The notes under the pieces: generated by a model
The model's input: only the letters and a program-made list of their open reading frames with translations
What the model was told of the DNA's origin: nothing
The model's database searches: none
Made by a program: the position numbers and the translations under genes
Assembly (NCBI GenBank): GCA_964411375.1
Contig: CAYPKR010000002.1
Span: forward strand, 129,960 to 193,959
Source of the DNA: an uncultured Candidatus Saccharibacteria bacterium
Lineage (GTDB): Bacteria; Patescibacteriota; Minisyncoccia; Phycocordibacterales; UBA12088
Length of the DNA: 64,000 nt
Direction: 5' to 3'
Shown: one piece after another, positions 1 to 64,000 of the stretch
Layout of the letters: each line of letters opens with the position of its first letter
Numbering within the stretch: the first letter of the stretch is position 1

Positions 1-236
1 AAAGGAATGGCGCGATTTTTCGTGCGCTCCATGAGTCCATCGATGTCGCGATCGATCACATTATTGAATGCACCAGCGGATCCCATAACGAGCGCGATGC
101 CGAGAAGTGTTCCGAGAAGCGAGGTGAGATTGATGACGCCGTGGGAAGCGAGAAGAAATCCGCCAATCACCGTAACGACATTGCCGTAGACAATTCCCGA
201 TTTGATCAACGAATAATAGTGTTTGATTTTTCCCAT
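1..236 (-). CDS. cyoE: Protoheme IX farnesyltransferase (heme O synthase), N-terminal part; gene continues beyond the window start
   Basis: Minus-strand translation from ATG at 236: MGKIKHYYSLIKSGIVYGNVVTVIGGFLLAS...NNVIDRDIDGLMERTKNRAIP. This is the UbiA-family DRDID..M.RT..RP motif. It lies directly downstream of cyoD on the same strand. Confidence 0.75.
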   Translation of the reverse strand, partial: MGKIKHYYSLIKSGIVYGNVVTVIGGFLLASHGVINLTSLLGTLLGIALVMGSAGAFNNVIDRDIDGLMERTKNRAIP

Positions 237-237
237 A

Positions 238-618
238 TTAATCACGCATTGTTTGCGGAGAATAATCGTTTGAGGCACCGCTCTCCATTCGCGGCATCAT
301 GTTGTTGTTTAAATGGTGCATGATCCAAAGTGATCCGCCAACCACAATTGTGATGATTATCAGAGTGAAAGAAATTGCGGCAATATTCCACCTCGCCGAC
401 TTCCCTTTTCCGATATGGAGGAAGAAGAAAAGTTGAATAAAAAACTGAATGAGCGCAAGAAGAATGATCCATCCCACAAGCAGATTTCCTGAAAGCATAT
501 GGCTCGCAACCGGCACATACGCCGCGAGCGTCAAAACAATTGAGAGAACAAATCCGATGGTGTACGACAAAAATGTTCCATCTGATTTCTCTGTAGTTGT
601 GTGAATGTTGGTATCCAT
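238..618 (-). CDS. cyoD: Cytochrome o/bo3 quinol oxidase subunit IV
   Basis: 126-aa protein with three hydrophobic helices. Its position after cyoC in the cyoABCD(E) order supports the call. Confidence 0.8.
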   Translation of the reverse strand: MDTNIHTTTEKSDGTFLSYTIGFVLSIVLTLAAYVPVASHMLSGNLLVGWIILLALIQFFIQLFFFLHIGKGKSARWNIAAISFTLIIITIVVGGSLWIMHHLNNNMMPRMESGASNDYSPQTMRD

Positions 619-620
619 AA

Positions 621-1223
621 TTACAAAGCGCCAAAAAGATAGACAAACGTGAAAATAAAAATCCAGATGATATCAAGGAAATGCCAGAATAGGCTGAAGC
701 AGGCGAGTTTTCGCATCGTCGATCCGGAAAGATCCCGAAGGAACACATGCGCCATAATGACAATCATCCACACGGAACCCAAGAAGACGTGGAGTCCGTG
801 TGTACCGACGAGCGCAAAAAATGCCGAGAGCGATGCACTCTCACGCCACGATGCACCTTCATGTACAAATTTGCCGAACTCATATACTTCCATTGAAACG
901 AACACGAGTCCGAGGATAAGTGTCACAATGAGTGAAATCAGTACCGCACTTTTCTTTCTTTGATGTGCAAATAAAAGCGCGAGTCCCGCAGTGAACGAAC
1001 TCGTGAGAAGTAGCATCGTCTCAATCAAGACAAATGGCAAACTAGAGAGTCCACCGACTGACGGCGCACCAAATGTATTTCCTCGAAGCACCGCAAACGT
1101 TGCAAAGAGCGCAGCAAAGAGTACGCAGTCACTTAAAATATAAATCCAAAAACCAAACGTCACTGCTTCGGTCTTTTCCCCTTCCGGATGATCAGCATGT
1201 AATTGTACGGAATGACTCGTCAT
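621..1223 (-). CDS. cyoC: Cytochrome o/bo3 quinol oxidase subunit III
   Basis: 200-aa polytopic membrane protein with a subunit-III-like sequence (HADHPEGEK...FGFWIYILSDCVLFA). It follows the subunit I gene. Confidence 0.85.
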   Translation of the reverse strand: MTSHSVQLHADHPEGEKTEAVTFGFWIYILSDCVLFAALFATFAVLRGNTFGAPSVGGLSSLPFVLIETMLLLTSSFTAGLALLFAHQRKKSAVLISLIVTLILGLVFVSMEVYEFGKFVHEGASWRESASLSAFFALVGTHGLHVFLGSVWMIVIMAHVFLRDLSGSTMRKLACFSLFWHFLDIIWIFIFTFVYLFGAL

Positions 1224-1225
1224 GA

Positions 1226-3199
1226 TTATTTGTTGAACTTCAAGGCTTCAATTTTTGCAATCTCGCTTCCTGGAAGTGTGTATTCGATTTTCTCTTCGAA
1301 TGACCTTGCAATAATACTCGTCACAATTCCAGCAATCGACACGACAACCAGCCACCACATCTGCCACACCATCCCAAAGCCAAAGAGAAAACTGAATCCG
1401 GCGATCATGAGCCCTACACCAGTATTTTTCGGCAAGTGAATGTCATCATATTTTGGAAGAAGTGTCGGGAGTTTCCCTTCACGTTTCATTTCCCAAAAGG
1501 CGTCGCGTTTTCCGCCGTCCGGTATGACTGCAAAATTATACTCTGGAGCGGGCGAGGAAGTGCTCCATTCAAGCGTGCGCGCATTCCATGGATCTCCGGT
1601 CGTATCGGTGCGCAATTTTCGATTCCGAATTCCTTCGAAAATTTGTACCACTTGGAGGAAAATCGCGAACGCGATAATACATGCGCCAATAGCGGCAACG
1701 ATGAGAAGCGAATGCCAACCAGTCGATGCATCGATATGATCAAGACGGCGAGTCATTCCCATGAGTCCGAGGACATAGAGCGGAATAAATGCGAGTACGA
1801 ATCCGATTATCCATGACCAAAATACCCACGTTCCGATCCGCTCCGACAATCGATATCCAAAAATCTTTGGCCACCAATACGCAAGTCCGGCAAAAAATCC
1901 GAACAAGACACCGCCAATTATCATGTTGTGGAAATGCGCGACGAGAAAGAGCGTGTTATGAAATTGAAAATCCACCCCTGGAATTGCCATGAGTACTCCG
2001 GTCATTCCCCCTATCGTGAACGTAACCAAAAATCCCATGAACCAGAGCATCGGCGTCGCAAAGGTGATCCGTCCGCGGAACATAGTGAAAAGCCAGTTGA
2101 ATACTTTGACGCCAGTTGGAATTGAAATCGCCATCGTCATGATGCCGAAAAATGCATTTACGTTTGCGCCTGCGCCCATCGTAAAAAAGTGATGGAGCCA
2201 CACCATGAACGACATGACAACGATCAAGAGTGTTGCGATAACCATCGACGTGTAGCCAAACAGTCGCTTTGCCGAAAAAACGGGGACAATTTCGGAAAAG
2301 ATTCCGAACGCCGGCAAGATAAGAATGTAGACTTCCGGATGCCCCCACGCCCAGATGAGATTGACGTACATCATAAGATTGCCACCTCCGTCTGCCGTAA
2401 AGAAATGCATACCGAGATATCGGTCGAGTGAAAGCGTTGCGAGTGTTGCGGTCAAAATTGGAAATGCGAATAAAACCAAAATCATTGAGCCTAAGCTCGT
2501 CCACACAAAAACCGGCATATTCATGAGTCGCATATTCGGCGTGCGCATTTTCACAATCGTTACGATGAAGTTTACTGCCGCGAGCAAAGTTCCTACTCCG
2601 GCAATCTGGAGTGCCCATATATAGTAGTCAACGCCCACTCCCGGAGAATACGCCATTTCAGAAAGCGGCGGATACGCGAGCCAGCCGGTCGCCGCAAATT
2701 CGCCGATAACCAGGGACGCGTTCACGAGCATCGCTCCTGCAACCGTCATCCAAAAACTAAAAGAGTTTAAAAATGGAAATGCGACATCACGTGCGCCGAT
2801 TTGGAGTGGAACGATACAATTCAACAGTCCAAACATAAACGGCATGGCGACGAAGAAAATCATGATAACGCCGTGCGCGGTAAATATTTGGTCATAATGA
2901 GATGCTTCGAGGAAACCGTTTGAAGTGCCAACTGCGATCGCTTGCTGGCCGCGCATCATTAAGGCATCGACTCCGCCACGAAAGAGCATTACTCCCGCAA
3001 GAACGAGATACATGATGCCGATTTTTTTTGCATCTACGCTCGTGAGCCATTCTTTCCATAGCCATCTAAATCGTTTGGTGTACCAGAGAATCGCAATCAC
3101 CGAAACACCTCCAAGCACAACCATCATCTGCGCGCCGGTTTCAATCGGGCCGTGAATGAAGGAATCGATCGTCAGTTTTCCAAATAAGGTTTCGAGCAT
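1226..3199 (-). CDS. cyoB: Heme-copper quinol oxidase subunit I
   Basis: 657 aa with about 14 TM segments and conserved subunit I signatures ([22 protein letters not shown], histidine ligands). Confidence 0.92.
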
Positions 3200-3201
3200 A
3201 A

Positions 3202-4143
3202 TTAATGTGTGTGCATTTCCATTCCATCCATTGAATGAGAATGTTCGCTACCAACTTCATCCATTTCCGGCATCATAAATTTGTGGATGATTGAATCGAA
3301 CATCCCATCTTGGACACCGCCATAATATTGTACTGGATTATCACTTCGTGGTTTCTTCAGTACTTCGTATTCATAGTCATTCAACGTTGACGAAGAATTC
3401 TGAACGCCTTCGAGCCACTTTGAAAAATCTTCTTCCGAGCGTACTTGTGCCGTAAACACCATGCCTGCAAAATGCGGACCGCTAAAGTTTGCCGACGAGC
3501 CGCGATAATCACCAACCTTGTCTGCGATCAAATGAAGCGGCGTCTGCATTCCGGTCATTGCATATATTTGTCCGCCAAGTTGTGGAATCCAAAATGAATT
3601 CATCGGCGCATCTGCAGTAATTTTGAAATTGACTGGCGTGTCTACTGGAAACTGCACGAAATTCACCGTCGCAATGTGTTCATTTGGATAGATAAAAAGC
3701 CAGCGTGATGGAAGCGCGACCACTTGGATTTCAATCGGTGCAACTTCCGATTCGAGCGGCTTGTATGGATCAAGATCGTGTGTTGAGCCCCACGTAAGCG
3801 CACCAAGAACCAAAATAATTTCAAATGGAATCGCCCACCAAATGAGTTCGTCCATTTTTGCATGCTCCCAATCCGGTGTGTACGTGGCCGATGTATTCCC
3901 TGCCCGATAATGCCATGCAAAATAAAACGCGAGAATAAAAACGGGAATCACGACAATGAGCATAAGAAGGACTGCATTAATCATGAGCGTACGCTCTTTG
4001 GATGCGATGAGTCCATGCGGTTGTAAAATCGGAATCGGGTGTCCAAGCGTCAAAAATGCCAAGAGCCCCGCAAACGCGAGCGATGCAAATATAAAAATGA
4101 AAAGCTGGATCCGATGCCTCATCCTATGTGGAAAGTATAGCAT
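3202..4143 (-). CDS. cyoA: Quinol oxidase subunit II (CyoA-like) with a His/Met-rich C-terminal tail
   Basis: N-terminal TM anchors plus a cupredoxin-like periplasmic domain. The ORF-track start at 4206 would force translation through a perfect hairpin, so the start is trimmed to an internal Met (4143 or 4122). The C-terminus ends in ...[21 protein letters not shown]. Confidence 0.8.
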
Positions 4144-4157
4144 TCGGGTAGGACGGA

Positions 4158-4199
4158 AAATGCCGGATTTCGCCAAGGCGAAATCCGGCATTTTTCCTA
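4158..4199. terminator. Long perfect inverted repeat flanked by an A-tract and a T-tract; likely bidirectional intrinsic terminator between the VOC gene and cyoA
   Basis: GGAAAATGCCGGATTTCGCC-AAGG-GGCGAAATCCGGCATTTTTCC, a stem of about 18 bp. Confidence 0.5.
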
Positions 4200-4212
4200 C
4201 CTTCATTCCCTC

Positions 4213-4707
4213 CTACCCTTTGTACGCCGCGTCCAAATCAGCAACCACAATCTTTTTCATCTTAAGCATCGCCTGCGTTGCGCGACCGCTTGCTGCTGGA
4301 TCTTTTTCGTTAAACCAGCGAGCCATGTCAGGAACAATCTGCCACGAAAAGCCGAATTTATCTTTGAGCCATCCACACTGCTGTGCTGATGGATCGCCGC
4401 CTTCGGTCAAAGCATTCCAGTACTTGTCGATTTCTTCCTGATCTTTACATTCAACCAAGAACGAGATTGCACCAGATGCTTTAAACACCGGTCCACCGTC
4501 GAGCGCCATAAATCGCTGACCAAAAAGTTCAAATACTCCGGTCAAAACCTTGCCGTCAAAACCCGCCATTGGTCCTTCGGTGATTCCCGATGGGTAGCGT
4601 TGGATCGTAACGATCTTTGAATCCGGAAATAGAGACGTGTAAAACTGCATCGCTTCTTCAGCGTTGTTGTTTTCAAACCAGAGAAACGGAGTAACTTTCT
4701 GAATCAT
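4213..4707 (-). CDS. VOC-superfamily protein (PhnB / 3-demethylubiquinone-9 3-methyltransferase-like domain)
   Basis: 164 aa. N-terminal MIQKVTPFLWFENNNAEEAMQFYTSLF... and a ...GFSWQIVP C-terminal signature typical of PhnB-like VOC proteins. Confidence 0.7.
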   Translation of the reverse strand: MIQKVTPFLWFENNNAEEAMQFYTSLFPDSKIVTIQRYPSGITEGPMAGFDGKVLTGVFELFGQRFMALDGGPVFKASGAISFLVECKDQEEIDKYWNALTEGGDPSAQQCGWLKDKFGFSWQIVPDMARWFNEKDPAASGRATQAMLKMKKIVVADLDAAYKG

Positions 4708-4753
4708 AGTTGATTTGATTAATGTATAATTTCATTCGCATTACATTCGCGAC

Positions 4754-5155
4754 CTACATTCCCTTGGGCTGCAGAATTCCAACCTGATTCCCTTCCGTAT
4801 CAATTATTGATGCGTAGAGTCCGATTCCCGGAATATCATCGGGTACGCCAGGAACAAGTCCACCAAGCACTTTACCTCCCGCATCCGCAACCTTTTTCAT
4901 TGCCGCTTCGATATCATCGACGGCGATAACAACCGATACTCCCTGATCCGGCTTTGTTCGCTTAAACATGCCTCCATTTATTCTTCCCGGTTCTTTCAGC
5001 ATATTTTTCTCATCCGTTTCTGCGGTATGCACAACGACATACTCTCCCATTTCGGGACCGAGCATCTGCGCCTGCCAGCCGAAGGTTTTGGTATAAAAAT
5101 CAGCCATGCGCTGTTTGTCTTCATATGGCATTTCGAAGTGAACTACCGGATTCAT
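4754..5155 (-). CDS. Glyoxalase/bleomycin-resistance (VOC) family protein
   Basis: 133 aa: MNPVVHFEMPYEDKQRMADFYTKTFGW...GNQVGILQ, the glyoxalase-like beta-alpha-beta-beta-beta pattern. Confidence 0.75.
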   Translation of the reverse strand: MNPVVHFEMPYEDKQRMADFYTKTFGWQAQMLGPEMGEYVVVHTAETDEKNMLKEPGRINGGMFKRTKPDQGVSVVIAVDDIEAAMKKVADAGGKVLGGLVPGVPDDIPGIGLYASIIDTEGNQVGILQPKGM

Positions 5156-5658
5156 AGAGGTGCGTTAATTGATACACGGGCAGTATATCACGCGAAGATG
5201 AGGGCTTCTTGAAGGAGAAAAAGGCGACGATTTTAGGCTCCCTTTAAGGGCGACAACGTACAAGCGAAACGCAACATACTTTCCTCTCTTAGTTCGAACC
5301 TAAAAATTACGTTGTGGCACAAGACTCAAAAGAAAAAAGAGCCAAAAGACCCTGTTTTTTTTACTTTGCTCGCCTTACTGAACGATTTTCGAACTTTTGA
5401 CTGGGCTTCCGAGTACAAATATCCGACTGTGGTACTCGACCAGATGAAAGGCCTGTTGGCCAAGTATGAGAACGTATAACCCCTGATTTTCCACCTGGTT
5501 GCCCCTGTGGCGAGCGTTCATGCACGGGACGACGATTGACACACTTCGCACCCTCGACCACCACGTTGCCCCGATTTGAACCCGTGGCGCAAAACTGTGG
5601 GTAACTGCGCCAAAATGAGCTTGGCTTCGCTCGCAAAAGAGCATAGGGTCGGGTTGCG

Positions 5659-5970
5659 ATGGAAGAATCCGTGGACATCGACGCGGCCATCAAAGCCGCC
5701 AAAGATATACGACTTAAATACCGGAAAGGCACGCTCAATCCGCTCTCTTTGCTTCCGGAGCCGAAAGCCAAACTAAAAGCCGCTTTGAAAGATCGTATGA
5801 GACTCCTTGCGGGCGTATACATTTCACTCGCCAGTTTCGTCGAGGATGGCGACGTGCTCTTTGCCGAGCGCAATCCGAAGTCAAAGAAAACAAAACGAAT
5901 ATATCTCAAAGTCCTCGAGGACATGGAAACGGCGCAGAAAGAACTGCGCCGTTTTAAGTTGTTGGAGTAA
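5659..5970 (+). CDS. Hypothetical small protein (103 aa)
   Basis: Protein-like composition (MEESVDIDAAIKAAKDIRLKYRKG...). The first in-frame ATG follows an in-frame stop. It overlaps the 3' end of the convergent KAP gene by 17 nt. Confidence 0.35.
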   Translation: MEESVDIDAAIKAAKDIRLKYRKGTLNPLSLLPEPKAKLKAALKDRMRLLAGVYISLASFVEDGDVLFAERNPKSKKTKRIYLKVLEDMETAQKELRRFKLLE

Positions 5971-8900
5971 CTTCGGCTGTAGTAGCTGCCGCTTGCGCCA
6001 CCTCGGCAACATTATCATCCAAGACTTTATAAACCATCGGTATATATTTCTTATAGGATGCCTCGTCATTTCCTACGAACACAATTTTATCCTTGTCCTC
6101 AAGTTTAAGTGCTTTAAAGGCATCACCATGCTTTTGCCAAAAGGCAGCAAGTTTTACTTTATCTAGTACCTTCGTAAATTCATTGATACTTGGTACATAT
6201 TTCAATCCATCTTCTCGCGCAGAAGCAAACGCATTGGCGAAATTACGGAATAGATAATCGATAAAATATTCAGCATTTTGGGTTTTGGTTGGATCAAAAC
6301 ATACCTCAAATAAATAATTATTCACCGCATCTCTAATTCCCTGATTATCTCCAGTTCCGGCAGGATCATAGTAGCCGCATCCCGCCCCTAGGTTGATTTC
6401 AGCATTTGCCATTTGATAAAGAATGAATGCTCCGACTCTTGTCTTAAGTTCGATGGTTTTCTTCTCAAGATCTTCAACCTTGAAAACACCCTCAGATATT
6501 TTTTGATTTACAAAATCCCCGTATTTTCCAACAAGGTCGCTTGTCTCTAGAGCATCAATTTCTTCAAAGATATTTTTCTTTGGGACAATATAACGAGTAT
6601 TAAATATATCGAAGGCCTTTTGAGATATTTCTCTCATTTCTTCGCATGCAATATCTCTCGTAGAACCTTGTGTTGGAGCGTTCGGATTAGCATGTTGTGC
6701 TACAGCACGGGATAAATCAAAAATATCACCGCCACGGTCTGCGCTACACGATAATCTAAAAAGCATCAGGTCATGAACTCCTAGTACGCCTCTGCTTTCT
6801 TCCGAAAGCCTGCCGAGAACTCCGTTACCGGCATGTCGGCCGTCACCAAATATCCATTCAGCAATTTCTGCGATATGCGGCTCTACGTTGTTGGCATGTT
6901 TTCCTGCCGGATCAATCCAGCCAGCGTCATTGAGTAGCCTCGTGAGGAAATAATCGAGATTATGCCGTAATCCCATGCCCACATTCGGATCGCCCATTTC
7001 AAGCAATGAATATTCGGGTATCGTGTTTAAGAGATGATCAATAATTTCTGTTGCAATATCGTGCGGCAATTCTCGAGCATTATTTACCAATATGCGCCAT
7101 AGTCGCTCTCTAGGATATTCTCCCTCTGTATAGGCAAATTTTGGATCAGCAAAGGCCGAAGCAACAGTTGTTGTTTTATCTAGAATCTTTTCTCTCCATG
7201 ACATATAAAACCTATGTTGACCAATATCTACAGGTTTGGAGAGATTTACGATCAAATCCAAGTATGTCTCAAGATTTCTTCCATTCGTCCAGCCACCATT
7301 GAAACACGCAAGCGAAGTACGCACATCCTCCGGTACACTGTCGATGCGGGCATAGTCATTTCCTCGTGGGAAGCTTTCTCCGAGTGACTTGAGCCTTACA
7401 TCAACGTTAAATACTTGATCTAAAAGGAAACGTTGGTGACTATCTTTGGGAAATTGCTCAAGATATTCGTGGTAATAAGTCGAGTTCTTGTAGGTAGAGT
7501 CGCTGAAAGATGAGCGTCGTTGGCCATTAGTATCTTCCGGATAGCCATCTTCGTGAGGTAGCACGAGAGAAAAGAAACCGCGTCCACCTTTTGTTTCAGT
7601 ATCATATATTTTTCGAAAGACACTCGGATAGTGGATATAAATCAGCAATAGGTTAATAAGGTCTCTCTTGTCGAAATCGCTGTTTTGGAAATTAGTGTTT
7701 TGAAGATCAAACATCAAAACGGTATTTATAAGCCGCTTCAGTTTTCTAACATCTCCAATGAATGGAAGATACCGGTGGTAAATTGATGATTTGTATATAT
7801 CAAGTAAACCGCCCACCGCTTGCCGTACAGGAAGCGGGTCGACCAAGCTAGTCGTAAGCGTTTTTTCAAGATTGTCGGACACGTAGTTTGCCAGATCTGC
7901 CCGTTCCAAGTAAAGACTAATCTTTATATTCACAAACTTTTCTAAAAATTCACCAACCTTTTCTATATCCGGAGTTTCAGCTTCTAAAATGCCGATGTTT
8001 TCAGTGTCATAACAAATAACATAAGAGACGTTCGGAAATGCAAAGCTCTTTCTAATAACAAATAGGATTTCTTTTATTTCCTCAAAACTTATCCGGTCCA
8101 AATCGTCGATAACAATTATCACTTTCTTTGGAAAACGTTTAAGCACAGCACCTAAGTCATCACATGCTTCGTCGGCCGTGTAATCAACTGCAAACGATGG
8201 CAAAGTTAGTCCGAACAGAGAGAATCTGCTTATTTCTTTTAATAGTCGAGCGTAGCGTGAGATCAGCGGCTTAATTTCAGGAATGAAGGAGTCTTTCTGT
8301 ATTGCATGAATAAGTCCATCAATGAATATCTCAAGTAGGTTGGCTGTTCCGAGATAACGCAGAGGACTAAATTTGTATATGACAACCTCTCTTGCATGTT
8401 TCTCCTCCCAATATTCTTTGCAAAAGTTAATGAAAGTTGATTTTCCGATACCCCATGGCGCGTCCACGCCAAATACAAAGCTTTCAGGCGATCCACTATT
8501 AAAGACCTGCTCTGCGAACCTCTCTGCTTTTTCTGAAAAGTTAAGAAGATCGCTATCTTTGTTCTCTAATTCCTTATCTACAACAAACGATGAGTCGTTC
8601 TTTTTCTCATTCCAGATAAGTACTAACTGTCTCAACATTACAAGTATCCCCAAAATAAATGGAGCGGAAATAAGAGTAAGTATTTGAAGAATATTCAAGG
8701 ACGAGACAATTTTTATGTCCCAGTTTGATAAAAAACCTCCCCAAACTACACTTAACAAAATTCCAAAGACAAAAGCGACGACAACATCGATACGTCCACT
8801 TTTAGCAATCTTTTTAATATCGGAAAAGATGCCACGCGCCAGTAGGTATAAGATCAGCAAAGCAACTCCAAATAGAGATAGCGTTATAGCGGCACTCTCG

Positions 8901-9082
8901 TAATTACTAACTTCGATCCACTTATTGAGCTTATCTGAAAGCAGTAGTGATAAATGCCACACCTCTGCACTTAAGATACCTAAGAAGGCTGTTTTGATCA
9001 GCATTACCAAATTTGCCGTTATGATACGGAAATCGGAGAGAGTTTCTCCTAGTTTTTTGATAGATGGTTTAATTTCTCTCAT
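5954..9082 (-). CDS. KAP-family P-loop NTPase, membrane-anchored (defense-island NTPase)
   Basis: 1042 aa. About four hydrophobic helices precede the Walker A motif GVDAPWGIGKSTFINF. A Walker B motif VIIVIDDLDR follows, then a long helical C-terminal region, which is typical of KAP NTPases. The gene is A+T-rich. Confidence 0.8.
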   Translation of the reverse strand: MREIKPSIKKLGETLSDFRIITANLVMLIKTAFLGILSAEVWHLSLLLSDKLNKWIEVSNYESAAITLSLFGVALLILYLLARGIFSDIKKIAKSGRIDVVVAFVFGILLSVVWGGFLSNWDIKIVSSLNILQILTLISAPFILGILVMLRQLVLIWNEKKNDSSFVVDKELENKDSDLLNFSEKAERFAEQVFNSGSPESFVFGVDAPWGIGKSTFINFCKEYWEEKHAREVVIYKFSPLRYLGTANLLEIFIDGLIHAIQKDSFIPEIKPLISRYARLLKEISRFSLFGLTLPSFAVDYTADEACDDLGAVLKRFPKKVIIVIDDLDRISFEEIKEILFVIRKSFAFPNVSYVICYDTENIGILEAETPDIEKVGEFLEKFVNIKISLYLERADLANYVSDNLEKTLTTSLVDPLPVRQAVGGLLDIYKSSIYHRYLPFIGDVRKLKRLINTVLMFDLQNTNFQNSDFDKRDLINLLLIYIHYPSVFRKIYDTETKGGRGFFSLVLPHEDGYPEDTNGQRRSSFSDSTYKNSTYYHEYLEQFPKDSHQRFLLDQVFNVDVRLKSLGESFPRGNDYARIDSVPEDVRTSLACFNGGWTNGRNLETYLDLIVNLSKPVDIGQHRFYMSWREKILDKTTTVASAFADPKFAYTEGEYPRERLWRILVNNARELPHDIATEIIDHLLNTIPEYSLLEMGDPNVGMGLRHNLDYFLTRLLNDAGWIDPAGKHANNVEPHIAEIAEWIFGDGRHAGNGVLGRLSEESRGVLGVHDLMLFRLSCSADRGGDIFDLSRAVAQHANPNAPTQGSTRDIACEEMREISQKAFDIFNTRYIVPKKNIFEEIDALETSDLVGKYGDFVNQKISEGVFKVEDLEKKTIELKTRVGAFILYQMANAEINLGAGCGYYDPAGTGDNQGIRDAVNNYLFEVCFDPTKTQNAEYFIDYLFRNFANAFASAREDGLKYVPSINEFTKVLDKVKLAAFWQKHGDAFKALKLEDKDKIVFVGNDEASYKKYIPMVYKVLDDNVAEVAQAAATTAEVTPTT

Positions 9083-9147
9083 GCTTAATACATCAATTAT
9101 CCACTTTTTAAGTTGAGATGTAAAGAATTGTAAAGTATAATTCTATT

Positions 9148-9324
9148 ATGACAGGCAAAGAGTTCTACACCGCTCAAGAATTAGCCGATAAATTAGGGGT
9201 AAATATTATGACTATTTACCGCTATATCAAAGCTAAGAAATTCAAGGCCTATAAATTAGGTAAGGAATTCAGAATAGACAAAGCCGATTTCAAATCTTTC
9301 ATGGAAAAGGCAAAGACCATTTAA
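9148..9324 (+). CDS. Small excisionase/MerR-type HTH DNA-binding protein (59 aa); putative controller of the R-M operon
   Basis: Translation from ATG at 9148 gives MTGKEFYTAQELADKLGVNIMTIYRYIKAKKFKAYKLGKEFRIDKADFKSFMEKAKTI. The ORF is below the 60-aa cutoff of the supplied track. Its stop lies 3 nt before the methyltransferase start. Confidence 0.65.
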   Translation: MTGKEFYTAQELADKLGVNIMTIYRYIKAKKFKAYKLGKEFRIDKADFKSFMEKAKTI

Positions 9325-9327
9325 TTT

Positions 9328-11313
9328 ATGCAAACACTTCCCATTAATACTAAAACAATAGACCTGGAAGAAGCAGGGACTCTGCTCGGGGTTTCGGGCG
9401 CAACCATACGAAATTGGATCAGACATAGCTATATCACCCCTGAAAACACCACTAATAAGAAAATGGTGTTTAAACATGCCGAGATACAAGAGCTGAAAAA
9501 CAAAATCGAATCTGGAGAAATAAGTCGTTTGAGCAAACGTGCCAACAAAAGGAATTCATCAAATACTTTTATTCCTGATGAGTATGCCGACAACGACGAG
9601 GTCTATGTACTTGTAAAAGAGATTATCGATATTTATCGATCAAATGATCTCAACAAAGATAGCGTCATATTTTCCTTATTGCTTAACGTACTTAAGAACG
9701 TTGGATTAGTTGAATACCCGACGACTTTTGATATTTCGAAGATCACCTTTAAAAGCAAAACAGTAGAACAAGAGCTTAGTTGGTGGCTAAAAAACGCGCA
9801 GCATAATTTGGCCTCAAATAACTATAGCGATCTCTTGAATATTGATCTGCCAAAGGTTAATGACATCGTTGGACTCATTTATCAGTCCTTAAGTAATGAG
9901 GGGGATAAAGCAGAAGGCGGTTCTTATTACACTCCCAAGGTGGTAGTGGATGAGGCTGTAGAAAGATATATTAAACAGGACTTACTTGTTCTCGATCCAT
10001 GCTGTGGTACAGGTCAGTTTCTTCTATCGGCCTCTAAGAAAATTAAAAATCCAAGCAATATTTGGGGTTTCGATATAGATGAAAAAGCCGTAAGAATAGC
10101 GAGATTGAATCTCTTGGCTCAATACCCAAGGGAAGACTTTGTACCAAATATTTTTCATAGAAATACACTTCTTTCTTCGAGAGGTCTTTTTGGGAACGAT
10201 ACTCCTGAATTTGATGTAGTAATAACCAATCCGCCTTGGGGAGTACATTTTTCTTCCTCTGAAATTAGAGAGCTGGGGGCACTCTATCCATATATAAATT
10301 CCAACGAAGCTTTCTCATATTTTATCGCTAGAGGCTTAGAATTCTTAAAAGAAGGCGGCGTTTTGTCGTACATTCTTCCAGAATCAATTTTGAATGTTAA
10401 ATCTCACAGAGACATTCGAGAGATACTGCTTACAAAAACAAGAATAAAGAAAGTTAAGCATCTTGATAGAGTCTTTAAAAATGTTTTTACGCCGGTGATT
10501 AGGCTTGATGTGGCTAAATTAACTCCTGAAGATACAGATGAGTTTGAGGTTGAAAAAGCAGAATTGAAACACACAATTAAGCAATCCCGCTTGAAGAATA
10601 ACAATGATTATTTGTTTGATGTATTTAATGGAGATCAAGAACTAGGTATTTTTGAGAAAGTCTATAGTGTCGATCATACAACTCTTAAAAATAACGCCGA
10701 ATGGGCATTGGGCGTAGTAACCGGAGACAACAAGAAACATCTTAAAGAGACTAAATCGAGTGAATTTGAACCCATTTTAACCGGCAAAGAAATAAAGAGG
10801 TTTATAGTGGCTCAACCAAAGAATTTTATTAAATTTGAACCTGGTAAATTCCAGCAGGTAGCTCCGGAATATAAATATAGGGTGCCAGAGAAACTCATTT
10901 ATAAGTTCATCTCAAAGGACTTGGTATTTTCCTATGACAATCAGCAAACCCTTACATTAAATAGCGCAAATATTCTTATCCCGGAGGTAGAAAATTACCC
11001 AGTAAAAACTATTCTCGCGCTATTTAATTCATCGCTTTATCAATTCATATACCAGAAAAAGTTTGGTGCTATAAAAATCTTGAGAAGTGATCTTGAACAA
11101 TTACCGCTCCCCATCCTTCCAGCGAATCAGCATGAAAGATTGAACTTACTTGTTGAGAGATTGCTTGATACTGATCTTGGATTAGAGGAAAGAAAATCGG
11201 AATATCTCAAACTTGATAATGCTATATTATCCCTGTTTTCCTTAAGCAAGGTTGAACAGGAATATATAAGATCAAACGTAAAAATGTCGGACAAATTATT
11301 AAACTTTCAATAA
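9328..11313 (+). CDS. Type II N6-adenine DNA methyltransferase, gamma class (Eco57I/TaqI-like) with an N-terminal HTH
   Basis: 661 aa. Motif I is VLDPCCGTGQFL, motif IV is NPPWG, and a C-terminal TaqI-like specificity region is present. The N-terminus LEEAGTLLGVSGATIRNWIRH is an HTH. Confidence 0.9.
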   Translation: MQTLPINTKTIDLEEAGTLLGVSGATIRNWIRHSYITPENTTNKKMVFKHAEIQELKNKIESGEISRLSKRANKRNSSNTFIPDEYADNDEVYVLVKEIIDIYRSNDLNKDSVIFSLLLNVLKNVGLVEYPTTFDISKITFKSKTVEQELSWWLKNAQHNLASNNYSDLLNIDLPKVNDIVGLIYQSLSNEGDKAEGGSYYTPKVVVDEAVERYIKQDLLVLDPCCGTGQFLLSASKKIKNPSNIWGFDIDEKAVRIARLNLLAQYPREDFVPNIFHRNTLLSSRGLFGNDTPEFDVVITNPPWGVHFSSSEIRELGALYPYINSNEAFSYFIARGLEFLKEGGVLSYILPESILNVKSHRDIREILLTKTRIKKVKHLDRVFKNVFTPVIRLDVAKLTPEDTDEFEVEKAELKHTIKQSRLKNNNDYLFDVFNGDQELGIFEKVYSVDHTTLKNNAEWALGVVTGDNKKHLKETKSSEFEPILTGKEIKRFIVAQPKNFIKFEPGKFQQVAPEYKYRVPEKLIYKFISKDLVFSYDNQQTLTLNSANILIPEVENYPVKTILALFNSSLYQFIYQKKFGAIKILRSDLEQLPLPILPANQHERLNLLVERLLDTDLGLEERKSEYLKLDNAILSLFSLSKVEQEYIRSNVKMSDKLLNFQ

Positions 11314-11316
11314 AAC

Positions 11317-12057
11317 ATGCAACTTCTAAAGGAAAAACTTAATCAGTTAATCGATGAGCTCTCCGCAGATAAAAAGGAGATGATACGGGGACGGCTTGCC
11401 GATCTTATCTCCGTATACCCGTTCAATGAGTACGAATATATAATCTCCTCCCTTATGGGTTTTGGAAAGATTACGCTCGATGATTACCTTGAAATCAGGG
11501 ATGAATATATCGCACGAAACATGTATCTCTATATCTTCGAAATAGGCTCGCCTCGCGGTTTCGGAGAGCAATGGGCTCAAGGTCATCTTAAAGAGTTGGT
11601 TCCGGAGCTAGTAAAGCCCACAAAGAAAGTAGAGGAAAACTACAAGGGAGATTATGATTTTTTATTACCCAATCAGGATGATCTGATAAGAATTGAAGTA
11701 AAAGCCTCGAGAGCAGTTGATGGAGCTAGTGCTGAACCTTTGTATGTAAAAGCTCTTGCTTTCGAAAACAAGCAACCTTTCTGGATGAACTTTCAACAGA
11801 TTAAGCCAGCTCACTGTGATGTGTTTGTGTGGGTTGCTGTGTGGAGAGACGTGATCAAATACTGGGTGCTCTCATCGGATGAAGTAAAAGCAAATAAATA
11901 CTATTCTAAAGGCCAACATAGAGGAAATGTTGGAGAAGGCCAGTTGCATATTAAGGATGACAATATTAAGGATTTTCAGATTTACGAAGTCAAACCAAAC
12001 GAACTTAAAGACGCTATCGTTAGAGCGTACGAGCGACAGAAAGGTATCACTAAGTAA
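11317..12057 (+). CDS. Putative type II restriction endonuclease (PD-(D/E)xK-like)
   Basis: 246 aa, starting 4 nt after the methyltransferase stop. It contains a D...DDLIRIEVKAS pattern compatible with a PD-ExK active site. No other identifiable family signature was seen. Confidence 0.5.
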   Translation: MQLLKEKLNQLIDELSADKKEMIRGRLADLISVYPFNEYEYIISSLMGFGKITLDDYLEIRDEYIARNMYLYIFEIGSPRGFGEQWAQGHLKELVPELVKPTKKVEENYKGDYDFLLPNQDDLIRIEVKASRAVDGASAEPLYVKALAFENKQPFWMNFQQIKPAHCDVFVWVAVWRDVIKYWVLSSDEVKANKYYSKGQHRGNVGEGQLHIKDDNIKDFQIYEVKPNELKDAIVRAYERQKGITK

Positions 12058-12110
12058 CGATGCCTTTTGAGCATTTCGGATATGAGACAAAAGTGTCTTA
12101 TTTCTGAAAA

Positions 12111-12140
12111 GCTGACTGGAAGTTAGCTTAAACCTTACTT
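12111..12140. other. Hairpin (8-bp stem CTGGAAGT/ACTTCCAG) at the junction between the A+T-rich R-M operon and the GC-richer recombinase module
   Basis: ctggaagttagcttaaaccttacttccag. There is no clear T-tract. Confidence 0.3.
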
Positions 12141-12150
12141 CCAGTACAAA

Positions 12151-12813
12151 ATGATTATGAAGATGAAAAAGGCCTTACTGGCCAGGACATATACACTCAA
12201 TACGAACCGGTCCGTGGGTAAAGCAACCACGTATCTGTTTTCTATATCAGCCATTACCGGCGAATTGCGATCCGCGCTTAAGGATTTTGCGGATGTTGAG
12301 CGGCCGGCCGAGATCGTAAAGACCAGCGATCCGGCTATTCAAGCTCTCGTCGGCGCACTCAATCGAAACAGCGAAAGCATCGAATCCATGACACGTGCCT
12401 ATCTTACTGCTTTGAATAAAATTGCAGATTTGGAAACGAGCGTTGCGAAACTCACGGCCGAAGGCGCAGCGTACGGCCTTGCCGGCAAGCGAACTAAACC
12501 AGCAGACAAAAAGACAATCTATCTTTCGAACGATGGCGACTTATACCGCGAGCCGAAAGCGAAGCATTGTTATGCGATGGGCAAGGAAAAGCAACGCCAG
12601 AAGATCGTGCGGGTCCTACTTGAAAGGAAGACCTATGTGCCCACGGATGCGCTCGTGGAGCTCTCCGGCAGTAAGAATCGCAAATCACTGCACAACGCGA
12701 AACTCATGATCAATCGCAAAGTGCGGTACGCGCTGGGTATTGAAAACTTTATCGTCGGCCGCGCGGTAAGCGGCTACAAACTCAATCCGGAATACAAAAT
12801 AAAGCAGGTGTAG
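12151..12813 (+). CDS. DNA-binding protein with a C-terminal OmpR/PhoB-type winged helix
   Basis: 220 aa. The C-terminus KIVRVLLERKTYVPTDALVE...NRKVRYALGIENFIVGRAVSGYKL matches the Trans_reg_C wing pattern (..RLR.KL.....I.TVRG.GY.L). The GC content is higher than in the adjacent R-M genes. Confidence 0.5.
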   Translation: MIMKMKKALLARTYTLNTNRSVGKATTYLFSISAITGELRSALKDFADVERPAEIVKTSDPAIQALVGALNRNSESIESMTRAYLTALNKIADLETSVAKLTAEGAAYGLAGKRTKPADKKTIYLSNDGDLYREPKAKHCYAMGKEKQRQKIVRVLLERKTYVPTDALVELSGSKNRKSLHNAKLMINRKVRYALGIENFIVGRAVSGYKLNPEYKIKQV

Positions 12814-13210
12814 CTCTGGTGTAGTTAATAAGTTGGTACTGCAAGCAGCAAAACGGCTGCTTTTTTCGTATCTGGCTACACGTCCGCAGTATGGTAAACG
12901 CCCATTCATGCTTGCAACAATAAAAGCGTGTGAGAGGAAGTTAATGACAATGAAAATGCCACATGCAAAACAATTATTACAAAACCGCCGATCTGGCATT
13001 GGTCGCGGTGCTTTTATTATTCATTCCTGATTCTCTGGAGGTCGTGGATCGGGGAAATCCGCACAAGGTGCTCTTTTGTTTCGGCAAGAGCCCTGACTTG
13101 GATTCTCTGGTGAAGCGATACTGGAATCGCGAGCTTGTGGTCGAACCGCAGGCGTTCTTCAACCAGCTCAAACAGGTCAAAGTACGGATTTATGCCGAGG
13201 ACTAAGACCT

Positions 13211-13420
13211 GTGAAAATCAAACCGGAAACGCTGGAGAAACTCCGCGCGATCCTGAAGCACGACTTCAGTCTTGAGGTAAGCGACCAAGACCTGCACGAC
13301 ATCGCCTTCAATCTGGTGCGGTACTACGACGCGCTATCGCGGTTTTACGTCGAGGACATCACGAGCGGCCGCACGCTCATCGAACCCTATGACACCCAAC
13401 CCAAGCGAACAAAAGCATAA
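13211..13420 (+). CDS. Hypothetical small protein (69 aa)
   Basis: ORF in the higher-GC recombinase module. It overlaps the next ORF by 32 nt in a different frame. Confidence 0.3.
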   Translation: MKIKPETLEKLRAILKHDFSLEVSDQDLHDIAFNLVRYYDALSRFYVEDITSGRTLIEPYDTQPKRTKA

Positions 13421-13961
13421 GGTCCGAGACTACCGCGAAGCGCCGTTTGCCTACCAAGACAAACCAGCCTTGCGCTTTATGCGCCAGGAATGGATCGACA
13501 AAAGAATAAGCGACGATGCATATCGCAACCTGCGCAACGTGTACTGTGCGCTTACCGAGATCGCATCGAATAAAGCGAGCCAAACCATCGAAGCGTCGAA
13601 TAAGACGATGCTTCTCTACTGTGGGCTCAAAGACTGGCGGACGATTAAGAAATGCTTGGACACGCTCGAAGTGTGGGCGTTTATCGCGATCACCAAAGTT
13701 CGCGGCGCGGATGCCAAGTTCAAGCCGCGAAGCATCACACTTCTTTCCGTCCTACATCTGGCGCAGGATGGTGGCCGATCTGCACGTGAAGCCATACGGC
13801 AAAGCACGCACACAGGCTGCGAGGCAGAAGATAAAGAAGCTAAGGGATTAAAAGAAATTAAAGAAAATTATAAAGAAACTAGCGGTGACTTCGAGAAAAT
13901 AAAGGAAATTCGGCAAATGAAGGCTCAATTACTGAAGAAAATGAGTATGCGAGGCAAATAA
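13389..13961 (+). CDS. Hypothetical protein (190 aa), cargo of the element
   Basis: Protein-like composition with a Lys/Glu-rich C-terminus. No recognisable motif. Confidence 0.4.
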   Translation: MTPNPSEQKHKVRDYREAPFAYQDKPALRFMRQEWIDKRISDDAYRNLRNVYCALTEIASNKASQTIEASNKTMLLYCGLKDWRTIKKCLDTLEVWAFIAITKVRGADAKFKPRSITLLSVLHLAQDGGRSAREAIRQSTHTGCEAEDKEAKGLKEIKENYKETSGDFEKIKEIRQMKAQLLKKMSMRGK

Positions 13962-14039
13962 TCATCTAACCAGAACCCACCAGTATTAACCGTTTTTCGG
14001 CAAGATTCGGCAGTAAACGGCAATGATTCGAGCAAAATA

Positions 14040-14070
14040 ATTACAGGATTCTACAGGAAATTACAGGGTT
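14040..14070. repeat. Three direct TACAGG repeats at 10-11 bp spacing upstream of the serine recombinase gene
   Basis: attacaggattctacaggaaattacagggtt. This is preceded by a near-repeat cggcaagattcg / cggcaatgattcg. Confidence 0.4.
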
Positions 14071-14175
14071 TTGAGGAAAAAGGAATGTGGGTAACTCAAG
14101 CTTAGCAGCTGCAAGAAAAGAGCATATGGTGTGTCTGGTACCGAACGTCGAATTCGAACCGCTTTTATCAACTAA

Positions 14176-15792
14176 ATGATTATGACTATGAATCAAGAAA
14201 ATCAACCCTTACGCGCCGTCGGCTACGCTCGCGTGTCGTCCAAGGATCAGGAAGACACCGGCTATTCGCTGCCGGCGCAAGAAAAGCTTCTGCGGGATTA
14301 TGCCGACCGGAATGGCTACGATCTGGTCAAAGTATTTGCCATTCAAGAATCGGCCGCGGGCAAGGTCCAGCGCAAGATATTTCACGAAATGATGGAGTAT
14401 GTGTCGAAAGCGAAAATCACTACGATCTTCGTCGAGACGACTGACCGCCTTACGCGCAACTTCGCCGATGTGCCGGTTATCGACGAGTGGATTCTTGCCG
14501 ACGAGAAGCACATGATCCATCTCGTCAAAGAAAGCTGCACGCTCCATAAAGACTCGAAATCTCACGAATGGTTTATGTGGCGCGTGAAAGTTGCTACAGC
14601 CGAGTACTACATCCGGCTCCTTTCCGAGAACGTGAAGAAAGGCCAGAAAGAAAAGCTGGCGCAAGGCTGGCTACCGACACGGCCGCCGCTTGGCTATAAA
14701 ACCATCGGCGAGAAAGGACATAAAATCCATGTGCTCGATGAGGACAAAGCGCCGATCGTCAAAAGAATGTTCGAACTGTATGCTACCAACATCAGCTCGA
14801 CCAAAAAGCTTGCCGATGAAATGTACCGGCTCGGTATGCGCTCGCGTGGAGGCAACAAGGTAAGCCACTCACGCGTGCACCAGCTCCTTGGCGATCCGTT
14901 CTATTACGGTATGAACCGCTGGAACGGCAAAGTCGCGCAAGGCAATCATGAGCCTCTGATCACCAAAGAATTATTTATGCGATGCCAAGACATCATGCAC
15001 AGCAACGGCACGCCAAAATACAACAAACACAATTCGCTTTTTAAGAACGTGTTTAAGTGCGAGGAATGCAAAGGCCGCGTAACATGGGAGATACAGAAAG
15101 GCCACTGGTACGGACACTGCAACCATTACAAGAATTGCACGCAGCGCGAATATGTCCGGCAAGAAACGGTCGATGAGCAAGTCATGGAAAATATCGAGCA
15201 GTTAAGCTCAAAGCATGACGAAGCCATCGAGCATATGCTCACCTGGGTCCAAGAAGCTCTCAAGGAAAGCCACAGCGAGGAAATAGAATTTAGGGAAAAG
15301 GCCACCGGCGAGCTTGAACGACGTTATCAAATGGCAACCCAGCGGCTCGACAAGATATATGACGATAAGATCGACGGCAAAATCAGCGAGGAGTTCTATC
15401 AGAAAAAGTATGCTCAATACAAGCTTGAGCAGGAAGAAGTGATGGATAGCCTCAATAAGCATAAGAATGCCAATCTCAAGTACTACGACATGGGCTCGAC
15501 GTTCTTGCAGATGGCCAAGGAGGCACGAAGGATTTACCTCAACCGAAGCACTATCGAGATGGTCGATGACAAGAAGCTCTTAATGTCTCTATTATTTTCG
15601 AACTCGACCATAAATAGCAAGAAAGTTGATATTTCATACCATAAAGCCTTCAAAATCATCTCCGATCGCGTGATGCAGATGTTGGGAGAAAAAATACCCA
15701 AAAATAAAACTTTCGAACCGCCAAAAAAGCCCGTCAATAAAGGAAAAACACCAGCTTTCGCTGATGTTAATCCTATCTGGCTCCGGCGGTAG
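14176..15792 (+). CDS. Large serine recombinase (resolvase catalytic domain + recombinase domain + zinc ribbon)
   Basis: N-terminal catalytic domain LRAVGYARVSSKDQ (catalytic Ser). A Cys-rich zinc beta-ribbon CEECKGRVTW...GHCNHYKNC is present. The protein is 538 aa. The last 5 codons are encoded by the 3' end of the tRNA-Asn gene. Confidence 0.9.
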   Translation: MIMTMNQENQPLRAVGYARVSSKDQEDTGYSLPAQEKLLRDYADRNGYDLVKVFAIQESAAGKVQRKIFHEMMEYVSKAKITTIFVETTDRLTRNFADVPVIDEWILADEKHMIHLVKESCTLHKDSKSHEWFMWRVKVATAEYYIRLLSENVKKGQKEKLAQGWLPTRPPLGYKTIGEKGHKIHVLDEDKAPIVKRMFELYATNISSTKKLADEMYRLGMRSRGGNKVSHSRVHQLLGDPFYYGMNRWNGKVAQGNHEPLITKELFMRCQDIMHSNGTPKYNKHNSLFKNVFKCEECKGRVTWEIQKGHWYGHCNHYKNCTQREYVRQETVDEQVMENIEQLSSKHDEAIEHMLTWVQEALKESHSEEIEFREKATGELERRYQMATQRLDKIYDDKIDGKISEEFYQKKYAQYKLEQEEVMDSLNKHKNANLKYYDMGSTFLQMAKEARRIYLNRSTIEMVDDKKLLMSLLFSNSTINSKKVDISYHKAFKIISDRVMQMLGEKIPKNKTFEPPKKPVNKGKTPAFADVNPIWLRR

Positions 15793-15852
15793 GATTCGAA
15801 CCTACAACCAACGCGTTAACAGCGCGCTGCTCTACCATTGAGCTACACCGGA
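15778..15852 (-). tRNA. tRNA-Asn (anticodon GTT)
   Basis: Minus-strand sequence: TCCGGTGTAGCTCAATGGTAGAGCAGCGCGCTGTTAACGCGTTGGTTGTAGGTTCGAATCCTACCGCCGGAGCCA. It has a cloverleaf with a 7-bp acceptor stem, GTT anticodon, GGTTCGAATCC T-arm and an encoded CCA. A TAGAAT -10 element lies about 10 nt upstream. Confidence 0.85.
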
Positions 15853-16091
15853 ATGTGGCGCCATTCTAACCAAAAACTGTCTAGGGCGCAATGTATTTAC
15901 AACACAACGATTGTTCTATTCTGTCGAGACTGCCTCGAAAACGCTAAGAGTATACTAGTGCATCTGGTGCTTTTCTGACGAGGTGCTGGATAGGATTTTG
16001 TCGGCCATTGGTATCGAGAAAATCCTTTCATGTCTACCAGCATCAATAAGTCGCGAGTACCGCGAGAAGGTGCTTGGAGTTAACTAAAAAT

Positions 16092-16125
16092 CCGCCGGCA
16101 GAGAATCTGCTTCGGCGGATTCTTT
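16092..16125. other. Hairpin with flanking A/T tracts (terminator-like)
   Basis: aaaaatccgccggcagagaatctgcttcggcggattctttgtatattt. Confidence 0.35.
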
Positions 16126-16163
16126 GTATATTTAACAGGTACACCTTCACTCTCTCTCCATGA

Positions 16164-16766
16164 ATGACTTCGTATAATTGCCGAATGCGAACGATTGTAG
16201 CTACGGCAACTATTTTGACGCTTCTTCCCTTCCCCGCACTCGCCGCTACAAAAACAGTGACCGGCTATTCCGAAGATCACGCCGAGGCGTACTTTTCTTC
16301 GACCCAAGGATGTGAAGATGTCGTAGTTGGCGTATCGGTTGTTGAACCCGAAAAAATAATTCCGGAGGCGCCGCTTGCGCCGACGCAAGCGTTTGTCTTT
16401 GGTACCTTCAACAATATCTGCGATATCGGCTCGAGCTACAGCTTTGCCGAAAATGTTACGCTCAATCCAAGCGAATTTGATCAGAAGAAATTACAGAATG
16501 CGACTCTACACCTCATCCGAAATATTGGCGGATTTGATGTCGTGATCAATCTCGATTGGAATGGTGTCGACAAAAAGCAGAAAAATAAAAACACCGTGCG
16601 CACCAAGAACGATGGAATCGTAATTCGCGATACTGACGTGATCGCTTCGCGCGCTGCCGATATCACCGGAACATTTACCGTAAACGGAATTGAGTATGCC
16701 GGAAATTCCACGATAACCGGCGGACTTTCAACTATCCGAGCCCATACGGTACAGAAAACGAAATAG
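16164..16766 (+). CDS. Secreted hypothetical protein (signal peptide)
   Basis: MRTIVATATILTLLPFPALAATKT is a signal-peptide-like N-terminus. A TATAAT sequence lies just upstream, so translation probably starts at Met8 (16185). Confidence 0.55.
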   Translation: MTSYNCRMRTIVATATILTLLPFPALAATKTVTGYSEDHAEAYFSSTQGCEDVVVGVSVVEPEKIIPEAPLAPTQAFVFGTFNNICDIGSSYSFAENVTLNPSEFDQKKLQNATLHLIRNIGGFDVVINLDWNGVDKKQKNKNTVRTKNDGIVIRDTDVIASRAADITGTFTVNGIEYAGNSTITGGLSTIRAHTVQKTK

Positions 16767-16770
16767 TATT

Positions 16771-16992
16771 CTATCGATGTGGGCAACCAACCCAACAACA
16801 TGGTCGGCGCATTCCGCCCGAGAGTTTTGATATTGCTTTCTTCAGTCTGATATCTCTTGTCTCTTTCCTTTTTCCAGACGTAACCCAACAAATCCATTCA
16901 TTCTTGGCGAGCGGCGTAATATCTTCCCATACCGTTTTCGCTTTGGGACTCGATGCAATCGCTTTTTTCAAATCAGGAGGAAGTGTGTGCAT
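16771..16992 (-). CDS. YdeI/OmpD-associated family small protein
   Basis: 73 aa: DLKKAIASSPKAKTVWEDITPLAKNEWICWVTSGKRKETRDIRLKKAISKL, typical of the YdeI C-terminal domain. Confidence 0.55.
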   Translation of the reverse strand: MHTLPPDLKKAIASSPKAKTVWEDITPLAKNEWICWVTSGKRKETRDIRLKKAISKLSGGMRRPCCWVGCPHR

Positions 16993-18309
16993 TTATTGAT
17001 TGAGTGCGGCACGAGTTTGTGGGCCAACATTTCCCACTTGCTCAAGACCATGTGCAGCCTGGAATTTTTTGACTGCGGCTTCGGTGAGTGATCCGAAATA
17101 TCCAGTTGCATCTCCCGAGAAGAAGCCGATCGATTTAAGGACGCTCTGAAGCTGTTTGACCGCATCACTGGTCATTCCAATATGCAGTTCGCTCGTGAAT
17201 TTGTAGCCTGAAGCACTTCCTCCTCCAGAAAGCGCGGCTGATACATTGGCGATCACGGTCTGGTCAGCGCCGAATGATTGAAGAAGTGAAAGGATTGCTT
17301 GCACTTGTGTGTTCGTGAGTCCAGAAGAATGTGAGTTTGGATAAAAATAATTTGTTGCGGGAGGAAGATTTGGCGCAACCGGTGTTGAAGTTGATTGCAC
17401 GAGAATCGTTGCTGATGCGTTGCCGATGTGATTGTACGGATCGGTTACCAAAATCGTCAATGTGTGTGAACCCGCGTCGCGATTAAGTGGCGTCCACGAA
17501 AAGTTACCGCTCGCGTCAATGTTGGAATTTGCAACACTACTTCCGTTTACCGAATCGTTCACGTAATACGATGAACTTGAGAATCCGTTTGCAACGATAC
17601 TGAATGTAAATGGCGTGCCGACCATGACCGAAGTACTTGTTGCGAGATTGGTGAGCGATACGTATGGCTGTCCACTTACTGTAATGACTGCAGTTGTTGT
17701 CATATTTTGTCCGAGTGAATCAGTGGCAGAAATAGTGAGCGTGTGTGTTCCGATGTCTGCATATTTCGGCGTCCAAGAGAAGTAGCCGGAAGCGTCCATG
17801 TTTGCACTCGTGACTGAAGTGCCACTGAAGGAATCAGAAAGCGTTAACACTTGATTGATAAATCCAACTGCAGAAACGGAAAAGCTAACGGAAGAACCTG
17901 CAGAAACTGCCTGATTGGTGAGCGAGAAGATGCCGAGGGATGCAGGAACTTTAACGGTGAGTGTGGTCATTCCGCTAATCGGATTTCCACCCGAATCTGC
18001 AGAACGGAGAGTCAGCATGTGTGTTCCGACGTCATTTCCATTTGGCGTCCATGAAAAATTTCCATTCGAATCGATGTTGGCGTTCGACACACTGCTTCCG
18101 CTAAACGAATCACTGATTGTATACACTGGGTTTGCACCACCGGCGCCTGAAGCGACAAACGTGACCGTGGAACCCGCTGAAATAATCGAACCTGGGGTCG
18201 GAGATGAGACCGACACGATATTTGCGAGCGCCGATACTGGTGCGACAAAAAGTACAATCGCCGAGATAGCGAGGAGGGCGCGGCGAATACTAAGGACGAC
18301 TGATTGCAT
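16993..18309 (-). CDS. Secreted protein with three Ig-like (putative-Ig/He_PIG-type) repeats and a C-terminal peptidoglycan-binding domain
   Basis: Signal peptide. Three repeats of about 80 aa each contain S..V.NANIDSNGNFSWTP....G.HTLT. The C-terminus MTSDAVKQLQSVLKSIGFF...VKKFQAAHGLEQVGNVGPQTRAAL is PG_binding_1-like. Confidence 0.7.
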   Translation of the reverse strand: MQSVVLSIRRALLAISAIVLFVAPVSALANIVSVSSPTPGSIISAGSTVTFVASGAGGANPVYTISDSFSGSSVSNANIDSNGNFSWTPNGNDVGTHMLTLRSADSGGNPISGMTTLTVKVPASLGIFSLTNQAVSAGSSVSFSVSAVGFINQVLTLSDSFSGTSVTSANMDASGYFSWTPKYADIGTHTLTISATDSLGQNMTTTAVITVSGQPYVSLTNLATSTSVMVGTPFTFSIVANGFSSSSYYVNDSVNGSSVANSNIDASGNFSWTPLNRDAGSHTLTILVTDPYNHIGNASATILVQSTSTPVAPNLPPATNYFYPNSHSSGLTNTQVQAILSLLQSFGADQTVIANVSAALSGGGSASGYKFTSELHIGMTSDAVKQLQSVLKSIGFFSGDATGYFGSLTEAAVKKFQAAHGLEQVGNVGPQTRAALNQ

Positions 18310-18515
18310 AAATATTCGTTACGTTACTAGTAGATATTTCATGTACTATCGTATCATTCCACCCTCTTCTCCCGACAAGATATACACAATAAATGGCTAT
18401 ATATTTTATGAAAGAAATCCCCTTCCGCGGAGTCTTGAGTAATATCGGCGACCATTGAAGGAGGCCGAATTCTGTGGTAAGGTGCGTTCGGCCCCCATAG
18501 GGGCTTTTATTATTT

Positions 18516-19559
18516 ATGAAACTTTTCCTCAAAATACTGTCTACTCTCATCGCAACGATTATTTTCGTTGTGGCATCTTTGTTTGTTTGGAGACACACTT
18601 CGGAAGCGGAAAATACACGGTCTGATGCTCCGAACGATGCGGTTACCTGGGGCGTGGATTTTTCAGCAAGTCAGGCAGAATATCTCGGACTTGATCCGAA
18701 AGAAACATACGAAGCGATCATCCACGATCTCGGTGCCAAACATATAAAACTGCATATCAACTGGAATGCGGTCGAAGGATCGAAGGATTCCTATTATTTC
18801 AATGATGTCGACTGGCAAGTGAGCGAGGCAGAGAAAAACGGTGTCGAGCTCATTATGGTTGTCGGTATGAAAACCGGTCGTTGGCCGGAATGTCATTCCC
18901 CTTCTTGGACAGGAAATCTTTCGGCAGATGATCAGAAGGCGGAAGCGATTCAGTATGTGTCTGATATGGTGAATCGATACAAGGATTCAAAAGCAATCAA
19001 ATACTGGCAAATTGAAAACGAGCCGATGATCAAATTTGGTAAATGCCCCGGATGGTATTACGCCGATGATCATGAACTTCTTAAAGCAGAAGTTGCGAAA
19101 GTAAAATCAATTGATCCATCAAGAAAAATAATCGTCTCCGATTCGGGCGAATTGTCGTCGTGGACAGAAGTTGCAAAAATTGGCGACATTGTCGGAATTA
19201 CTATGTATCGAAATAGTTGGAAGCCGGGACTTTCGACTTTCGGTATTAATCCGTATGCGTTTCTTGCGCCTGAAGTCTACAAAGGCAAGGCGGCACTGAT
19301 ACAAAAGATGTTCGGCAAGGAAGTTATTTGTATCGAACTGCAGGCAGAACCGTGGGCATCGAAACCGCTTGCGGAAGCAAGCCTCGCTGATCAGGCAAAG
19401 TCGATGAATCCAGAGATGTTTGCCGAAAACATTGAATTTGCAAAACAAAGCGGACTCAAAGGATTTTATTTCTGGGGAGTCGAGTGGTGGTACGCCATGA
19501 AGACAAAGCACAATCAGCCAGAAATCTGGAATCAGGCGAAAGAATTGTTTGGAGAATAA
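18516..19559 (+). CDS. Clan GH-A glycoside hydrolase (GH5/GH113-like), membrane-anchored
   Basis: N-terminal TM helix. The WQIENEP motif carries the acid/base Glu in an NEP context, and a (beta/alpha)8-like periodicity is present. Confidence 0.65.
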   Translation: MKLFLKILSTLIATIIFVVASLFVWRHTSEAENTRSDAPNDAVTWGVDFSASQAEYLGLDPKETYEAIIHDLGAKHIKLHINWNAVEGSKDSYYFNDVDWQVSEAEKNGVELIMVVGMKTGRWPECHSPSWTGNLSADDQKAEAIQYVSDMVNRYKDSKAIKYWQIENEPMIKFGKCPGWYYADDHELLKAEVAKVKSIDPSRKIIVSDSGELSSWTEVAKIGDIVGITMYRNSWKPGLSTFGINPYAFLAPEVYKGKAALIQKMFGKEVICIELQAEPWASKPLAEASLADQAKSMNPEMFAENIEFAKQSGLKGFYFWGVEWWYAMKTKHNQPEIWNQAKELFGE

Positions 19560-19562
19560 AAA

Positions 19563-19988
19563 TTATTTTCCTGAAAATTCCTTTGTGTCGTGATACTCGT
19601 GATAGTTTGCAGTGAGTTCCTCTCCTTCCTTAATATCGCGAAGCGCGACAAAATCTTCCCCACCACGAAGCGCTCCCATGTTTGGATCTTCTGAATGATT
19701 TAGAAAAAATGATTTGTCGATTGCATCGATCCCGTAACTTGGCACAAAATAAATACCGTTTTGGAGTACGCAAAAATCACGTACTAATTTTTTAGCTACT
19801 TCGGGAGCATCAAACGCTTCAAGCTCTGCTTCGGGAAGTTCGATAACGCCACCAAACGGATCGCAGTATTTAAACGGATCAGTCCCACGAGGAATGAGGC
19901 GCGTCGCGACAACACCGACACCGTGATCTGTAGGTGCAATTCGGCAATACGATTCTTTGAGAGATTGCAAGAATTGTTTCTTATCCAT
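19563..19988 (-). CDS. SET-domain protein (putative lysine methyltransferase)
   Basis: 141 aa with the NHSEDPN (NHSxxPN) and GEELTANY (ELxxxY) SET signatures. Confidence 0.7.
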   Translation of the reverse strand: MDKKQFLQSLKESYCRIAPTDHGVGVVATRLIPRGTDPFKYCDPFGGVIELPEAELEAFDAPEVAKKLVRDFCVLQNGIYFVPSYGIDAIDKSFFLNHSEDPNMGALRGGEDFVALRDIKEGEELTANYHEYHDTKEFSGK

Positions 19989-20261
19989 GAATCTGAATTA
20001 TACGGTGAGAGACTTCAGATTAAAACATTGTGGAAATATTATTTCACTAATCGTTCACATGCTCTTTGGTACGATTCTTCCTAGGTCGGACTGGTCCCCG
20101 ACCGAAGATTACAATCTAATCAAAAGAGCATGGATGACAAAGAAAAAAAGCGAATGGAGAATGAGCAGAGAATCAAGGATGAACAAAATCGCGCTAATGA
20201 TTCAGAGAAACGCGCGTAGTACATCCGACAGCCCTGCCCCAAAAAGAATAGCGAAAGTGAT

Positions 20262-20289
20262 TCTGACCGCGGCATATGCCGCGGTCAGA
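20262..20289. promoter_or_regulatory. 28-bp perfect palindrome in the divergent SET / histidine-kinase intergenic region (candidate operator)
   Basis: TCTGACCGCGGCATATGCCGCGGTCAGA, located about 50 nt upstream of the kinase start, followed by TATACT. Confidence 0.4.
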
Positions 20290-20341
20290 CGGCGGGGAAA
20301 ATAGCGAAATCTCATGTATTCTTCATGTTTGAGCAGTATAC

Positions 20342-22453
20342 TTGTGCATAAAAATGGCTACAGCACCACTTACCATACAAGATCCAATTTCAGCCAAGAG
20401 CGGGAACGCTCTTAAATCCCGTATTGCCTCTTTTTTGCTCGTCTTTATTGCCATGACTTTGACCGGCAAAATCGGCCAGTACATTTTCTTCAATTTGGAT
20501 ATTTCGCCGGCGGTTATCTGGCCACCGGTTGGTATCGCGCTTGCCGCCGCATTTCTCGGAGGATATTGGATGGCGATTCCCATTTTTTTGGCACAAGTCG
20601 CGCTCACGGTCACCAGCCCTCGACCATCGATGTTTATCGTCGGTGCGGCATCAATTTTTTTCTACACAATACAACCGTTTATCGGAGCATACATTTTAAA
20701 GCGCTTTTGTTTTGATGAAAAAATCAATCGCGCAAAGGACGCGCTGCTTCTGATATTAGTCGCGCTTATCCTGCCAATGTTTGCGCCTCTATTCCTTTCA
20801 ACTACTCAGTTACTTGTGGGAACGCTCCAAGTGCCATTTTGGCAATCATGGAGTCGTGCAAGCGCCGGCGGTGTCTTAAGCATCATGATTTTAACGCCAT
20901 TCATAACCGCGTGGCGAAAGTTTCCTTTTGATCTCTTTACCGGAGAAAAACTGCTTGAAGTGATCGCATCAGTATCGCTACTTATTATCTGTATTTATGC
21001 AACATTTTGGACTACTCTTCCTCGTGCAAATGTATTTTTGGTTCTGTACATACTTTTTGCAACGCTCTTTTGGATTGGACTCCGTCTTGAATCGCGAATG
21101 ATGTCGCTTGCGCTTTTTTTGATCACGACGCTCGGTATCACCGGAAGCATATTGGCGCATCCAAGCGCAGTACCGCTTAACCAACAACTTTTTGCAGACG
21201 AATTGTTTATTATTTTGATTGCGCCGATCTTCATTCTTCTTGCTTCCCTCGTTGAAGAAAAAAAGAATGCAACACGGTCGCTCTCTGCACGTGCAATGGA
21301 GCTCGAAAAAGCGCTGGATCGACTTTCCCACGAAGATCAATCAAAAAATGAGTTTATTGCGATTCTTGCACATGAGCTTCGGAATCCGTTGGCGCCGATT
21401 TTAAGTACACTTGAACTCTTGAAAATTGAGGCGGCTGATCCCGAAGCAGCCAGACTTATCAAAAATACAATTACGCAAACCAACACGATGCGTCGCCTGC
21501 TCGACGATCTTCTTGATGCTGCTCGAGTGTCGCAACAGCGATTTGTTCTCAAAAAAGAAACCGTCGAGTTTCGCCAGATCGCTGAGAATGCCGCTGCAAG
21601 CGTTGAAGCATTTTTCGAAAGCAAAGGTCACAAACTTTCTGTTTCCCTTCCATCGACACCGACATTTTTGAATGTCGATCCGGTTCGTTTTGAACAAATC
21701 ATTGTTAATTTGTTAAATAACGCTGGTAAATATACTGATTCGAGAGGACGTATTTCTCTCGAAGCTTTTGTCGAAGGAGATACGCTCATGATCCGCGTGA
21801 GAGATAACGGCATTGGTATACACGAAGACGAACTCCAAAGTATTTTTGCGCCGTTCTATCAGATTCGCGCACATCCACGAGTAGGAAGTGGACTTGGTAT
21901 TGGATTGTCCCTCACAAAACGGCTTGTTGAAATGCATGGTGGAAAGATCGAATCATCGAGCGACGGAATAGGAAAAGGAAGTACATTTACCGTCCGCATT
22001 CCATGCGTGCAGATGCAGCGGAAAGGAATCCCGATTACGATCCCAAAAGCCACAGTTCTAGGGAGTGACGGCGGTTGGAAAGTACTCGTCGTCGATGATA
22101 ATCGCGCGGCGGCGGAAGGAATTGCGGCACTTCTTAAATATCGCGGTCATTCAGTCGCGGTTGTGCATAGCGGTGAAGAAGCAGTGGAAACAGCGAGCGA
22201 ATTTGATCCGAATGTGGTACTTCTTGACATCGGACTTCCGGACATAGACGGCTACGAAGTAGCGAGAAGACTTCGAGCAGCACATTTCTCTGCTCCGCTT
22301 GTTGCACTCTCCGGGTATGGGCAGGAAGAGCACAAACAAAAAGCGCGTGAAGCAGGATTTAATCATCACCTGACAAAACCATCAGGAATTGCTGATATTG
22401 AAGAGGTGTTCCAAAAAATTAAATATCAAGGGAGTGAGTCGAGAGTGTCGTAG
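20342..22453 (+). CDS. Hybrid sensor histidine kinase / response regulator with a polytopic N-terminal membrane domain
   Basis: About 8 TM helices. HisKA H-box LAHELRNPLAPI. HATPase_c motifs DNGIGI...GSGLGIGLSL. C-terminal receiver domain VLVVDDN...LLDIGLPDIDGYEV. The start may be Met5 (20354). Confidence 0.85.
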   Translation: MCIKMATAPLTIQDPISAKSGNALKSRIASFLLVFIAMTLTGKIGQYIFFNLDISPAVIWPPVGIALAAAFLGGYWMAIPIFLAQVALTVTSPRPSMFIVGAASIFFYTIQPFIGAYILKRFCFDEKINRAKDALLLILVALILPMFAPLFLSTTQLLVGTLQVPFWQSWSRASAGGVLSIMILTPFITAWRKFPFDLFTGEKLLEVIASVSLLIICIYATFWTTLPRANVFLVLYILFATLFWIGLRLESRMMSLALFLITTLGITGSILAHPSAVPLNQQLFADELFIILIAPIFILLASLVEEKKNATRSLSARAMELEKALDRLSHEDQSKNEFIAILAHELRNPLAPILSTLELLKIEAADPEAARLIKNTITQTNTMRRLLDDLLDAARVSQQRFVLKKETVEFRQIAENAAASVEAFFESKGHKLSVSLPSTPTFLNVDPVRFEQIIVNLLNNAGKYTDSRGRISLEAFVEGDTLMIRVRDNGIGIHEDELQSIFAPFYQIRAHPRVGSGLGIGLSLTKRLVEMHGGKIESSSDGIGKGSTFTVRIPCVQMQRKGIPITIPKATVLGSDGGWKVLVVDDNRAAAEGIAALLKYRGHSVAVVHSGEEAVETASEFDPNVVLLDIGLPDIDGYEVARRLRAAHFSAPLVALSGYGQEEHKQKAREAGFNHHLTKPSGIADIEEVFQKIKYQGSESRVS

Positions 22454-22490
22454 CACTTTCCGTTTCTCTAAGAGATTGGCATACTGAAGT

Positions 22491-23117
22491 ATGCTTGGTC
22501 TGAACAAGAAAGAGACAGAGATTTTCAAAAAACTGACGACGCCGATCAAGATACAGGATTTCGTAAATACGATTCCTGTTAATTTTGAAAAGCACGGCGA
22601 GACGTTGTATTCCCCGAGACGCGTTCTCGAAGAACACAAAGCGCACTGCTTCGAAGGCGCGCTACTTGCTGCGGCGATTCTGTGGTTCCACGGAGAAAAA
22701 CCCCTAATAATTGATATCATCTCAAGCGATGATGACGAATCGCATGTGCTTGCGCTCTATCAAAGAAACGGTCTTTGGGGAGCAATCAGCAAAACCAATC
22801 ATGCAACGATCCGATTTCGCGATCCAGTGTACAAAAATGTACGTGAGCTCGTCATGTCGTATTTCCACGAATATTTTTTAAATACGACCGGCAAAAAAAC
22901 ACTGCGCACCTATCCGAAGCCGTTTAACCTCGCATCTCTTGGTGAATCGTGGGTGACGTCCACAACTGATTTGTGGAACATCAACGATCTTCTCGATGAT
23001 CGTGAACATTTTGATATTGTTCCACGTGGACACGAACGGTATTTGCGACACGCCGACAAAATGGAGATACAAGCCGGCAAAATCATTGAGTGGCAGAAGC
23101 GCGATCCCCGCACATAA
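22491..23117 (+). CDS. Hypothetical protein; possible transglutaminase-like/cysteine-peptidase fold
   Basis: 208 aa. Cys in AHCFEGALLAAAILWF, then His and Asp in the order expected for a papain/transglutaminase-like triad. This is pattern-level only. Confidence 0.4.
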   Translation: MLGLNKKETEIFKKLTTPIKIQDFVNTIPVNFEKHGETLYSPRRVLEEHKAHCFEGALLAAAILWFHGEKPLIIDIISSDDDESHVLALYQRNGLWGAISKTNHATIRFRDPVYKNVRELVMSYFHEYFLNTTGKKTLRTYPKPFNLASLGESWVTSTTDLWNINDLLDDREHFDIVPRGHERYLRHADKMEIQAGKIIEWQKRDPRT

Positions 23118-23178
23118 CGCACACGTGCTGTTTTTTCTGCTCGAGCTATACTAGAGGCAGTTTTATTAACCTCAATAT

Positions 23179-23607
23179 ATGTATATGGAAATGGTGCCGA
23201 TTAATTACTTGGCGGTCTTTGCGTCAGTTGTAGTCATGGTAGTACTTGGTTCGCTCTGGTATGGACCTTTGTTTGGAAAAACATGGGCGCGACTTGCAGG
23301 AATTTCGATGGACCGAAAACCATCAAGCGGAGAAATGGCAAAGCTTGTCGGTATCATGGCGATTGGATCGTTTTTTATGGCGTTTGTTCTCGCGCATTCA
23401 CTCGTATTCGCCGCGTCGTACACACAAAGTAGCGGTATCTCTGCGGGACTCATGGCGGCATTTTGGAACTGGCTTGGCTTTATCGTTCCGCTTACCGTCT
23501 CGCCAGTACTCTGGGAGAAAAAACCGTGGTCACTCTTCTTCCTTAACTCTGCATACTATCTCGTCGGTCTTTGCCTTATGGGCACTATTCTTGCGATTTG
23601 GGTCTAA
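23179..23607 (+). CDS. DUF1761-like small membrane protein
   Basis: 142 aa, 4 TM. LWYGPLFGKTWARL is characteristic of this family. Confidence 0.5.
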   Translation: MYMEMVPINYLAVFASVVVMVVLGSLWYGPLFGKTWARLAGISMDRKPSSGEMAKLVGIMAIGSFFMAFVLAHSLVFAASYTQSSGISAGLMAAFWNWLGFIVPLTVSPVLWEKKPWSLFFLNSAYYLVGLCLMGTILAIWV

Positions 23608-23654
23608 GATTTCCCTTCCGCATTCCAACAAAACAAGCCATACTGAACTGATCT

Positions 23655-24254
23655 ATGGGAATAGTCGAAATCTACCTCGCAGCCAAGGCATGGGTTTGGA
23701 GTTCGAAGTATCTTCTCCTGTTTGCCGGATGTTACCTCGAAGGCACACTCGTCATGATGGCGGGCGGCGTGTTGTGGCATTTGGGACAGGTTGAATTCTG
23801 GCCGATGTACCTAGCACTTCTTCTTGGTGATTTTCTCTCCGACATAATGTGGTATCTGATCGGCTACTTTGGAGCGCGGCCCGTGGTTGCCAAATGGGGG
23901 CATCTCTTTGGAATGACGCCGCCCGTTATGGAAAAAGTGGAACGACGATTCAATACGCATCACGATTGGATTCTTGCCATTTCAAAACTCACGATGGGCT
24001 TCGGGTTTGCGATTGCAACGCTCGTAACCGCCGGAATGCTCCGCGTGTCATTCTTCCGCTATGTCCTAATAAACGGAGTTCTCGGAATCGCATGGGTATT
24101 TGCGATGGTTATGGTTGGCTATTACTTTGGAAATCTCATCGAACTCTTCCCTATTCCGCGAATATACAAGATTGGTGGCGCAGCAGTCTTCCTCATCATT
24201 GCCGCAACTCTCATGGCTTTGATAAATCGTCGACTCGCAAAATCAGATTGGTAG
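23655..24254 (+). CDS. DedA/VTT-domain membrane protein
   Basis: 199 aa, polytopic. DedA-like G..LG.F..D motifs. Confidence 0.65.
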   Translation: MGIVEIYLAAKAWVWSSKYLLLFAGCYLEGTLVMMAGGVLWHLGQVEFWPMYLALLLGDFLSDIMWYLIGYFGARPVVAKWGHLFGMTPPVMEKVERRFNTHHDWILAISKLTMGFGFAIATLVTAGMLRVSFFRYVLINGVLGIAWVFAMVMVGYYFGNLIELFPIPRIYKIGGAAVFLIIAATLMALINRRLAKSDW

Positions 24255-24255
24255 C

Positions 24256-24978
24256 ATGAAACTTTCGATCATTATTCCAACATTTGAGGAAGCGGGGGCG
24301 ATCGAACGCACGCTTCAGAATCTTCAAGGACTCGGAAGTATTTCTCATGAAATTATTGTTGCCGACAGTGGCTCAACCGATCAAACGGTTGAAATTGCTA
24401 AAAAATATACTGACAAAGTGTATGTCTACACCGATCAGCCAAAGAATGCGTCACGCGGACGAAATCTTGGTGCGCTTCACGCATCAGGAGAGTTACTCGC
24501 ATTCATCGACGCTGATGTACTTCCAGTGAATCCAAACGAATTTTTCAAAGAAGCAATTCGCCGTTTTGACGCTGATCCAAAACTCGTTGCGGCTGGAGTA
24601 TGCGTACGTGCACTTCCGGAAGTCGAAACATGGAGCGACCGAATATCTCATATTTTGGTAAATCTCTTTTGCTATCTTTCCAACAATATTCTCCGAGTTG
24701 GCGGAATTTCGGGAGAGTTTCAAATGATCAGAAAGGATGCATTTGAAAAAGTCGGTAAATACAATGAGCATTTAAAAATCACGGAAGATAATGATCTCTA
24801 TGGACGCTTAGTCAAAATCGGCAAGACCCGCACCTTTTGGAATTTGATGGTGATGCATCCCAGCCGCCGCGCCCATGCGATTGGCTGGCGAAGACTTTGG
24901 ACTGAATGGATCTTGAATCTTATTTCAGTCAAACTTCGTGGAAGGTCATGGAGCGACGAGTGGCTCCATATCCGCTAA
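24256..24978 (+). CDS. Family 2 glycosyltransferase
   Basis: MKLSIIIPTFEEAGAIERTL...DADV (DxD) GT-A fold signatures. Confidence 0.85.
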   Translation: MKLSIIIPTFEEAGAIERTLQNLQGLGSISHEIIVADSGSTDQTVEIAKKYTDKVYVYTDQPKNASRGRNLGALHASGELLAFIDADVLPVNPNEFFKEAIRRFDADPKLVAAGVCVRALPEVETWSDRISHILVNLFCYLSNNILRVGGISGEFQMIRKDAFEKVGKYNEHLKITEDNDLYGRLVKIGKTRTFWNLMVMHPSRRAHAIGWRRLWTEWILNLISVKLRGRSWSDEWLHIR

Positions 24979-24980
24979 AT

Positions 24981-26126
24981 TTATTTTTTGTGCTCACGAA
25001 TCGCCTGCTCGTAGAGCGATACGATTTCTGAAAGTACCTCTTTCTCTGAATAGTGCATCGATAATTCTCTCGAGCGCTTACCAAATCGTTCACGAAGCGC
25101 TTGATCAGACAAAAGCTCGATTGTTTTTTCTGCCATTTTCTTTGGATCATCGGGAGGTGTTAAAAATGCATTACCACCGTCTTCAAACATTTCCTCAAGA
25201 CCGAGTGAGCGAGTTGCAACGATCGGGAGTCCGACTGCCATTGCTTCCATCAAGGCGAGCGGCATATTTTCACTCTTGCTCGCGGTCAAAAACACATCTC
25301 CTTCGCGCATCCGATCAACCAATTCTTGTCCATGAATAAATCCAGTGATTGTCGTATTTGTCTGAATCCCCTTTTGTTTGATGTACGCATCGAGAATGCC
25401 GCGCTCCCCGCCATCTCCAATAAGGACAAGTTTGGTATTTGGATGTTTTTGGATTATGAGGGACGCGGCATCAATAACGCCTTTTACATTTTTTTCGTAA
25501 CTCAACCGACCCATGTAAATAAGGGTCTGGTCTTTGTTCGTATTTTTACGAGCTGAAGCGGGCGAAAAAAAATCGACATCAAGGATGTTTGGCAACACGA
25601 CAATCGGACGACGAAGCAGGTACATTTCAAAATAGCGTGCAAGTGATTTGCTTGGACTGACAACAATGCAGCAATTATTGTAATAGCGAATGGTTAAATA
25701 CCACGCCGCTTTTCTAGACCAATCAAAATCGATGTAGACATGTTTCAAATAATGATCGAGAAAAGTGTGATGCGTTCCAATTAATGGCACATGCAGTTTT
25801 TTTGCCGCCTTCGCCGCATGATGTCCCATGCCAAATGGCGTGTGCGTATGAATGATATCAGGTGCGAATGCACGAAGATCAGATACGACATTTCCAATCG
25901 GAAGACAAACTCGCTCGCCAGGATACACGAAAAGCGGCATCGAATGCATTTTGCGCACGGTAAACGCATTCCCTACTTTTTGCTGTAATTCTGCTTCGGA
26001 AAGCGCGGAGACCGTATAGACGCGAACGGTATGCCCTGCCTTTGAGAGCGCATGTGCATAGCGATAAACCGTGTTTGCGACCCCATTCACTTGCGGGTAG
26101 AAGGTGTCGGTGAATAAGGCGATTCT
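24981..26126 (-). CDS. GT4-family (GT-B) glycosyltransferase
   Basis: MRIALFTDTFYPQVNGVANTV... N-terminus. The C-terminus E..PLALMEAMAVGLPIVAT is the EX7E-type motif. The start is trimmed to the MRIALF Met (26126). Confidence 0.85.
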   Translation of the reverse strand, partial: RIALFTDTFYPQVNGVANTVYRYAHALSKAGHTVRVYTVSALSEAELQQKVGNAFTVRKMHSMPLFVYPGERVCLPIGNVVSDLRAFAPDIIHTHTPFGMGHHAAKAAKKLHVPLIGTHHTFLDHYLKHVYIDFDWSRKAAWYLTIRYYNNCCIVVSPSKSLARYFEMYLLRRPIVVLPNILDVDFFSPASARKNTNKDQTLIYMGRLSYEKNVKGVIDAASLIIQKHPNTKLVLIGDGGERGILDAYIKQKGIQTNTTITGFIHGQELVDRMREGDVFLTASKSENMPLALMEAMAVGLPIVATRSLGLEEMFEDGGNAFLTPPDDPKKMAEKTIELLSDQALRERFGKRSRELSMHYSEKEVLSEIVSLYEQAIREHKK

Positions 26127-26218
26127 CATGAAGAATAGTGGATTTGAAAGTACTGTGATTGTAGTACATATTGAGAAAAAATCGAGCGCCCGGAATGTTT
26201 CATCCGGGCGCAAAATGA

Positions 26219-26839
26219 TTACTTCGGTTTCGGTGGCCAGTTCCTATAGGCAGGAGGAAAGGCGGCTCCGACCTCCTGCGGCCGCATGTTCCTCATTATC
26301 CACTCGGGAGCTGCTTTCTTCAGCCATGCTTGCTGGTCGAGACGTCCGGTCCGCGCATCATAGACAAACGTCCCGACCCAGACTGCGAATAGAGCGATTC
26401 CCCACACCCAGTACGGGATAACGTAGTCGGTCTCGTTACCAAGTGCGACGAATACGAAGAATGATTCAGATACGAGGAATGCAAGAATCGGGACAATTAT
26501 GAGCGTATGATATGCTTCGCCCGATTTTCCGATAAAGGTGCCGCTTTTGCGGGATTCGATGGTCATAAAATACACCACGAAGATAACCGCTATCAATATA
26601 GAAACAGGCATGACACCATCAAATGTTTCGAATTCCGCCCAAGGATTATCATGGAGCCCCTGGAGAGCCATACCGATCAGTAATACAAGCGCCGTGTCAC
26701 CAATAAGGCTCGAGTACGAGTTGTTGTACGACATTCCTTCATGCTTCTGGCGAATCGGATGGAGTGCCCCCACGCATATAAACCAGAGAGTGAATGTTGC
26801 GAACATGGGGACGAGCGAAAACAATGCCATCAACAGCAT
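26219..26839 (-). CDS. Hypothetical polytopic membrane protein
   Basis: 206 aa, 5-6 hydrophobic helices, no recognised motif. Confidence 0.45.
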   Translation of the reverse strand: MLLMALFSLVPMFATFTLWFICVGALHPIRQKHEGMSYNNSYSSLIGDTALVLLIGMALQGLHDNPWAEFETFDGVMPVSILIAVIFVVYFMTIESRKSGTFIGKSGEAYHTLIIVPILAFLVSESFFVFVALGNETDYVIPYWVWGIALFAVWVGTFVYDARTGRLDQQAWLKKAAPEWIMRNMRPQEVGAAFPPAYRNWPPKPK

Positions 26840-26974
26840 CAGATTTCTCCGAAGATCAAAGACGCGGTTGCTCCGCGCCGAGCTAGCAGGAATATAACAT
26901 ATATTTTAAATTTGTCAAAAATGCCGTCCCCACTTTTGGGACTTGGCATAAATACGAGATGCTACAATTCAAAG

Positions 26975-27652
26975 ATGCATCGACTCCGCGTCTTTGGAGA
27001 ACTGAAATATCTTGGAAACCTGATTGAGGGTTTTATTTTACTTGGAGCAAGCTTGGTCGCCAATTATTACGCCGCGATCTACGCCGCGGCGAGCGGATCA
27101 GGCTACGTTGAAGATATTGTCTTGAGTAATACGCGCGTCTACGACGTCGACGGACTTTTTACCTACGGAGCAGTATTCATGGGACTTTTTATTGTGATCG
27201 TATGCATTTGGCATGTTCGCTCAGCACCATTTGTTCTGAAAACAATCGCGCTCTTCGTCTTCATCCGTTCATTTGCAGTTTCCCTCACCCACATCAGTCC
27301 GTACCCGCTCCATATGACAATCCATTCGACCTTTTTTAATAATGCCTATTTCAACGGAATCTTTGGCGGTGATGACTTATTCTTCTCCGGACACACTGGA
27401 CTTCCCTTCCTGCTCGCGCTCGTATTTTGGGATTTCATTTGGCTTCGAATTACCTTCCTCAGCTTATCGGTTATTTTTGCCGGCGTTGTACTTCTTGGTC
27501 ACATCCACTATTCGATCGACGTATTCTCCGCATTTTTCATCACTTACGGTATCTTTCATCTGGCACTCCGTTTCTTCGGAAAGGATTGGCAAGCATTTGA
27601 AAAAAGTACTCCGCAAGGTGATATGAAATATGTCGGAGAAAAAATCGCGTAA
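26975..27652 (+). CDS. PAP2_C / sphingomyelin-synthase-like phosphotransferase (membrane)
   Basis: FFSGHTGLPFLLAL (SGHT motif) and LLGHIHYSIDVFSAF (HY.IDV motif) in a 6-TM protein. The start is at Met 26975, or 26921 as an alternative. Confidence 0.55.
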   Translation: MHRLRVFGELKYLGNLIEGFILLGASLVANYYAAIYAAASGSGYVEDIVLSNTRVYDVDGLFTYGAVFMGLFIVIVCIWHVRSAPFVLKTIALFVFIRSFAVSLTHISPYPLHMTIHSTFFNNAYFNGIFGGDDLFFSGHTGLPFLLALVFWDFIWLRITFLSLSVIFAGVVLLGHIHYSIDVFSAFFITYGIFHLALRFFGKDWQAFEKSTPQGDMKYVGEKIA

Positions 27653-27663
27653 TACAAAATGCC

Positions 27664-29313
27664 ATGCACAAAGATGAAATCCAAAAAATAATCAAAGGCG
27701 AAGTTGTAAATGATACTGAGTCGCTTCGAAAATACAGCCGCGACACGAGTTTATTTGAAAAAACACCGGAGGTAGTTGTCTTTCCAAAAGATGCCGATGA
27801 CGTCTCTCTGGTTGTGAAATATGTCGCAGAAAAAAAAGCAAGTGGTGACAATATCTCGCTTGCTGCACGCTCTGCCGGAACCGACATGACGGGCGGTTCG
27901 CTCACTTCCTCAGTTTCATTGGTCTTCACCAAGTTCATGAATCATATCGTGTCGCTGAATCCCCATGAACTTATAACTGAGCCAGGCGTGTATTATCGTG
28001 ATTTCGAAAAGGAATCACTTGCACGAGCCGAAGGAGCAATCATTCCAAGTTACCCCGCATCAAAATCACTGTGTGCGATCGGCGGAATGGTTTCAAACAA
28101 TTCTGGCGGCGAACTCACGCTCACCTATGGTCAAACGGAGCGGTATGTTGAATCGTTAAAACTCGTACTTTCAGATGGAAGCCAAATAACCGTTGGTCCG
28201 CTCACTGAAGGCGAGCTTTCTTCCAAAAAAGCGCAAAACGATTTTGAAGGAAAAATCTATCGAGACATGGATGCGCTCATCAAAAATAATCTTGATGAAA
28301 TTGTTACCTCAAAACCGAAGACATCAAAAAATTCCGCCGGCTATTATTTGTGGAATGTTATTGATCAAGAAAAGAAAACATTCAATCTCGCAAAACTTAT
28401 TGTCGGCTCCCAAGGAACGCTCGGGGTCGTAACCGAAGCGACAATTCGATTGGTGAAGCCAAAGACGGAGCGATCGATGCTCGTAGTTTTCCTCAAAGAT
28501 TTGAACGGACTTCCTGAAATTGTTGATCGAGTTCTCCGCTCGAAACCAGAATCATTTGAATCCTACGACGATCATACATTCAAACTCGCGCTCCGTTTCT
28601 TGCCGCAAATTCTTGGACACCTCGGACTATTCCCTGCAATCAAACTTGGATTTTCATTCCTTCCAGAGTTAGGAATGCTGCTTCGGGGTGGCGTACCAAG
28701 ACTTGTCTTGATGGCTGAATTTGCCGAAGACACGAAGGAGGAAGCGATTCGGAAAGCAAATGAAGCAAATAATTCCTTGGAGGATTTAGGTCTTGAAACG
28801 CGCGTTACGACAACTCCAGAACAAGGAGAAAAATACTGGATCATTCGCCGCGAAAGCTTCAGCCTGCTTCGCAAAAATCTCCGCGGATACTACGCATCGC
28901 CCTTTATCGACGACTTTGTCGTTGATCCCCATACCTATCCGACATTCCTTCCCGAACTCAATGCGCTTCTTAAGAAATACAATTTGATATACACGATCGC
29001 GGGCCATATCGGGAACGGCAATTTCCACATCATTCCGCTTATGAATCTCTCCGATCCGAAATCAAAAGAAATCATTTTGGAACTTGGTCCAAAAGTCTAC
29101 GAACTGGTTACGAAATACAAAGGATCGATTACGGGAGAACACAACGACGGCATTATCCGCACGCCGTACCTCCCGATGATGTTTAGCGAAAAAATGATCG
29201 CGCTCTTTGCGGAAACAAAGCGCATCTTTGACCCAGAAAATATTTTGAACCCAGGCAAAAAAGTTGGTGGAAACGAGGGAGAGATTTCGACCTACATGAT
29301 CAAAGAGATGTAG
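27664..29313 (+). CDS. FAD-linked oxidase (GlcD / D-lactate dehydrogenase family)
   Basis: 549 aa. FAD_binding_4-type N-terminal domain (..GAGTDMTGGS..) and an FAD-oxidase C-terminal domain ending in ..GEHNDGIIRTPYL. Confidence 0.8.
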   Translation: MHKDEIQKIIKGEVVNDTESLRKYSRDTSLFEKTPEVVVFPKDADDVSLVVKYVAEKKASGDNISLAARSAGTDMTGGSLTSSVSLVFTKFMNHIVSLNPHELITEPGVYYRDFEKESLARAEGAIIPSYPASKSLCAIGGMVSNNSGGELTLTYGQTERYVESLKLVLSDGSQITVGPLTEGELSSKKAQNDFEGKIYRDMDALIKNNLDEIVTSKPKTSKNSAGYYLWNVIDQEKKTFNLAKLIVGSQGTLGVVTEATIRLVKPKTERSMLVVFLKDLNGLPEIVDRVLRSKPESFESYDDHTFKLALRFLPQILGHLGLFPAIKLGFSFLPELGMLLRGGVPRLVLMAEFAEDTKEEAIRKANEANNSLEDLGLETRVTTTPEQGEKYWIIRRESFSLLRKNLRGYYASPFIDDFVVDPHTYPTFLPELNALLKKYNLIYTIAGHIGNGNFHIIPLMNLSDPKSKEIILELGPKVYELVTKYKGSITGEHNDGIIRTPYLPMMFSEKMIALFAETKRIFDPENILNPGKKVGGNEGEISTYMIKEM

Positions 29314-29979
29314 CTACCACTCGATTGGTTTCTCGCCATTCTCTTCAAGATACTTGTTTGCCTGACTAAAATGATGGTTGCCAAAAAATGCATTTCCCGC
29401 GAGTGGAGACGGATGTGCTGATGTCAGCACCAAATGTTTTTCAAAATCAATCACACTCCCCTTTTGCTTGGCGTAATTTCCCCACAGCATAAAAACCAAA
29501 TGTTCTCGTTCATCGTTTAACGCTTTGATCGCCGCGTTGGTAAATTCTTCCCATCCTTTTTTCTGATGTGAACCAGCCGCTCCAGCGCGCACGGTCAAAG
29601 TAGCGTTGAGAAGAAAAACACCTTGAGTCGCCCAACGAGTTAGGTCACCATCGTGAGAGACCGGATGTCCAAGATCGCTTTCGATTTCCTTAAAAATATT
29701 TTGGAGCGAGGGCGGATTTCGAACTCCTTCGTGAACGGCAAAACAAAGTCCGTTTGCCTGGCGCTCTCCGTGATATGGATCTTGTCCGAGAATCACAACT
29801 TTTACTTGATCAAAGGGCGTTAAATCAAATGCTCGGAAAATATCCTTGGGCGGCGGATATACCTTTGTTTTTTTATATTCTTCTTTTACGAAATCAGAAA
29901 GTTCTTTGAAATAGGGCTTTTCAAACTCTGCTTCGAGATGTTTCTTCCAGGATTCTTCAATTCGGACGGTCATAGGCAC
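29314..29979 (-). CDS. ung: Uracil-DNA glycosylase (family 1)
   Basis: VVILGQDPYHGERQANGLCFAV (water-activating loop), LLNATLTV, TSAHPSPLA. Confidence 0.9.
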   Translation of the reverse strand: MPMTVRIEESWKKHLEAEFEKPYFKELSDFVKEEYKKTKVYPPPKDIFRAFDLTPFDQVKVVILGQDPYHGERQANGLCFAVHEGVRNPPSLQNIFKEIESDLGHPVSHDGDLTRWATQGVFLLNATLTVRAGAAGSHQKKGWEEFTNAAIKALNDEREHLVFMLWGNYAKQKGSVIDFEKHLVLTSAHPSPLAGNAFFGNHHFSQANKYLEENGEKPIEW

Positions 29980-30024
29980 ATCCTAGCAAAAAAGTGAAAA
30001 ACGAGTATACTCCAGCCAGATCCT

Positions 30025-30471
30025 ATGAGGAGGACGATCGTGAGTGATGGATTCGAGATCCAGCTTCTGAAATGGTTTGTTGTCGCCATGGCGGCATGTG
30101 ACCTCATTCTTTTTATGATGTTGGCACAGTATGGAAAACGGCTGCGCAGATGGGATCTTCGAGGCAGAAGACGCCACGACCTTCTTGAAATCCACGTGCG
30201 TCTGACGAACGCCATCATGGTCGTCACGGTACTTGCAGTGGGCGCAATTGAAATATGTGTTCGGTTAAGCATCGGCCGGTACGAAATATCAGGACTGTTA
30301 TTTGGAATTCATCTTCTTTCTGCCCTCTTGTTTGCTTTTTTCTTCATTACCGCAAGGTTCTTCCGAAACGGAAAGAACTACCCAGAGATGCACCGAATAA
30401 TCGTCCGTGCATGTGTATGTTTTGGAGCGCTATCGGCTATAACCGGCGCGTATCCACTCTACACGCTATGA
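30025..30471 (+). CDS. Hypothetical membrane protein
   Basis: 148 aa, 4 hydrophobic helices. Followed by a strong intrinsic terminator. Confidence 0.4.
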   Translation: MRRTIVSDGFEIQLLKWFVVAMAACDLILFMMLAQYGKRLRRWDLRGRRRHDLLEIHVRLTNAIMVVTVLAVGAIEICVRLSIGRYEISGLLFGIHLLSALLFAFFFITARFFRNGKNYPEMHRIIVRACVCFGALSAITGAYPLYTL

Positions 30472-30476
30472 CTCTG

Positions 30477-30513
30477 TCCCGCCCGGCTCACATCCGGGCG
30501 GCTCGCTTTTTTT
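30477..30513 (+). terminator. Rho-independent terminator
   Basis: cccgcccggctcacatccgggcggctcgcttttttta. Confidence 0.7.
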
Positions 30514-30537
30514 ATACTTTAAAATTATGATAGTCTC

Positions 30538-31083
30538 ATGAACTACCCCGTTGAAACCATCAATTTTTGGCTCGCGATTGGCGTCATTGGAATCCAGATC
30601 AAAGTTATTTATTTGCTTGGTGCAATCGCATTTCGTAAAAAAAGTAGTTTTGCCGCATGGACGGTAAAAGTTGCTGGCGATAACGCACTGGGAATTGCAT
30701 TTCTCCTCGCACTCGGCTCCCTCGTTATTTCCCTTTTTTATTCTGAAGTGCTTGGCTTTGCGCCGTGCGGACTTTGTTGGCTTCAGCGCGTCACACTGTA
30801 TCCGCAGCTATTTTTGTTTGCAGCTGCGCTTTTCAAATCTGATGAAAAGATCGCCGACTATTCGATCATACTTTCGATTGTCGGACTCATCATTTCGCTC
30901 TACCAGCACTATCTTCAAGTTGGTGGTAGTGAGTTTCTCCCATGCGCAACAACGCTCCTTGCCGCAGACTGCTCAAAGAAAACCTTATTTGAATTTGGCT
31001 ATATCACCTTCCCTTTGATGGCAGCAAGCATTTGCGCCTACCTTATCGTTTTGATGATCACGCTCAAAATTCGAAATAAATAA
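30538..31083 (+). CDS. Disulfide bond formation protein B family (DsbB/BdbC-like)
   Basis: 181 aa, 4 TM. Cys pairs CGLC and LPCA..LLAADC are placed in the periplasmic loops as expected for DsbB-like proteins. Confidence 0.65.
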   Translation: MNYPVETINFWLAIGVIGIQIKVIYLLGAIAFRKKSSFAAWTVKVAGDNALGIAFLLALGSLVISLFYSEVLGFAPCGLCWLQRVTLYPQLFLFAAALFKSDEKIADYSIILSIVGLIISLYQHYLQVGGSEFLPCATTLLAADCSKKTLFEFGYITFPLMAASICAYLIVLMITLKIRNK

Positions 31084-31093
31084 ATTGGGGATT

Positions 31094-31714
31094 TTATTTA
31101 TTCTTTTTCCGTTCGCGTACGTAATGTACGAGTGGTGGAATAAATGAGACGATGATAATGACAAGGATAATTGGAAACAGAAATCGCTCTGCATCCGGAA
31201 CCTGTTTTCCTAATATGTATCCAAGATACGTGACTCCTCCGCCCCAAACAATCGCGCCGAGAACGTTGTAGGTAATAAAATCTCGATAGGGCATTTTTGC
31301 CGCGCCGGCAGCAATCGGAAGAAAAGTGCGGATGATAGGAAGAAATCTACCGAGCAAAATCGCTTGCTTTCCGTGCTTTTCAAAAAATGCTTCGGCTTTT
31401 TCCAAATGCGCTTTTTTAAAGATACGCGAATCGCTTTCTTTGAAGAGCTGACTCATATAGGTGCCGAAACCATATCCAATAATGTTGCCGAGAACTGCTG
31501 CCGAGATAATAAGTGGAATCAATATTCCTATTTGCAAAAATCCTTGTGAGGCAAGAAAGCCGGCAGTGAAAAGCAAACTATCTCCAGGGAAAAAGAATCC
31601 GAAAAAGAGTCCTGTTTCTGCGAACACAACAAAAAAGAGTCCGGAGTAGCCGGCGATATGAATGAGGTGCTCGGCATTGATGTGCGAGAGCGAATCGAAC
31701 AGGACTTCAATCAT
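31094..31714 (-). CDS. DedA-family membrane protein
   Basis: The ORF-track N-terminal extension is junk-like. The real start is MIEVLFDSL... at 31714, followed by DedA motifs (FFPGDSLLF, LGRFLPIIRTF). Confidence 0.7.
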   Translation of the reverse strand: MIEVLFDSLSHINAEHLIHIAGYSGLFFVVFAETGLFFGFFFPGDSLLFTAGFLASQGFLQIGILIPLIISAAVLGNIIGYGFGTYMSQLFKESDSRIFKKAHLEKAEAFFEKHGKQAILLGRFLPIIRTFLPIAAGAAKMPYRDFITYNVLGAIVWGGGVTYLGYILGKQVPDAERFLFPIILVIIIVSFIPPLVHYVRERKKNK

Positions 31715-31808
31715 AGTGGCAGTGTAGCATAGGCAAAACTGATTCGTATAAAAAGAGAAAGGGCCGTCAGTAAACTGACGGCCCTTGGTGCGCCGAAGCG
31801 CGGTAGAA

Positions 31809-32069
31809 CTAGTGAACAAGGCCTGCGTTGACACGATCGTTGCGGATCTTCCAGACCTTTTCCGGCTCGACGACCTGGCCCGTCTCGAGTCTCCATTTTC
31901 CTGGCTGACCGGGTGCAGGCGAAACCATGAAGGACTCGCCTGGTTGGGCGCCGTACAGAACGGCGTAGGGTGTGTACCCCTGGCGTTCTTGCCGTTCGTA
32001 CTGAGCCTGGAGCGCTCGCTCATGCCAGGTCATGAGCCAGCGAACAACTGCGTAGAACCATGTGACCAT
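31809..32069 (-). CDS. Hypothetical small protein (86 aa)
   Basis: Strong SD (AAGGGAGA) 7 nt upstream of the ATG, and protein-like composition. GC-rich, lying between the GT2 gene and dedA. Confidence 0.45.
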   Translation of the reverse strand: MVTWFYAVVRWLMTWHERALQAQYERQERQGYTPYAVLYGAQPGESFMVSPAPGQPGKWRLETGQVVEPEKVWKIRNDRVNAGLVH

Positions 32070-32127
32070 TACTGGTCTCCCTTAGAGAAGACGTCTGCCA
32101 AATATGATGGCATTTTTTGACATAATG

Positions 32128-33468
32128 TCAAGAGCTGACGGGGCGATCTTCGTAGACTACCCAAGCGGTTTTCTTCGCCGTGTTAGTACCTCCAGCATCC
32201 GCACGCGAACCTCCCCACTTCCCAACTAGATGTTGAGTGAGGAGAGCCCAGAAGCAGATAAACTGGAAGAGCAGCATTACGAACGGGAAGATCGGGAGTA
32301 CCCACAAACTTCTCGGATATTTCCAGAGATGTGGGAACTGTCGGACAATTGTGGTCAGAATCATACCGAATACAGCGAGTATAAGCGCTTGCCACAGCGG
32401 CGTGCCCCCGTGACCAAGTAAATACGTGAGCGGCCAGTGCACGGCAACAATATATACCGTAGAGAGCGTGACCAAAATGCTTGTCCAGTACACGAAGAAT
32501 GCGACCGGGAAACGGATAAGCCATGGCGACCGTATCGTAATCCCCTGAAAGGTCCGGCACCACCGCGCCCACATACCGCAGGTATCGACAAGATTGTCGG
32601 GTGCAGTGGTCGTAACACACGCGTCCCAAACAAGAACAGTCCGGTACCCTGCTTGGAGTACAAATCCAGTGATCCGCCGATCGTCGCCTGCAATAGCGGG
32701 TCGGCGCATCAGACCAAAGTAGCTGAACGAGTCATTGACGAGCTCATCCATACGATGCTCGACGAGCTTCGTACGGACTGCATACATTCGTCCCGGTAGG
32801 CACGCGACCTGACCGAAGAGACTGCATGCTGCCATTGATGAGTTGAGCCTGGCGTCTTCGAGCCAGAAGCTAATTTTCTGGATCCAGGTCTTCGGATCGT
32901 GTACGAGCTGCGAAGTTGTTGTCCCTCCAATACGAGGGTCGGAGAACGGCGCGAGAAGTTTGAGTACGACATCCTTATTTCTCGGAATGGTATCCGAGTC
33001 AAGAAAGATGAGCAGCTCCTCGAGCCTTCCGCGCTTGCGTGCTTCCCGAAGAAGCTCCCGCAAGTTCCATTTCTTGTGACGAGCATTCGTAACGAGAACG
33101 ACATTTGCGTATCTTTTCGCAATCTCGGTCTCGAGCGCCACTTTAGCTGGATTCTTATCGAAGCCATCGATGATGGCAATGAAGAAGTGCCGGGTTGTTC
33201 CGTATTCGAGTGACTCTTTTACCTTTCGGAGAGACTCCTCAAGGATTTTAAGATTCTCGTCGTAGATCGTGACAACAATCGTTACTGCCTTTTTATCCAG
33301 AGGGTATTTTTGAATCCACCCCCTACTCCACAAAAAGTAGAAAATACCCGCAAGAGCCATGAGAGGAAATTGTCGAGCCGAAACGAACATGACGTAGATC
33401 TCGAACACATACCATCGGCCTGTATGGATTGTGTCCAAGAGTTGAGACACGAAGTGGATCATTGCCAC
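32128..33468 (-). CDS. Processive family-2 glycosyltransferase (hyaluronan/chitin/cellulose-synthase-like)
   Basis: 446 aa. A GT-A domain with DSD is followed by GDDRRITGF (G(D/E)DR.LT-type motif), a WARW (Q..RW-like) motif and C-terminal TM helices. Confidence 0.75.
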   Translation of the reverse strand: MAMIHFVSQLLDTIHTGRWYVFEIYVMFVSARQFPLMALAGIFYFLWSRGWIQKYPLDKKAVTIVVTIYDENLKILEESLRKVKESLEYGTTRHFFIAIIDGFDKNPAKVALETEIAKRYANVVLVTNARHKKWNLRELLREARKRGRLEELLIFLDSDTIPRNKDVVLKLLAPFSDPRIGGTTTSQLVHDPKTWIQKISFWLEDARLNSSMAACSLFGQVACLPGRMYAVRTKLVEHRMDELVNDSFSYFGLMRRPAIAGDDRRITGFVLQAGYRTVLVWDACVTTTAPDNLVDTCGMWARWCRTFQGITIRSPWLIRFPVAFFVYWTSILVTLSTVYIVAVHWPLTYLLGHGGTPLWQALILAVFGMILTTIVRQFPHLWKYPRSLWVLPIFPFVMLLFQFICFWALLTQHLVGKWGGSRADAGGTNTAKKTAWVVYEDRPVSS

Positions 33469-33535
33469 TTTCTCCTTTTCTTAAGGGTTTAGCAGGCCGG
33501 AGGATCCGGCCTGCCGTCTTGGATTCCAAGAGGAC

Positions 33536-35035
33536 TTATTGTCCCCAGTAGCCTCCCCAGTTGAAGCGGAGACCGGTATTGATGCTTTCATCCCTACCGT
33601 TTGAATATCGGTCGGGACCATCGATGTACTGGGTAACCCTGCCGCCCACGAAGGCACAAGAATTGCCGAATGCTGCGAAACCGGGTTTACCGAGGCAGTA
33701 GGTCAATTCAACTCCCACTGCGCCGTCGTTGTCCCAATATCGCTCGGGATTCGTCGAGAGAGAGCCCTGGACGTAGAAGTCCAGACCCACGGTGTCAGTG
33801 TCGGTAAGCCACATGAGACTCATGTTGATCCCCTGCGAAAGACGCAAGAAACCAACCGTTTCCTTTTGCCCATACGGCTTTCCGGTGACACCACTTATTT
33901 CGTTATTCGACGTGTCGCCAAACGTTCCGCTGATGTTTCCGGAAATCGTCCACGGGTAGCTGAATGTTCCCCGCGGCATGCCGCTTGCACCGAAGGTTGC
34001 GATCTCCGCCACCGGCTCGGGTGTTTGAAGCCCGTACGATGCACGGAAATCGTCGATCAGTTTGCGGAACGCATCCCACTCATTTTCGGGAATGCCCCAG
34101 AAGATCGGCTTGTCGTTGGTTGCCTTTCCCGTTGGAACATTTTCGAAGAAGAAGTTGACGTTCGTGACATGCGTGAATCGAGTCTTGAGAGACTCGAGCA
34201 TGTCGCGGAACCAGTCGATCTTGTCAACGCCGCAGAGATTGGTCGTCGAGACTTCCGCCACCCAGATCGGGAGATCAGTAATCTTTACGATTGCATCATA
34301 TGCGGGACCAAATTCATCCGCGAAACTTTTCGGTTGCATGTGCGACGGATCGAGGCCGCACCGGTTGTAGGTCGAGATCGAGACCGATGTCACGAACTCG
34401 TCACCAGGATAGAGCGACTGAAAATCACTCGTTCCCTTGCCGCGTGCGCTTGATCGATTGTAGTTGAGGTCGACGCCGACGATTTTGCCGCTGGCAGACT
34501 CTCGAAGCAGCGTTACCATATGCTGCCATGCCGCGATGAAATCCTCCGGATGATTGCCCGGATAATACACGCCGCATGAATACCAATCGCCGTTGAACTC
34601 ATTACACGGACGAACAGTGATGTCTTGGTCCAGATCTTTGACCGCCTGGCCGAACGTGCGGAACGCATCGTCAAAGCCGCCGTCTTTGATTTTGGCGAGA
34701 ACACCATCCTCGACCGGAAATTTTATGACAACGATTTTTTTCGTCGCTGGATTGAACTTTCCGTACGGCAGTGCATTGACCGAGCCGGCGGTGTAGTACA
34801 CCACCACACAGTCATTGATGCCGAGCGGGTTCGCGATCGAGTAGTACTGCGCCGCACCTTGTGCAGACGCGAGGCAAAACTTGATGTCGCGTGTCGGTGC
34901 CGTTTGAGTAACTGCCGCTTGCGAAGCTGCCACATTCGGCAACGACGTGGTTGCTTGGGGAGAGATTTTCTCCGCTCCTGCACAAGCACTCACGAGGAGC
35001 ACCAGTGCTAGTCCTATTATTCTGTAAAGGTGCAT
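33536..35035 (-). CDS. GH26-like glycoside hydrolase lipoprotein with an extra Gly/aromatic-rich C-terminal domain
   Basis: Lipobox LLVSAC. RPCNEFNG (R...E.N acid/base context) and WVAEVST (nucleophile Glu context). A C-terminal segment of about 190 aa ends in ...FNWGGYWGQ. A perfect 10-bp-stem hairpin lies downstream (33488-33510). Confidence 0.55.
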   Translation of the reverse strand: MHLYRIIGLALVLLVSACAGAEKISPQATTSLPNVAASQAAVTQTAPTRDIKFCLASAQGAAQYYSIANPLGINDCVVVYYTAGSVNALPYGKFNPATKKIVVIKFPVEDGVLAKIKDGGFDDAFRTFGQAVKDLDQDITVRPCNEFNGDWYSCGVYYPGNHPEDFIAAWQHMVTLLRESASGKIVGVDLNYNRSSARGKGTSDFQSLYPGDEFVTSVSISTYNRCGLDPSHMQPKSFADEFGPAYDAIVKITDLPIWVAEVSTTNLCGVDKIDWFRDMLESLKTRFTHVTNVNFFFENVPTGKATNDKPIFWGIPENEWDAFRKLIDDFRASYGLQTPEPVAEIATFGASGMPRGTFSYPWTISGNISGTFGDTSNNEISGVTGKPYGQKETVGFLRLSQGINMSLMWLTDTDTVGLDFYVQGSLSTNPERYWDNDGAVGVELTYCLGKPGFAAFGNSCAFVGGRVTQYIDGPDRYSNGRDESINTGLRFNWGGYWGQ

Positions 35036-35194
35036 TGTCTTCTCCCGAGGCCAAAGGCCCAGCTGGGGTGAAAACGAAAAGGCCTGGAGACTCCAGTCCT
35101 TTGCCTTTCAGAATATCCCTTAAATTAAGAGTTTTGTCAAGATACAATATCGGTATTTTTTGTTGTGAAATATGGCAATTTTGGCCTCTGTCTC

Positions 35195-35228
35195 GAAAAG
35201 AAATAGAGCGTCTGGGGGACGCTCTATA
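35195..35228 (-). terminator. Intrinsic terminator downstream of the second GH26-like gene
   Basis: 9-bp stem TAGAGCGTC/GACGCTCTA with loop TGGGG, followed on the minus strand by TTTCTTTTCG. Confidence 0.6.
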
Positions 35229-35267
35229 GAGTATGATTGAATTGACTGCCTTTTCTTTATGAGACCC

Positions 35268-36377
35268 TTACTCGCATTTTACAAGGATGTTTTTGTTCGG
35301 GTCTTTATAAGTCGCGTTCAGTTCGGCGCGAAATTCGTTGTTGATTTTGCAGAACCCCGCTACCCGATCGCCGTAAATTCCCCAATCGATCGGCACATCA
35401 TTCGACGCTCCGCCGATTTTCACCTTTTCAAGAAAGATGGTGAGTTGATCGACTCTCGGGAATCGCTCCTCGATGTCCCGAAACATGCCCCGGAACCATT
35501 CGATCCGATCGATTGCGCACTTAGGAGGATCAGTGAGCGCACTCGTATTCGTCTCCCCTACCCCGATTGGAATTCGAGGATCAATCGAGGCAGCGACTGC
35601 CTCGTATGCGGCGCCAAACTGCGTTTCAAATGATGGTGCTGTAACATACCGTTCGGCCGTGCCGCAGCGATTATACGCATCAATCGTCACCCGATCGACG
35701 ATTGCGTTGCCCGGATAGAGCTCAGCAAAATCTTTTTCGATCGCTCCCTTCGGTCCATAACGATTGACCGAAAAATCGAATGCGGCCAGATCGCCTGCAG
35801 CCACTTTCAGAATATTCGCTACATGGAGCCATGCCGCGGTATAGTCCTTCGGATTGTTGCCGGGATAATATGCTTGCCACGGATATCCATTACCATTCGC
35901 CTCGTACATATGACGTATGGTGACGCCGCGGCCATCGTCGACAATCATTTTTCCAATAGCAGATAAATCTGCATCGAATCTGCCGCCAAGGATTTCTTTC
36001 AGAACTCCGGGGCATTTAATTTTGTCAACCGGCATCTCACCATGAGGTCCCGCACCGCAACCTTTCATTGGGAAGAATTTGAGCGCCAGGATGATGTTGG
36101 TTTGACGCGGATATGCGGTGAAATCTCCGGTCTCGATCTTCCCTACCGTTGGATACAAGAGCGCGTGCTCATAGGCGCCGAGAGGGAGCGCACGTTTGTA
36201 GAAATACTCCGCATCGCGGGGAGATGAAGTGCCGATACTGATCGGACGCGGCACTGTGGCACCTACATTTTTGGGATGTAGTGCAGGCACGCTGTCGAGT
36301 TTTGACCCAAGAGAGGGCAGACACGCTGTCAGAATTCCGAAAATACCTACGAAAAGCAGTTTTCTGGTAAGGTGCAT
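35268..36377 (-). CDS. GH26-like glycoside hydrolase lipoprotein (paralog of 33536..35035)
   Basis: Start MHLTRKLLFVGIFGILTAC (lipobox) with an AAAGGA SD. IRHMYEANGNGYPW and PIGVGETNTS motifs. Shares DWFR/EWFR and YPGN.P.D..AAW blocks with its paralog. Confidence 0.55.
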   Translation of the reverse strand: MHLTRKLLFVGIFGILTACLPSLGSKLDSVPALHPKNVGATVPRPISIGTSSPRDAEYFYKRALPLGAYEHALLYPTVGKIETGDFTAYPRQTNIILALKFFPMKGCGAGPHGEMPVDKIKCPGVLKEILGGRFDADLSAIGKMIVDDGRGVTIRHMYEANGNGYPWQAYYPGNNPKDYTAAWLHVANILKVAAGDLAAFDFSVNRYGPKGAIEKDFAELYPGNAIVDRVTIDAYNRCGTAERYVTAPSFETQFGAAYEAVAASIDPRIPIGVGETNTSALTDPPKCAIDRIEWFRGMFRDIEERFPRVDQLTIFLEKVKIGGASNDVPIDWGIYGDRVAGFCKINNEFRAELNATYKDPNKNILVKCE

Positions 36378-36482
36378 TTCATTCCTTTCTGGGCACAAAG
36401 CCCGAGAGGAGAAAAGCGGCATAAGCGCAGCTTTTATCTCAGCGAAATATCCCTTTAATTTTGTGCGTTGTCAATACTCCTA

Positions 36483-39400
36483 TTATTCTGCAGGAGTAGT
36501 GCTTGCTTCTGGAGCCGGATCTGGTTCTTCGGCTGAAGGTGTTGAAGTTGAAGTGGTAGTCGTCACATCCGGAGTAACAGATTCAGTAGTCGTAGCTTCT
36601 TTTGGTGCAGGTTCATGTATCGGAGCTGATGCTCCCCCGATATTTGCATTTCGAAGCAGTGTTTCAAGCTTTTCTTTAGTCAAGCAAACTCCGTCAACAC
36701 AAATCTGCTTTCCTGCTGATACTTCATCGTCTGCTTCAATTTTTTTCGCATGCAAATTATCAACGACGATTGTTTTTGCCAATACCGTATCGAATGTGGC
36801 TTTCAAAGTATCGCCGACTGCCGATACGCCCGAACCAATGAGTGAAGTGATTTGTTCTTGTTGATGTTTGAACGCGCCAAGAAGTACGACTGCGAGATCT
36901 TCGTAACGAACACCGCGCGGCGCGCCATCCTCTTCGCGGAAAATTAATCTTCCATCAACCGCCCCAACTTCTTCTGCAACCAATCCGATGCGATCTTCTT
37001 CGGTGCCGTTGTATTTGAAATGAACGGGACGAAGTTTTTCGGCAAGCGTTGCTGCTTCTTCGGGCGTGAAATCTTGAATGTCATGTTTGAACCTCGCCGA
37101 TGAGACGGTACAGGTTTGTGCACCAGAGTTTACCTGCACTTCTTTGTCAGAAGACAAACAAAGCGCGCTACCGCTCGTTGATTCTGCCGTAAGCCCATCA
37201 AATCCAACCGTTCCGGTGACTGAAAGAAAACGCCATGGACTGGTAGATGCGATGCCGAATTTTCCGCCAGAAGTGAGCGCGGCTTTTGATGTTTGGTTGG
37301 TAATGAAGCGAAGATCGTGATTGGTCATCGTTCCTACAAACGCTTGTGTATCTTCAACGCGCATATCGATAACGGCGCCATTCGTAGTATCCGTAAATCG
37401 AAATCCTGGGCTGTTTGCACTCGCGCCGTTAATCATGCGGTTCATAGTGGTCGTGCCGATTCCAATACTTCCGGTTGAATCAATCGTCAAAATATCTCCA
37501 ACCGACTGACTATACGTCGATTTGATTCTGAAATAATCTGCGGTCTGACTTGTTGCGCCAGTTACGGTGAGCACTGATGCTGCGGCATCAGTGCCGACCA
37601 CCTGGAGTTTTGATGTTGGTGTCGTGGTTCCAACCCCAACATTCCCTGCTGTGTATACGAGACTTGAAGAAGTTGCAATCCATTTATCATTGAAGATTGA
37701 ATCCGCGACAATGTTGTAGCCGGTCTTCATGAGCGTATCTTCGGCGATAATGAAGCGATCGTTATTGCCGCCATTCGAATACGGCTGATCGACGCCCCAC
37801 AACTGACCGTTCACTGACACATAGGTCGCTTTTTCAACTCGAATACCAACCGATGGCGCGGGTGTTCCGGTTCCATCATCGTCAACGCCGGGAATTTCAG
37901 AAAGATTAGTGATCACAACCGGCGCGACTTTTGCAGTTGGCGAGCCAATGATTGCGATTCCGGCATACGGCGTTTCTGTGCCGCCGCCGTCGTTCGCACC
38001 ATCGCGGCGAAGCAAAAGTCCGTCAAACGTAATAGTAGTCGTTCCTGTTGCCGAAATGCGTACGCCGTGACGATCGTTTCGGTCGGTTGAAAAACCGCTA
38101 ATTTGGAATCCGCCGTTGCTTGATGAGCCGTCAATGTAGAGTCCTTCGAGTGTATTGAATACTGCGCGGCTGTTTGAGAGCTTCGTTTCTCCCATCGACG
38201 TGAAATAAAATCCGCGCTGTGCGCCGCCGACAACCAGAATGTCGTTCAGATATGAGTCAGTGAGCGCGGTCGCGCGAACGCCGTGGAGTGCCGGACTATA
38301 AATACTCAAGTGATCGACCGTAAATCCGCGTGGATTCCCCGTTCCCGCGCCTTGCGCAGTATGGAACGCATCTCCTGAGGTTTGCGAGATATCAGTATCT
38401 TCAACCTTCCAGTCACGGACCAATCCTTCAAAATAAATCCCGTCGATTGCCGTGCCATATGAGTTACCGTCGATTGAAATATTCCGAATGCGTCCGCCGT
38501 CGTTTGACGCTGCTTCTCCTGAAATGCTTTTATCGCGCACATGAATGATTGCGGATCCGACGAAACTGGTTGTCGGCTTGATGGAACTCCTCGGCGTTGA
38601 TGCATAGTACCAACGCGGCGCGTAGGTTCCCTGAAGCGTGATTGGTTTATCGAGATTGAGTGGCTGGCTGATTCGGAACACGCCCATCGGAAAGAGAACG
38701 GTTCCTCCAGGAGAACATGCATTGATCGCCGCCGTGATCGCTGCATAATTGTCGCGTGAATTATCACCGACGGCGCCATATGCTTCGACGTTGCAGACAA
38801 CGCCACCGGTATCCAGAAAAAGACCGGTTGTTGTGCCAAACGAGGCATATTTAAGTACGCTCAAATTATGTTCAATCGTTGTTGTTCCTGAACTTCCACC
38901 AAAGAGTGCCGTCCCCGCAACAGAGAGAATTGCACTCGGCGTTGTTGTACCAATACCAACTTTTCCAGTCAGTCGATATACATCCGAACCACTTCCCGTC
39001 CAATTTCCCGAAGCTCCTGAACTTAGGATTGATCCATTCCAATACAAATCAGAATTGTTGTTATACAAACGATTAGATGTTTGCGAAGGTGTGCCGGAAA
39101 GAAGAAGTAATGAACTTGCGAACGTCGTTTCACCGTTCATTGTTGCAGATTCCAAAATATTATCTTCGTTTGCTGGGATAAATGCCGTGACCACCCCACC
39201 ACGAACCGCGGAGAGAATATTTGCAACAAATGATTTTGTTTCTTCGATTTTTTTATCTACGAGAGATTCGGAAACCCCTTCAGTATAAATATTATTTATG
39301 ACCGACGCTGGAGTTTTTTCGGTCGGAACGTACACCGTGACGGTTTTTGTTGGTGTCGGTACGGAAGTAGATTCCGTCGGCGGATTGTTTGCGACCGGTG

Positions 39401-39662
39401 TATTGATAGGTGCGGCTGGAGGAGAATTTGTTTCAGTGACTGGCGGAGTATTTTGCGGCGAAGATACTTCCGACGTTGGAGTCGGGGTTTCGACTTTTGG
39501 CGCACAAAATCCTAAAGGCTTTAAAACAAATCCAAACACATAACACATGAAGCCAGGTGAAGAATCCTTTGCAGCTACTGGATGCGGAAAAAGAAATAGC
39601 GTAAGTACCAGACACACGGCTGCAACAGACAAAAGTCCAGGACTATGTGGCCCCTTATTCAT
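36483..39662 (-). CDS. Large secreted beta-helix protein with C-terminal intramolecular-chaperone (peptidase S74) domain; tailspike/depolymerase-like
   Basis: Signal peptide and a Pro/Thr-rich linker. Pectate-lyase-like right-handed beta-helix repeats. SSARFKHDIQDFTPEEAATLAEKLRPVHFKY matches the S74 autoproteolytic chaperone motif. A Thr/Pro-rich tail of about 150 aa follows. Confidence 0.75.
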   Translation of the reverse strand: MNKGPHSPGLLSVAAVCLVLTLFLFPHPVAAKDSSPGFMCYVFGFVLKPLGFCAPKVETPTPTSEVSSPQNTPPVTETNSPPAAPINTPVANNPPTESTSVPTPTKTVTVYVPTEKTPASVINNIYTEGVSESLVDKKIEETKSFVANILSAVRGGVVTAFIPANEDNILESATMNGETTFASSLLLLSGTPSQTSNRLYNNNSDLYWNGSILSSGASGNWTGSGSDVYRLTGKVGIGTTTPSAILSVAGTALFGGSSGTTTIEHNLSVLKYASFGTTTGLFLDTGGVVCNVEAYGAVGDNSRDNYAAITAAINACSPGGTVLFPMGVFRISQPLNLDKPITLQGTYAPRWYYASTPRSSIKPTTSFVGSAIIHVRDKSISGEAASNDGGRIRNISIDGNSYGTAIDGIYFEGLVRDWKVEDTDISQTSGDAFHTAQGAGTGNPRGFTVDHLSIYSPALHGVRATALTDSYLNDILVVGGAQRGFYFTSMGETKLSNSRAVFNTLEGLYIDGSSSNGGFQISGFSTDRNDRHGVRISATGTTTITFDGLLLRRDGANDGGGTETPYAGIAIIGSPTAKVAPVVITNLSEIPGVDDDGTGTPAPSVGIRVEKATYVSVNGQLWGVDQPYSNGGNNDRFIIAEDTLMKTGYNIVADSIFNDKWIATSSSLVYTAGNVGVGTTTPTSKLQVVGTDAAASVLTVTGATSQTADYFRIKSTYSQSVGDILTIDSTGSIGIGTTTMNRMINGASANSPGFRFTDTTNGAVIDMRVEDTQAFVGTMTNHDLRFITNQTSKAALTSGGKFGIASTSPWRFLSVTGTVGFDGLTAESTSGSALCLSSDKEVQVNSGAQTCTVSSARFKHDIQDFTPEEAATLAEKLRPVHFKYNGTEEDRIGLVAEEVGAVDGRLIFREEDGAPRGVRYEDLAVVLLGAFKHQQEQITSLIGSGVSAVGDTLKATFDTVLAKTIVVDNLHAKKIEADDEVSAGKQICVDGVCLTKEKLETLLRNANIGGASAPIHEPAPKEATTTESVTPDVTTTTSTSTPSAEEPDPAPEASTTPAE

Positions 39663-39752
39663 TCAATATATGATAGCAATCGAACGAATAAGCACCAACA
39701 TACATTTCCTTAAGGCTTCATCAAAAACTCGACCGAAAGGAGTATTTAAATT

Positions 39753-40145
39753 ATGCTGATCGACAGACAACTCGAACGGAGAGCGCCTATGCGAAGAAAA
39801 ATGATCCGATCGATCGAGAAATTGGTTGTCCATATGGACATTTCCTCCGCCTTTGCATTCGCGTACTTTTTCTTTGTCGGAACGACGGTATGGTTGTATT
39901 TGCTACGGGTCAGCCCTAACCTTCCTCATTCTTCTCATTCGATCCAAGGAATAATGGAAAGAATCTACGTAGGAACTCCACTCACCTATCTGTATCCAAT
40001 AGTGATTGGATCTATGGTTGCGATCTTGGTCTGTATTATTACGCTTGCAGTGATCTTTATTTTTCAGACGACACCTATTCCTCCACCACCGAAAATGCCG
40101 AAACTGCCGCCCACCAATTTTAGGGCGGCAGTTTTTTATTGTTGA
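39753..40145 (+). CDS. Hypothetical membrane protein
   Basis: 130 aa, 2 TM, Pro-rich C-terminus. Confidence 0.3.
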   Translation: MLIDRQLERRAPMRRKMIRSIEKLVVHMDISSAFAFAYFFFVGTTVWLYLLRVSPNLPHSSHSIQGIMERIYVGTPLTYLYPIVIGSMVAILVCIITLAVIFIFQTTPIPPPPKMPKLPPTNFRAAVFYC

Positions 40146-42053
40146 TTACGAGAGTTCTTTAAGGAGATCAGTGAGTTTGATCGTTGCAACACCTACCACT
40201 GAATCGCCGCCGCCATAATATACGTACACAACTCCTTTTCGGATGATTGCGCCGCACGGGAAAACCACATGCGGAATTTGTCCTTCATGTTCGTATTGTT
40301 CAGTTGGCTCAAACAAGGGAGAAACGGTGCGAGAAAGGACGGTTGTCGGATCTTTGAGATCAAGGAGCACCGCACCAACACGATACGTCTTATTTTTTGA
40401 AACGCCGTGATAGAGAAGAATCCATCCGTCTTTAGTTTTGAGCGGTGGCGCAGCAATACCCACTTTCTGACTGTCCCACATGCCAGGGCGAGGGGCGAGA
40501 AGCTGGATGCAACGAGATGCTTTATCGATTTCAAAATTAAGCGAATCAAGAAAGTCTGCGCACACATGTGTTCCAAGGCGATGGAGAATCATATACTTCC
40601 CTTTTACTTTTTCGGGAAGTAAACAGGTGTCTTTGTCGTCGAGTCCAGTTGGGGTGACGATAACCGGCTTTGACCAATTTTGCCATTGTTGTTTTTCAAA
40701 ATCGGCCACTGAAATTGAGGTCGCGGCAACAACTGGCGGACGAACACCATCGTACGCGGTGTAACACATATATATACGATCTCCGATTTGCGTGAGCCGC
40801 GGGTCCTCACATCCTGAATTTCCATTAGGATCTCCCTTTTTCATTTCAAAATCTTCGCGCGGAACATATATCGGATCGGTGCCACGTGTCTTGATCGAGA
40901 GTCCATCTTTCGATGCGGCATAACCAATGGTTGAAGTATTATCTTCAGACATTGCGCGATATAGAATGTGCACCACTCCACCAAGATCAATTGCGGCAGG
41001 ATTAAATACCGCACGGGACTCCCATCCGTGACTCCGTATCGGACGAAGTATCGGATTTTTTGGATACCGCTTCATATTTTTGAAGCGTGTTTTCAAATTG
41101 AGATTTGCAATGAGGCTCGAAAGATTTACGGTTGCTCTTGCACACGTCGTGTCGGTTGCACCGTAATAAATATCGAGATCATTTCGATTTACCAAGGCAC
41201 CAGATGGAAAAATAGTATTCGGCACTTGTCCGTATTTTTCATAGACTTCTTCAGGAACAAGAAGCGGTCCCGGAGTGCGTCCGATTATTTTTTGTGGATT
41301 TTTCAGATCAAGAAGAAGCGCTTCAATTCCCCAGACTTTTTCGTTCGAGAAATAATTTTGGGCATGCGAATAAATAAGGAGCCAACCTTGCTTAGTTTTG
41401 ATCGGCGGTACACCAACTTCCGCATGATCACCATCACCTCGGCGTGGATCGATGATATGTTTTCCTTCCGTTTTTTCCCACTCTCTCCAAAACTCCGGCG
41501 ACCAGAAGTCTTCGATCTTTTTAGCTGATGCGAATGCGATTTTGGAGGGCGGCCTATCAGTATCTTTTGCAAAAATCACCATATACTTGCCGTCCACTTT
41601 TTCAGGGAAAAGCGCCATCGCCTTTGCATTAAACGGCGTCACCAAATGTTTTTCGGTGACTTTTTTCAAATCCTTGGTTATTGCAACTGCTACTTTAATA
41701 TTGTCTGGTCCATACGGAAAACCACCAAGCGCCGTATAAAAAATATAATAGGTGTCGCCAATCTTCGTGACGCGAGGATCTTCACAACCAAAACGCTCCC
41801 ATGGCTGTTCGGGAATAATGAATTGCTCGCGATGATCAAAATGTTTGCCGTCATCCGATACCGCATGTCCAATAGTGGAAAGGGCCAAATGCACTCCTTC
41901 GTATTGATCTGATGCAGACATTGCGCGATAAAACGCATGGATCTTTTTTCCAACCTTAACTGGTGACCAATTAAATGTCGCGAGCGCTTCCCACGGATGT
42001 TCTCCGAGCGGCCGGATCAAAGGATTGTGCGAATCTCGTTTAATGATAAACAT
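40146..42053 (-). CDS. Tandem GH130-family glycoside phosphorylase/hydrolase (two GH130 beta-propeller domains)
   Basis: 635 aa. Two copies of the GH130 pattern (.FNP....G..H..YRA.......IG.A.S.DG..F; GCEDPR.T.IGD.YY..YTA). Confidence 0.8.
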   Translation of the reverse strand: MFIIKRDSHNPLIRPLGEHPWEALATFNWSPVKVGKKIHAFYRAMSASDQYEGVHLALSTIGHAVSDDGKHFDHREQFIIPEQPWERFGCEDPRVTKIGDTYYIFYTALGGFPYGPDNIKVAVAITKDLKKVTEKHLVTPFNAKAMALFPEKVDGKYMVIFAKDTDRPPSKIAFASAKKIEDFWSPEFWREWEKTEGKHIIDPRRGDGDHAEVGVPPIKTKQGWLLIYSHAQNYFSNEKVWGIEALLLDLKNPQKIIGRTPGPLLVPEEVYEKYGQVPNTIFPSGALVNRNDLDIYYGATDTTCARATVNLSSLIANLNLKTRFKNMKRYPKNPILRPIRSHGWESRAVFNPAAIDLGGVVHILYRAMSEDNTSTIGYAASKDGLSIKTRGTDPIYVPREDFEMKKGDPNGNSGCEDPRLTQIGDRIYMCYTAYDGVRPPVVAATSISVADFEKQQWQNWSKPVIVTPTGLDDKDTCLLPEKVKGKYMILHRLGTHVCADFLDSLNFEIDKASRCIQLLAPRPGMWDSQKVGIAAPPLKTKDGWILLYHGVSKNKTYRVGAVLLDLKDPTTVLSRTVSPLFEPTEQYEHEGQIPHVVFPCGAIIRKGVVYVYYGGGDSVVGVATIKLTDLLKELS

Positions 42054-42054
42054 A

Positions 42055-43878
42055 CTATTTTCTGACGGTTACTTTTTCAGGATGTAAGTGCACCACGCTA
42101 TCTTTCTTTACATTGTCGATAAATTCATCAAGTGGCGTATGCGCGACACACGTCACCATATCCGCTCCTCCATAATATATGTAGAGTTGATTTTTGATAA
42201 CGGCAGCACCGCATGGATAAATGACGCCCCATTTGTGTCCCTGATTTTCGTATTCCGCGTCTGGAACGGCGATCGGGAGACGCGCACGGTACAAGACTTT
42301 TGTTGGATCATTTGAATCCAAAATCATCGCACCCATTTTGTAGCGTCCCGGATCACGATCATCAACACCCTGATACACCACGAGCCATCCTGCTTCAGTT
42401 TTGAGAGGTGGCGGACCGACACCAAGTTTTCTACTGTCCCAAAAACTTGGGCGTGGTTTTATTTTTGCGTCCCCTCGAAGCCAACGCTGTTTTTTGAATT
42501 CAAGATCTGGGACAAAATCGATGAGCATGTTCGGAAAAATGCGATGAAAAATAACATACTTGCCGTTTACTTTTTCTGGAAAAAGTGCTGCGTTCTTATT
42601 CACTTGATCAGGGCGTGAAATGAGAAGTGGCTTCTTCCACTTCCAGTTCCCCGCCTTAAAATTATCGAAAGAAATTGACGTAATGGCGACGCGCGGCGCA
42701 GACCATCCGTCATAGGCAACGTAAGTCATGTAGACGGTGTCATCAATCAAAGTGATTCGAGGATCTTCACAACCACCCCATCCGCCACCACCCGACGTAA
42801 ATTCATCGTTACCTTCGTATGGCAAGCCATGCACCATTTCGGTCGGCGTGCGAGATGAATAAATGGGATGAGTTAATCGTTCAGAAAAATTGAGCCCGTC
42901 GTCCGACGTTGCATAGCCAACAGACGACATATTGTTCCAACCGATTGCGCGATACAAAAGATGTACTTTTTCACCGTCAAAAAGTGCCGCGGGATTGAAT
43001 GTTGCGACTGATTCCCAATGACTCGGCTTTGGCGAAAGTACTGGATTCACGTGATGCGCTTTCGTGAGTCCGGAAATACCGATACTCATATGACCATGGA
43101 AAGGTTGCGGAATTTTTACCGTATGCAGTTCCTTATTTTGATCGAGCCAGTAGAGGCGAATTTCTTCACCAAGTCCGATCGCTCCAAACGGCGTTGCCAC
43201 TCCCGCAAACTCTTCTTCGAAGACGAGCGATTCACCGCTCCAGGCAATCTCTGCCGGATTATCATGACGGAATAAAAATCCTTCGATGCGAAGTAGGGTG
43301 CCGGAAGCAGTTGCTTTTGAACGATCAACAAGAAGCAAAATGCCCGCGTGCGTATTCACCGCTCCCCACAAACGACCAGATGGAATCCCGAGTTTTGATT
43401 TGCTCCATTTACGAAGGTCTTTGCTGTAGGCAACATACATCTCACTCCCACCAAGATAGAGCACATGTTTGTCTTTAAATCTGAATCCATCAACCCATGC
43501 GATATCAGGATTTCCCGACATAATTTTTCCCTTGCCGCGACTCGAAACAAGCGTCTTTGAGATAGCGCCAACAGTGCTAATTGTTTTTCCTTTTCGTCTC
43601 GAGTAGATAAGAAATTCTCCTTCGTCTACCGGATATGCCGAAGCGCGCACGATCATGTCGACCGCTTCTGTCGATCCACGCTCGGTGAGCATCTTCAGTT
43701 TTTTCCGCGGACGATCAAAACGTACCCCGTCATTACTTTTTTGTATGAAAATTTCCGGCTCGCCTTTTGCGTTTACCTCACGGTATACAAGAAAAAGACT
43801 TCGTCCATGAAAACCGACACCCAGGGGTTCGTGTCCTGTTTCACCTTTTTTTTGCCGCTTTCCCCTGCCTATTGGCAT
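42055..43878 (-). CDS. GH130-family protein with an N-terminal beta-propeller-like extension
   Basis: C-terminal half: TFNPAALFDGEKVHLLYRAIG...GGCEDPRITLIDDTVYMTYVAYDG. Confidence 0.75.
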   Translation of the reverse strand: MPIGRGKRQKKGETGHEPLGVGFHGRSLFLVYREVNAKGEPEIFIQKSNDGVRFDRPRKKLKMLTERGSTEAVDMIVRASAYPVDEGEFLIYSRRKGKTISTVGAISKTLVSSRGKGKIMSGNPDIAWVDGFRFKDKHVLYLGGSEMYVAYSKDLRKWSKSKLGIPSGRLWGAVNTHAGILLLVDRSKATASGTLLRIEGFLFRHDNPAEIAWSGESLVFEEEFAGVATPFGAIGLGEEIRLYWLDQNKELHTVKIPQPFHGHMSIGISGLTKAHHVNPVLSPKPSHWESVATFNPAALFDGEKVHLLYRAIGWNNMSSVGYATSDDGLNFSERLTHPIYSSRTPTEMVHGLPYEGNDEFTSGGGGWGGCEDPRITLIDDTVYMTYVAYDGWSAPRVAITSISFDNFKAGNWKWKKPLLISRPDQVNKNAALFPEKVNGKYVIFHRIFPNMLIDFVPDLEFKKQRWLRGDAKIKPRPSFWDSRKLGVGPPPLKTEAGWLVVYQGVDDRDPGRYKMGAMILDSNDPTKVLYRARLPIAVPDAEYENQGHKWGVIYPCGAAVIKNQLYIYYGGADMVTCVAHTPLDEFIDNVKKDSVVHLHPEKVTVRK

Positions 43879-43891
43879 ACTTCTTTCAAAA

Positions 43892-44260
43892 TTACCTCTT
43901 CTTCACCTTTGTCGGAGCTCTGCCGTATTTATCGGCAAGACGCGTGATGTCATTTTCATCAAACGCACCAAATGCGATTTCCAAAAATGCCGCTCCGTCT
44001 TTTCCCGCTTTAATTCGATGTTGTTTTTTCTTCGGAATCAAAAATTCGTCTCCCGCTCGTGCACGTGTCACCTTCTCGCCAATCGTCACTGTTGGATGTC
44101 CCGAAATGATCCGCCAAAATTCGCTTCGATCGTTATGATATTGCAGTGACAACTCACCGCCCGGCGCTATGGTAATTATTTTTACTGTCGATTGTTCGTT
44201 TGCCGTAAATTGGCGAAAAGCGCCCCACGGACGCTTCACTTCTTTGATGCGCATATTCAA
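43892..44260 (-). CDS. Cupin-domain protein (mannose-6-phosphate isomerase-type cupin_2)
   Basis: TIAPGGELSLQYHNDRSEFWRIISG is a cupin motif. Confidence 0.7.
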   Translation of the reverse strand: MNMRIKEVKRPWGAFRQFTANEQSTVKIITIAPGGELSLQYHNDRSEFWRIISGHPTVTIGEKVTRARAGDEFLIPKKKQHRIKAGKDGAAFLEIAFGAFDENDITRLADKYGRAPTKVKKR

Positions 44261-44284
44261 ATTATAGCACTCTTCTCGGAGTAA

Positions 44285-45040
44285 TTAGGCAACCTCACCT
44301 GTGAGTATTCGCCGAATCAAATCTCTCGTTTCAGCGGGGCTCCGAACGGCTACTGTTTTGATGCCCGTTTTAAGAACTGCCGCATCGTTTCCCCCTTCAA
44401 AGAGTGCGTCACCGATATACTCCGCGTCCCAAACGGTGTATCCGAGCTGATCCAGGATTTTTTGGAGCCCGTAGGCTTTATCAATGCCCGCCTTGGTTAT
44501 ATCGATGGTCGTCGTACCGCCGATGTGCACTTCAAAATTTGGAAGTCGTTCGCGTAATTCTTCCTGAATCGGAATACGCTTCCTTCGGTCGGGATCCCAT
44601 TTCTCTTTTTCAAAGAGTGGAGCCTCTTGTCCAAGTGCCGAAAAAGTTATCTGCGTTCCACGATCTTCGATTTGTTCACCATAAATTTGAAGCGGCTGTT
44701 CAAACTTTGCCGCAATCAGAGATTCTTTAATTGCCTGAATTGCAGATTCCTTCTCTTCACTTGAAAGTGTTTCTTCGTAGATTTTTTCTGGATCGACATT
44801 TGCGTAGTGATAGAGTGCTGCTCCGCTCGTTGGAAGAAGATAGAGATTTTGTCGCTCATGATCTCCGCATGGTAAATGCATAATAAGTCGATCGTGGAGT
44901 TGCCCCATTGAGGCGCCACTCATCACGGCAACTTTTGTCTTCGCAAGCAATTGGCACACAAGCGAGGCAGTTTCTTCTTCGATTGGAAATCTGGATGGTG
45001 CAAGCGTTCCATCAAGGTCAAAAACGTACAATTTCTTCAT
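44285..45040 (-). CDS. HAD-IIB family phosphatase/mutase (phosphomannomutase- or mannosyl-phosphate-phosphatase-like)
   Basis: Start MKKLYVFDLDGTLAPS (DxDGT motif I). The size and the distal Asp motif are consistent with HAD-IIB. The ORF-track N-terminal extension was trimmed. Confidence 0.7.
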   Translation of the reverse strand: MKKLYVFDLDGTLAPSRFPIEEETASLVCQLLAKTKVAVMSGASMGQLHDRLIMHLPCGDHERQNLYLLPTSGAALYHYANVDPEKIYEETLSSEEKESAIQAIKESLIAAKFEQPLQIYGEQIEDRGTQITFSALGQEAPLFEKEKWDPDRRKRIPIQEELRERLPNFEVHIGGTTTIDITKAGIDKAYGLQKILDQLGYTVWDAEYIGDALFEGGNDAAVLKTGIKTVAVRSPAETRDLIRRILTGEVA

Positions 45041-45212
45041 GATAGAAATCAGTATATCACTTACTGAGGAGGGTTCAGGGCGGGTGGACAAATGCATCCT
45101 TCTGTGCTATACATACCGCATCAAAACGATAGGTCTTGCAACGGGAAAATAGGTTGAATTTTCTTCGGAGGACGCGATGTTTTGAAGAATTTATTCAATT
45201 TATCTTGCCGAA

Positions 45213-45455
45213 ATGACAGGAACAATTGCTCGCATGTTCAACGACAAGGGTTATGGCTTCATCAAGCGTGATGACGGTCAGAAAGACCTCTTCTTCCACG
45301 CAAAGGAATTGAAGGGTGTTACCTTTGAAGAACTTCGCGAAGGCGATGCGCTCACGTTCGAAGTAGGTCACAACGATAAGGGTGACCACGCAACGAACAT
45401 CCGCTCTGCAAAGGGTGGTGCTTCAAACGATGAGTCAATGGACATGGCAGCATAA
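45213..45455 (+). CDS. cspA: Cold-shock protein (CspA family)
   Basis: MTGTIARMFNDKGYGFIKRDDGQKDLFFH with RNP1/RNP2 motifs. Has an acidic C-terminal tail. Confidence 0.9.
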   Translation: MTGTIARMFNDKGYGFIKRDDGQKDLFFHAKELKGVTFEELREGDALTFEVGHNDKGDHATNIRSAKGGASNDESMDMAA

Positions 45456-45476
45456 GGTAACCCCTTAGCCATTCCA

Positions 45477-45511
45477 ACAAAAATACCCCGCAAGGGGTAT
45501 TTTTGTTTTTT
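45477..45511. terminator. Bidirectional intrinsic terminator
   Basis: caaaaataccccgcaaggggtatttttgtttttt. Confidence 0.75.
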
Positions 45512-45515
45512 CAGA

Positions 45516-46151
45516 TTATCGCGGTGATGGATTTTCGCTGCTGTCGATTACAAATGATATTTTTTTCAAAATATCATTGAAGTCCGAGCGAATAGTGTCA
45601 CTTGGCGAATTGTAGGTAACACTAAACATATACGCAAAATCACCGTCTACTATGACCGTGCTCTCCCCTTCGTAAAGTCCGCTCCACGAAAACTGGAACG
45701 CGTCATGTGCCGCAACAAATGATTTGATACTTTGTCCATCATTTTTTCGAATCGAATAATTCGATGTCGTTGCATTTTTCATTACCCAATCGGAAGGAGA
45801 TAAATGTTTTGGATTTGCATATACAGTAAGAGAAATTGTGGCGGGACCATCTCTCGGTGGCTGATCCGTATCAGAGAGATGATGATTTTCTGGAATATCT
45901 TCAAGAAGCGTTACCGTGTACGGAAGCGTTTCGGATACCGAAGTAGTAGCAAAGTACGTAGCCGAATATTGAAACATAATATGGAAGCGATCGAGAGATA
46001 TGGTCTCCAAATCATCTGATGGAGATTCAACGGCGGGAGTTGGAGTAGAAGGTACCTTCTCTCCATGCGGTAAAATCCAAACGAGTCCGAGTCCAAGGAG
46101 ACAGAGGAGCGCGAAGAGCAGTGTGTATATGTTGTGTGACGATTGGCGCAT
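45516..46151 (-). CDS. Hypothetical secreted/membrane-anchored protein
   Basis: 211 aa, N-terminal hydrophobic anchor, no recognised motif. Confidence 0.45.
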   Translation of the reverse strand: MRQSSHNIYTLLFALLCLLGLGLVWILPHGEKVPSTPTPAVESPSDDLETISLDRFHIMFQYSATYFATTSVSETLPYTVTLLEDIPENHHLSDTDQPPRDGPATISLTVYANPKHLSPSDWVMKNATTSNYSIRKNDGQSIKSFVAAHDAFQFSWSGLYEGESTVIVDGDFAYMFSVTYNSPSDTIRSDFNDILKKISFVIDSSENPSPR

Positions 46152-46190
46152 TTCCCTATGGTATACTATTCACATATATTTACGAAAATT

Positions 46191-46751
46191 ATGAAGAAAG
46201 GAACACTCATTCTAATCGTACTTATCGCTATTATCGGTGTTGGATTTCTTTTTTATAACGAAGCAAAAGCGCCCAGTGACGATCAAAACATGCCAACAAC
46301 GACTGGGCAGGTTTCGGCTACTACATTTGACGAATGCGTAACTGCAGGTGGTCAAATTCAAGAAAGTAATCCGCGTCGTTGCGCAATAGGTGGCGTTTCA
46401 TTTACTGAAGATCTTGGGAATGTTCCTGACAAAAGCAATTTAATCACCGTTACTGACCTCGCACCGAATCAAAAAATAAAAAGCCCACTCACGGTTCACG
46501 GTAAGGCACGTGGTACTTGGTTTTTTGAAGCAAGCTTCCCTGTTCGTGTTGCGGATGCAGATGGAAACATACTCGGATCCGGAGTTGCTGAAGCGAATGG
46601 CGATTGGATGACAGAAGATTTTGTACCGTTTACGGTTAAGGTTACTTTCACCAAGCCAGCGACAAAAGAAGGTTCTGTTACTTTCCTCAAAGATAATCCA
46701 TCGGGTCTTCCAGAAAATGAAGACGCGTTAGTTGTGCCGGTACAGTTCTAA
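46191..46751 (+). CDS. Secreted protein with Gmad2-type Ig-like domain
   Basis: Start MKKGTLILIVLIAIIG with a TATACT -10 sequence upstream. The C-terminal domain KSPLTVHGKARGTWFFEASFPVRVADADGNILG matches the Gmad2 pattern. Confidence 0.5.
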   Translation: MKKGTLILIVLIAIIGVGFLFYNEAKAPSDDQNMPTTTGQVSATTFDECVTAGGQIQESNPRRCAIGGVSFTEDLGNVPDKSNLITVTDLAPNQKIKSPLTVHGKARGTWFFEASFPVRVADADGNILGSGVAEANGDWMTEDFVPFTVKVTFTKPATKEGSVTFLKDNPSGLPENEDALVVPVQF

Positions 46752-46755
46752 GTAC

Positions 46756-47559
46756 ATGACATTTTTAAAAGATAGGCGGTTTGTTCTTGGCGCAGGTCTT
46801 TCGGTCCTGCTCATCTTACTGTTTGTCGCCACGCATCGAGGAAAGGAAATTCCCGATACACTCCAAGCGCTTTCTGCCGAAAAAGGGACATCGACTCCGA
46901 GTTCATTTGATATTGCCGCTCGAACGAGCACCCCGCTCCAAGAAAATACCAACTATTACATCGATTCCGTTGTCGGAAGTGACACGGTAACCCTTCGAAC
47001 CGGTGGATCCGGCACTCTCTTTCGTTTACTTGGTGTGCAATCGCCGGTCCGTGCAGGATTCGGTAATTGTTATGACAAAGACATAGCATCAGGCATTCTG
47101 GAGATGATTAGTAGCGGCACTGTATTTGTCCGCTTTGATCCAGGAGGCGTACTCGCGGACGGCGCAGGAAATCCTGCTGGGTATGTGTATCTTTCGGATG
47201 GAACACTTCTGAATACAGCGATTCTTGAAAAAGGATATGGAAAATTTTTCCCCGGAACGAGCGCAGCATTTGAATCTGAACTTTCGGTTGCCGAACAAAA
47301 TGCGCGCATTTCAGGGCGCGGAATTTGGGCAGGCGCATGTAAGACAACTGCCGCCACAACACCGACTTTAGGAGGAACAAATGCGTCTGACCCTTGGGGA
47401 ATAAATGAAGTTAAGAAAGGTGGCTCACAACCAGCCGCAGGTAGTACGTCAACTACTGGCGGAAGTACAACCGGCACAGGGACTACTGGAGGCTCACAAG
47501 ACACGAGCGGACTCAGTGAATTACCGCCGCCTCCCCCACCCCCCCCGCCGCCGATGTAA
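46756..47559 (+). CDS. Thermonuclease (SNase-like) with Gly/Thr-rich linker and poly-Pro C-terminus
   Basis: LRTGGSGTLFRLLGVQSPV...RGIWAG pattern of staphylococcal nuclease homologs. Ends in ...SELPPPPPPPPPPM. Confidence 0.65.
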   Translation: MTFLKDRRFVLGAGLSVLLILLFVATHRGKEIPDTLQALSAEKGTSTPSSFDIAARTSTPLQENTNYYIDSVVGSDTVTLRTGGSGTLFRLLGVQSPVRAGFGNCYDKDIASGILEMISSGTVFVRFDPGGVLADGAGNPAGYVYLSDGTLLNTAILEKGYGKFFPGTSAAFESELSVAEQNARISGRGIWAGACKTTAATTPTLGGTNASDPWGINEVKKGGSQPAAGSTSTTGGSTTGTGTTGGSQDTSGLSELPPPPPPPPPPM

Positions 47560-47562
47560 AAA

Positions 47563-48330
47563 TTACTTTGCGTCCTTGAGTTGGTATTCGCCGATCTCTT
47601 CACGACGAATCGCAAGCGCGAGCGCCGCGCTTTCTAATATTTTTCCTATTTTTTCTGCAAGCCCGCGCATATATGCGCCGCTTGTTGAACGAACTCGTAG
47701 TGTCAAAACAGGAAACGATGCGTCGTAGAGCGCGCGCGTATGTTCTCTCCATAATTCAAGAATGCGCTCTTGTCTAAAATCTCCTTTCACCAGCGACACA
47801 CTCTGTTCAATTTCTTCAAGCAATTCGGATAGCGGAATCTGCCGAAGTCCAATCACGTTTGCTTCAATGATCGCGTAAGTGTGTTCGGGAATTTCAATAT
47901 CCGCAAGTTTGCCAGCGCGTGCAAAGGTAAATAGCGGTGATCCATTTACGGTCTTCGAAGAATATACGGGGTATGGATCGGTATGAACGCCAAGAATTCC
48001 TTCAACTGCTTGGATCGCGTTTTGGAGTGAAATGGGTTTGATATCGACACGAGTCGGCACTTCCGTAAGTTCTCCAAGTACGTCAAGCGTATCAGTTGCA
48101 AAACCGAAGAGGACATCGAGAATATACGTCTTGTCGAGTTTCAAAAAAATATCTTTTTCGTGAACGGCATTTCCTGCAAGCAAGATGACAAGACCTTCTG
48201 CCATTGGATCGAGGCGTCCGGCATACGTTAAGGGCACCTCGCGGTATGCGGGGTGTCCCGATTTGAAACGCGTTAGGAGTTCTGATAAGGTCTCACCGCG
48301 CGCCTTATGTAGTAGATGAATACCCTTCAT
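47563..48330 (-). CDS. truB: tRNA pseudouridine(55) synthase
   Basis: MKGIHLLHKARGETLSEL start and AGRLDPMAEGLVILLAG (catalytic Asp motif). The 92-codon ORF-track N-terminal extension is Arg/Cys-rich junk. Confidence 0.8.
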   Translation of the reverse strand: MKGIHLLHKARGETLSELLTRFKSGHPAYREVPLTYAGRLDPMAEGLVILLAGNAVHEKDIFLKLDKTYILDVLFGFATDTLDVLGELTEVPTRVDIKPISLQNAIQAVEGILGVHTDPYPVYSSKTVNGSPLFTFARAGKLADIEIPEHTYAIIEANVIGLRQIPLSELLEEIEQSVSLVKGDFRQERILELWREHTRALYDASFPVLTLRVRSTSGAYMRGLAEKIGKILESAALALAIRREEIGEYQLKDAK

Positions 48331-48419
48331 TATTGAATGGCGTATACCTACAGTATACAGGTTCTCCTCTTCTCTCAAAGAGGGTTTCAGAGGATCCTTC
48401 ATTTTGATACAATCGTTAG

Positions 48420-49694
48420 ATGAATGACGGAAATAGACCGAAGATTGATACCGACCCCTACAAAGGGGTTCGTGACTTTTACCCCGAAGACATGTTCGTC
48501 GAGAAATACATTTTCGACACCATGCAGGAAGTCGCGGAGCGATTTGGATACAGCGAATATTCCGCTTCAATCTTGGAACCAACCGAACTCTACGCCGCAA
48601 AATCAAGCGAGGAAATTGTATCGGAGCAAACCTACACTTTTACCGATCGCGGTGATCGCTCGGTAACACTCCGACCCGAAATGACACCGACCGTTGCGCG
48701 CATGGTTGCCGCAAAACGGCGAGATCTCGCATTCCCTCTCCGCTTATTTTCCATTCCCAACGTCTTTAGATATGAACGTCCTCAAAAAGGACGGCTTCGC
48801 GAACACTGGCAACTCAACTGCGACCTTTTTGGCGCCTCCGGCGTTGAAGCTGATGTTGAGATCATTTCAATCGCTCACAACCTGATGCGCACATTCGGCG
48901 CGCTTCCCGAAGACTTTTTGATCCGAATCAACGATCGCCAAATGTTTCGTCAGATAGTTGATGAGATTGGAATCGAAGAAGAATCAATCACGCCGCTTCT
49001 CTCACTTCTCGATAAGCGCGAAAAAATGGATGCGGAAGAATTCATGAGTGCCGGAGCAGCGCTTGTTGGTGCGGATCGATTTAGCGCATTCATTGAACAA
49101 AGTGAAAATATGCAACCAAACGAAGCACTCGCTGAGATTGCCACTATACTTGCAGGTCTTGAAATAACAAACGTCGTATACGATCCGACTTTAATCCGTG
49201 GATTCAGTTATTACACCGGGACTATCTTCGAAGTGTTCGACACCAATCCAGATAATCGCCGCTCCTTATTCGGCGGCGGCAGATATGACAACCTTATGGA
49301 AATTTTTGGAGTGGAAAAGATTCCGGCAGTTGGATTTGGTATGGGAGATGTGACGATTCGTGACTTTCTGGAATCAAGAAATTTACTTCCCCCGTATCAA
49401 TCAGTTGCTGATCTTGCACTTCTCATTCTTGAGCGCGAATCTCTTCCCTACGCACTTGAACTCGCGCAAAATCTTCGTGACCAAGGACTCCATGTGTCAG
49501 TTGATTTTACATTCCGCAAAGCGGGTGATCAGATTAAAGGAGCGGCAAAATCGCACATTCCGTTCGTGTCAGTGATTGGAGAAGTAGAGCGCCAAAGCCG
49601 AACACTTCGCGTCAAAAATCTCGAGTCAGGCGAGGAAGTCGAAGTTCCTGAAGGAGCGATTGTTGAGTACATTCTTGCACAAGGCACCAGATAA
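48420..49694 (+). CDS. hisS: Histidyl-tRNA synthetase
   Basis: Class II aaRS motifs and HisRS signatures (RPEMTPTVARM, FRYERPQKGR), with a C-terminal anticodon-binding domain. Confidence 0.9.
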   Translation: MNDGNRPKIDTDPYKGVRDFYPEDMFVEKYIFDTMQEVAERFGYSEYSASILEPTELYAAKSSEEIVSEQTYTFTDRGDRSVTLRPEMTPTVARMVAAKRRDLAFPLRLFSIPNVFRYERPQKGRLREHWQLNCDLFGASGVEADVEIISIAHNLMRTFGALPEDFLIRINDRQMFRQIVDEIGIEEESITPLLSLLDKREKMDAEEFMSAGAALVGADRFSAFIEQSENMQPNEALAEIATILAGLEITNVVYDPTLIRGFSYYTGTIFEVFDTNPDNRRSLFGGGRYDNLMEIFGVEKIPAVGFGMGDVTIRDFLESRNLLPPYQSVADLALLILERESLPYALELAQNLRDQGLHVSVDFTFRKAGDQIKGAAKSHIPFVSVIGEVERQSRTLRVKNLESGEEVEVPEGAIVEYILAQGTR

Positions 49695-49697
49695 CAT

Positions 49698-50273
49698 ATG
49701 CGCAAAATTGTATTCGACATTGAAACGAAAAATTTATTTGCTGACGTCGGTAAAGCCGATCCAGCACTTCTTGATATTGCAATCGTCTGCGTTTGGGATT
49801 CAGAAACTGATTCGTATTCAAGCTATCTCGAAGAAGAGTTGCCGAAGCTCTGGCCACTCATTGAAGGCGCTGATATGCTGATCGGCTACAATTCCGACCA
49901 TTTTGATATTCCCCTTCTCAATAAATATTATCCAGGTGACCTTACTAAAATAAAAAGCCTCGATATTTTGAAGGAAATTAAAAATTCGCTGGGAAGGCGT
50001 CTCAGGCTCGATTCGATCGCCGAAGCAACACTTGGCGAAGGAAAAACCGCTGATGGACTCCAGGGAGTGCAATGGTGGCGTGAAGGCAAGATCGATAAGG
50101 TTCGAGAATACTGTTTGCACGACGTGAAAATCACCAAAGAAGTGTACGAATTTGCTCGGAAACACAACAAGCTCTATTTCAAAGAGTTAAATAACAAGCG
50201 GGAAATCCCGCTCGATACGAGCAAATGGGAAGAAGAGGGCGACAGTGCAATGACGTTTACGCTTCCATTCTAG
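49698..50273 (+). CDS. DEDD-family 3'-5' exonuclease (RNase H-like fold)
   Basis: VFDIETKN (exo I), YNSDHFDIPLL (exo II) and HDV (exo III) motifs. Confidence 0.65.
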   Translation: MRKIVFDIETKNLFADVGKADPALLDIAIVCVWDSETDSYSSYLEEELPKLWPLIEGADMLIGYNSDHFDIPLLNKYYPGDLTKIKSLDILKEIKNSLGRRLRLDSIAEATLGEGKTADGLQGVQWWREGKIDKVREYCLHDVKITKEVYEFARKHNKLYFKELNNKREIPLDTSKWEEEGDSAMTFTLPF

Positions 50274-50545
50274 GTCTTACTAAAGATCGATATCTTGAAT
50301 GCATTTCCAAAAATTGCAGCACACATTACTGAAGTGCATGAATTTAGGTAGGTCTCAAAACTCCCAAGGTTCCCCGAGAATAAATGAACTATGCCAAGGA
50401 CTATATATCCAATGAGAATTGCGTAACCGGCGATGGGGAAAATATATCGTAGTGTGCGGGATATGGAATCCCGTAGAGGATCTTTTGTAATTTTTTCCTT
50501 TTTAATTGATCTCAATTTCCCCATTGATTCAAAAATCGTAGATTA

Positions 50546-51277
50546 TTATCGAACATCAAATTCCACCTGCTCCAGAAGGGCAACAAGCTCGTGTATTTTG
50601 ACCTTAACCTCTTTCGATAGAGATGATTTTGATGCAATTACAAGCCTCCAATCTTCCCCTCCTCCAACATACCTTTCTGTAATTTCTTCTTTTTCGGCTA
50701 ATTTTGGTTTTATGATTCCTGTCTTTTGCTCCCCAGTTTGACCTCCACCTGCGCCTGAAATTCCAATGGAAGTATCATTTGCATTTTTGAGTAAGACGCC
50801 ATTTTTTAACAGACCCCCGTATTCAGCAGATGCTTTAAAAATTCTTACAACATCTTTCGCAACATTCTCATTCACTCCTCGTCTCGATAAAATTCTGTCC
50901 ATCTGTTGAGGGATTTCTTGTCCCCCGAATTCATCCAGTAAGCTCGCAAACAATTTTGGTGATCTCAGTGCCTCTTCTAAAGCTTTTGCTTCTTCTTCCG
51001 TCCCTATAGGATTTCGAATTTTTGCAGATAAGGCGGTCTGGTTATATTTGTCGCCTACTCTCTCTAAGAGTCCATAGTGCACTAAAGCAGCAACTGCTCT
51101 TGCGGCTGTACCAGAAAGAGCGCTGTAACCCATTCCGCGAGCTGCATCTTCCCTAAGATATGGTCCTTTTGAGGCATTTTTAATTAACGCATTGTTCTTA
51201 TTGATCGCCTCTTCTAGGGTCAAGGACGGATAAGAGATGCTTCTCTCCTTGAAGGAGTTTGTTTTTTGGTTTTCCAT
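50546..51277 (-). CDS. Hypothetical protein
   Basis: 243 aa. Possible N-terminal winged-helix-like segment and a Gly-rich middle region. No confident motif. Confidence 0.45.
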   Translation of the reverse strand: MENQKTNSFKERSISYPSLTLEEAINKNNALIKNASKGPYLREDAARGMGYSALSGTAARAVAALVHYGLLERVGDKYNQTALSAKIRNPIGTEEEAKALEEALRSPKLFASLLDEFGGQEIPQQMDRILSRRGVNENVAKDVVRIFKASAEYGGLLKNGVLLKNANDTSIGISGAGGGQTGEQKTGIIKPKLAEKEEITERYVGGGEDWRLVIASKSSLSKEVKVKIHELVALLEQVEFDVR

Positions 51278-51378
51278 ATAACCATATAATAATGGTTATA
51301 GTAGTCTATCGTCAAGTCAAAATCAATTTATTAGCGAAATTATGATATTTACAGGCTGTTGCTAGGACTCTAAATTCT

Positions 51379-52188
51379 CTAAAAAAGGGTTACGAACAGT
51401 ATTAGAGACGCCAAAATAATTCGATATACAATAAACACACCGAGAGAATGCGACTTCAAATATTTGAGCAAATAGTGGATCGACGCAAGTCCGAAGGCAA
51501 AGGAAGCAAGCCCGCCAAGGAGAATTGAAAGACCAAACGAATGCACGTCGCCGGATTTAATGAGTTCATAGAATTTGAGCAAGCCGCTCGCGAAGATGAT
51601 CGGAAATGAAAGAAGGAATCCGAAGCGGGCGGCTTCTTCGCGCGAAAGTCCCAAGATAAGTCCGCCGGAAATAGTTGCGCCGCTCCTTGAAATTCCCGGG
51701 ACAAGCGCGAGACATTGATAGAATCCGATCTGAATACCGCGCCATACCGATAATGGTCTTTTTACTTGTCGGCGTCTTCCCTGCCACTCGGCAAAAAGCA
51801 TGAGGATTGATCCGGCGATCAGCATCCACGCAACTACGGTGACACTTCGGAAAACGGTCTCCATTTTTTTCTCAAGCAATAATCCAAAAATTCCTGCAGG
51901 AATGGATCCAAGAATGAGTGCCAAGATTAACACCTTTTGTCTTGCTTCAACTCCCTTTCCGAGTATCCAGAGAACTGTGTCTCGAATGAGCGCCCAAAAA
52001 TCATCTCGAAAGTAAATAAACAGTGCCAAGGTGGCTGCGAGCTGGAGTACTGCATCAACCGCAAGTCCATCCGCGATTTGAATTCCAAGAAGTGAACGGG
52101 CGATTATAAGATGCCCGGAAGAAGAAATGGGGACGAATTCGGTTAGCCCTTCGACTATTCCGAGCACTATGAGGTGAATTGCGTCCAT
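51379..52188 (-). CDS. uppP: Undecaprenyl-diphosphatase
   Basis: SSSGHLII and PGISRSGATISGG motifs of the BacA/UppP family. Confidence 0.9.
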   Translation of the reverse strand: MDAIHLIVLGIVEGLTEFVPISSSGHLIIARSLLGIQIADGLAVDAVLQLAATLALFIYFRDDFWALIRDTVLWILGKGVEARQKVLILALILGSIPAGIFGLLLEKKMETVFRSVTVVAWMLIAGSILMLFAEWQGRRRQVKRPLSVWRGIQIGFYQCLALVPGISRSGATISGGLILGLSREEAARFGFLLSFPIIFASGLLKFYELIKSGDVHSFGLSILLGGLASFAFGLASIHYLLKYLKSHSLGVFIVYRIILASLILFVTLF

Positions 52189-52300
52189 ATCGTATCTCTA
52201 TGGTACACTAGGCTCATAAAATTCATCAAATCATCTAGACATGGACGAACAACGACATTCGCACCCTGAAATTCAAATGGAACCTGCGCGCCGAAGAGGG

Positions 52301-53014
52301 ATGCAAAAAAATATGTTGATACCATTTGCGATCGTAATCGCCGGTGCGCTTATTGCTGGCTCGCTTCTCTATGTCAATCGCGCGACGATTTCTGCAGCAA
52401 ATCAAAAAAATAATCCGAAAGGTACCGATACGAAGGCAATAAGTGCAGATATTCGCCCAATCGATTCAACTGATCATATTCTTGGCAAACCTGATGCGCC
52501 GATTGTGATTGTTGAATATTCAGATCTTGAATGCCCATATTGCAAAGAATTCCATCAAACACTTCGCCAGATCATGGATGACTACGGTTCCAAAGGACAG
52601 GTTGCGTGGGTGTACCGTCACTTCCCGATTGTGCAACTTCATTCGAAAGCGGAAAATGAAGCGATTGCAGCGGAGTGTACAGCATCTCTCGGTGGAAATG
52701 ACGCATTCTGGAAATTCATTAATAAAGTATTTGAAATAACACCGGCAAACAACGGTCTCGATCCGGCAGAACTTCCAGTGATTGCGAAACAAATTGGACT
52801 CGATACAACCGCCTTCAACTCATGCCTCAGTGCAAAAAAATATAAGGATCGCATAACGGCAGACTTTAATGACGCAGTAAAAAATGGCGGCGAAGGAACT
52901 CCATTTAGCGTAATTATTGCAGCTGGACAAAAGACACCCGTTTCAGGCGCATACCCATATCCTGCAATGAAGTCGATCATCGATACGGTACTTGCGAAGG
53001 TTGGCTCGAACTAA
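52301..53014 (+). CDS. DsbA-family thiol:disulfide oxidoreductase (membrane-anchored)
   Basis: CPYC active site (ECPYCKEF) in a thioredoxin fold, with an N-terminal TM anchor. Start trimmed to MQKNMLIPFAIV with a GAAGAGGG SD. Confidence 0.8.
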   Translation: MQKNMLIPFAIVIAGALIAGSLLYVNRATISAANQKNNPKGTDTKAISADIRPIDSTDHILGKPDAPIVIVEYSDLECPYCKEFHQTLRQIMDDYGSKGQVAWVYRHFPIVQLHSKAENEAIAAECTASLGGNDAFWKFINKVFEITPANNGLDPAELPVIAKQIGLDTTAFNSCLSAKKYKDRITADFNDAVKNGGEGTPFSVIIAAGQKTPVSGAYPYPAMKSIIDTVLAKVGSN

Positions 53015-53038
53015 AGAGTTAGGTTGGATTGTATGAGA

Positions 53039-53078
53039 AAGCCCCGGAATTGGCTTCGCCAATTCCGGGGCTGACTCT
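53039..53078. terminator. Bidirectional intrinsic terminator between convergent dsbA-like and helicase genes
   Basis: agccccggaattggcttcgccaattccggggct followed by ttttttattt. Confidence 0.75.
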
Positions 53079-53081
53079 TTT

Positions 53082-56063
53082 TTATTTCCGATTTTTAACC
53101 GCCGCGACCAAATCTTTGTATGGATTGTCCGGAAGCGGTTCGGCGTTCCAAAATGCGAGTGCAAGAATTTCTTTTGAAACGCGCGCGATTGTTTCTTTAA
53201 GTTCCTCGGTCTCCGAATCGACAATTACGAAGATCTCGCGATGATGCCCTCCTTTCTGATCTGGTTCGACAAATTCAAGTACCGCATCTTTCAAAGATTT
53301 CCCTTCAAGTGATAAGAGAAGTTGATAAAAGACGAGCTGCCGTTTGTACGATCCGTCCGATGATTTTGTTTTTCCTTCGATTTCATTTCGAGTACGCGGT
53401 TTCCCTGTTTTGTAATCAATCACCCGAAGATTTCTATCATCTCCTTCAAGACGGTCAACTTTTCCGGAGAGTGGAAGAAGATTACCGCCAATATCAAGTG
53501 AACCCTTGAGCGGATATTCTCCTCGAAGCGTTTCCAAATTGATTGAGGTAAATTCTTCTTTCATGTGATCGAAGTAACCCGAGAGTGATTCGACGCCCCG
53601 CCTCTTCGCTTCATCTTTGTCGCGAGGCATGAAGGGTTCGCGTTCAATCGCAAAATCAAAATACGCAAGCAGGTCTTTTTTACCAAGAAACTTCCCTGCC
53701 TTTTTACTTTCCATGAAGAATTGTTCGAGCGCCGCATGTACTGCTGTACCAAAAAGTTGATGGGGTTGGGGTGAGGCGGGAATGCGGAGGAGGTTTTGGA
53801 AAAAGTATTCCCATGGATCTTTGAGGTAGGTATTCAGAGCCGTCGGCGTCAAACCTTGCTCCAGAAAGAGCGTGCGGAGATACTCAACAATTTCGGTAAC
53901 CGGAATTCCTCTTTTTCCTTCGGTAACAAGTAATTGCTGACCAACGTCTGGAGAAATCTCGATTTCTGAAGCTCCGCTCTTTCCCATTTCAGTCAAAAAT
54001 ATCGTTGGCAAGATCTCTCGACCCGATTCTGATGTACGCGCAAACGAAATAGTAAGTTTCTGCCTTGCACGCGAAAGTGCGACATAAAAAAGTCGTCGCT
54101 CATCTTGGATCGATTCATTTTCTCCTAGAGTAAGTCCCGAAATTTCAAAGATTCCTGAAAAATTACTTCGCTCTCGCATTCCTTCCCAATTATTTTCAGT
54201 TGCGCCCACAAGATACACCGAATTCCATTCAAGGCCTTTTGCGCCATGCGCAGTCATAATACGAACCTTTCCCTTTGGAAGGAGTTTAGCGGCGGTGCCC
54301 TTTAAGCGATATTCGCGAATGATTTCAAGTCGTTCAAGGAGAAAAGCGTATCCCGCGTCAGGAAAATCACGCGAGAGCGATGCCGCATATTCAAAAAAGG
54401 TTCGGAAGAGTTCGAGTTTTTCGACTGAATCAATCGAGGCAATCACTGCGGTTAAAAAGCCCGATTCATGTGCTACACGTTCAACCGCAAGAATAAGTCC
54501 AAGTGTCCGCTCTCCTGCTTTCCACTTTTTGATTTGTATCCCAAGCGCGTGGAGTTTTTCCGCATTTTGAATACCTGCAGACTCAAGCGACTGCCTTGAA
54601 TCAAGAAGATCGTAGAGCGGTATTCGCTTTCTTCTGCTTGCCGCAAAGAGTTTATAGAGATCAAGTTCGTCGATTCCAAGAAATGGAGACGGAAGCGCCT
54701 CAGCAAGATAGCCATCTTCACCATATGCAGCGAGCATCTTCAAAAGTCTTAAAAAATCGCGAATGAGTGGATCGTCAAAAAAACTTGCACCCGACACAAT
54801 TTGAAACGGCACATTTTTCTTGGCAAGCGTCATTCCGAGCGAGCGAGCATCACGATTTTTGCGAACCAACATTACAATTTCTTCGGGTGGTTGGCCTTTA
54901 GTAATTTCTTCCTGAATGCGCTCTGCGACTCCGCCATATTCAGACAAGATATCGGGTGCCCGAAGAACGGTGATTTCACCTTTTTTCTTTTCACGCGCCG
55001 ATCGAAGCACTCCTTCCCCTTCGCCCACCTGATCTCCAACCGAAAGCGGGGCAATCGCATTCAAGATTTCTTGTGCAGAACGATAATTATCTCGAAGTGT
55101 AATTACTTCCGCGTTTGGATATTCTGCTTTGAACGACAAAAAGTTTGCAACCGACGCACCCTGGAATCGGTAAATTGCTTGATCCGGGTCTCCCACGACA
55201 AAAATATTGGGATTATCGTGATATGAGGCAAGGAGATTTAAGAGTCGATTTTGAGAATTGTTTGCGTCCTGATGCTCGTCAGCAAGCAAGTATTGATATT
55301 TTTCCTGAAGGGTCAAAAGAAAATCAGAATCGCGCTCGAGCGCTTTAATCGCCTCAATAATCATGTCTTCAAAATCGTAGAGTCTGCGGGTGCTTCGGAG
55401 TTCCTCATATTTTTCATAGACATCCGAAAACTCGACATGCTTCTCATATTTTTTGATGAGATCAAGATATGCGCCTTTCATTTTTCCTTTGTGTGCACCT
55501 TTTGTATGAATTGCGTCTGGATCTTCTTTTGTTTCTTTGAGCTTCGATTTCGCCCATTTGCGAAGCGCATCAGGCGTCACATATTCGCGCTTGGCGTCGG
55601 CGATACCCGAAGAAATTGTCGAAAGATGATACAGGGGATCGCCGAGTGGCCGAAGGAGCTTTGCATCCGTTGCTTCAAGTGCTTCTTGAATAAGAAGGAG
55701 CCTCGTTGCATCATCCATTTGTTTTGCACCGATAATTTCGGGAAATGCTTCTGGGTAGCGCTCGATAATGTATCCGCAAAATCCATGGAATGTATAAATT
55801 CCAATCTGGCTCGCTTCCGCTCCCATGAGCATCGAGAGTCGTGCACGCATTGAAGTCACACCTGACTCCGTGAAGGTCAGCGCCAGAATAGAGTCGGGTG
55901 CCGTATCGGTTTTTTTTAGAATATTCGCTATTCGGAGGGCAAGCATTTGGGTCTTTCCGGTGCCAGGTCCCGCAACAACCATGACGGGGCCTTCAACCAA
56001 ATCAACCGCCCGCTTCTGTTCGGAATTGAGGGAATTATAGGCGGCTTGAAAAGCATCGTTCAT
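53082..56063 (-). CDS. UvrD/PcrA-type SF1 helicase fused to a C-terminal RecB-family PD-(D/E)xK nuclease (AddA-like)
   Basis: Walker A VVAGPGTGKTQML. Helicase motifs I-VI. C-terminal GKVDRLEGDDRNLRVIDYKTGK nuclease motif. Confidence 0.85.
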   Translation of the reverse strand: MNDAFQAAYNSLNSEQKRAVDLVEGPVMVVAGPGTGKTQMLALRIANILKKTDTAPDSILALTFTESGVTSMRARLSMLMGAEASQIGIYTFHGFCGYIIERYPEAFPEIIGAKQMDDATRLLLIQEALEATDAKLLRPLGDPLYHLSTISSGIADAKREYVTPDALRKWAKSKLKETKEDPDAIHTKGAHKGKMKGAYLDLIKKYEKHVEFSDVYEKYEELRSTRRLYDFEDMIIEAIKALERDSDFLLTLQEKYQYLLADEHQDANNSQNRLLNLLASYHDNPNIFVVGDPDQAIYRFQGASVANFLSFKAEYPNAEVITLRDNYRSAQEILNAIAPLSVGDQVGEGEGVLRSAREKKKGEITVLRAPDILSEYGGVAERIQEEITKGQPPEEIVMLVRKNRDARSLGMTLAKKNVPFQIVSGASFFDDPLIRDFLRLLKMLAAYGEDGYLAEALPSPFLGIDELDLYKLFAASRRKRIPLYDLLDSRQSLESAGIQNAEKLHALGIQIKKWKAGERTLGLILAVERVAHESGFLTAVIASIDSVEKLELFRTFFEYAASLSRDFPDAGYAFLLERLEIIREYRLKGTAAKLLPKGKVRIMTAHGAKGLEWNSVYLVGATENNWEGMRERSNFSGIFEISGLTLGENESIQDERRLFYVALSRARQKLTISFARTSESGREILPTIFLTEMGKSGASEIEISPDVGQQLLVTEGKRGIPVTEIVEYLRTLFLEQGLTPTALNTYLKDPWEYFFQNLLRIPASPQPHQLFGTAVHAALEQFFMESKKAGKFLGKKDLLAYFDFAIEREPFMPRDKDEAKRRGVESLSGYFDHMKEEFTSINLETLRGEYPLKGSLDIGGNLLPLSGKVDRLEGDDRNLRVIDYKTGKPRTRNEIEGKTKSSDGSYKRQLVFYQLLLSLEGKSLKDAVLEFVEPDQKGGHHREIFVIVDSETEELKETIARVSKEILALAFWNAEPLPDNPYKDLVAAVKNRK

Positions 56064-56077
56064 CCGTCAATTATACT

Positions 56078-56114
56078 AAAAAAGCAAAAGGCCGCTTTCC
56101 GCGGTCTTTTGCTT
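56078..56114 (-). terminator. Intrinsic terminator (13-bp stem)
   Basis: agcaaaaggccgctttccgcggtcttttgct with a T-tract on the minus strand. Confidence 0.6.
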
Positions 56115-56128
56115 TGAAATGTGGTGAG

Positions 56129-56548
56129 TTAGACAGCTCGCTTTTCGATTTCAGACGCTACCCACTTCCCTTCAGTATTTTTAGAGACCCAAATACCGAG
56201 GAGTGTAGTGCCTTGAGGAAGTTCCCATTTCGAGACCATTTCAACGTCTTCCTTGATTTCCTTTGCGTGTTCTTCAGGAGGTACTGGATTTCCTGCGCAA
56301 TCTTCATGGCCCGCAACTGCAACAATACGTGAACCGTGATGACCAACCGAGATTGCAACCACGCGGCGCTTGAATTCGTCGAGTGTTGATTCATCACACG
56401 TACCGCAGATCAAATCCATACCAGGCGCCGTGATCATGTCCGGATAATCTACCTGATATTCATTTTTCAAAAATTCGGTAATTGCAACAACCGATCTGCC
56501 ATCCATACAGCCAAGTACGGTTGCGAATTTTGCAGGTGATTCAGACAT
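56129..56548 (-). CDS. Small beta-carbonic-anhydrase-like protein (C.D.R / H..C motifs)
   Basis: 139 aa. LGCMDGRSV and AGHEDCAGN resemble the two zinc-ligand motifs of beta-CAs, but the protein is shorter than canonical beta-CA. Confidence 0.35.
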   Translation of the reverse strand: MSESPAKFATVLGCMDGRSVVAITEFLKNEYQVDYPDMITAPGMDLICGTCDESTLDEFKRRVVAISVGHHGSRIVAVAGHEDCAGNPVPPEEHAKEIKEDVEMVSKWELPQGTTLLGIWVSKNTEGKWVASEIEKRAV

Positions 56549-56557
56549 ACTCGTCGA

Positions 56558-57823
56558 TTAGTAACTCTTAAGTTGCTTCGCCTTGTCATGCGTGCGAATC
56601 TTATCAATCGCCTTCGCTTCAATTTGGCGAATACGTTCGCGAGTCACACCGAATTCTTTTCCTACTTCTTCGAGTGTGTGATAAATGCCGTCTTCGAGTC
56701 CATGACGCATTGCGAGAATTTTTCGCTCCTTAGGACTAAGGTCATCGAGAATTTCTTTGATTTGATCGGCAAGGATGCGGCGTGCTGTTTCCTGATCAGG
56801 AAGCAAGATTTTATCATCCGCAATAAAGTCGCCGAGCGTCGTCTTGTCGTCATCATCACCGATTGGAATTTCAAGAGACACTGTATCCTGATTGATTTTC
56901 TCAATCATATGAATCTTATCGACTTCGACATTCATTTCTGCCGCAATTTCTTCGGGAAGCGGATCACGACCGAGGTCTTGCGAAAGTCTTCGGTAGACCT
57001 GCTTGTATTTTGCGATCGTTTCAACCATGTGAACGGGAATACGAATGGTGCGCGATTGATCGGCAAGCGCGCGAGTGATCGCCTGACGAATCCACCACGT
57101 CGCGTAGGTGGAGAATTTGTAGCCCTTGGTGTAGTCGAATTTATCAACCGCCTTGAAGAGACCGAGATTTCCTTCCTGAATGAGGTCGAGGAGTGTGAGA
57201 TCAGGAGAGCGACCAATATATTTCTTTGCGATCGAGACGACGAGACGGAGGTTGGCACGTGCAAGGAGATTTTTTGCTTCGATATCGCCTTCCATCACGC
57301 GCTTTGCGAGTGTGCGCTCTTCTGAAGTTGAAAGAAGTGGGTACTGACCGATTTCTCGAAGATACATTTGGATCGAGTCGTATGCAGAATCGCCGCCGCC
57401 CCGCTTGTAGCTATTTCGCTTATCGAGCATTGCATCCGTTTCGGTATCATCCAAAAGATTGCCGCCTTCAAGAATATCGATTGAGGCAGTGTTGAATTTT
57501 TCGTAGAGATCATCGAGGAACATGACATCTTCCTCAATCTTTGGAAATTCTTTGAGAATTTCATCGTAGGTTACGTAGCCGCGCTCTTTTCCTTTTACCA
57601 AGAGGCGCTCTGCTTTGACCGCGATCTCATCTTTGGAAAGTTTTTTTCCGGGAATCGATTTTGGTTGGTTTTTTGCATTTGCTTTTGGCGCAACCTTTTT
57701 AAGCGGTTTTTTGGAAGCCACTTTTGGTTTTTTCACGATCTTCTTTGCCGGCTTTTTTGGAGCAGATTTCTTTGCGGCTTTTTTGATCGGTTTCTTTTTA
57801 GTTGCCTTTGCTTTTTTTGCCAT
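56558..57823 (-). CDS. rpoD: RNA polymerase sigma-70 factor with a Lys/Ala-rich basic N-terminal tail
   Basis: Regions 1.2-4 are present ([31 protein letters not shown], region 4 HTH). The first roughly 60 aa are [18 protein letters not shown]... Confidence 0.9.
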
Positions 57824-57885
57824 ATAGAAATTTAGATAAATAGAGAGAAATGCGCTACGAGAAAGCGCACCAGAAGGCTATAATG

Positions 57886-59628
57886 CTATATTTTCGCCTG
57901 TTTTGCAAGTGTTTTTGAGAGTGTATGGATTTCGGTAAGTAGACGCTCGGTCTCCCCTTTTTCTCCAGCCGCTTCGGCATCGCGAAGCATTCTTTCCTTT
58001 TCTCGAAGCGTATCTTTAAGAACATCAACACGAAGACGCTCTAACATTTCCTCAATAATAGGAGAAGGCTGTTTTTCTGAAAGTACTTGGTCTCCCTCAA
58101 ACAACGCTTCCGCATCATCTTCCGCACGAGCGACTACCGTCGCAATCTTTTCTTCACCGATAATATTGGCAAACAAGGATGAGACCGCTTCCCTATCGAA
58201 GGCTGGTTCAGTTTTTGTAGATTCCGAAAACAAGAGTGCGGCGATAAGTCGAATGATACGCTCACGGGAATTAATTGCCGGTGGGCGAGCGGATGGTTCA
58301 GATACTTCATCTGATTGCGTATCTTGAATGACATTTGCAGATACCGTGCGAAGTTCGTCCCACACTGCTTCCTCGCGAACACCAAGAAATGTTGAAACTT
58401 TTCCAACAAAGTGTGCTTGATCCAAGGGACTCGCAATACTTTTGATGAACGGAAGTACCACTTCCTTCGTGCGCATCTCTCGCTCGCGTGGCGGCAAGTT
58501 TTCTGCCGCAATTCTTCCGATGTGAAAATCAATCACTTGTTTTGATTCGCGGATCGCTTGCTTCCAAAGATTTGGGTCTTCCTTTACGGCGTCTGCCGGA
58601 TCTTTGCCCGACGGAACACTGGCGATTTTTACATCCATTCCTTTTTGGAGCGCGAGTATTGCTCCTCTTGTTGCTGATGCAATTCCTGCAGAATCAGCAT
58701 CAAATGCCATCACCACATTTTTTGATAGCCGAGAAAGGAGTTCGAGGTGCTGATCGGTGAGACCAGTTCCTGAAACGGCAACGGTGTTGGGGAAACCACC
58801 CTGATGCGACATAAGAAGATCCATTTGTCCTTCAACGAGAATAGAAAAGTTGTAGCGACGAATCGCATTCTTCGCTTTCGAATATCCGTAGAGAACCGCG
58901 CTTTTGTTAAAGAGCTCTGTTTCTGGACTATTCAAATATTTGGGTGCTTTGCCGGAGTGATCATCGGGAAAGAGACGACCAGAAAATGCAATCACTCGAT
59001 CGCTCGTGTCGAATATCGGAAACATGATACGCGAGCGAAATCGATCGTATGGTTCACTGTTTGAACCATCCTCATCACTTTTTTTGATGAGTCCAACTGA
59101 TAACAATTCCTCATCCGTAAATCCTTTTCCTCGTAGATAGGTACGAAGTATTCTCCAGTCCTTCGGCGCGTATCCTACTTTCCATTCAGTTGCGGTTTTC
59201 TCGAGTAGACCTCGTCCCGCAAGATATTTTTTGGCGTCAGAATTCTCCGCGTATTCACGCACAAAGAATTCGACCGCTTCATTCATTACTACGTACAAGC
59301 GGTCAGTTTTCTTTCGTTCTTCCGGGTTTTCGGGCGTAAGCTTTATCCCCGCCTTCTCTGCCAAAATTTTTAGGGCACCCTTGAAATCAACTCCTTCCAT
59401 TTCCTGAACGAATGTAAATGCGTCTCCGCCTTTTTGAGTCGAAAAGCAGTAGTAGGAATTTCGCTCGGGCGAGACAAAGAAGGATGGCGTTTTTTCCTTT
59501 TTGAATGGCGAAAGTCCTTTGTAGTTCTTCCCTGCCTTCGTGAGCTTCACGTACTGCCCCACTACTTCGACAATATTCAGCCGTTCTTTGATTTCCTGTA
59601 CCTGCAAATTCCCTGCCATACGGAGCAA
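57886..59628 (-). CDS. dnaG: DNA primase
   Basis: TOPRIM domain (EGQMD, DADSAG). RNA polymerase domain. N-terminal zinc-ribbon region with EKTPSF, but most Cys/His ligands are substituted. Confidence 0.88.
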   Translation of the reverse strand: MLRMAGNLQVQEIKERLNIVEVVGQYVKLTKAGKNYKGLSPFKKEKTPSFFVSPERNSYYCFSTQKGGDAFTFVQEMEGVDFKGALKILAEKAGIKLTPENPEERKKTDRLYVVMNEAVEFFVREYAENSDAKKYLAGRGLLEKTATEWKVGYAPKDWRILRTYLRGKGFTDEELLSVGLIKKSDEDGSNSEPYDRFRSRIMFPIFDTSDRVIAFSGRLFPDDHSGKAPKYLNSPETELFNKSAVLYGYSKAKNAIRRYNFSILVEGQMDLLMSHQGGFPNTVAVSGTGLTDQHLELLSRLSKNVVMAFDADSAGIASATRGAILALQKGMDVKIASVPSGKDPADAVKEDPNLWKQAIRESKQVIDFHIGRIAAENLPPREREMRTKEVVLPFIKSIASPLDQAHFVGKVSTFLGVREEAVWDELRTVSANVIQDTQSDEVSEPSARPPAINSRERIIRLIAALLFSESTKTEPAFDREAVSSLFANIIGEEKIATVVARAEDDAEALFEGDQVLSEKQPSPIIEEMLERLRVDVLKDTLREKERMLRDAEAAGEKGETERLLTEIHTLSKTLAKQAKI

Positions 59629-59829
59629 TTATACCACTTTGGAAATGGCCGTTCAGAGACTATAGACAAATGTAGTTATATATGTTTTTTAATGCGTAGA
59701 TATTTTTTGTGAAAAGCTTAACGCTTTGAAATTTGATGCCTGACGCGCTCAGACATATATTCCAGAGCATGATGCGATGGGGTCTCCGTCTCTTATCCAT
59801 AAGAGCCGGCCAGCAAGGAGTGCACATTC

Positions 59830-60210
59830 ATGTTGCGTCCTCTTGGAGTTGTTTTGCTCATTTCCGCCCTCCTCTTCTCGACCGCCATTCGTGCTGAAGA
59901 AGTGGTGGTCGGCGGGAAAATAGGCTTTCTCGGCGGCTCGGTATGCCAGAGTAAGTCTGACTGGGATAAGGTTGCCGCACTGGACAAGACTTCCCATCAA
60001 CAGGGCTTGGACTATCTCCATTCCCTCTACCAGATTTCCATCAACGGTATTCCGGAATGCGTGTATCTCTCGGATACCAGCTTAACAGTCTCTGTCCTTC
60101 ATGCCCCTATAACACTGGGCGGCAGAGTGTTCTGGTTGGTGGGGTTTCAAGGCCCTCACGACCTGACGTGGTACACCCTCGTTATGAGGCTCGACGAAGA
60201 TCCGGCATGA
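59830..60210 (+). CDS. Hypothetical secreted protein
   Basis: 126 aa. Signal peptide MLRPLGVVLLISALLFSTAIRAEE. Confidence 0.4.
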   Translation: MLRPLGVVLLISALLFSTAIRAEEVVVGGKIGFLGGSVCQSKSDWDKVAALDKTSHQQGLDYLHSLYQISINGIPECVYLSDTSLTVSVLHAPITLGGRVFWLVGFQGPHDLTWYTLVMRLDEDPA

Positions 60211-60721
60211 TCCAAGGCTGGCGTGTGAATATTCACACGCCAGCCTAACCCTTTTTATATATGTAATACCACCTCGGCTTCGGTCGGGGCGTTCTCGTTT
60301 TTGATATACTCAATCTAGAAAAGAGTTTTGAACTCGGGAGAGAAATCTGATGTGGAGATGGCTCAATAACCTACTTTTCGGAAATCCGCTCATGGAGACG
60401 AAGGAAGGCGAACACGAACGCATAGTGCGCAAAATGGCACTTGATGCGGCAGCCGGGCTACCTGTTCTCTTTCCTGGAGAAACAGAAAAGGAGCGTTTGG
60501 GATTACTAGAGGGCATGAAAAGAGGTGCGAGAGGTTCGGCACACAGGATTGCCGAAAGAGAAATACGGCACCGAAACCTTGCGCTCGGTCGAAAGATTGG
60601 AGAGCGTCGTTCAAGAATTATGATGCCCGAAGATTTAGATGCACTAGTACAGAAGGTCGCCATAAAAACACGCCGAGCGCTCCGAAGAACTCCGAAATGA
60701 TTTGTATCGGAAAGGCGAACC

Positions 60722-60757
60722 CGCGCCGACTTTTTCAAAAGTCGGCGCGGGATTCAC
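60722..60757. terminator. Intrinsic terminator downstream of rpoC (12-bp stem)
   Basis: cccgcgccgactttttcaaaagtcggcgcggg. Confidence 0.7.
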
Positions 60758-60776
60758 TTTTCAATATTCAATTGAT

Positions 60777-63700
60777 TTACTCAGAAGCAACTGAAACGCC
60801 GCCAGCCTCGCGAGGATCGTACGCCTGTTCAGCAGCAAGTGCCTCTTCGGTTGCGCGAATTTCTTCCTGAAGTTTAGCAACATGGTTGTGCTTCACGGAT
60901 CCGCCGTATCCGGTTCCTGCAGGAATGAGGCGACCGATGATGACATTTTCCTTAAGTCCACGAAGCGTGTCGACACTTCCCTTCACGGCTGCGCCGATAA
61001 GCACCTTGGTTGTGTTTTGGAATGAAGATGCAGAAAGGAAGCTCTTACGAGTGAGCGCAACTTCTGCGATACCGAGAACGAGGAGTTCCCCAACTGCAGG
61101 ATCACCACCCGCTACCTTTGCTTCTTCGTTCAACTTTTCAAGCTCCCAATCTTCGACGATGTCGCCGATGTTCAAAGCCGTTGATCCAGAATCTTTGATC
61201 TTTCGGCGAGAGAACATTTGCTTAACGATGACTTCAATGTGCTTGCGAGAAATCGTCACACCTTGGAGTTCGTAAATCTTTGATGTTTCTTGAATGATGT
61301 ATTCCTGTGCCGCTTCTTTGCCGCCATATTTGAAGAGCTCTTCAATATCGGCAGAACCGTCGGTAAGGAGCTGACCCTTCGTCACTTCTTGTCCTTCTTT
61401 TACGACAATCATGCGGCGGAAGTTTACCGAATATTCTGACATCTTACCTTTCTTTGCTTCGCCTTCAAGCGGTGTAACGACAATGATTTTTTCTTTGCCG
61501 TCGTCTTTGATTTCAGTTACGACACCATTCGTGTGCGAGACAACTGCCGGATTTTTTGGCATGCGAGATTCGAAGACTTCTTCAACACGAGGGAGACCCG
61601 TTGTGATGTCTCCACCGAGCGCCGCAACACCTCCAGAGTGGAAGGTACGCATAGTGAGCTGCGTTCCCGGCTCGCCGATTGCTTGTGCAGCAACAGTACC
61701 GATAGCTTCGCCAAGATCAACGAGTTCATTCGTGGTGAGGTCGGCGCCGTAGCAGTGCTGACACATACCGTACCCAGTCTTGCAGGTCATCGGACTGCGA
61801 ACCGTGACTGATTGAACACCTGATTTTTCGATCTTCTCTGCATCAGATCCACTGATCAAATGATTGCGATCAAAGAGTGTCTTGCCGGCTTCATCGGTAA
61901 CCGGCTTCGCGAGGAAGCGGCCTTCGATATTTTTTGCAAGCGGAATTTCAATACCGGATGCTGACTTTCGTCCGATCACCACTCCTTCTTTTGAACCACA
62001 ATCCGCTTCAGTGATGATTGCATTTTGTGCAACGTCGAAGAGGCGGCGTGTAAGATATCCAGCCTTTGCAGTGTTAAGCGCGGTGTCAGAAAGACCTTTG
62101 CGGGCGCCGTGCGTGGTGACGAAATATTCGATTGGCGAAAGTCCTTCCTTCATCGAAGCGAGAATTGGGAATTCGATCGTCTCGCCTTGCGTGTTTTGGA
62201 TGAGTCCTTTCATGCCGGCCATCTGGGTGATTTGTCCCATCGAACCGCGGGCACCTGATACAACGAGATCGTGCACCGATCCGTTTGGATCAAGCGTGTC
62301 GGGAATGAGTTTTTCGACATCGCTCTTTGCCTTGTGCCAAATTTCGATGATCATGCGGCGCTTTTCTTCGTGCGAAAGCAGACCTTCGTTGAATTGGTTG
62401 AAGACAACATCTTGTTTTGCTTTTGCTTCACGAACGATTTCCTTTTTCTTTTCAGGAATGTGGAGGTCTCCAATTGCCCAGGTAACACCCGAGCGTGTTG
62501 CATACCTAAAACCGAATGCCTTCACTTTGTCGAGCATTTCTGGAACACGACCGATGCCGTAGCGGTCGATCATTTCATTCGTAAGATTCAAGAGCGACTG
62601 CTTTTTAAGTTCTTCATTGAGGAATGGGAAATCGCTTGGAAGAACTGAGTTGAAGAGAAGTCGTCCAACCGATGTCTCGAATACTTTGCCTTCGAATGCA
62701 GCATATTTTGGAGAATCTGATGGAAGCACTTTGATTTTTGAGCGAAGTGCAATGTCGCCAAAGTCGTGCGCCATGATTGCATCATTTGGAGATGCAAAAT
62801 ACTTTCCTTCGCCTTTGTCGCCTGGAACTACTTTCGTCATCCAGTAACAACCAAGCGCGATGTCGAGCATCTTTGTTGCAACGACTGGGTCACCATTTCC
62901 TGGCTTCAAAATATTTTTAGTCGACGACATTATCTCCTTCGCTTCGAGCTGCGCTTCTTCAGAGAGCGGCACGTGCACCGCCATCTGGTCACCGTCGAAG
63001 TCTGCGTTGAACGCAGGACAAACGAGCGGATGTACCTGGATTGCGTTTCCTTCAATAAGAACTGGGCGGAATGCCTGGATACCTTGGCGGTGAAGCGTTG
63101 GTGCGCGGTTAAGAAGTACGTGCTTATCCTTGATTACTTCTTCAAGGATTGCCCACACTTCGGGAGTTCCTTCTTCAATCAAACGACCTGCGCCGCGAAT
63201 GTTATATGCGAATTCGCGTTCAAGAAGTTTTGCAATAACGAATGGTCGGAAGAGTTCAAGCGCCATGTGCTTCGGAAGCCCGCATTGATCGAGTTTGAGA
63301 TCAGGACCAACGACAATAACGGAGCGTCCTGAATAGTCAACGCGCTTTCCAAGCAAGTTCTGACGGAAATATCCTTGCTTTCCTTTCAAATAATCAGAAA
63401 GCGATTTGAGTGGACGACGCTGTGCCTGATTGATTGCACCAGCGGCAGTATTGCCATGACGAATTGAGTTGTCGAGGAGTGCATCAACTGCTTCCTGCAA
63501 GATACGCTTTTCGTTTCGAAGAATAACTTCTGGCGCGTGAATCTCAACGAGTTTCTTCAAGCGATTATTTCGGTTGATGACACGACGATAAAGGTCGTTA
63601 ACGTCAGATGTTGCATGACGACCACCTTCAAGTGCCACCATCGGACGAAGTCCTGGAGGAATAACGGGAAGCGCGGTGACGAACATCCATTCTGGACGAA

Positions 63701-64000
63701 CGCCAGAGGCAATCATCGAACGAACGAGTGAGAGACGCTTTGCAACTTTTGGACGATCTCCTGCGCCTGCCTTTTCGTATTGTGCTTCGAGTTCGACTTT
63801 GAGTTTCGGAAGATCAACTTTTTTCAAAATTTCAAAGACTGCTTCTGCACCGATTCCCGCTTCGAAGAGCGCACCGTACTTCATTGAGTGACGGTGATAG
63901 CTCATTTCGTCGAGCACTTGTCCGGGATTGATGTGTTCAATCTCTTCCTTTGCTCCGGTGAGCATTTCCTTCAGTTTCTTTTTGGTTTTTTCATCCTGCA
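60777..64000 (-). CDS. rpoC: DNA-directed RNA polymerase subunit beta' (C-terminal about 1070 aa; N-terminus lies beyond the window)
   Basis: NADFDGDQMAVHVPLS catalytic loop. Bridge helix, trigger loop and C-terminal regions. The reading frame stays open to the window edge. Confidence 0.95.
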   Translation of the reverse strand, partial: QDEKTKKKLKEMLTGAKEEIEHINPGQVLDEMSYHRHSMKYGALFEAGIGAEAVFEILKKVDLPKLKVELEAQYEKAGAGDRPKVAKRLSLVRSMIASGVRPEWMFVTALPVIPPGLRPMVALEGGRHATSDVNDLYRRVINRNNRLKKLVEIHAPEVILRNEKRILQEAVDALLDNSIRHGNTAAGAINQAQRRPLKSLSDYLKGKQGYFRQNLLGKRVDYSGRSVIVVGPDLKLDQCGLPKHMALELFRPFVIAKLLEREFAYNIRGAGRLIEEGTPEVWAILEEVIKDKHVLLNRAPTLHRQGIQAFRPVLIEGNAIQVHPLVCPAFNADFDGDQMAVHVPLSEEAQLEAKEIMSSTKNILKPGNGDPVVATKMLDIALGCYWMTKVVPGDKGEGKYFASPNDAIMAHDFGDIALRSKIKVLPSDSPKYAAFEGKVFETSVGRLLFNSVLPSDFPFLNEELKKQSLLNLTNEMIDRYGIGRVPEMLDKVKAFGFRYATRSGVTWAIGDLHIPEKKKEIVREAKAKQDVVFNQFNEGLLSHEEKRRMIIEIWHKAKSDVEKLIPDTLDPNGSVHDLVVSGARGSMGQITQMAGMKGLIQNTQGETIEFPILASMKEGLSPIEYFVTTHGARKGLSDTALNTAKAGYLTRRLFDVAQNAIITEADCGSKEGVVIGRKSASGIEIPLAKNIEGRFLAKPVTDEAGKTLFDRNHLISGSDAEKIEKSGVQSVTVRSPMTCKTGYGMCQHCYGADLTTNELVDLGEAIGTVAAQAIGEPGTQLTMRTFHSGGVAALGGDITTGLPRVEEVFESRMPKNPAVVSHTNGVVTEIKDDGKEKIIVVTPLEGEAKKGKMSEYSVNFRRMIVVKEGQEVTKGQLLTDGSADIEELFKYGGKEAAQEYIIQETSKIYELQGVTISRKHIEVIVKQMFSRRKIKDSGSTALNIGDIVEDWELEKLNEEAKVAGGDPAVGELLVLGIAEVALTRKSFLSASSFQNTTKVLIGAAVKGSVDTLRGLKENVIIGRLIPAGTGYGGSVKHNHVAKLQEEIRATEEALAAEQAYDPREAGGVSVASE

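What the first reader, a model, noticed from the sequence alone, without database searches (positions are those of the whole stretch)
5954..12057. A+T-rich defense island: membrane KAP NTPase divergently paired with an HTH-controlled three-gene restriction-modification operon
Two classes of immunity gene sit back to back. One is a roughly 1040-aa KAP-family P-loop NTPase. The other is a coupled HTH/methyltransferase/endonuclease operon with 3-4 nt intergenic gaps. The region is visibly more A+T-rich than the flanking cyo and housekeeping genes. It abuts a serine-recombinase/tRNA module, consistent with horizontally acquired immunity cargo. A KAP NTPase physically linked to an R-M module has no established functional coupling and would be worth testing as a composite system.
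Basis: partly seen in the sequence, partly recalled or inferred. Interest (0 to 1): 0.7.

Follow-up and report, generated by a model that had tools for sequence, protein, structure and literature searches.

The report
Mobile defence island: KAP NTPase plus restriction-modification
A roughly 10-kb mobile island in a Patescibacteria (CPR) genome carries an ordinary type II restriction-modification operon back to back with an uncharacterised membrane KAP NTPase; the two turn out to be separable cargo modules that share a promoter region, not one obligate composite system.

Summary
All four ORFs are at the stated coordinates, with 3-nt gaps in the HTH/MTase/REase operon and a 65-nt divergent gap to the KAP gene. 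GC is 0.386 against 0.466±0.017 elsewhere.

The genes are cargo of a ~9.8-kb large-serine-recombinase island at tRNA-Asn in a Patescibacteria genome. A sister element is 100% identical in two different genomic flanks, so this kind of element moves as a unit.

The R-M is a standard type II system: an NPPW N6-adenine MTase with a TaqI_C domain, plus a PD-(D/E)XK REase.

The KAP protein has four N-terminal TM helices, an intact P-loop and a 586-aa C-terminal domain found only in this family (277 clusters among 1.84 billion representatives).

The "composite system" reading is not supported as obligate. The same HTH-MTase-REase module occurs without KAP in 3 of 3 sampled contexts. Most KAP homologues have no R-M nearby.

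The adjacency does recur. In the nearest KAP clade (≥74% identity), 9 of 10 loci have an R-M operon directly upstream, of at least six different kinds.

A conserved 65-bp region holds the two best promoter-like sites, sharing TGTAAAG repeats. Co-regulation is plausible but untested.

Verdict: new members of known kinds, of moderate interest.

The parts
5312..5479 (+). 55-aa ORF just outside or at the edge of the island. Homologues lie downstream of KAP islands in L017 and L144.
   Evidence: tblastn gives 75% to L017 and 53% to L144. Nucleotide identity to L017 is 82% over window 5357-5518.
5659..5970 (+). p103, a 103-aa ORF convergent with KAP and overlapping its 3' end by 17 nt. It is the probable chromosomal flank or target region of the island.
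   Evidence: Homologues (about 68%) sit just outside the right end of the sister element in L142, and downstream of KAP in L009. No Pfam, NCBIfam or PHROG hit.
5967..5997 (.). Interval that contains the left (KAP-side) end of the island. It includes a degenerate copy of the tRNA-Asn 3' end: CTTCGGCTGTAG at 5971-5982, against CTCCGGCGGTAG at 15781-15792.
   Evidence: Homology to the p103 flank ends at about 5966. Nucleotide homology to other KAP genes starts at 5997-6011. The 12-mer match has 2 mismatches. It is chance-level across the whole window (2.4 expected) but about 1e-3 for this 30-nt interval.
5954..9082 (-). KAP-family P-loop NTPase, 1042 aa.
   Evidence: Pfam KAP_NTPase 3.4e-38. The PADLOC PifA hit is partial (3.8e-29) and the QatA hit is weak. 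Full-length homologues at 45-85% identity occur in CPR MAGs.
8636..9025 (-). KAP residues 20-149: four predicted transmembrane helices, N-terminal to the NTPase domain.
   Evidence: Hydropathy peaks at 20-38, 64-82, 100-118 and 131-149. The AF2 model shows long helices here.
7715..8530 (-). KAP residues 185-456: the NTPase domain, with Walker A (A208-PWGIGKS215) and Walker B (V321-IIVIDD327).
5957..7714 (-). KAP residues 457-1042: a family-specific, mostly helical C-terminal domain of unknown function. It is the presumed sensor or effector.
   Evidence: No Pfam hit, no PDB sequence hit and no fold hit. Many residues are invariant, including CFNG 593-596, DRGG 782-785 and C902-G903/Y905-D906. 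An exhaustive search finds 277 clusters, almost all at positions of about 445-1010 in proteins of about 1000 aa.
9083..9147 (.). 65-bp divergent control region (GC 0.23). Its elements are: ATTATCCAC (9096-9104); the HTH/R-M promoter TTGAGA(9113)-17-TATAAT(9141), 6 nt before the ATG and so probably leaderless; the KAP promoter TTTACA(9124)-17-GATAAT(9096) on the minus strand; and direct repeats TGTAAAG at 9119-9125 and 9129-9135.
   Evidence: These are the two best promoter-like sites in 5800-12300, scoring 11/12 and 10/12. The ATTATCCAC...TGTAAAG-N3-(T/A)GTAAAG-TAT(A/C)AT block is conserved upstream of HTH genes in L001, L147, L146 and L151.
9148..9324 (+). 58-aa HTH_17 (excisionase/MerR-type) DNA-binding protein. 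It is the first gene of the R-M operon and the presumed controller.
   Evidence: HTH_17 1.8e-13; TIGR01764 3.8e-13; PADLOC mad1 2.5e-11. Homologues at 63-72% identity lead ApaLI, type III and EcoRI-MTase/HNH R-M operons; the leader of the L146 DpnII operon belongs to the same subfamily by its sequence.
9328..11313 (+). Gamma-class N6-adenine DNA methyltransferase with a TaqI_C target-recognition domain and a weak N-terminal second HTH.
   Evidence: N6_Mtase, Eco57I and TaqI_C hits. PADLOC MTase_II 2.7e-125. The DPCCGTG and NPPW motifs are visible in the translation. The nearest PDB sequences are type I M subunits and BsaXI.
11317..12057 (+). Type II restriction endonuclease with a PD-(D/E)XK fold. 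The candidate catalytic residues are D114 and E127-V-K129.
12151..13961 (+). Island backbone: p220 (12151-12813), DUF5659 (12963-13205), a 69-aa ORF (13211-13420) and a 190-aa ORF (13389-13961). Functions are unknown.
   Evidence: Homologues at 70-92% identity, in the same order, occur in L017 with different cargo. The DUF5659 and p220-like genes also occur in L142 and L147.
14176..15792 (+). Large serine recombinase (integrase), 538 aa. Its last codons overlap the 3' end of tRNA-Asn.
   Evidence: Resolvase, Recombinase and Zn_ribbon_recom hits. PHROG integrase 1.1e-76. 88.6% identical to the L017 recombinase.
15778..15852 (-). tRNA-Asn (GTT), the attachment-site end of the island.
   Evidence: ARAGORN and Rfam at 73.6 bits. 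L001 has the same layout with tRNA-Gln.

Best explanation
Window 5.97-15.79 kb is a small integrative island in a Patescibacteria (Paceibacterota-like) chromosome. It was inserted by a large serine recombinase at the 3' end of tRNA-Asn. Its A+T-rich cargo consists of two self-sufficient defence modules.

(1) A type II R-M operon. It is probably transcribed as a leaderless mRNA from a promoter 6 nt upstream of a small HTH_17 gene. The HTH protein is inferred to bind the TGTAAAG direct repeats in the promoter spacer and to control its own operon, like a C-protein. The MTase methylates adenine (NPPW motif) at a site read by its TaqI_C domain. The PD-(D/E)XK REase cuts unmethylated incoming DNA.

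(2) A single-gene membrane KAP NTPase. It has four N-terminal TM helices, a STAND/ORC-like P-loop switch and a family-specific 586-aa helical domain. By analogy with PifA and the recently validated KAP-fusion defences, that domain is inferred to sense an infection cue and to convert NTP binding or hydrolysis into a membrane-level block of phage or mobile-element propagation.

The two modules sit together because this family of CPR elements has a cargo slot next to the KAP gene, and R-M cassettes are exchanged in that slot faster than KAP diverges. They are not parts of one obligate machine.

In the divergent arrangement seen here, the TGTAAAG repeats also form the -35 of the KAP promoter. The HTH protein may therefore co-regulate both modules.

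Shown: gene identities, motifs, mobile context, modularity, recurrence of the adjacency, and conservation of the control region.

Inferred: operator binding, leaderless transcription, the KAP defence function and its mechanism.
For: Identities.

Host: the named DnaG relatives are Patescibacteria or Paceibacterota.

Mobility:
- The recombinase stop codon overlaps the tRNA-Asn 3' end. L001 has the same layout with tRNA-Gln.
- L017 shares the backbone (recombinase 89%, DUF5659 92%, p190 78%, p220 70%) and KAP (77%), but carries Fic plus a type III R-M in the slot.
- The L142/L143 sister element (12.29 kb, including its R-M and KAP) is 100% identical in two different flanks.
- KAP has dozens of clusters at 70% identity or more across CPR lineages. 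The host DnaG has only three at 71% or more.

Modularity:
- The same HTH+MTase+REase module occurs without KAP in L147/148, L149 and L151/152.
- In L147 an unrelated pair of 698-aa and 358-aa genes occupies the KAP position.
- KAP occurs without R-M in L004 and at prophage ends next to integrase and terminase.

Recurrence:
- An MTase lies within 3.5 kb upstream of KAP in 9/10 loci of the ≥74% clade, 6/24 at 44-74%, and 3/49 below 44%. Downstream counts are 0/8, 3/26 and 0/44.
- Pfam counts agree.
- The R-M kinds are gamma-MTase/PD-(D/E)XK, ApaLI, DpnII, MvaI/BcnI, EcoRI-MTase with GmrSD/HNH, type III, type I-like, and large N6_Mtase fusions.
- The R-M kind differs between sister tips of the KAP tree.

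Control region.

KAP as defence:
- Partial PifA-type KAP domain match.
- Walker motifs are invariant.
- KAP NTPases fused to unknown C-terminal regions were experimentally shown to be single-gene antiphage defences found near serine recombinases (PMC13552941).
- PifA causes membrane depolarisation and abortive infection (PMC13001434).
Against: - No experiment exists for this KAP family. Its C-terminal domain matches nothing known, so the mechanism rests on analogy only.
- KAP is often the last gene directly after the R-M genes, with gaps of 3-50 nt, or it shares the 65-bp control region. That is tighter than usual defence-island neighbourliness and could mean more than shared cargo space.
- The crown-clade loci are related elements, so the 9/10 figure is not nine independent events.
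- My MTase survey used ORF calls and HMMs seeded from the close clade. It was cross-checked by Pfam only in aggregate.
- The left end of the island is located to a 30-nt interval by homology. No empty site was found.
Confidence: 0.7

Rival explanations
1. Functional two-layer system. The R-M and KAP are selected to be together and co-expressed under the HTH-controlled promoter region. KAP acts as a backup or synergist, for example firing when restriction is evaded or inhibited. Comparable cases are PrrC with EcoprrI, and the synergy of Tmn with other systems.
For: - An R-M lies directly upstream of KAP in 9/10 crown-clade loci, and in scattered deeper branches (L011, L024, L064, L068, L071, L124) with unrelated R-M types.
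- KAP is often co-directional with the R-M genes, with gaps of 3-50 nt.
- In divergent loci the TGTAAAG repeats sit in the R-M promoter spacer and also form the -35 of the KAP promoter.
- A related membrane NTPase, Tmn, synergises with other defence systems.
Against: - The same R-M module and the same control region occur with other partners or none.
- KAP stands alone in L004, at prophage ends, and in nearly all homologues below 44% identity.
- R-M enzymes this diverse give no common protein surface for a specific interaction.
- The upstream/downstream asymmetry is also explained by KAP sitting at the edge of the island, with chromosome on its other side.
- No R-M-specific synergy is known for any KAP protein.
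Confidence: 0.2
2. The 58-aa HTH_17 protein is the island's excisionase (recombination directionality factor), not an R-M controller.
For: The best named matches are the excisionase-family domain TIGR01764 (3.8e-13) and PHROG 'excisionase and transcriptional regulator'. It also lies on an integrative element.
Against: - It is always the first, tightly coupled gene of an R-M operon (gaps of 2-10 nt), whatever the R-M type.
- Its neighbouring recombinases differ (28-89% identical, or absent in L146).
- It is missing from L017, which has the closest recombinase.
- Its own promoter carries conserved repeats, as expected for autoregulation.
- The MTase carries a second, similar HTH at its N-terminus.
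Confidence: 0.1
3. The KAP NTPase is not an antiviral gene. It serves the mobile element itself, for example through exclusion of competing elements, membrane targeting or maintenance.
For: - It is retained at element termini while the neighbouring cargo turns over.
- It sits between the tRNA and the integrase at prophage ends.
- The source cited in PMC13552941 notes that phage restriction is probably not the primary function of PifA.
Against: - Distant full-length homologues sit alone in Paenibacillus, Pseudomonas and Burkholderia genomes and plasmids with no conserved element genes.
- KAP-fusion proteins tested so far do protect against phage.
- Exclusion of rival elements would still count as a defence function.
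Confidence: 0.1

Closest known systems
[quoted passage not shown]
   Same: A single large protein with TM helices, a KAP NTPase domain with required Walker motifs, and a C-terminal region with no known fold. These genes are found next to serine recombinases on mobile DNA.
   Different: - EF_KAP has two TM helices, one of them inside the NTPase domain, and a 322-aa C-terminal region.
- This protein has four TM helices, all N-terminal, and its own 586-aa C-terminal domain.
- Here the recombinase is a large (538-aa) integrase, not a small one.
- There is no experimental evidence for this family.
PifA of the F plasmid (KAP family; T7 exclusion by abortive infection)
   Same: Homologous KAP NTPase core (PADLOC PifA 3.8e-29). 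Carried on a mobile element. Action at the membrane is inferred.
   Different: Only part of the PifA profile aligns: the best stretch covers positions 165-275 of 720. PifA lacks TM helices. The C-terminal domains are unrelated.
Tmn (YobI-family transmembrane NTPase)
   Same: A membrane-anchored P-loop NTPase that works as a single-gene defence. It is known to act together with neighbouring defence systems.
   Different: Tmn belongs to a different NTPase family and has two TM helices inserted within the P-loop domain. This protein has no hydrophobic segment inside its NTPase domain and gave no Tmn hit in PADLOC.
C-protein-controlled type II R-M systems (e.g. PvuII, AhdI; from general knowledge)
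   Same: A small HTH gene leads the operon. Conserved repeats lie within its own promoter. The transcript is probably leaderless.
   Different: - The regulator is an HTH_17 (MerR/excisionase-type) protein, not an Xre-type C protein.
- The gene order is HTH-MTase-REase.
- The operator is a direct repeat, not the palindromic C-box.
- The same leader serves several unrelated R-M enzyme sets.
Defence hotspots of integrative elements (P4-like satellites and P2 prophages; from general knowledge)
   Same: Conserved flanking genes with rapidly exchanged defence cargo between them, on integrase-bearing elements at tRNA genes.
   Different: - The host is a CPR bacterium.
- The integrase is a large serine recombinase.
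- The cargo in the slot is almost always an R-M system.
- One of the 'flank' genes (KAP) is itself a putative defence gene.

Membership tests
KAP family P-loop NTPase (PF07693) | Profile match above the curated threshold | tested here: met
   132 bits against a cut-off of 20, covering residues 185-456 and profile positions 4-287 of 293.
KAP family P-loop NTPase (PF07693) | Intact Walker A and Walker B motifs | tested here: met
   APWGIGKS at 208-215 and VIIVIDD at 321-327. G211, G213, K214, S215, D326 and D327 are invariant in 20 homologues.
KAP family P-loop NTPase (PF07693) | Transmembrane helices associated with the NTPase domain | tested here: met
   Four hydrophobic segments at residues 20-149, N-terminal to the domain. 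None lies inside it.
PifA (PADLOC PDLC02361) | Full-length similarity to PifA | tested here: not met
   Only two partial stretches align. The best covers residues 302-411 against PifA profile positions 165-275 of 720. The C-terminal 586 aa have no match.
Qat system (QatA) | QatA equivalog score and QatBCD neighbours | tested here: not met
   NCBIfam QatA scores 25 bits against a cut-off of 600. No QatB, QatC or QatD-like genes are in the island.
Tmn (YobI family) | Two TM helices inserted within the P-loop domain, plus a Tmn profile hit | tested here: not met
   No hydrophobic segment lies between residues 185 and 456. No Tmn model appears among the PADLOC hits.
Type II restriction-modification system | DNA MTase with AdoMet-binding and catalytic motifs | tested here: met
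   N6_Mtase, Eco57I and TaqI_C hits. MTase_II at 417.6 bits. The DPCCGTG and NPPW motifs are in the translation.
Type II restriction-modification system | A separate endonuclease with a nuclease fold, next to the MTase | tested here: met
   REase_II at 250 bits over the full length. PD-(D/E)XK fold matches. D114, E127 and K129 are invariant. The gap to the MTase is 3 nt.
Type II restriction-modification system | Matching recognition sequence and cleavage/methylation activity | not testable with these tools
   Needs methylome sequencing and cleavage assays.
C-protein-controlled R-M | A small HTH regulator that binds an operator in its own promoter | tested here: inconclusive
   The HTH leader gene and the TGTAAAG repeats in the promoter spacer are conserved. 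However, the fold class is HTH_17 rather than Xre, and binding was not tested.
MADS (methylation-associated defence system) | mad1 and mad2 at equivalog level, plus the further mad genes | tested here: not met
   MAD1 scores 27 bits against 80, and MAD2 scores 59 against 720. No other mad-like genes are in the island.
Large-serine-recombinase integrative element | Resolvase, Recombinase and zinc-ribbon domains, at an element end next to the attachment site | tested here: met
   All three domains are present. The stop codon overlaps the tRNA-Asn 3' end. A sister element is identical in two different flanks.
Large-serine-recombinase integrative element | Defined attL/attR sites and an empty site | tested here: inconclusive
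   The left end is narrowed to 5967-5997 and contains a degenerate copy of the tRNA 3' end. No long repeat was found and no empty site was recovered.
   The R-M module occurs without KAP in 3 of 3 sampled contexts. KAP occurs without an upstream DNA MTase in 1/10, 18/24 and 46/49 loci across the three identity classes.

The most novel reading that the evidence does not exclude
The recurrent juxtaposition reflects a real functional unit in CPR bacteria. An HTH_17 'leader' and its bidirectional promoter would co-regulate an exchangeable R-M cassette and the membrane KAP NTPase. KAP would act as a second layer that is triggered, or made more effective, when restriction is under way or has been evaded. 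This would be a new kind of R-M-linked backup immunity in organisms that largely lack CRISPR.
Probability: 0.2. Interest if true: 0.65.

Novelty: new member of a known kind. Interest (0 to 1): 0.4.

Why it matters
CPR/Patescibacteria are a large and almost uncultured part of bacterial diversity, and their immunity is poorly known. This locus provides three things:

- A concrete, portable example of how their defence genes travel: small serine-recombinase islands with an R-M slot.
- A discrete, uncharacterised KAP NTPase family. It comprises 277 clusters at 50% identity, with a unique 586-aa domain, and can be tested heterologously.
- A compact 65-bp bidirectional control region with a candidate operator, shared by several unrelated R-M systems.

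If the R-M/KAP link proved functional, it would add a new case of layered immunity. If it does not, the locus remains a clean example of modular cargo exchange.

Tried and rejected
- **Source contig look-up.** Exact-sequence look-ups of the window's KAP protein, to recover its contig, found nothing. The host was inferred from DnaG relatives instead.
- **att repeats.** Repeat search and a search with the 25-nt tRNA 3' end allowing up to 3 mismatches found no second copy. Only a degenerate 12-mer turned up.
- **GC-rich spacer 5470-5660.** No Rfam family matched at the gathering threshold or at E≤1. ARAGORN found no tRNA remnant.
- **MADS, Qat, PifA and Tmn membership.** All rejected on score, coverage or architecture.
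- **Viral contigs.** Two motif scans for the control region found nothing. Only one full-length KAP homologue is in IMG/VR and none is in the phage records.
- **L147 698-aa protein as a diverged KAP.** Rejected (hhalign probability 0.4).
- **PycTM-like partner gene.** Absent from the window.
- **Metagenome scan for KAP loci.** The close relatives came from protein-based look-ups.

Full report
**1. What is at the coordinates**

The ORF scan shows a 1042-aa ORF on the minus strand (5954-9082). After a 65-nt gap there are three plus-strand ORFs separated by 3 nt each: 9148-9324 (58 aa), 9328-11313 (661 aa) and 11317-12057 (246 aa).

- Pfam assigns KAP_NTPase (3.4e-38) to the large protein and HTH_17 (1.8e-13) to the small one.
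- The 661-aa protein hits N6_Mtase, Eco57I and TaqI_C. Its translation contains DPCCGTG and NPPW, so it is a gamma-class N6-adenine DNA methyltransferase.
- The 246-aa protein has no Pfam hit, but it matches a PADLOC type II REase model over its full length (5.2e-75).
- GC of 5954-12057 is 0.386. Equal-sized windows outside the island give 0.466±0.017, with a minimum of 0.442.
- The cyoB and cyoA flanks are real.

The one correction is that four small ORFs (12151-13961) separate the R-M from the recombinase. That backbone, together with the recombinase, has host-like GC (0.483).

**2. Host and mobile context**

The window's DnaG has named relatives only in Patescibacteria, Paceibacterota and Kaiserbacteria.

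The 538-aa protein at 14176-15792 is a large serine recombinase with Resolvase, Recombinase and Zn-ribbon domains and a PHROG integrase hit of 1.1e-76. Its last codons overlap the 3' end of tRNA-Asn (15778-15852). L001 has the same layout with tRNA-Gln.

Three comparisons show the region is a mobile island.

- L017 (Patescibacteria UBA6033) has the same backbone: recombinase 89%, DUF5659 92%, 69-aa ORF 86%, p190 78%, p220 70%. It also has a 77% KAP gene, but carries Fic plus a type III Mod/Res between them.
- L142 and L143 contain a 12.29-kb sister element made up of a recombinase, backbone genes, an HTH/DpnII-type R-M, KAP, a PycTM-like gene and a 372-aa gene. It is 100% identical in the two loci, but the flanks differ on both sides.
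- KAP has dozens of 90%-identity clusters at 70% identity or more, spread over Paceibacterota, Yonathbacteria, Adlerbacteria, WS5 and Peregrinibacteria. DnaG has only three at 71% or more.

The gene just outside the right end of the L142 element is a homologue of window p103 (5659-5970). Nucleotide homology to that flank ends at about 5966, and homology to other KAP genes begins at 5997-6011. The left end of the island therefore lies in 5967-5997.

That interval contains CTTCGGCTGTAG, a 2-mismatch copy of the tRNA 3' end CTCCGGCGGTAG. The match is not significant window-wide (2.4 expected), but is about 1e-3 for this interval. No empty site was found, so the ends are inferred. The island spans about 5.97-15.79 kb.

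**3. The KAP protein**

- Hydropathy gives four TM segments (20-38, 64-82, 100-118, 131-149), all before the NTPase domain.
- Walker A (APWGIGKS, 208-215) and Walker B (VIIVIDD, 321-327) are present. G211, G213, K214, S215, D326, D327 and R330 are invariant in 20 homologues spanning 46-85% identity.
- The last 586 residues are conserved along their whole length, with many invariant Cys, His, Asp and Gly positions. They have no Pfam hit, no PDB sequence hit and no fold hit.
- Fold searches hit only the NTPase domain: ORC/Cdc6, the STAND/NLR proteins ZAR1, CED-4 and Apaf-1, MalT, and RdrA of RADAR.
- An exhaustive HMMER search with the C-terminal domain alone finds 277 clusters among 1.84 billion representatives. 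Almost all sit at positions of about 445-1010 in proteins of about 1000 aa. The domain therefore appears confined to this architecture.
- PADLOC's best match is PifA, but it is only partial. QatA is far below threshold and no Tmn model matched.
- Full-length homologues at 30-45% identity occur in Paenibacillus, Pseudomonas and Burkholderiales, including B. glumae plasmids where they are annotated 'KAP family NTPase' next to integrases.

**4. Is KAP+R-M a composite system?**

I collected 126 non-identical KAP loci. I called ORFs and searched them with locally built HMMs for MTase classes, Res helicases, serine recombinases and other families.

| KAP identity to window | DNA MTase within 3.5 kb upstream | Within 3.5 kb downstream |
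|---|---|---|
| ≥74% | 9/10 | 0/8 |
| 44-74% | 6/24 (two are phage-type MTases next to terminase genes) | 3/26 |
| <44% | 3/49 | 0/44 |

- Fisher's test for loci at ≥44% against those below 44% gives p = 6.5e-5. In the paired comparison, 13 loci have an MTase upstream only and 3 have one downstream only (p = 0.02).
- Aggregate Pfam scans of upstream neighbours agree. In the close set (94 proteins) the counts are N6_N4_Mtase 9, ResIII 7, N6_Mtase 3, D12 3, EcoRI_methylase 1, DpnII 2, GmrSD_N 2 and RE_ApaLI 1. In the distant set (127 proteins) there are only 2 DNA_methylase and 2 Mrr_cat hits.
- The R-M kinds next to KAP are unrelated to each other:
  - gamma-MTase with a PD-(D/E)XK REase (window);
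  - ApaLI (L001);
  - DpnII with two MTases (L142, L146);
  - MvaI/BcnI (L144);
  - EcoRI-MTase with GmrSD/HNH (L013);
  - type III (L017, L006, L007, L024, L068);
  - type I-like (L124/L026);
  - large N6_Mtase fusions (L064, L071).
- They differ between sister tips of the KAP tree, so cargo turns over faster than KAP diverges.
- Between L017 and L006, KAP and Res are 98% identical but Mod is only 65%.
- A serine recombinase lies within 8 kb in 20/27 loci of the ≥44% clade, against 2/32 distant loci.
- In L008, L010, L021 and L022, KAP sits next to the integrase at the end of a prophage-like element with terminase genes. In L008, L021 and L022 a tRNA gene lies just upstream of KAP, and no R-M is beside it.

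The reverse test is decisive against an obligate composite. The window's REase family is large (4561 homologues). In all three sampled contexts of close relatives, the HTH-MTase-REase module, or MTase-REase alone, is present without KAP.

- L147/L148 (REase 93%) have the same backbone type. An unrelated pair of 698-aa and 358-aa genes is divergently placed where KAP would be.
- L149 has the REase at 87% identity.
- L151/L152 have it at 86%, directly followed by a serine recombinase.

Among the 126 KAP loci, only the window has this particular R-M. The pairing is a recent assembly of separable modules.

**5. The shared control region**

The 65-bp gap (GC 0.23) contains the two best sigma-70-like sites in the whole 5800-12300 region.

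- On the plus strand, TTGAGA-17-TATAAT scores 11/12. It ends 6 nt before the HTH start codon, which suggests a leaderless mRNA.
- On the minus strand, TTTACA-17-GATAAT scores 10/12 and sits about 13 nt before the KAP start codon.
- Two direct repeats, TGTAAAG-N3-TGTAAAG (9119-9135), fill the spacer of the first promoter. Read on the other strand, one of them is the -35 of the second.

The block ATTATCCAC...TTG..TGTAAAG-N3-(T/A)GTAAAG-TAT(A/C)AT is conserved upstream of HTH genes in four other loci:

- L001, which has an ApaLI R-M with KAP divergent;
- L147, which has the same R-M with the 698-aa gene divergent;
- L146, which has a DpnII R-M with UvrD divergent;
- L151.

The HTH proteins of this subfamily are 63-72% identical in L001, L007 and L013, even though their R-M enzymes are unrelated; the L146 and L151 leaders have very similar sequences.

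I infer that the HTH_17 protein is a portable R-M operon leader and controller that binds the repeats. In the divergent arrangement it could repress KAP, or whatever sits there, at the same time. This is inference from sequence only.

The excisionase alternative rests on TIGR01764 (3.8e-13) and the PHROG 'excisionase and transcriptional regulator' hit. It is less likely for two reasons. The gene always travels with the R-M genes. It is also absent from L017, which has the closest recombinase.

**6. Mechanism proposed**

The R-M works as an ordinary type II system under autogenous HTH control.

KAP is a membrane-anchored, STAND-like NTPase switch. I infer that its private C-terminal domain senses infection and that its output is at the membrane. 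This rests on analogy:

- PifA causes membrane depolarisation and nucleotide leakage.
- KAP-fusion proteins have been shown to be Walker-motif-dependent single-gene defences near serine recombinases (PMC13552941).
- Tmn, a different family, exports Mg2+ and synergises with other systems.

The recurrent adjacency is best explained by the architecture of this element family, in which KAP sits at the island edge and an R-M slot lies next to it. Genuine synergy is not excluded, and I put it at about 0.2.

**7. Comparison and verdict**

Each component is a new member of a known kind:

- a type II R-M with an unusual HTH_17 leader;
- a KAP-fusion NTPase of an uncharacterised family;
- a large-serine-recombinase island at a tRNA gene.

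The composite-system idea fails its defining test. The link between CPR KAP genes and an R-M slot, and the shared 65-bp control region, remain concrete and testable leads. Interest is moderate (0.4).

Noticed in passing
L147:1228-4402 (also L148): A 698-aa and a 358-aa gene with no Pfam or PADLOC hit sit divergently from the same HTH-MTase-REase module and the same control region, exactly where KAP sits in the window. They are candidates for an unknown defence pair. The 698-aa protein is unrelated to KAP.
   Followed up: partly
L142:10605-11078; L144:11150-11623; L004:13211-13684; L009:~2545-2946: A 157-aa membrane protein with weak PycTM similarity (1.1e-4) follows KAP by 3-16 nt in four of the closest elements. 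It is absent from the window. It may be an optional KAP partner or effector.
   Followed up: partly
L017:5332-9163 vs L006:4644-8463: These are two elements with KAP (98.5%) and type III Res (97.6%) nearly identical, but Mod only 65% identical. This looks like a recent swap of the Mod specificity region.
   Followed up: partly
window 5312-5970: The 55-aa ORF and p103, separated by a GC-rich (about 0.53) non-coding stretch at 5470-5660, both recur next to KAP islands in other genomes (L017 and L144; L142 and L009). The stretch has no Rfam or tRNA hit. It could be a conserved integration hotspot or the remnant of another element.
   Followed up: partly
L147:10716-13520: A serine recombinase is called as one 934-aa ORF fused to tRNA_Me_trans (MnmA-like) domains. 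This suggests integration into, or read-through across, a host gene. It resembles the window's recombinase reading into the tRNA-Asn 3' end.
   Followed up: no
window 621-4707: A cytochrome bo-type quinol oxidase operon (CyoB and CyoA confirmed by Pfam) and a PF06983 (3-dmu-9_3-mt) protein occur in a Patescibacteria genome. That is an uncommon respiratory complement for CPR bacteria.
   Followed up: no
window 36483-39662 (-): A 1059-aa protein has a pectate-lyase-like beta-helix and a Peptidase_S74 intramolecular-chaperone domain. That is the architecture of phage tailspikes and tail fibres. It could be a prophage remnant or a surface protein.
   Followed up: no
window 9136-9150: The TATAAT box ends 6 nt before the HTH start codon and there is no Shine-Dalgarno sequence. 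The R-M operon is therefore probably translated from a leaderless mRNA, as in several C-protein-controlled systems.
   Followed up: partly

What the first reader, a model, noticed from the sequence alone, without database searches (positions are those of the whole stretch)
5954..9082. KAP NTPase with about four transmembrane helices placed N-terminal to the Walker A motif
About 170 residues with four hydrophobic helices precede the Walker A motif GVDAPWGIGKST, and a Walker B motif hhhhDDLDR follows. In described KAP NTPases the TM helices are usually inserted within the NTPase domain. An N-terminal membrane anchor plus an alpha-rich C-terminal region of more than 600 aa suggests a membrane-localised sensor or abortive-infection effector, PifA-like.
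Basis: partly seen in the sequence, partly recalled or inferred. Interest (0 to 1): 0.55.

Follow-up and report, generated by a model that had tools for sequence, protein, structure and literature searches.

The report
Membrane-anchored KAP NTPase on mobile island
A 1,042-residue protein has four membrane helices in front of an uninterrupted KAP-type ATPase and a unique helical tail; it sits beside a restriction system on a small mobile island next to a tRNA gene, and is most likely an uncharacterised single-gene defence protein that spreads among ultra-small (CPR) and other bacteria.

Summary
ORF 5954..9082 (- strand, 1042 aa) has four N-terminal hydrophobic helices. They are followed by an uninterrupted KAP NTPase domain (Pfam 3.4e-38; Walker A GVDAPWGIGKST, Walker B IIVIDDLDR) and about 586 all-alpha residues.

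Control KAP proteins carry their TM helices in a 110-160-residue insert between Walker A and Walker B. This protein has no such insert.

The protein belongs to a fixed-architecture family of about 250 clusters at 50% identity. Members occur in many Patescibacteria and also in Paenibacillus, Pseudomonas, Burkholderia plasmids and others. The C-terminal domain occurs only in this architecture and has no specific structural relative.

The gene lies on a low-GC island of about 10 kb. The island also holds an excisionase-type HTH gene, a type II restriction-modification operon and a large serine recombinase whose 3' end overlaps tRNA-Asn. In homologous loci the restriction system and the recombinase differ while the KAP gene stays.

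"PifA-like" is true only for the NTPase domain. PifA has no TM helices and an unrelated C-terminus.

Best reading: a mobile, membrane-anchored, single-gene KAP defence protein. It is a new variant of a known kind, and its mechanism is inferred rather than shown.

The parts
5954..9082 (-). Complete gene for the 1042-aa 4TM-KAP NTPase-alpha-domain protein
   Evidence: ORF list and translation. An identical protein is in the public collection on a 270-kb contig.
8942..9022 (-). TM1 (residues about 21-47). It contains Glu40, conserved in 42 of 47 family members.
   Evidence: KD peak 1.88. AF2 helix 18-59. Glu40 conservation.
8837..8893 (-). TM2 (residues about 64-82)
   Evidence: KD peak 2.45. AF2 helix 62-83.
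8786..8800 (-). Cytoplasmic loop-2 motif S95-x-R97-x-D99 at the start of TM3
   Evidence: S95 and R97 are invariant in 47 of 47 members and D99 in 46 of 47, at 28-85% overall identity. The loop is K/R-rich, mean 4.7.
8729..8791 (-). TM3 (residues about 98-118)
   Evidence: KD peak 2.55. AF2 helices 98-113 and 119-128.
8612..8692 (-). TM4 (residues about 131-157)
   Evidence: KD peak 2.38. AF2 helix 131-160.
7715..8530 (-). KAP family P-loop NTPase domain (residues 185-456), not interrupted by TM helices
8435..8470 (-). Walker A GVDAPWGIGKST (residues 205-216)
   Evidence: Translation. G211, G213 and K214 are invariant in 47 members.
8093..8119 (-). Walker B IIVIDDLDR (residues 322-330)
   Evidence: Translation. 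D326, D327, D329 and R330 are invariant.
7235..7714 (-). Middle helical region (residues 457-616) including the conserved ACFNGG motif. It is modelled poorly when separated from the NTPase domain.
   Evidence: Alignment A1. AF2 models.
5957..7234 (-). C-terminal all-alpha domain (residues 617-1042), specific to this family. It has invariant R706, D771, R776, R817, S820, Q821, Y905 and C928, and near-invariant C593, C779 and C902.
9083..9147 (.). 65-bp divergent intergenic region with back-to-back sigma-70-like sites. These are consensus matches only.
   Evidence: TTGAGA-17-TATAAT on + (9113-9141) and TTTACA-17-GATAAT on - (9124-9096).
9148..9324 (+). 58-aa excisionase-family HTH (HTH_17 type), divergent from the KAP gene and first gene of the RM operon
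   Evidence: NCBIfam TIGR01764 3.8e-13. It is 72-74% identical to the HTH_17 gene beside KAP in L001-L003/L007 and to an HTH ORF in L015, and 63% identical to the one beside KAP in L009. These loci carry different RM systems.
9328..12057 (+). Type II restriction-modification cargo: N6-adenine MTase (9328-11313) and REase (11317-12057)
   Evidence: Pfam N6_Mtase, Eco57I and TaqI_C. PADLOC MTase_II 2.7e-125 and REase_II 5.2e-75. GC 0.36-0.41.
12151..13961 (+). Two element-backbone ORFs of unknown function: 220 aa (12151-12813) and 190 aa (13389-13961)
   Evidence: 70% and 78% identical to ORFs in the same order in L019. No family hit.
14176..15792 (+). Large serine recombinase, the island's integrase
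   Evidence: Pfam Resolvase, Recombinase and Zn_ribbon_recom. 89% identical to the recombinase of L019.
15778..15852 (-). tRNA-Asn(GTT). Its 3' end overlaps the recombinase stop region. Probable integration site and right border of the island.
   Evidence: ARAGORN and Rfam, 73.6 bits. Same geometry in L002 and L055.
5659..5970 (+). 103-aa ORF convergent with the KAP gene and overlapping it by 17 nt. Possibly the last gene of the island.
   Evidence: 68% aa identity to an ORF beside KAP in L011. No family hit.

Best explanation
The gene encodes a stand-alone, membrane-anchored KAP-family NTPase. It is cargo of a small integrative element of about 10 kb that uses a serine recombinase and sits beside a tRNA gene. 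Its most likely role is to protect the host and the element against phages or other invading DNA.

Shown here:
- Four N-terminal helices with N-in topology place the NTPase and the C-terminal domain on the cytoplasmic face of the membrane.
- The NTPase has intact Walker A and Walker B motifs and conserved Arg/Lys residues (R446, K447).
- The architecture is fixed across about 250 sequence clusters.
- The gene travels horizontally with recombinases and with interchangeable restriction-modification systems, and has no constant partner gene.

Inferred, by analogy with STAND/NLR-type NTPases, Tmn, PifA and the tested KAP fusions:
- The C-terminal alpha-solenoid-like domain binds a trigger. This could be an invader protein or a conserved ligand.
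- Binding releases NTP-dependent switching or oligomerisation of the KAP domain.
- This change is passed through the invariant juxtamembrane S-x-R-x-D loop to the 4-TM bundle, which carries a conserved Glu in TM1.
- The bundle then alters membrane permeability or ion balance and halts the infection.

I put about 0.6 on the defence role and about 0.35 on the TM bundle being the effector.
For: Architecture and topology.

Conservation across 47 members from several phyla at 28-85% identity:
- S95 and R97 are invariant, D99 is kept in 46 of 47 and E40 in 42 of 47.
- All Walker residues are invariant.

Defence-type similarity:
- PADLOC PifA 3.8e-29 and QatA 3e-10.

Island signals in the window:
- GC is 0.40 for KAP and 0.35-0.41 for HTH/RM, against 0.467 in the flanks.
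- A type II RM operon is adjacent.
- A large serine recombinase overlaps tRNA-Asn.

The same pattern elsewhere:
- ApaLI RM in L001.
- Type III RM in L009, L019 and L008.
- N6_N4 methylases and a ResIII protein further along the element in L005.
- Mrr-type nucleases in L029 and L033, HNH in L063, and an HSDR_N nuclease in L074.
- A large serine recombinase lies within 10 kb in at least 13 distinct loci.
- tRNA genes sit at the element edges.
- Recombinase and RM families are the most recurrent among 147 nearest neighbours, and no family is constant.

Horizontal spread:
- KAP hits at 74-85% identity occur in contigs named Paceibacterota, WS5, Yonathbacteria, Peregrinibacteria, Adlerbacteria and an Ignavibacteriaceae bin.
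- Members at 28-42% occur in Paenibacillus, Pseudomonas, Massilia and Stenotrophomonas, and on conjugative Burkholderia glumae plasmids.
- The host's DnaG finds named relatives only at 44-55% identity.

Literature:
- KAP NTPases fused to C-terminal regions of unknown function protect E. faecalis from phages. Protection needs Walker B and the C-terminal region (PMC13552941).
- PifA causes membrane leakage on T7 infection, and Tmn couples ATP hydrolysis to Mg2+ export (PMC13001434).
Against: - No member of this family has been tested.
- PADLOC has no model for it. The PifA match covers the NTPase domain only.
- The C-terminal domain is almost as conserved as the NTPase (0.55 against 0.64) and carries invariant polar and Cys residues. 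This fits an enzyme or a conserved-ligand site better than a diversifying sensor, so the effector could be the C-terminus and the TM bundle only an anchor.
- Many loci outside Patescibacteria show ordinary housekeeping neighbours.
- Only one of 2.9 million viral contigs carries the family.
- The AF2 model has moderate confidence (pTM 0.51), and no oligomer or pore was modelled.
Confidence: 0.6

Rival explanations
1. Same defence role but a different division of labour. The conserved C-terminal domain is the effector: an unrecognised enzyme or a cofactor/metal-binding module using C593, C779, C902 and C928 with R706, D771, R776, R817, S820, Q821 and Y905. The 4-TM segment only localises the protein at the membrane, where invading DNA enters.
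For: The C-terminal domain is highly conserved with invariant polar residues and four (near-)invariant cysteines. It is found only in this architecture. Deleting the C-terminal region abolishes defence in EF_KAP (PMC13552941). The TM segments are the least conserved part of the protein.
Confidence: 0.25
2. The protein serves the mobile element rather than the host. It could exclude competing elements or incoming DNA at the membrane (entry or superinfection exclusion), or stabilise the element, and anti-phage protection would at most be a side effect.
For: It is always the edge gene of serine-recombinase elements. In L004, L005, L012 and L022 it is convergent with the recombinase, overlapping it in L004 and L005. 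It is retained while the RM cargo and even the recombinase are swapped: KAP is 86% identical and the recombinase 28% between the window and L002. [quoted passage not shown]
Against: Many family members in Paenibacillus, Pseudomonas and others have no recombinase or element genes within 3 kb. This reading is hard to separate from defence on sequence alone.
Confidence: 0.15
3. The protein is an accessory or regulatory subunit of the neighbouring restriction-modification system, comparable to ATPases attached to BREX or Dnd systems. It is not an autonomous system.
For: RM genes are its commonest functional neighbours. In L019 and L008 it starts 15 bp after a type III res gene on the same strand.
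Against: The RM partner changes type between close relatives (type II Eco57I/TaqI-like, ApaLI, type III, Mrr, HNH) while KAP stays 70-86% identical. In the window the KAP gene is transcribed divergently from the RM operon. Many loci have no RM gene nearby.
Confidence: 0.07
4. The protein is a housekeeping membrane scaffold or signalling NTPase of Patescibacteria, in the sense of eukaryotic Kidins220/ARMS, and is unrelated to conflict.
For: The family is abundant and well conserved in Patescibacteria. KAP NTPases were first proposed to regulate the assembly of membrane-associated complexes (Aravind et al. 2004, as summarised in PMC13001434).
Against: The phyletic pattern is patchy and crosses phyla, and members sit on plasmids. 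GC is low and the gene lies on an island. KAP is more similar across CPR classes than the host's DnaG. One locus (L006) keeps KAP beside a decayed recombinase.
Confidence: 0.05

Closest known systems
[quoted passage not shown]
   Same: Single-gene layout of membrane helix or helices, KAP NTPase and a C-terminal region with no recognisable domain. Found beside serine recombinases on mobile DNA. Defence there depends on Walker B and on the C-terminal region.
   Different: EF_KAP has one N-terminal TM helix plus one inside the KAP domain, Walker B at D246/D247 and a 322-aa tail. Here there are four TM helices, all N-terminal, Walker B at D326/D327 and a 586-aa tail. The recombinases there are small serine recombinases; here they are large ones. 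I could not obtain the tested sequences to check homology of the tails.
PifA of the F plasmid (T7 exclusion)
   Same: KAP NTPase domain (PADLOC PifA 3.8e-29; BLASTP 22.7% identity over 366 aligned positions, E 3e-14). Carried on mobile DNA. Its phenotype is at the membrane.
   Different: PifA is 741 aa with Walker A at residue 53 and no hydrophobic segment (maximum KD 1.27). Its C-terminus is unrelated, and it sits in a pifC-pifA operon.
Classical prokaryotic KAP NTPases and Kidins220/ARMS, with TM helices inserted in the NTPase domain (Aravind et al. 2004)
   Same: Same NTPase family with the same Walker A and hhhhDD[LI][DE]R Walker B. The protein is associated with the membrane.
   Different: In the controls L069 and L070 the TM segments sit in a 113-157-residue insert between Walker A and Walker B. 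That site corresponds to window residues about 258-298, where this protein has only a short low-confidence loop. Its TM helices precede the domain.
[quoted passage not shown]
   Same: A membrane-integrated single-protein NTPase defence with solenoid-type arms thought to sense a phage protein. ATP turnover is coupled to a membrane or ion effect.
   Different: A different NTPase family with two TM helices inside the P-loop domain. No sequence match was found here. The decameric assembly and Mg2+ export are known only for Tmn.
STAND/NLR-like defence NTPases (Avs) and RADAR RdrA
   Different: KAP rather than the NACHT/NB-ARC clade. An N-terminal 4-TM module stands in place of a nuclease, protease or TIR effector. 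There is no RdrB-like neighbour.
QatA of the QatABCD system
   Same: KAP-type ATPase (PADLOC QatA 3.2e-10).
   Different: NCBIfam QatA scores 25 bits against a cut-off of 600. No QueC-like or TatD-like neighbours were found.

Membership tests
KAP family P-loop NTPase (Pfam PF07693) | Match to the family profile above the curated threshold | tested here: met
   132 bits against a cut-off of 20, E 3.4e-38, profile positions 4-287 of 293.
KAP family P-loop NTPase (Pfam PF07693) | Walker A GxxxxGK[ST] and KAP-type Walker B hhhhDD[LI]DR | tested here: met
   GVDAPWGIGKST at 205-216 and IIVIDDLDR at 322-330. Both are invariant in 47 members.
KAP family P-loop NTPase (Pfam PF07693) | TM helices (two or four) inserted within the NTPase domain. 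This is typical of many members but not universal; PifA lacks them. | tested here: not met
   There is no hydrophobic segment between Walker A and B, and the domain is uninterrupted. The controls L069 and L070 show the insert.
PifA (F-plasmid phage exclusion protein) | Full-length homology to PifA, including the C-terminal about 400 residues | tested here: not met
   BLASTP aligns only window residues 149-456 to PifA 3-356. There is no significant C-terminal match.
PifA (F-plasmid phage exclusion protein) | pifC-pifA operon context on an F-like plasmid | tested here: not met
   The window neighbours are an HTH gene, an RM operon and a serine recombinase on a chromosome. The F-plasmid layout is shown.
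PifA (F-plasmid phage exclusion protein) | Exclusion of T7 triggered by gp1.2 or gp10, with membrane leakage | not testable with these tools
   This needs infection assays.
QatABCD | QatA equivalog score and QatB/C/D neighbours | tested here: not met
   NCBIfam QatA scores 25 bits against a cut-off of 600. No QueC- or TatD-like neighbour was found.
Tmn / YobI-family TM NTPase | YobI-type P-loop domain with two TM helices inserted in it | tested here: not met
   The only Pfam match is KAP_NTPase, and PADLOC lists no Tmn model among its hits. The TM helices are N-terminal.
Antiphage KAP NTPase fusions (PMC13552941) | KAP NTPase domain fused to a C-terminal region without a known domain, next to a serine recombinase | tested here: met
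   for the tail. for the recombinase linkage. The recombinases here are large rather than small.
Antiphage KAP NTPase fusions (PMC13552941) | Experimentally shown phage protection that depends on Walker B and on the C-terminal region | not testable with these tools
   No member of this family is reported as tested. The sequences of the tested proteins are not held.
Integrative element with a large serine recombinase | Large serine recombinase (Resolvase + Recombinase + Zn ribbon) at one end, abutting a tRNA gene, with atypical composition | tested here: met
   Parallel loci.
Integrative element with a large serine recombinase | Both att sites and an empty site in a related genome | tested here: inconclusive
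   Only a 10-nt repeat (5293 and 15795), expected by chance with P about 0.2. The left border was not resolved.

The most novel reading that the evidence does not exclude
The family is a distinct class of membrane-effector immune NTPase. Its four N-terminal helices, with the conserved Glu in TM1 and the invariant S-x-R-x-D gating loop, would form an NTP-gated ion or solute conduit when the KAP domains oligomerise. The family-specific C-terminal domain, with four conserved cysteines, would be a new ligand- or cofactor-binding sensor fold. It would then be one of the few non-RM defence proteins that circulate widely on small tRNA-associated serine-recombinase elements in genome-reduced Patescibacteria.
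Probability: 0.25. Interest if true: 0.6.

Novelty: new variant of a known kind. Interest (0 to 1): 0.42.

Why it matters
- KAP NTPases were predicted in 2004 to act in conflict with foreign DNA, and were shown only in 2026 to include potent single-gene anti-phage proteins. Their mechanisms are unknown.
- This family has a fixed and easily recognised architecture: 4 TM helices, then KAP, then a unique conserved domain.
- It has strictly invariant residues in each module, which are ready-made targets for mutagenesis.
- It has orthologues in cultivable hosts (Paenibacillus, Pseudomonas, Burkholderia plasmids).
- It is also a recurrent cargo gene of small mobile islands in Patescibacteria. That group is reported to lack most classical defences apart from restriction-modification (PMC12455944).
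- If it is a defence protein, it widens the known immune repertoire of these ultra-small bacteria. It also provides a tractable model for how a KAP switch couples to the membrane.

Tried and rejected
- Signal peptide or buried strands instead of TM helices: rejected. There are four consecutive segments with helical AF2 models, a positive-inside pattern and hydropathy beyond all shuffles.
- Counting KD segments over the whole protein is not informative on its own. Shuffles give 0-8 such segments, so I used clustering statistics instead.
- PifA orthology: rejected.
- QatA, RADAR and Tmn membership: rejected.
- Sequence search of solved structures with the family profile: nothing.
- The AlphaFold-database fold library was not available.
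- att repeats of the island: only a 10-mer compatible with chance.
The host lineage was inferred from DnaG homologues.
- Phage carriage: one weak hit in annotated phages (NTPase domain only) and one locus in IMG/VR. That locus looks like the same kind of recombinase element.
- Aravind et al. 2004 could not be read, and supplements of the 2026 KAP paper are not held.
- The antisense ORFs inside the gene (for example 8373-8687 on +) are conserved only because the KAP frame is conserved. I did not treat them as genes.


Full report
**1. Observation**

The interval 5954..9082 is one ORF on the - strand, 1042 codons with an ATG start. Its product has Walker A GVDAPWGIGKST at residues 205-216 and Walker B IIVIDDLDR at 322-330.

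Pfam KAP_NTPase matches residues 185-456 (E 3.4e-38, 132 bits against a cut-off of 20). The match is a single stretch covering profile positions 4-287 of 293.

Hydropathy gives four segments in front of the domain, at about 21-47, 64-82, 98-118 and 131-157, with peaks of 1.88-2.55. Nothing after residue 170 exceeds 1.38.

A plain count of hydrophobic windows is not significant, because shuffles give 0-8. The clustering is significant:
- The best 137-residue window has mean hydropathy 1.28, against a maximum of 1.07 in 5000 shuffles.
- Three peaks >= 2.3 never occurred in 5000 shuffles.

An AlphaFold2 model built on 26 homologues (mean pLDDT 74, pTM 0.51) makes these segments helices with pLDDT about 70-84. 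It places the P-loop core strands at 203-207, 233-238, 320-325, 352-358 and 386-389.

Across the 26 sequences the K+R counts are 2.9, 1.5, 4.7, 1.0 and 3.8 for the N-tail, loop 1, loop 2, loop 3 and the post-TM4 linker. This is the positive-inside pattern of an N-in, four-helix anchor with the NTPase in the cytoplasm.

**2. Where the TM helices sit relative to the NTPase fold**

I took KAP ORFs from 55 related loci. In all of them three or four hydrophobic segments precede Walker A, which lies at position about 118-232 (about 180-232 in all but one). None has a segment in the roughly 115 residues between Walker A and Walker B.

Two distant KAP proteins picked up by the same scan serve as controls (L069 from Hwanghaeella, L070 from an archaeon):
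- The Pfam domain is stretched there: 343 residues for 241 profile positions, and 444 for 286.
- A profile of this family's NTPase domain aligns to them in two pieces, separated by 157 and 113 residues that hold the TM segments.
- The break maps to window residues about 258-298.

At that spot the window protein has only two short helices and a low-confidence loop (274-301, 'RFSLFGLTLPSFAV').

This is not unique to the family. A 903-aa protein on Bacillus thuringiensis plasmid pBMB400 aligns from residue 16 to 493 (25% identity), with N-terminal hydrophobic segments and a KAP domain but a different tail.

The literature is not uniform on this. The 2004 paper's title speaks of TM segments inserted within the domain. 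A 2026 preprint describes KAP as having four TM helices outside the P-loop domain and PifA as lacking them. EF_KAP is modelled with one N-terminal TM helix and one internal.

**3. The family**

A search of 5.8 billion proteins gave 368 hits. The best 120 are all about 1000-1090 aa, cover 92-100% of the query (95% or more in all but one) and are 45-100% identical. Where they are named, they come from Patescibacteria (Paceibacterota, WS5, Yonathbacteria, Peregrinibacteria, Parcubacteria).

A scan of one genome per species found 64 loci. Besides many Patescibacteria they include:
- isolates of Paenibacillus and Cohnella;
- Pseudomonas, Stenotrophomonas, Massilia and Roseateles;
- MAGs of Methylophilaceae, Ignavibacteriales, Flavobacteriaceae, Rhodothermaceae and Micavibrio.

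Full-length members at 30% identity sit on conjugative Burkholderia glumae plasmids. There the gene is followed by a second, short KAP gene and surrounded by integrases, a toxin-antitoxin pair and a transposase.

In an alignment of 47 members (28-85% identity) the conserved positions are:
- TM region: S95 and R97 invariant, D99 46/47, E40 in TM1 42/47, G107 46/47.
- NTPase: K214, D326, D327, D329, R330, R446 and K447 invariant.
- C-terminal part: R706, D771, R776, R817, S820, Q821, G903, Y905, C928, F929 and W982 invariant; C593, C779 and C902 45/47.

Mean conservation is 0.64 for the NTPase, 0.55 for residues 617-1020 and 0.34-0.46 for the TM helices.

**4. The C-terminal region**

- The family profile finds no solved structure by sequence.
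- A separate model of residues 458-1042 is confident for 617-1042 and all-alpha.
- Foldseek against the PDB has no hit with E < 0.02.
- phmmer with residues 617-1042 against 1.84 billion representatives finds 252 proteins. Nearly all hits over 900 aa carry the domain at about residues 570-1050, which is the same architecture. Shorter hits look like fragments.

The domain is therefore family-specific, of unknown function and too conserved to look like a diversifying sensor.

**5. Genomic setting in the window**

GC falls from 0.467 in both flanks to 0.40 in KAP, 0.345 in the next gene and 0.36-0.41 in the two after it.

To the left lie a cyoABCD-type quinol oxidase operon and two VOC/glyoxalase-type genes.

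To the right, 65 bp from the KAP start and divergent, are in order:
- a 58-aa excisionase-family HTH gene (TIGR01764, 3.8e-13);
- an N6-adenine methyltransferase (N6_Mtase, Eco57I, TaqI_C; PADLOC MTase_II 2.7e-125);
- a type II restriction endonuclease (PADLOC 5.2e-75);
- two unknown ORFs;
- a large serine recombinase whose last codons overlap tRNA-Asn(GTT).

The 65-bp spacer holds back-to-back promoter-like hexamers. These are consensus matches only.

DnaG, RpoC and an AddA-like helicase further along show this is a chromosome. DnaG's named relatives are Patescibacteria at 44-55% identity.

**6. The same element elsewhere**

- P0002 locus (KAP 85-86% identical): the order is KAP | HTH_17 | ApaLI endonuclease + N4/N6 methylase | small ORFs | large serine recombinase overlapping tRNA-Gln. 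Its recombinase is only 28% identical to the window's.
- L019 (UBA6033): the recombinase (89% aa) and the two unknown ORFs (78% and 70%) match the window. The cargo is a Fic protein plus a type III RM system that ends 15 bp before KAP.
- L009: HTH_17 plus type III RM.
- L004, L005, L012 and L022: KAP is convergent with the recombinase, overlapping it in L004 and L005. In L004, L005 and L022 a tRNA gene lies 100-200 bp upstream of KAP. This layout is the circular permutation of the window's layout.
- L006: KAP is kept beside a decayed recombinase.
- The single IMG/VR locus again has a large serine recombinase next to KAP, with an HSDR_N-type nuclease and repressor-like genes.
- Outside Patescibacteria, the nearest genes include Mrr-type endonucleases (L029, L033), an HNH protein (L063) and an RNase T-type exonuclease (L053).

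Among 147 nearest-neighbour ORFs from 42 further loci, the most recurrent Pfam families are those of the large serine recombinase (6-7 ORFs) and RM components. No family is constant, and many neighbours are housekeeping genes.

KAP is thus a self-contained gene that rides on, and is exchanged between, small integrative elements next to a slot for interchangeable restriction systems.

**7. Horizontal transfer**

KAP proteins at 74-85% identity occur in contigs assigned to several CPR classes and to an Ignavibacteriaceae bin. The host's DnaG has only five relatives above 60% identity, all unnamed, and its named relatives are at 44-55%.

**8. What it most likely does**

Shown here:
- a membrane anchor with the catalytic and C-terminal parts in the cytoplasm;
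- intact NTPase motifs;
- a fixed three-module architecture;
- mobility, and the company of restriction systems and recombinases.

Established elsewhere:
- KAP NTPase fusions with unknown C-terminal regions protect against phages and need Walker B and the tail. EF_KAP is not abortive (PMC13552941).
- PifA causes membrane leakage on T7 infection.
- Tmn, a different TM NTPase, senses a phage protein through solenoid arms and couples ATP turnover to Mg2+ export (PMC13001434).

Inferred:
- The C-terminal helical domain binds the trigger.
- The KAP domain switches or oligomerises on NTP.
- The invariant S-x-R-x-D loop and the conserved Glu40 link this change to the four-helix bundle, which perturbs the membrane.

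The main weakness is that the C-terminal domain, not the TM bundle, carries most of the invariant polar residues and four conserved cysteines. It may itself be the effector, which I list as the first rival.

**9. Comparison with known systems and verdict**

The protein is a bona fide KAP family member by profile and motifs. It lacks the intradomain TM insert.
- It is not a PifA orthologue: the NTPase domain is only 22.7% identical, PifA has no TM helices, and the tail and operon differ.
- It is not QatA: 25 bits against a cut-off of 600, and no Qat neighbours.
- It is not Tmn/YobI, and not RdrA.
- It fits the recently defined class of anti-phage KAP fusions, but with its own N-terminal 4-TM module and its own tail.

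I found no paper on this family. Databases call it only 'KAP family NTPase' or 'P-loop NTPase fold protein'.

Verdict: a real feature, and a new variant of a known kind. Interest is moderate.

Noticed in passing
window 238-4206 (-): A four-gene haem-copper quinol/cytochrome oxidase operon (COX4_pro, COX3, COX1, and a subunit II-like gene with the COX_ARM motif). The genome's DnaG places it in Patescibacteria, a group usually described as lacking respiratory chains.
   Followed up: partly
window 15778-15852 (-) and 14176-15792 (+): tRNA-Asn(GTT) overlaps the last 15 nt of the large serine recombinase gene. tRNA-Gln does the same in L002 and L055. In L004, L005, L006, L020 and L022 a tRNA lies just upstream of the KAP gene instead.
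   Followed up: yes
window 9148-12057 (+): A compact operon of excisionase-type HTH, N6-adenine methyltransferase (Eco57I/TaqI_C type) and type II endonuclease, with the lowest GC of the window (0.35-0.41). The HTH gene is 72-74% identical to the HTH_17 gene beside KAP in L001-L003/L007 and to an HTH ORF in L015, and 63% to the one in L009, although those loci carry different RM systems.
   Followed up: partly
window 5357-5518: A 162-nt stretch is 82% identical to L019 19656-19817. It contains the 3' end of an ORF (...DFRTFDWASEYKYPTVVLDQMKGLLAKYENV*) with no start codon in the window. It is a gene remnant or a small conserved gene near the unresolved left border of the island.
   Followed up: partly
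window 5659-5970 (+): A 103-aa ORF convergent with the KAP gene overlaps its stop by 17 nt. It is 68% identical to an ORF beside KAP in L011 and has no family match.
   Followed up: partly
window 12151-13961 (+); L019 2485-4334: Two ORFs of unknown function (220 and 190 aa) lie between the RM cargo and the recombinase. They are conserved in the same order in L019 (70% and 78% aa). They are probably backbone genes of the element.
   Followed up: partly
L071 (Burkholderia glumae plasmid pR52p) 7950-12385: The full-length family member (999 aa) is followed directly by a second, short KAP NTPase (446 aa, one hydrophobic segment). This may be a two-KAP arrangement.
   Followed up: no
window residues 274-301 of the KAP protein (nt about 8180-8263): A low-confidence, moderately hydrophobic loop (RFSLFGLTLPSFAV) lies at the position where classical KAP proteins carry their TM insert. 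It could be a vestige of the insert or a membrane-touching loop.
   Followed up: partly
window 36483-43878 (-): A 1059-aa protein with a pectate-lyase-like beta-helix and a Peptidase_S74 (endosialidase chaperone) domain, followed by two adjacent GH130 phosphorylase genes. A 1557-aa Peptidase_S74 protein also occurs in L004.
   Followed up: no
window 24981-26213 (-): A GT4 glycosyltransferase also matches the Pfam 'GT4-conflict' family (2.5e-08), far from the island.
   Followed up: no

What the first reader, a model, noticed from the sequence alone, without database searches (positions are those of the whole stretch)
9148..11313. Two HTH layers on the R-M operon: a 59-aa excisionase-type HTH ORF missed by the ORF track, plus an HTH fused to the methyltransferase
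A complete 59-aa ORF (MTGKEFYTAQELADKLGVNIMTIYRYIKAKKF...) lies just below the 60-aa cutoff and ends 3 nt before the methyltransferase ATG. The methyltransferase itself begins with a second MerR/excisionase-type HTH before the DPCCGTG / NPPW catalytic core. Classical controller proteins of R-M systems are XRE-type. An Xis-type micro-HTH plus an HTH-fused methylase is an unusual regulatory design and may time methylation against restriction after transfer.
Basis: partly seen in the sequence, partly recalled or inferred. Interest (0 to 1): 0.5.

Follow-up and report, generated by a model that had tools for sequence, protein, structure and literature searches.

The report
Portable regulator cassette heading restriction operons
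A real 58-residue DNA-binding protein gene, with its own conserved promoter and repeat operator, heads this restriction-modification operon, and the same cassette heads restriction systems of every type (and a recombinase gene) in many ultra-small Patescibacteria, which points to an apparently undescribed kind of controller for mobile defence genes.

Summary
A 58-aa ORF (not 59) at 9148-9324 ends 3 nt before a 661-aa N6-adenine methyltransferase gene. A 246-aa type II endonuclease gene follows after another 3 nt. The small protein is a solid HTH_17/excisionase-type winged helix. It is under purifying selection and has more than 1000 close relatives.

The methyltransferase does carry an N-terminal winged helix. 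This is a trait of the whole enzyme family across many phyla, and most members have no small ORF. The "two layers" are therefore two independent modules, not a co-evolved pair.

The new result concerns the small gene. It comes with a nearly invariant promoter, TTG..-TGTAAAG-N3-TGTAAAG-TATAAT, placed 6-8 nt before the ATG in most loci. The whole cassette heads Type I, II, IIG and III R-M operons and large serine recombinase genes in Patescibacteria.

The most likely mechanism is a BldC/Xis-like monomer pair bound head-to-tail on the two direct repeats in the promoter spacer. This would autorepress a leaderless operon, and here also a divergent KAP NTPase promoter. DNA binding is inferred, not shown.

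It works like an R-M controller or RptR but belongs to a different fold class: a new variant of a known kind.

The parts
5954..9082 (-). Divergent 1042-aa KAP-family P-loop NTPase gene (PifA-like by PADLOC). It is probably co-regulated through the shared operator.
   Evidence: Pfam KAP_NTPase 3.4e-38. PADLOC PifA 3.8e-29. GC is low (about 0.40) like the R-M genes. A minus-strand promoter-like site, TTTACA-17-GATAAT, runs from 9124 to 9096.
9096..9124 (-). Predicted divergent promoter, with -35 TTTACA at 9124-9119 and -10 GATAAT at 9101-9096. Its -35 is the reverse complement of direct repeat 1.
   Evidence: 10 of 12 consensus matches. I saw the same TTTACA-17-GATAAT geometry in the upstream sequences of L081 and L091, which also have a divergent gene; this was read by eye, not scanned.
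9113..9141 (+). Operon promoter, with -35 TTGAGA at 9113-9118, a 17-nt spacer and -10 TATAAT at 9136-9141. The -10 ends 6 nt before the ATG, so a leaderless mRNA is predicted.
   Evidence: This is the best promoter-like site in 8900-12400, with 11 of 12 matches. The consensus over 73 distinct related sequences is TTGc.aTGTAAAGaAttGTAAAGTATaAT with unconserved flanks. In 41 of 73 the first ATG lies 6-8 nt after the -10, and only 14 of 73 have an SD-like motif.
9119..9135 (+). Predicted operator: two direct repeats, TGTAAAG at 9119-9125 and at 9129-9135. They are 10 bp apart start to start and fill the whole promoter spacer.
   Evidence: This is the only such pair in the 64-kb window. The exact motif lies upstream of the small ORF in L002, L081/L082 and L083 and in none of the other 79 loci held then. 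With up to 3 mismatches it is present upstream in 74 of 79 metagenomic loci, and the 5 without it are cut short at the 5' end.
9148..9324 (+). Small 58-aa winged-helix (HTH_17 / BldC-Xis-like) protein gene, the predicted autoregulator.
   Evidence: Searches give the family hits. The AlphaFold model has mean pLDDT 86.7 and the order strand-helix-helix-hairpin-helix. The best Foldseek matches are BldC, RacA, Pukovnik Xis and RdfS, with TM 0.68-0.72. pN/pS is 0.20.
9328..11313 (+). 661-aa gamma-class N6-adenine DNA methyltransferase with a TaqI-type specificity domain.
   Evidence: Pfam N6_Mtase 4.8e-25, TaqI_C 3e-23, Eco57I 3.2e-20. PADLOC MTase_II 2.7e-125. The fold is closest to CamA, M.BseCI and M.TaqI.
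9355..9513 (+). N-terminal winged-helix domain of the methyltransferase (residues about 10-62), a family-wide fused HTH.
   Evidence: Pfam HTH_17 is sub-threshold at E 2e-3. L20, G21, S23, A25, T26, R28, N29 and W30 are at least 90% conserved. The model shows E10-12, H13-20, H24-32, E47-49 and H50-62 at pLDDT 63-81.
9529..9585 (+). Invariant basic linker motif RLxKRANK...FIPxEY (residues 68-86) between the HTH and the catalytic core. Function unknown.
   Evidence: L68, R71, A72, N73, K74, P83 and E85 are invariant. Residues 68-73 have pLDDT below 50.
11317..12057 (+). 246-aa type II restriction endonuclease gene, starting 3 nt after the methyltransferase stop.
   Evidence: PADLOC REase_II PDLC03414 5.2e-75. 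A homologue at 53-87% identity lies directly downstream of the methyltransferase in about 50 of 80 genome loci.
12151..13961 (+). Four co-directional ORFs of unknown function (220, 80, 69 and 190 aa) between the R-M genes and the recombinase gene.
   Evidence: None has a Pfam or PHROG hit. They are absent from the compact HTH-M-R-recombinase units in L002, L003 and L076.
14176..15792 (+). 538-aa large serine recombinase, the likely integrase of the element that carries the cassette and the R-M genes.
   Evidence: Pfam Resolvase 8.4e-22, Recombinase 1.6e-18, Zn_ribbon_recom 4.5e-5. Homologues occur in 29 of 80 metagenomic small-HTH loci. They lie immediately after the endonuclease gene in L002, L003 and L076.
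15778..15852 (-). tRNA-Asn gene overlapping the last 15 nt of the recombinase gene. It is the probable attachment site and right end of the element.
   Evidence: ARAGORN.

Best explanation
The 58-aa protein is most likely the autoregulator, probably a repressor, of a portable expression cassette.

What the cassette is. It consists of a near-consensus sigma-70-type promoter whose 17-nt spacer is filled by two TGTAAAG direct repeats one helical turn apart. The regulator gene follows so closely that its mRNA should be leaderless.

How it would work (inferred). Two monomers of this dimerisation-domain-less, BldC/Xis-like winged helix would bind head-to-tail on the repeats. That would occlude RNA polymerase at the rightward promoter, which drives HTH-M-R and probably the downstream genes up to the serine recombinase. 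It would also occlude the leftward promoter for the KAP NTPase gene, whose -35 is repeat 1.

Expected behaviour (inferred). After the element enters a naive cell there is no regulator. The operon should fire in a burst of methyltransferase, endonuclease and recombinase, and then shut itself down to a maintenance level.

How general it is. The cassette is not specific to this enzyme pair. In Patescibacteria it heads Type I, II, IIG and III R-M operons and serine recombinase genes.

The fused HTH. The winged helix on the methyltransferase is a separate, family-wide feature of unknown role. It could be SsoII-like self-repression or a DNA clamp.

Shown: gene reality, fold class, promoter and repeat conservation, and genomic association. 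Inferred: DNA binding, the sign of regulation, leaderless transcription and co-transcription of the operon.
For: 1. Family and fold. HTH_17 and TIGR01764 score above their cut-offs. The AlphaFold model is confident and matches BldC, Pukovnik Xis and RdfS best. BldC binds direct repeats one helical turn apart as head-to-tail multimers (PMC5859096). The Xis-like protein D29 Gp36 is a repressor that binds direct repeats (PMC12266134).

2. Operator. Two exact TGTAAAG copies 10 bp apart fill the spacer between TTGAGA and TATAAT. The block TTG..TGTAAAG...TGTAAAGTATAAT is 90-100% conserved over 73 distinct sequences, while the flanks are 30-50% conserved. It travels with the gene in 74 of 79 loci. 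The recognition helix NIMTIYRYI is invariant in 40 of 40 relatives.

3. Position. The regulator is followed by the next gene at -4 to +7 nt in most loci.

4. Association with R-M. In 54 of 75 sampled loci the next gene is an R-M component, drawn from four methyltransferase classes plus IIG fusions and endonucleases. One identical 58-aa protein precedes both a Type I and a Type III system. A Type I operon carries the cassette with no recombinase within 10 kb.

5. Leaderless geometry. In 41 of 73 sequences the ATG lies 6-8 nt after the -10, and only 14 of 73 have an SD-like motif.

6. Divergent promoter. It overlaps repeat 1 in the window, and the same geometry is seen in L081 and L091.

7. Precedents for small non-XRE regulators that head defence operons: RptR (PMC12255303) and mad1 of MADS.
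Against: No binding, transcript or expression data exist; everything about mechanism is inference from sequence. With an invariant recognition helix and invariant repeats, protein-DNA covariation cannot be tested.

The conserved spacer could in principle serve another factor. BldC-type proteins can activate as well as repress.

The more distant small HTHs in L017 and L076 lack the TGTAAAG motif, so the operator assignment holds only for the close family.

Homologues also sit directly before serine recombinase genes in 9 of 75 loci. The role may therefore concern the mobile element rather than R-M as such.

The 80 metagenomic loci are the best-scoring of at least 500, not a random sample.
Confidence: 0.6

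Rival explanations
1. The small protein is the recombination directionality factor (excisionase) of the large serine recombinase at 14176-15792. The R-M genes are merely cargo lying between an xis-like gene and its recombinase gene.
For: The family hit is 'excisionase family', and the structural matches include Pukovnik Xis and RdfS. A recombinase homologue is present in 29 of 80 sampled loci. It is the very next gene in 9 of 75 loci. Compact HTH-M-R-recombinase units exist in L002, L003 and L076. Within the methyltransferase family, the small HTH occurs almost only where a recombinase is present.
Against: The only TGTAAAG pair in the window lies in the promoter, with none near the recombinase or tRNA end. 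The repeats keep a fixed register inside a promoter in 73 sequences, which is the geometry of an operator rather than of an attachment-site arm. A Type I operon carries the cassette with no recombinase within 10 kb. From general knowledge, not tested here: winged-helix Xis proteins partner tyrosine integrases, and known factors for large serine recombinases act by protein contact. A dual role (regulator plus directionality factor, as for P4 Vis or P2 Cox) is not excluded.
Confidence: 0.15
2. It is a functional equivalent of a classical C protein. It would activate at low concentration and repress at high concentration, delaying the endonuclease relative to the methyltransferase after transfer.
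For: The gene occupies the slot that XRE/HTH_3 ORFs of 67-70 aa occupy in three relatives of the same M-R family. It shows leaderless geometry; C genes are said to be leaderless too (general knowledge, not checked here). It is tightly linked to R-M genes of all types.
Against: The gene precedes M, and M and R follow in one operon with 3-nt gaps. One switch therefore cannot separate their timing. The promoter is already near consensus, with an optimal 17-nt spacer, so it needs no activator. There are only two sites and they are direct repeats, not the paired palindromic C-boxes. The fold is not XRE.
Confidence: 0.1
3. The small HTH and the HTH fused to the methyltransferase form one co-evolved, two-tier circuit acting on the same or adjacent operators.
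For: Both have the same winged-helix topology and lie 3 nt apart. Every relative that has a small upstream regulator also keeps the fused HTH.
Against: The fused HTH is found across more than 1500 homologues in many phyla, and only 4 of 80 genomes have the small HTH_17 ORF. The small HTH mostly precedes unrelated genes. The two domains share no detectable sequence similarity. No shared motif was found upstream of the methyltransferase gene in 68 loci that lack a small regulator.
Confidence: 0.08
4. The small ORF is a chance ORF, or a decayed remnant with no function.
Against: pN/pS is 0.20 and variation is concentrated at third codon positions. There are more than 1000 homologous clusters of constant length. 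The gene is called and conserved in the 78%-identical relative. Profile hits are strong.
Confidence: 0.01

Closest known systems
Controller (C) proteins of type II R-M systems (C.PvuII, C.AhdI, C.Esp1396I and others)
   Same: Both are small, stand-alone proteins encoded inside the R-M operon, with predicted autogenous control from an operator in their own promoter. Both show leaderless-type geometry. Relatives of this very M-R pair carry an XRE-type ORF in the same slot.
   Different: The fold is a MerR/Xis-like winged helix, not the lambda cI/XRE five-helix fold. The operator is two direct repeats, not palindromic C-boxes. The gene precedes the methyltransferase and the whole operon, not specifically the endonuclease. 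It also heads Type I, III and IIG systems and recombinase genes.
BldC family (Streptomyces BldC; small MerR-like winged-helix proteins without a dimerisation domain)
   Same: BldC is the best structural match, with TM 0.71-0.74 over 49-54 columns. The sizes are similar (58 against 68 aa). BldC binds direct repeats one helical turn apart, head to tail, which matches the 10-bp register of the TGTAAAG pair.
   Different: Sequence identity is only about 25%. BldC is a pleiotropic developmental regulator of chromosomal genes with AATT-type repeats. Here the protein sits in a self-contained mobile cassette, and binding has not been tested.
Winged-helix excisionases (mycobacteriophage Pukovnik Xis 4j2n, RdfS, lambda/Tn916-type Xis) and the Xis-like repressor D29 Gp36
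   Same: It meets the TIGR01764 'excisionase family' cut-off. Pukovnik Xis matches by sequence (E 8e-4) and by structure. These proteins bind direct repeats, and D29 Gp36 shows that an Xis-like protein can act as a transcriptional repressor.
   Different: The partner here is a large serine recombinase, not a tyrosine integrase. The repeats lie inside a promoter rather than in an attachment-site arm, and the cassette also occurs without any nearby recombinase.
RptR, the RMS-proximal transcriptional regulator of Type I R-M / DarTG islands in Gammaproteobacteria (PMC12255303)
   Same: It is a small repressor encoded first in the operon, immediately upstream of hsdM. It binds short direct repeats that overlap the -10, and it is conserved together with its site next to R-M systems.
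   Different: The fold is unrelated; the authors found no close structural homologue for RptR. Its repeats contain a 6-bp palindrome bound by a dimer. The host range differs, and RptR is tied to Type I systems only.
Mad1, the first gene of the MADS (methylation-associated defence system) operon
   Same: It is a small HTH_17-like protein directly upstream of an N6 methyltransferase (mad2). The PADLOC mad1 model matches at 2.5e-11. Deleting mad1 had little effect on defence, as expected for a regulator.
   Different: The NCBIfam MADS1 score is 27 against a cut-off of 80. The genes mad3-mad8 are absent, and this locus has a plain type II endonuclease.
Regulatory methyltransferases with an N-terminal HTH (M.SsoII, M.Ecl18kI, M.EcoRII, M.MspI)
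   Same: In both, an HTH domain is fused to the N-terminus of the methyltransferase through a flexible linker. In the known cases it represses the enzyme's own promoter (review PMC12707154).
   Different: The known cases are C5-cytosine enzymes with divergent M and R promoters. This is a gamma-class N6-adenine enzyme with M and R in tandem. No operator was found for its HTH, and its recognition helix is nearly invariant across phyla.

Membership tests
HTH_17 / excisionase-family DNA-binding domain (PF12728, TIGR01764) | The profile score exceeds the curated cut-off over the full domain. | tested here: met
   PF12728 scores 50.9 bits against 27, covering residues 6-55 of 58. TIGR01764 scores 49.6 bits against 28.8.
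HTH_17 / excisionase-family DNA-binding domain (PF12728, TIGR01764) | The fold is a MerR/Xis-type winged helix (strand, helix-turn-helix, beta-hairpin wing, C-terminal helix). | tested here: met
   The AlphaFold model has pLDDT 86.7 and the elements E6-8, H9-16, H20-28, E34-37, E40-44 and H45-57. The best PDB matches are BldC, RacA, Pukovnik Xis, pSK1 Par and RdfS.
BldC family of regulators | A small winged-helix-only protein that lacks the coiled-coil dimerisation and effector domains of MerR. | tested here: met
   The protein is 58 aa and the single domain spans nearly all of it.
BldC family of regulators | Cooperative head-to-tail binding to direct repeats about one helical turn apart. | not testable with these tools
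   A matching site exists: TGTAAAG twice, 10 bp apart, conserved in 74 of 79 loci. Binding itself needs EMSA or footprinting.
R-M controller (C) proteins | An XRE / lambda cI-like helix-turn-helix fold (Pfam HTH_3 and relatives). | tested here: not met
   HTH_3 scores only 15.4 bits against a cut-off of 23, while HTH_17 dominates. There is no XRE-type structure among the top fold matches.
R-M controller (C) proteins | Palindromic C-box operators, as paired inverted repeats upstream of the C gene. | tested here: not met
   The conserved elements are direct repeats. The one 9-nt inverted repeat in the window (9124-9144) is not conserved in L002.
R-M controller (C) proteins | The gene lies immediately upstream of, and is co-transcribed with, the endonuclease gene. 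| tested here: not met
   The gene precedes the methyltransferase gene and the endonuclease gene is third. In other loci it precedes methyltransferases, fusions, endonucleases or recombinases.
MADS system (Mad1) | The NCBIfam MADS1 equivalog score reaches its cut-off, and the mandatory mad6-8 genes are present. | tested here: not met
   NF047737 scores 27 bits against 80, and NF047738 (Mad2) scores 58.9 against 720. No other mad genes were detected among the neighbours scanned with PADLOC.
Recombination directionality factor (excisionase) in function | It is encoded next to its recombinase, with binding sites in an attachment-site arm, and it stimulates excision. | tested here: inconclusive
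   A recombinase is present 4.9 kb downstream, and is adjacent in 9 of 75 related loci. No repeats were found at the recombinase or tRNA end, and one locus has no recombinase within 10 kb. Activity cannot be tested here.
Regulatory HTH-methyltransferase fusions (SsoII / Ecl18kI / EcoRII type) | An N-terminal HTH domain is joined to the catalytic domain by a linker. | tested here: met
   The motif is conserved. The model shows a winged helix at residues 10-62 followed by a low-confidence linker at 68-73. The Pfam HTH_17 hit is sub-threshold.
Regulatory HTH-methyltransferase fusions (SsoII / Ecl18kI / EcoRII type) | The catalytic domain is a C5-cytosine methyltransferase. | tested here: not met
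   The enzyme has N6_Mtase, Eco57I and TaqI_C domains and an NPPW motif. Its fold is closest to CamA, M.BseCI and M.TaqI.
Regulatory HTH-methyltransferase fusions (SsoII / Ecl18kI / EcoRII type) | There is an operator for the fused HTH in the enzyme's own promoter region. | tested here: inconclusive
   K-mer enrichment over 68 upstream regions found only a motif specific to one Spirochaetota clade. The absence of a shared motif does not exclude host-specific or intragenic sites.
Type II R-M system (gamma-class N6A methyltransferase plus endonuclease) | A methyltransferase with motifs I and IV and a specificity domain lies next to a cognate endonuclease gene. | tested here: met
   DPCCGTG and NPPW are present. 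PADLOC gives MTase_II 2.7e-125 and REase_II 5.2e-75. The pair is kept together in about 50 of 80 genomes. The recognition sequence and enzyme activity were not tested.

The most novel reading that the evidence does not exclude
The cassette of promoter, TGTAAAG direct-repeat operator and leaderless 58-aa BldC/Xis-like gene may be a previously undescribed, non-XRE class of universal front-end controller for mobile defence genes in Patescibacteria. It would have been recruited interchangeably in front of Type I, II, IIG and III R-M systems and large serine recombinases. It could also double as the directionality factor of the recombinase. One protein would then couple the burst of R-M expression and integration on arrival in a new cell to later silencing and stable maintenance.
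Probability: 0.4. Interest if true: 0.7.

Novelty: new variant of a known kind. Interest (0 to 1): 0.6.

Why it matters
R-M systems must be switched on safely when they enter a new cell. The textbook answers are XRE-type C proteins, promoter methylation, antisense RNA and HTH-fused C5 methyltransferases. RptR was added for Type I systems only in 2025.

This locus points to another solution with a different fold and a direct-repeat operator. It is modular: the same 45-bp control region and 58-aa gene are bolted onto R-M systems of every type, and onto a serine recombinase, in the candidate phyla radiation. Those bacteria are thought to rely on R-M rather than CRISPR (general knowledge, not checked here), and nothing is known there about defence regulation.

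The system is small enough to test directly, with a 58-aa protein and a 30-bp site. It could also give a compact orthogonal repressor-operator pair. The compact HTH-M-R-recombinase units suggest how R-M systems move between these genomes.

Tried and rejected
1. I looked for a shared operator for the methyltransferase's own HTH, using k-mer enrichment (k = 7-10) in the 170 nt upstream of the gene in 68 loci without a small regulator. Only AGTATTAAT turned up. It is confined to one Spirochaetota clade of endonuclease-less enzymes, at -110 to -130.

2. BLASTP between the small protein and the methyltransferase N-terminus gave no alignment, so there is no evidence of a recent duplication.

3. I searched for a repeat of the tRNA-Asn / recombinase end to mark the other end of the element. 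No exact match of 11 nt or more was found on either strand, so the left boundary is undefined.

4. TGTAAAG occurs 5 times in the window against 5.7 expected, and none lies near the recombinase end.

5. A scan of IMG/VR for the exact operator gave 41 hits, none with the small gene or the recombinase. They belong to a few phage families with 10-bp tandem repeats and lack the promoter context. They are unrelated to the cassette.

6. tblastn of the small protein against GenBank phages and PLSDB plasmids found nothing at E <= 1e-3.

7. The PDB sequence search gave nothing for the endonuclease. The recognition sequence could not be inferred.

8. Literature searches for excisionase-type or HTH_17 controllers of R-M found nothing relevant. 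This is absence from the searchable library, not proof of novelty.

9. MADS membership was rejected on score cut-offs.


Full report
**1. What is at the coordinates**

The ORF list and the raw sequence show three tightly packed plus-strand genes:
- a 661-aa ORF at 9328-11313, starting 3 nt after the first stop;
- a 246-aa ORF at 11317-12057, again 3 nt later.

A 1042-aa KAP-family NTPase gene (5954-9082) is transcribed divergently, leaving a 65-nt intergenic region.

The small protein matches Pfam HTH_17 (E 1.8e-13, 50.9 bits, cut-off 27). It also matches TIGR01764 'excisionase family' (49.6 bits, cut-off 28.8).

The large protein is a gamma-class N6-adenine methyltransferase with N6_Mtase, Eco57I and TaqI_C domains and the motifs DPCCGTG and NPPW. 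PADLOC places it in a type II methyltransferase model at 2.7e-125, and places the third gene in a type II endonuclease model at 5.2e-75. The structures closest to its predicted fold are CamA, M.BseCI and M.TaqI.

G+C falls to 0.36-0.41 over about 6-12 kb, against about 0.46 around it. RpoC at the window's end is closest to Paceibacterota/Parcubacteria proteins, so the host is a patescibacterium.

**2. The small ORF is a real gene**

A protein search found 1053 clusters at E <= 1e-5. The best 120 are 57-71 aa long and 72-88% identical. In an alignment of 40 of them, 19 positions are invariant, including the recognition helix N-x-MTIYRYI.

Across 45 distinct homologous coding sequences mean pS is 0.80 and mean pN is 0.16, a ratio of 0.20. 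Codon-position entropy is 0.46/0.32/1.33. This is clear purifying selection on this reading frame.

An AlphaFold model built from the alignment is confident (mean pLDDT 86.7). It has the order strand, helix, helix, beta-hairpin, helix. Its best PDB matches are BldC bound to DNA, RacA, mycobacteriophage Pukovnik Xis, the pSK1 Par DNA-binding domain and the RdfS excisionase, with TM 0.68-0.72. The protein is therefore a MerR/Xis-like winged helix that has no dimerisation or effector domain.

**3. The HTH fused to the methyltransferase is a family trait**

The methyltransferase has 1563 relatives at E <= 1e-10. The best 120 are almost all 640-690 aa and cover 97-100% of the query.

In a 30-sequence alignment (45-78% identity), 29 keep the N-terminal segment. 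L20, G21, S23, A25, T26, R28, N29 and W30 are at least 90% conserved. An invariant RLxKRANK...FIPxEY stretch follows.

The full-length model gives residues 10-62 the same strand-helix-helix-wing-helix order as the small protein, at pLDDT 63-81. A low-confidence linker follows at residues 68-73. Pfam alone does not certify this HTH (E 2e-3, below cut-off).

A scan of one genome per species returned 80 loci from many phyla: Patescibacteria, Poribacteria, Spirochaetota, Ignavibacteriota, Planctomycetota and some archaea. A homologous endonuclease gene lies directly downstream in about 50 of them. A small HTH_17 ORF lies directly upstream in only four: L002, L003, L017 and L076.

Three others (L023, L024, L026) carry a 67-70-aa HTH_3/XRE ORF in exactly that slot (E 1e-15 to 1e-17). 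This is a classical C-protein-like gene.

The upstream regulator slot is therefore optional and interchangeable, while the fused HTH is constant. I found no motif shared by the upstream regions of the 68 loci that lack a small regulator. The two HTHs show no sequence similarity to each other.

**4. The small gene carries its own promoter and operator**

In the window the best promoter-like site is TTGAGA (9113-9118), a 17-nt spacer and TATAAT (9136-9141), with 11 of 12 consensus matches. The spacer is exactly TGTAAAG-AAT-TGTAAAG: two direct repeats 10 bp apart. It is the only such pair in 64 kb.

The same block lies upstream of the small ORF in the 78%-identical relative (L081/L082) and in L002. 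In L003 it lies one extra small ORF further upstream.

I then sampled the small-protein family itself. Context look-ups for three homologues, and 80 metagenomic loci found with the family alignment, were examined. The motif TGTAAAG-N3-TGTAAAGTAT, allowing up to 3 mismatches, is present upstream in 74 of 79 loci. The five exceptions are contigs cut within 65-714 nt of the gene. Where the motif is not directly in front of the gene, a single extra ORF lies between them in nearly every case.

Over 73 distinct sequences the consensus is TTGc.aTGTAAAGaAttGTAAAGTATaAT, at 90-100% per column, against 30-50% in the flanks. In 41 of them the first ATG lies 6-8 nt after the -10, and only 14 show an SD-like motif. 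This geometry predicts a leaderless mRNA.

On the minus strand of the window, TTTACA-17-GATAAT (9124 to 9096) is a second promoter-like site whose -35 is the complement of repeat 1. The same arrangement is visible in L081 and L091, the other loci with a divergent gene.

**5. What the cassette precedes**

The next gene starts -4 to +7 nt from the small gene's stop in most loci. Among 75 scorable loci the next gene is:
- an R-M component in 54: 18 N4/N6 beta-class, 10 gamma-class N6, 4 C5 and 2 Dam-class methyltransferases, 10 IIG/MmeI-like fusions, and 10 endonuclease or helicase-nuclease genes;
- a large serine recombinase in 9;
- something else in 12.

An identical 58-aa protein heads a Type I hsdMSR operon in one contig and a Type III mod-res pair in another.

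Recombinases homologous to the window's (14176-15792) are present in 29 of the 80 loci, usually co-directional after the cargo. L002, L003 and L076 are compact HTH-M-R-recombinase units.

In the window the recombinase gene overlaps a tRNA-Asn gene, a likely attachment site. However, a Paceibacterota genome carries HTH-hsdMSR with no recombinase within 10 kb on either side. The link to R-M therefore does not depend on the recombinase.

**6. Most likely mechanism**

The closest structural relative, BldC, binds direct repeats one helical turn apart as head-to-tail multimers (PMC5859096). The Xis-like protein Gp36 of phage D29 represses transcription from direct repeats (PMC12266134).

Two in-phase repeats fill the spacer of an already near-consensus promoter and abut its -10. 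The simplest reading is autorepression by promoter occlusion, extended here to the divergent KAP NTPase promoter.

Because the regulator is absent on arrival in a new cell, the operon would fire once and then settle at a low level. This logic suits both R-M establishment and recombinase-mediated integration.

All of this is inference. No binding or transcript data exist. Activation, or a dual role as directionality factor, is not excluded.

The design cannot by itself delay the endonuclease relative to the methyltransferase, since both lie behind the same promoter.

**7. Comparison with known systems**

In function it resembles C proteins and, more closely, RptR. RptR is a small repressor encoded first in Type I R-M islands that binds direct repeats overlapping the -10 (PMC12255303).

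It is not a member of either family. The fold is not XRE, the operator is not palindromic, and RptR has an unrelated fold.

The nearest named relative in defence databases is Mad1 of MADS, at PADLOC 2.5e-11. It fails the NCBIfam cut-off (27 against 80) and the other mad genes are missing.

The fused HTH recalls SsoII/Ecl18kI/EcoRII-type regulatory methyltransferases (review PMC12707154). Those are C5 enzymes with known operators, and none was found here.

Full-text searches for excisionase-type or HTH_17 regulators of R-M systems found nothing relevant.

**8. Verdict**

The 'two-layer' idea is best replaced by 'two independent modules'.

One of the modules is the interesting part: a conserved, portable promoter-operator-regulator cassette that heads R-M systems of all types in Patescibacteria. 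I rate it a new variant of a known kind (autoregulated controllers of mobile defence genes), of moderate to good interest, and directly testable.

Noticed in passing
window 1226-3199 (-): This gene encodes cytochrome o ubiquinol oxidase subunit I (TIGR02843 CyoB, 1064 bits, above the 1020 cut-off). The genome's RpoC is closest to Paceibacterota/Parcubacteria. A terminal oxidase is unusual for these reduced genomes.
   Followed up: no
window 15778-15852 (-): A tRNA-Asn gene overlaps the last 15 nt of the serine recombinase gene. It is a likely integration site. No partial duplicate of the tRNA was found to mark the other end of the element.
   Followed up: partly
window 5954-9124 (-): The 1042-aa KAP NTPase gene (PifA-like in PADLOC) has a predicted promoter whose -35 is the complement of operator repeat 1. 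It may be a second defence gene under the same regulator. L081 and L091 have different divergent genes with the same promoter geometry.
   Followed up: partly
L023:153-365, L024:187-399, L026:603-806; L019:1478-2338: Relatives of the same methyltransferase-endonuclease pair carry a 67-70-aa XRE/HTH_3 ORF ending 2-4 nt before the methyltransferase gene. L019 has an XRE ORF plus an ORF with an HELGH zinc-protease motif (ImmA-like by eye). One R-M family thus uses different regulator classes in one slot.
   Followed up: partly
L046, L051, L056, L059-L061, L066, L067, L075: A Spirochaetota clade of this methyltransferase family has no endonuclease gene nearby. It shares the motif AGTATTAAT about 110-130 nt upstream. 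This may be a vertically inherited orphan methyltransferase.
   Followed up: no
window 9529-9585 (methyltransferase residues 68-86): The motif RLxKRANK...FIPxEY is invariant across phyla but is predicted disordered. It lies between the fused HTH and the catalytic core, and its function is unknown.
   Followed up: no
L002:410-4119, L003:3590-8220, L076:971-4102: These are compact four-gene units of small HTH, methyltransferase, endonuclease and serine recombinase with almost no spacers. They look like minimal self-mobilising R-M elements.
   Followed up: partly
L097-L171 (for example L099:3418-3993, L101:1471-2427, L107:3256-3996): In about 30 loci one extra gene lies between the repeat promoter and the small HTH gene. 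Examples are a serine hydrolase, a HARE-HTH protein and a SAM methyltransferase. The cassette therefore tolerates insertions on both sides of the regulator gene.
   Followed up: partly
window 5659-5970 (+) and L001:3635-3952: A 103-aa ORF of unknown function has a 55%-identical homologue directly upstream of the methyltransferase gene in L001, a Saccharibacteria genome that lacks the small HTH. This suggests that the KAP NTPase gene and the cassette were inserted between them in the window.
   Followed up: no
L081:10716-12625: In the 78%-identical relative, the called recombinase product also carries tRNA-methyltransferase (MnmA-type) domains. This may be a gene-calling fusion, or integration into mnmA instead of a tRNA gene.
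   Followed up: no
L172-L212 (IMG/VR): Forty-one viral contigs contain exact TGTAAAG-N3-TGTAAAGTAT but have no small HTH gene. They fall into a few phage families with 10-bp tandem repeats, which may be binding sites for some other protein.
   Followed up: partly
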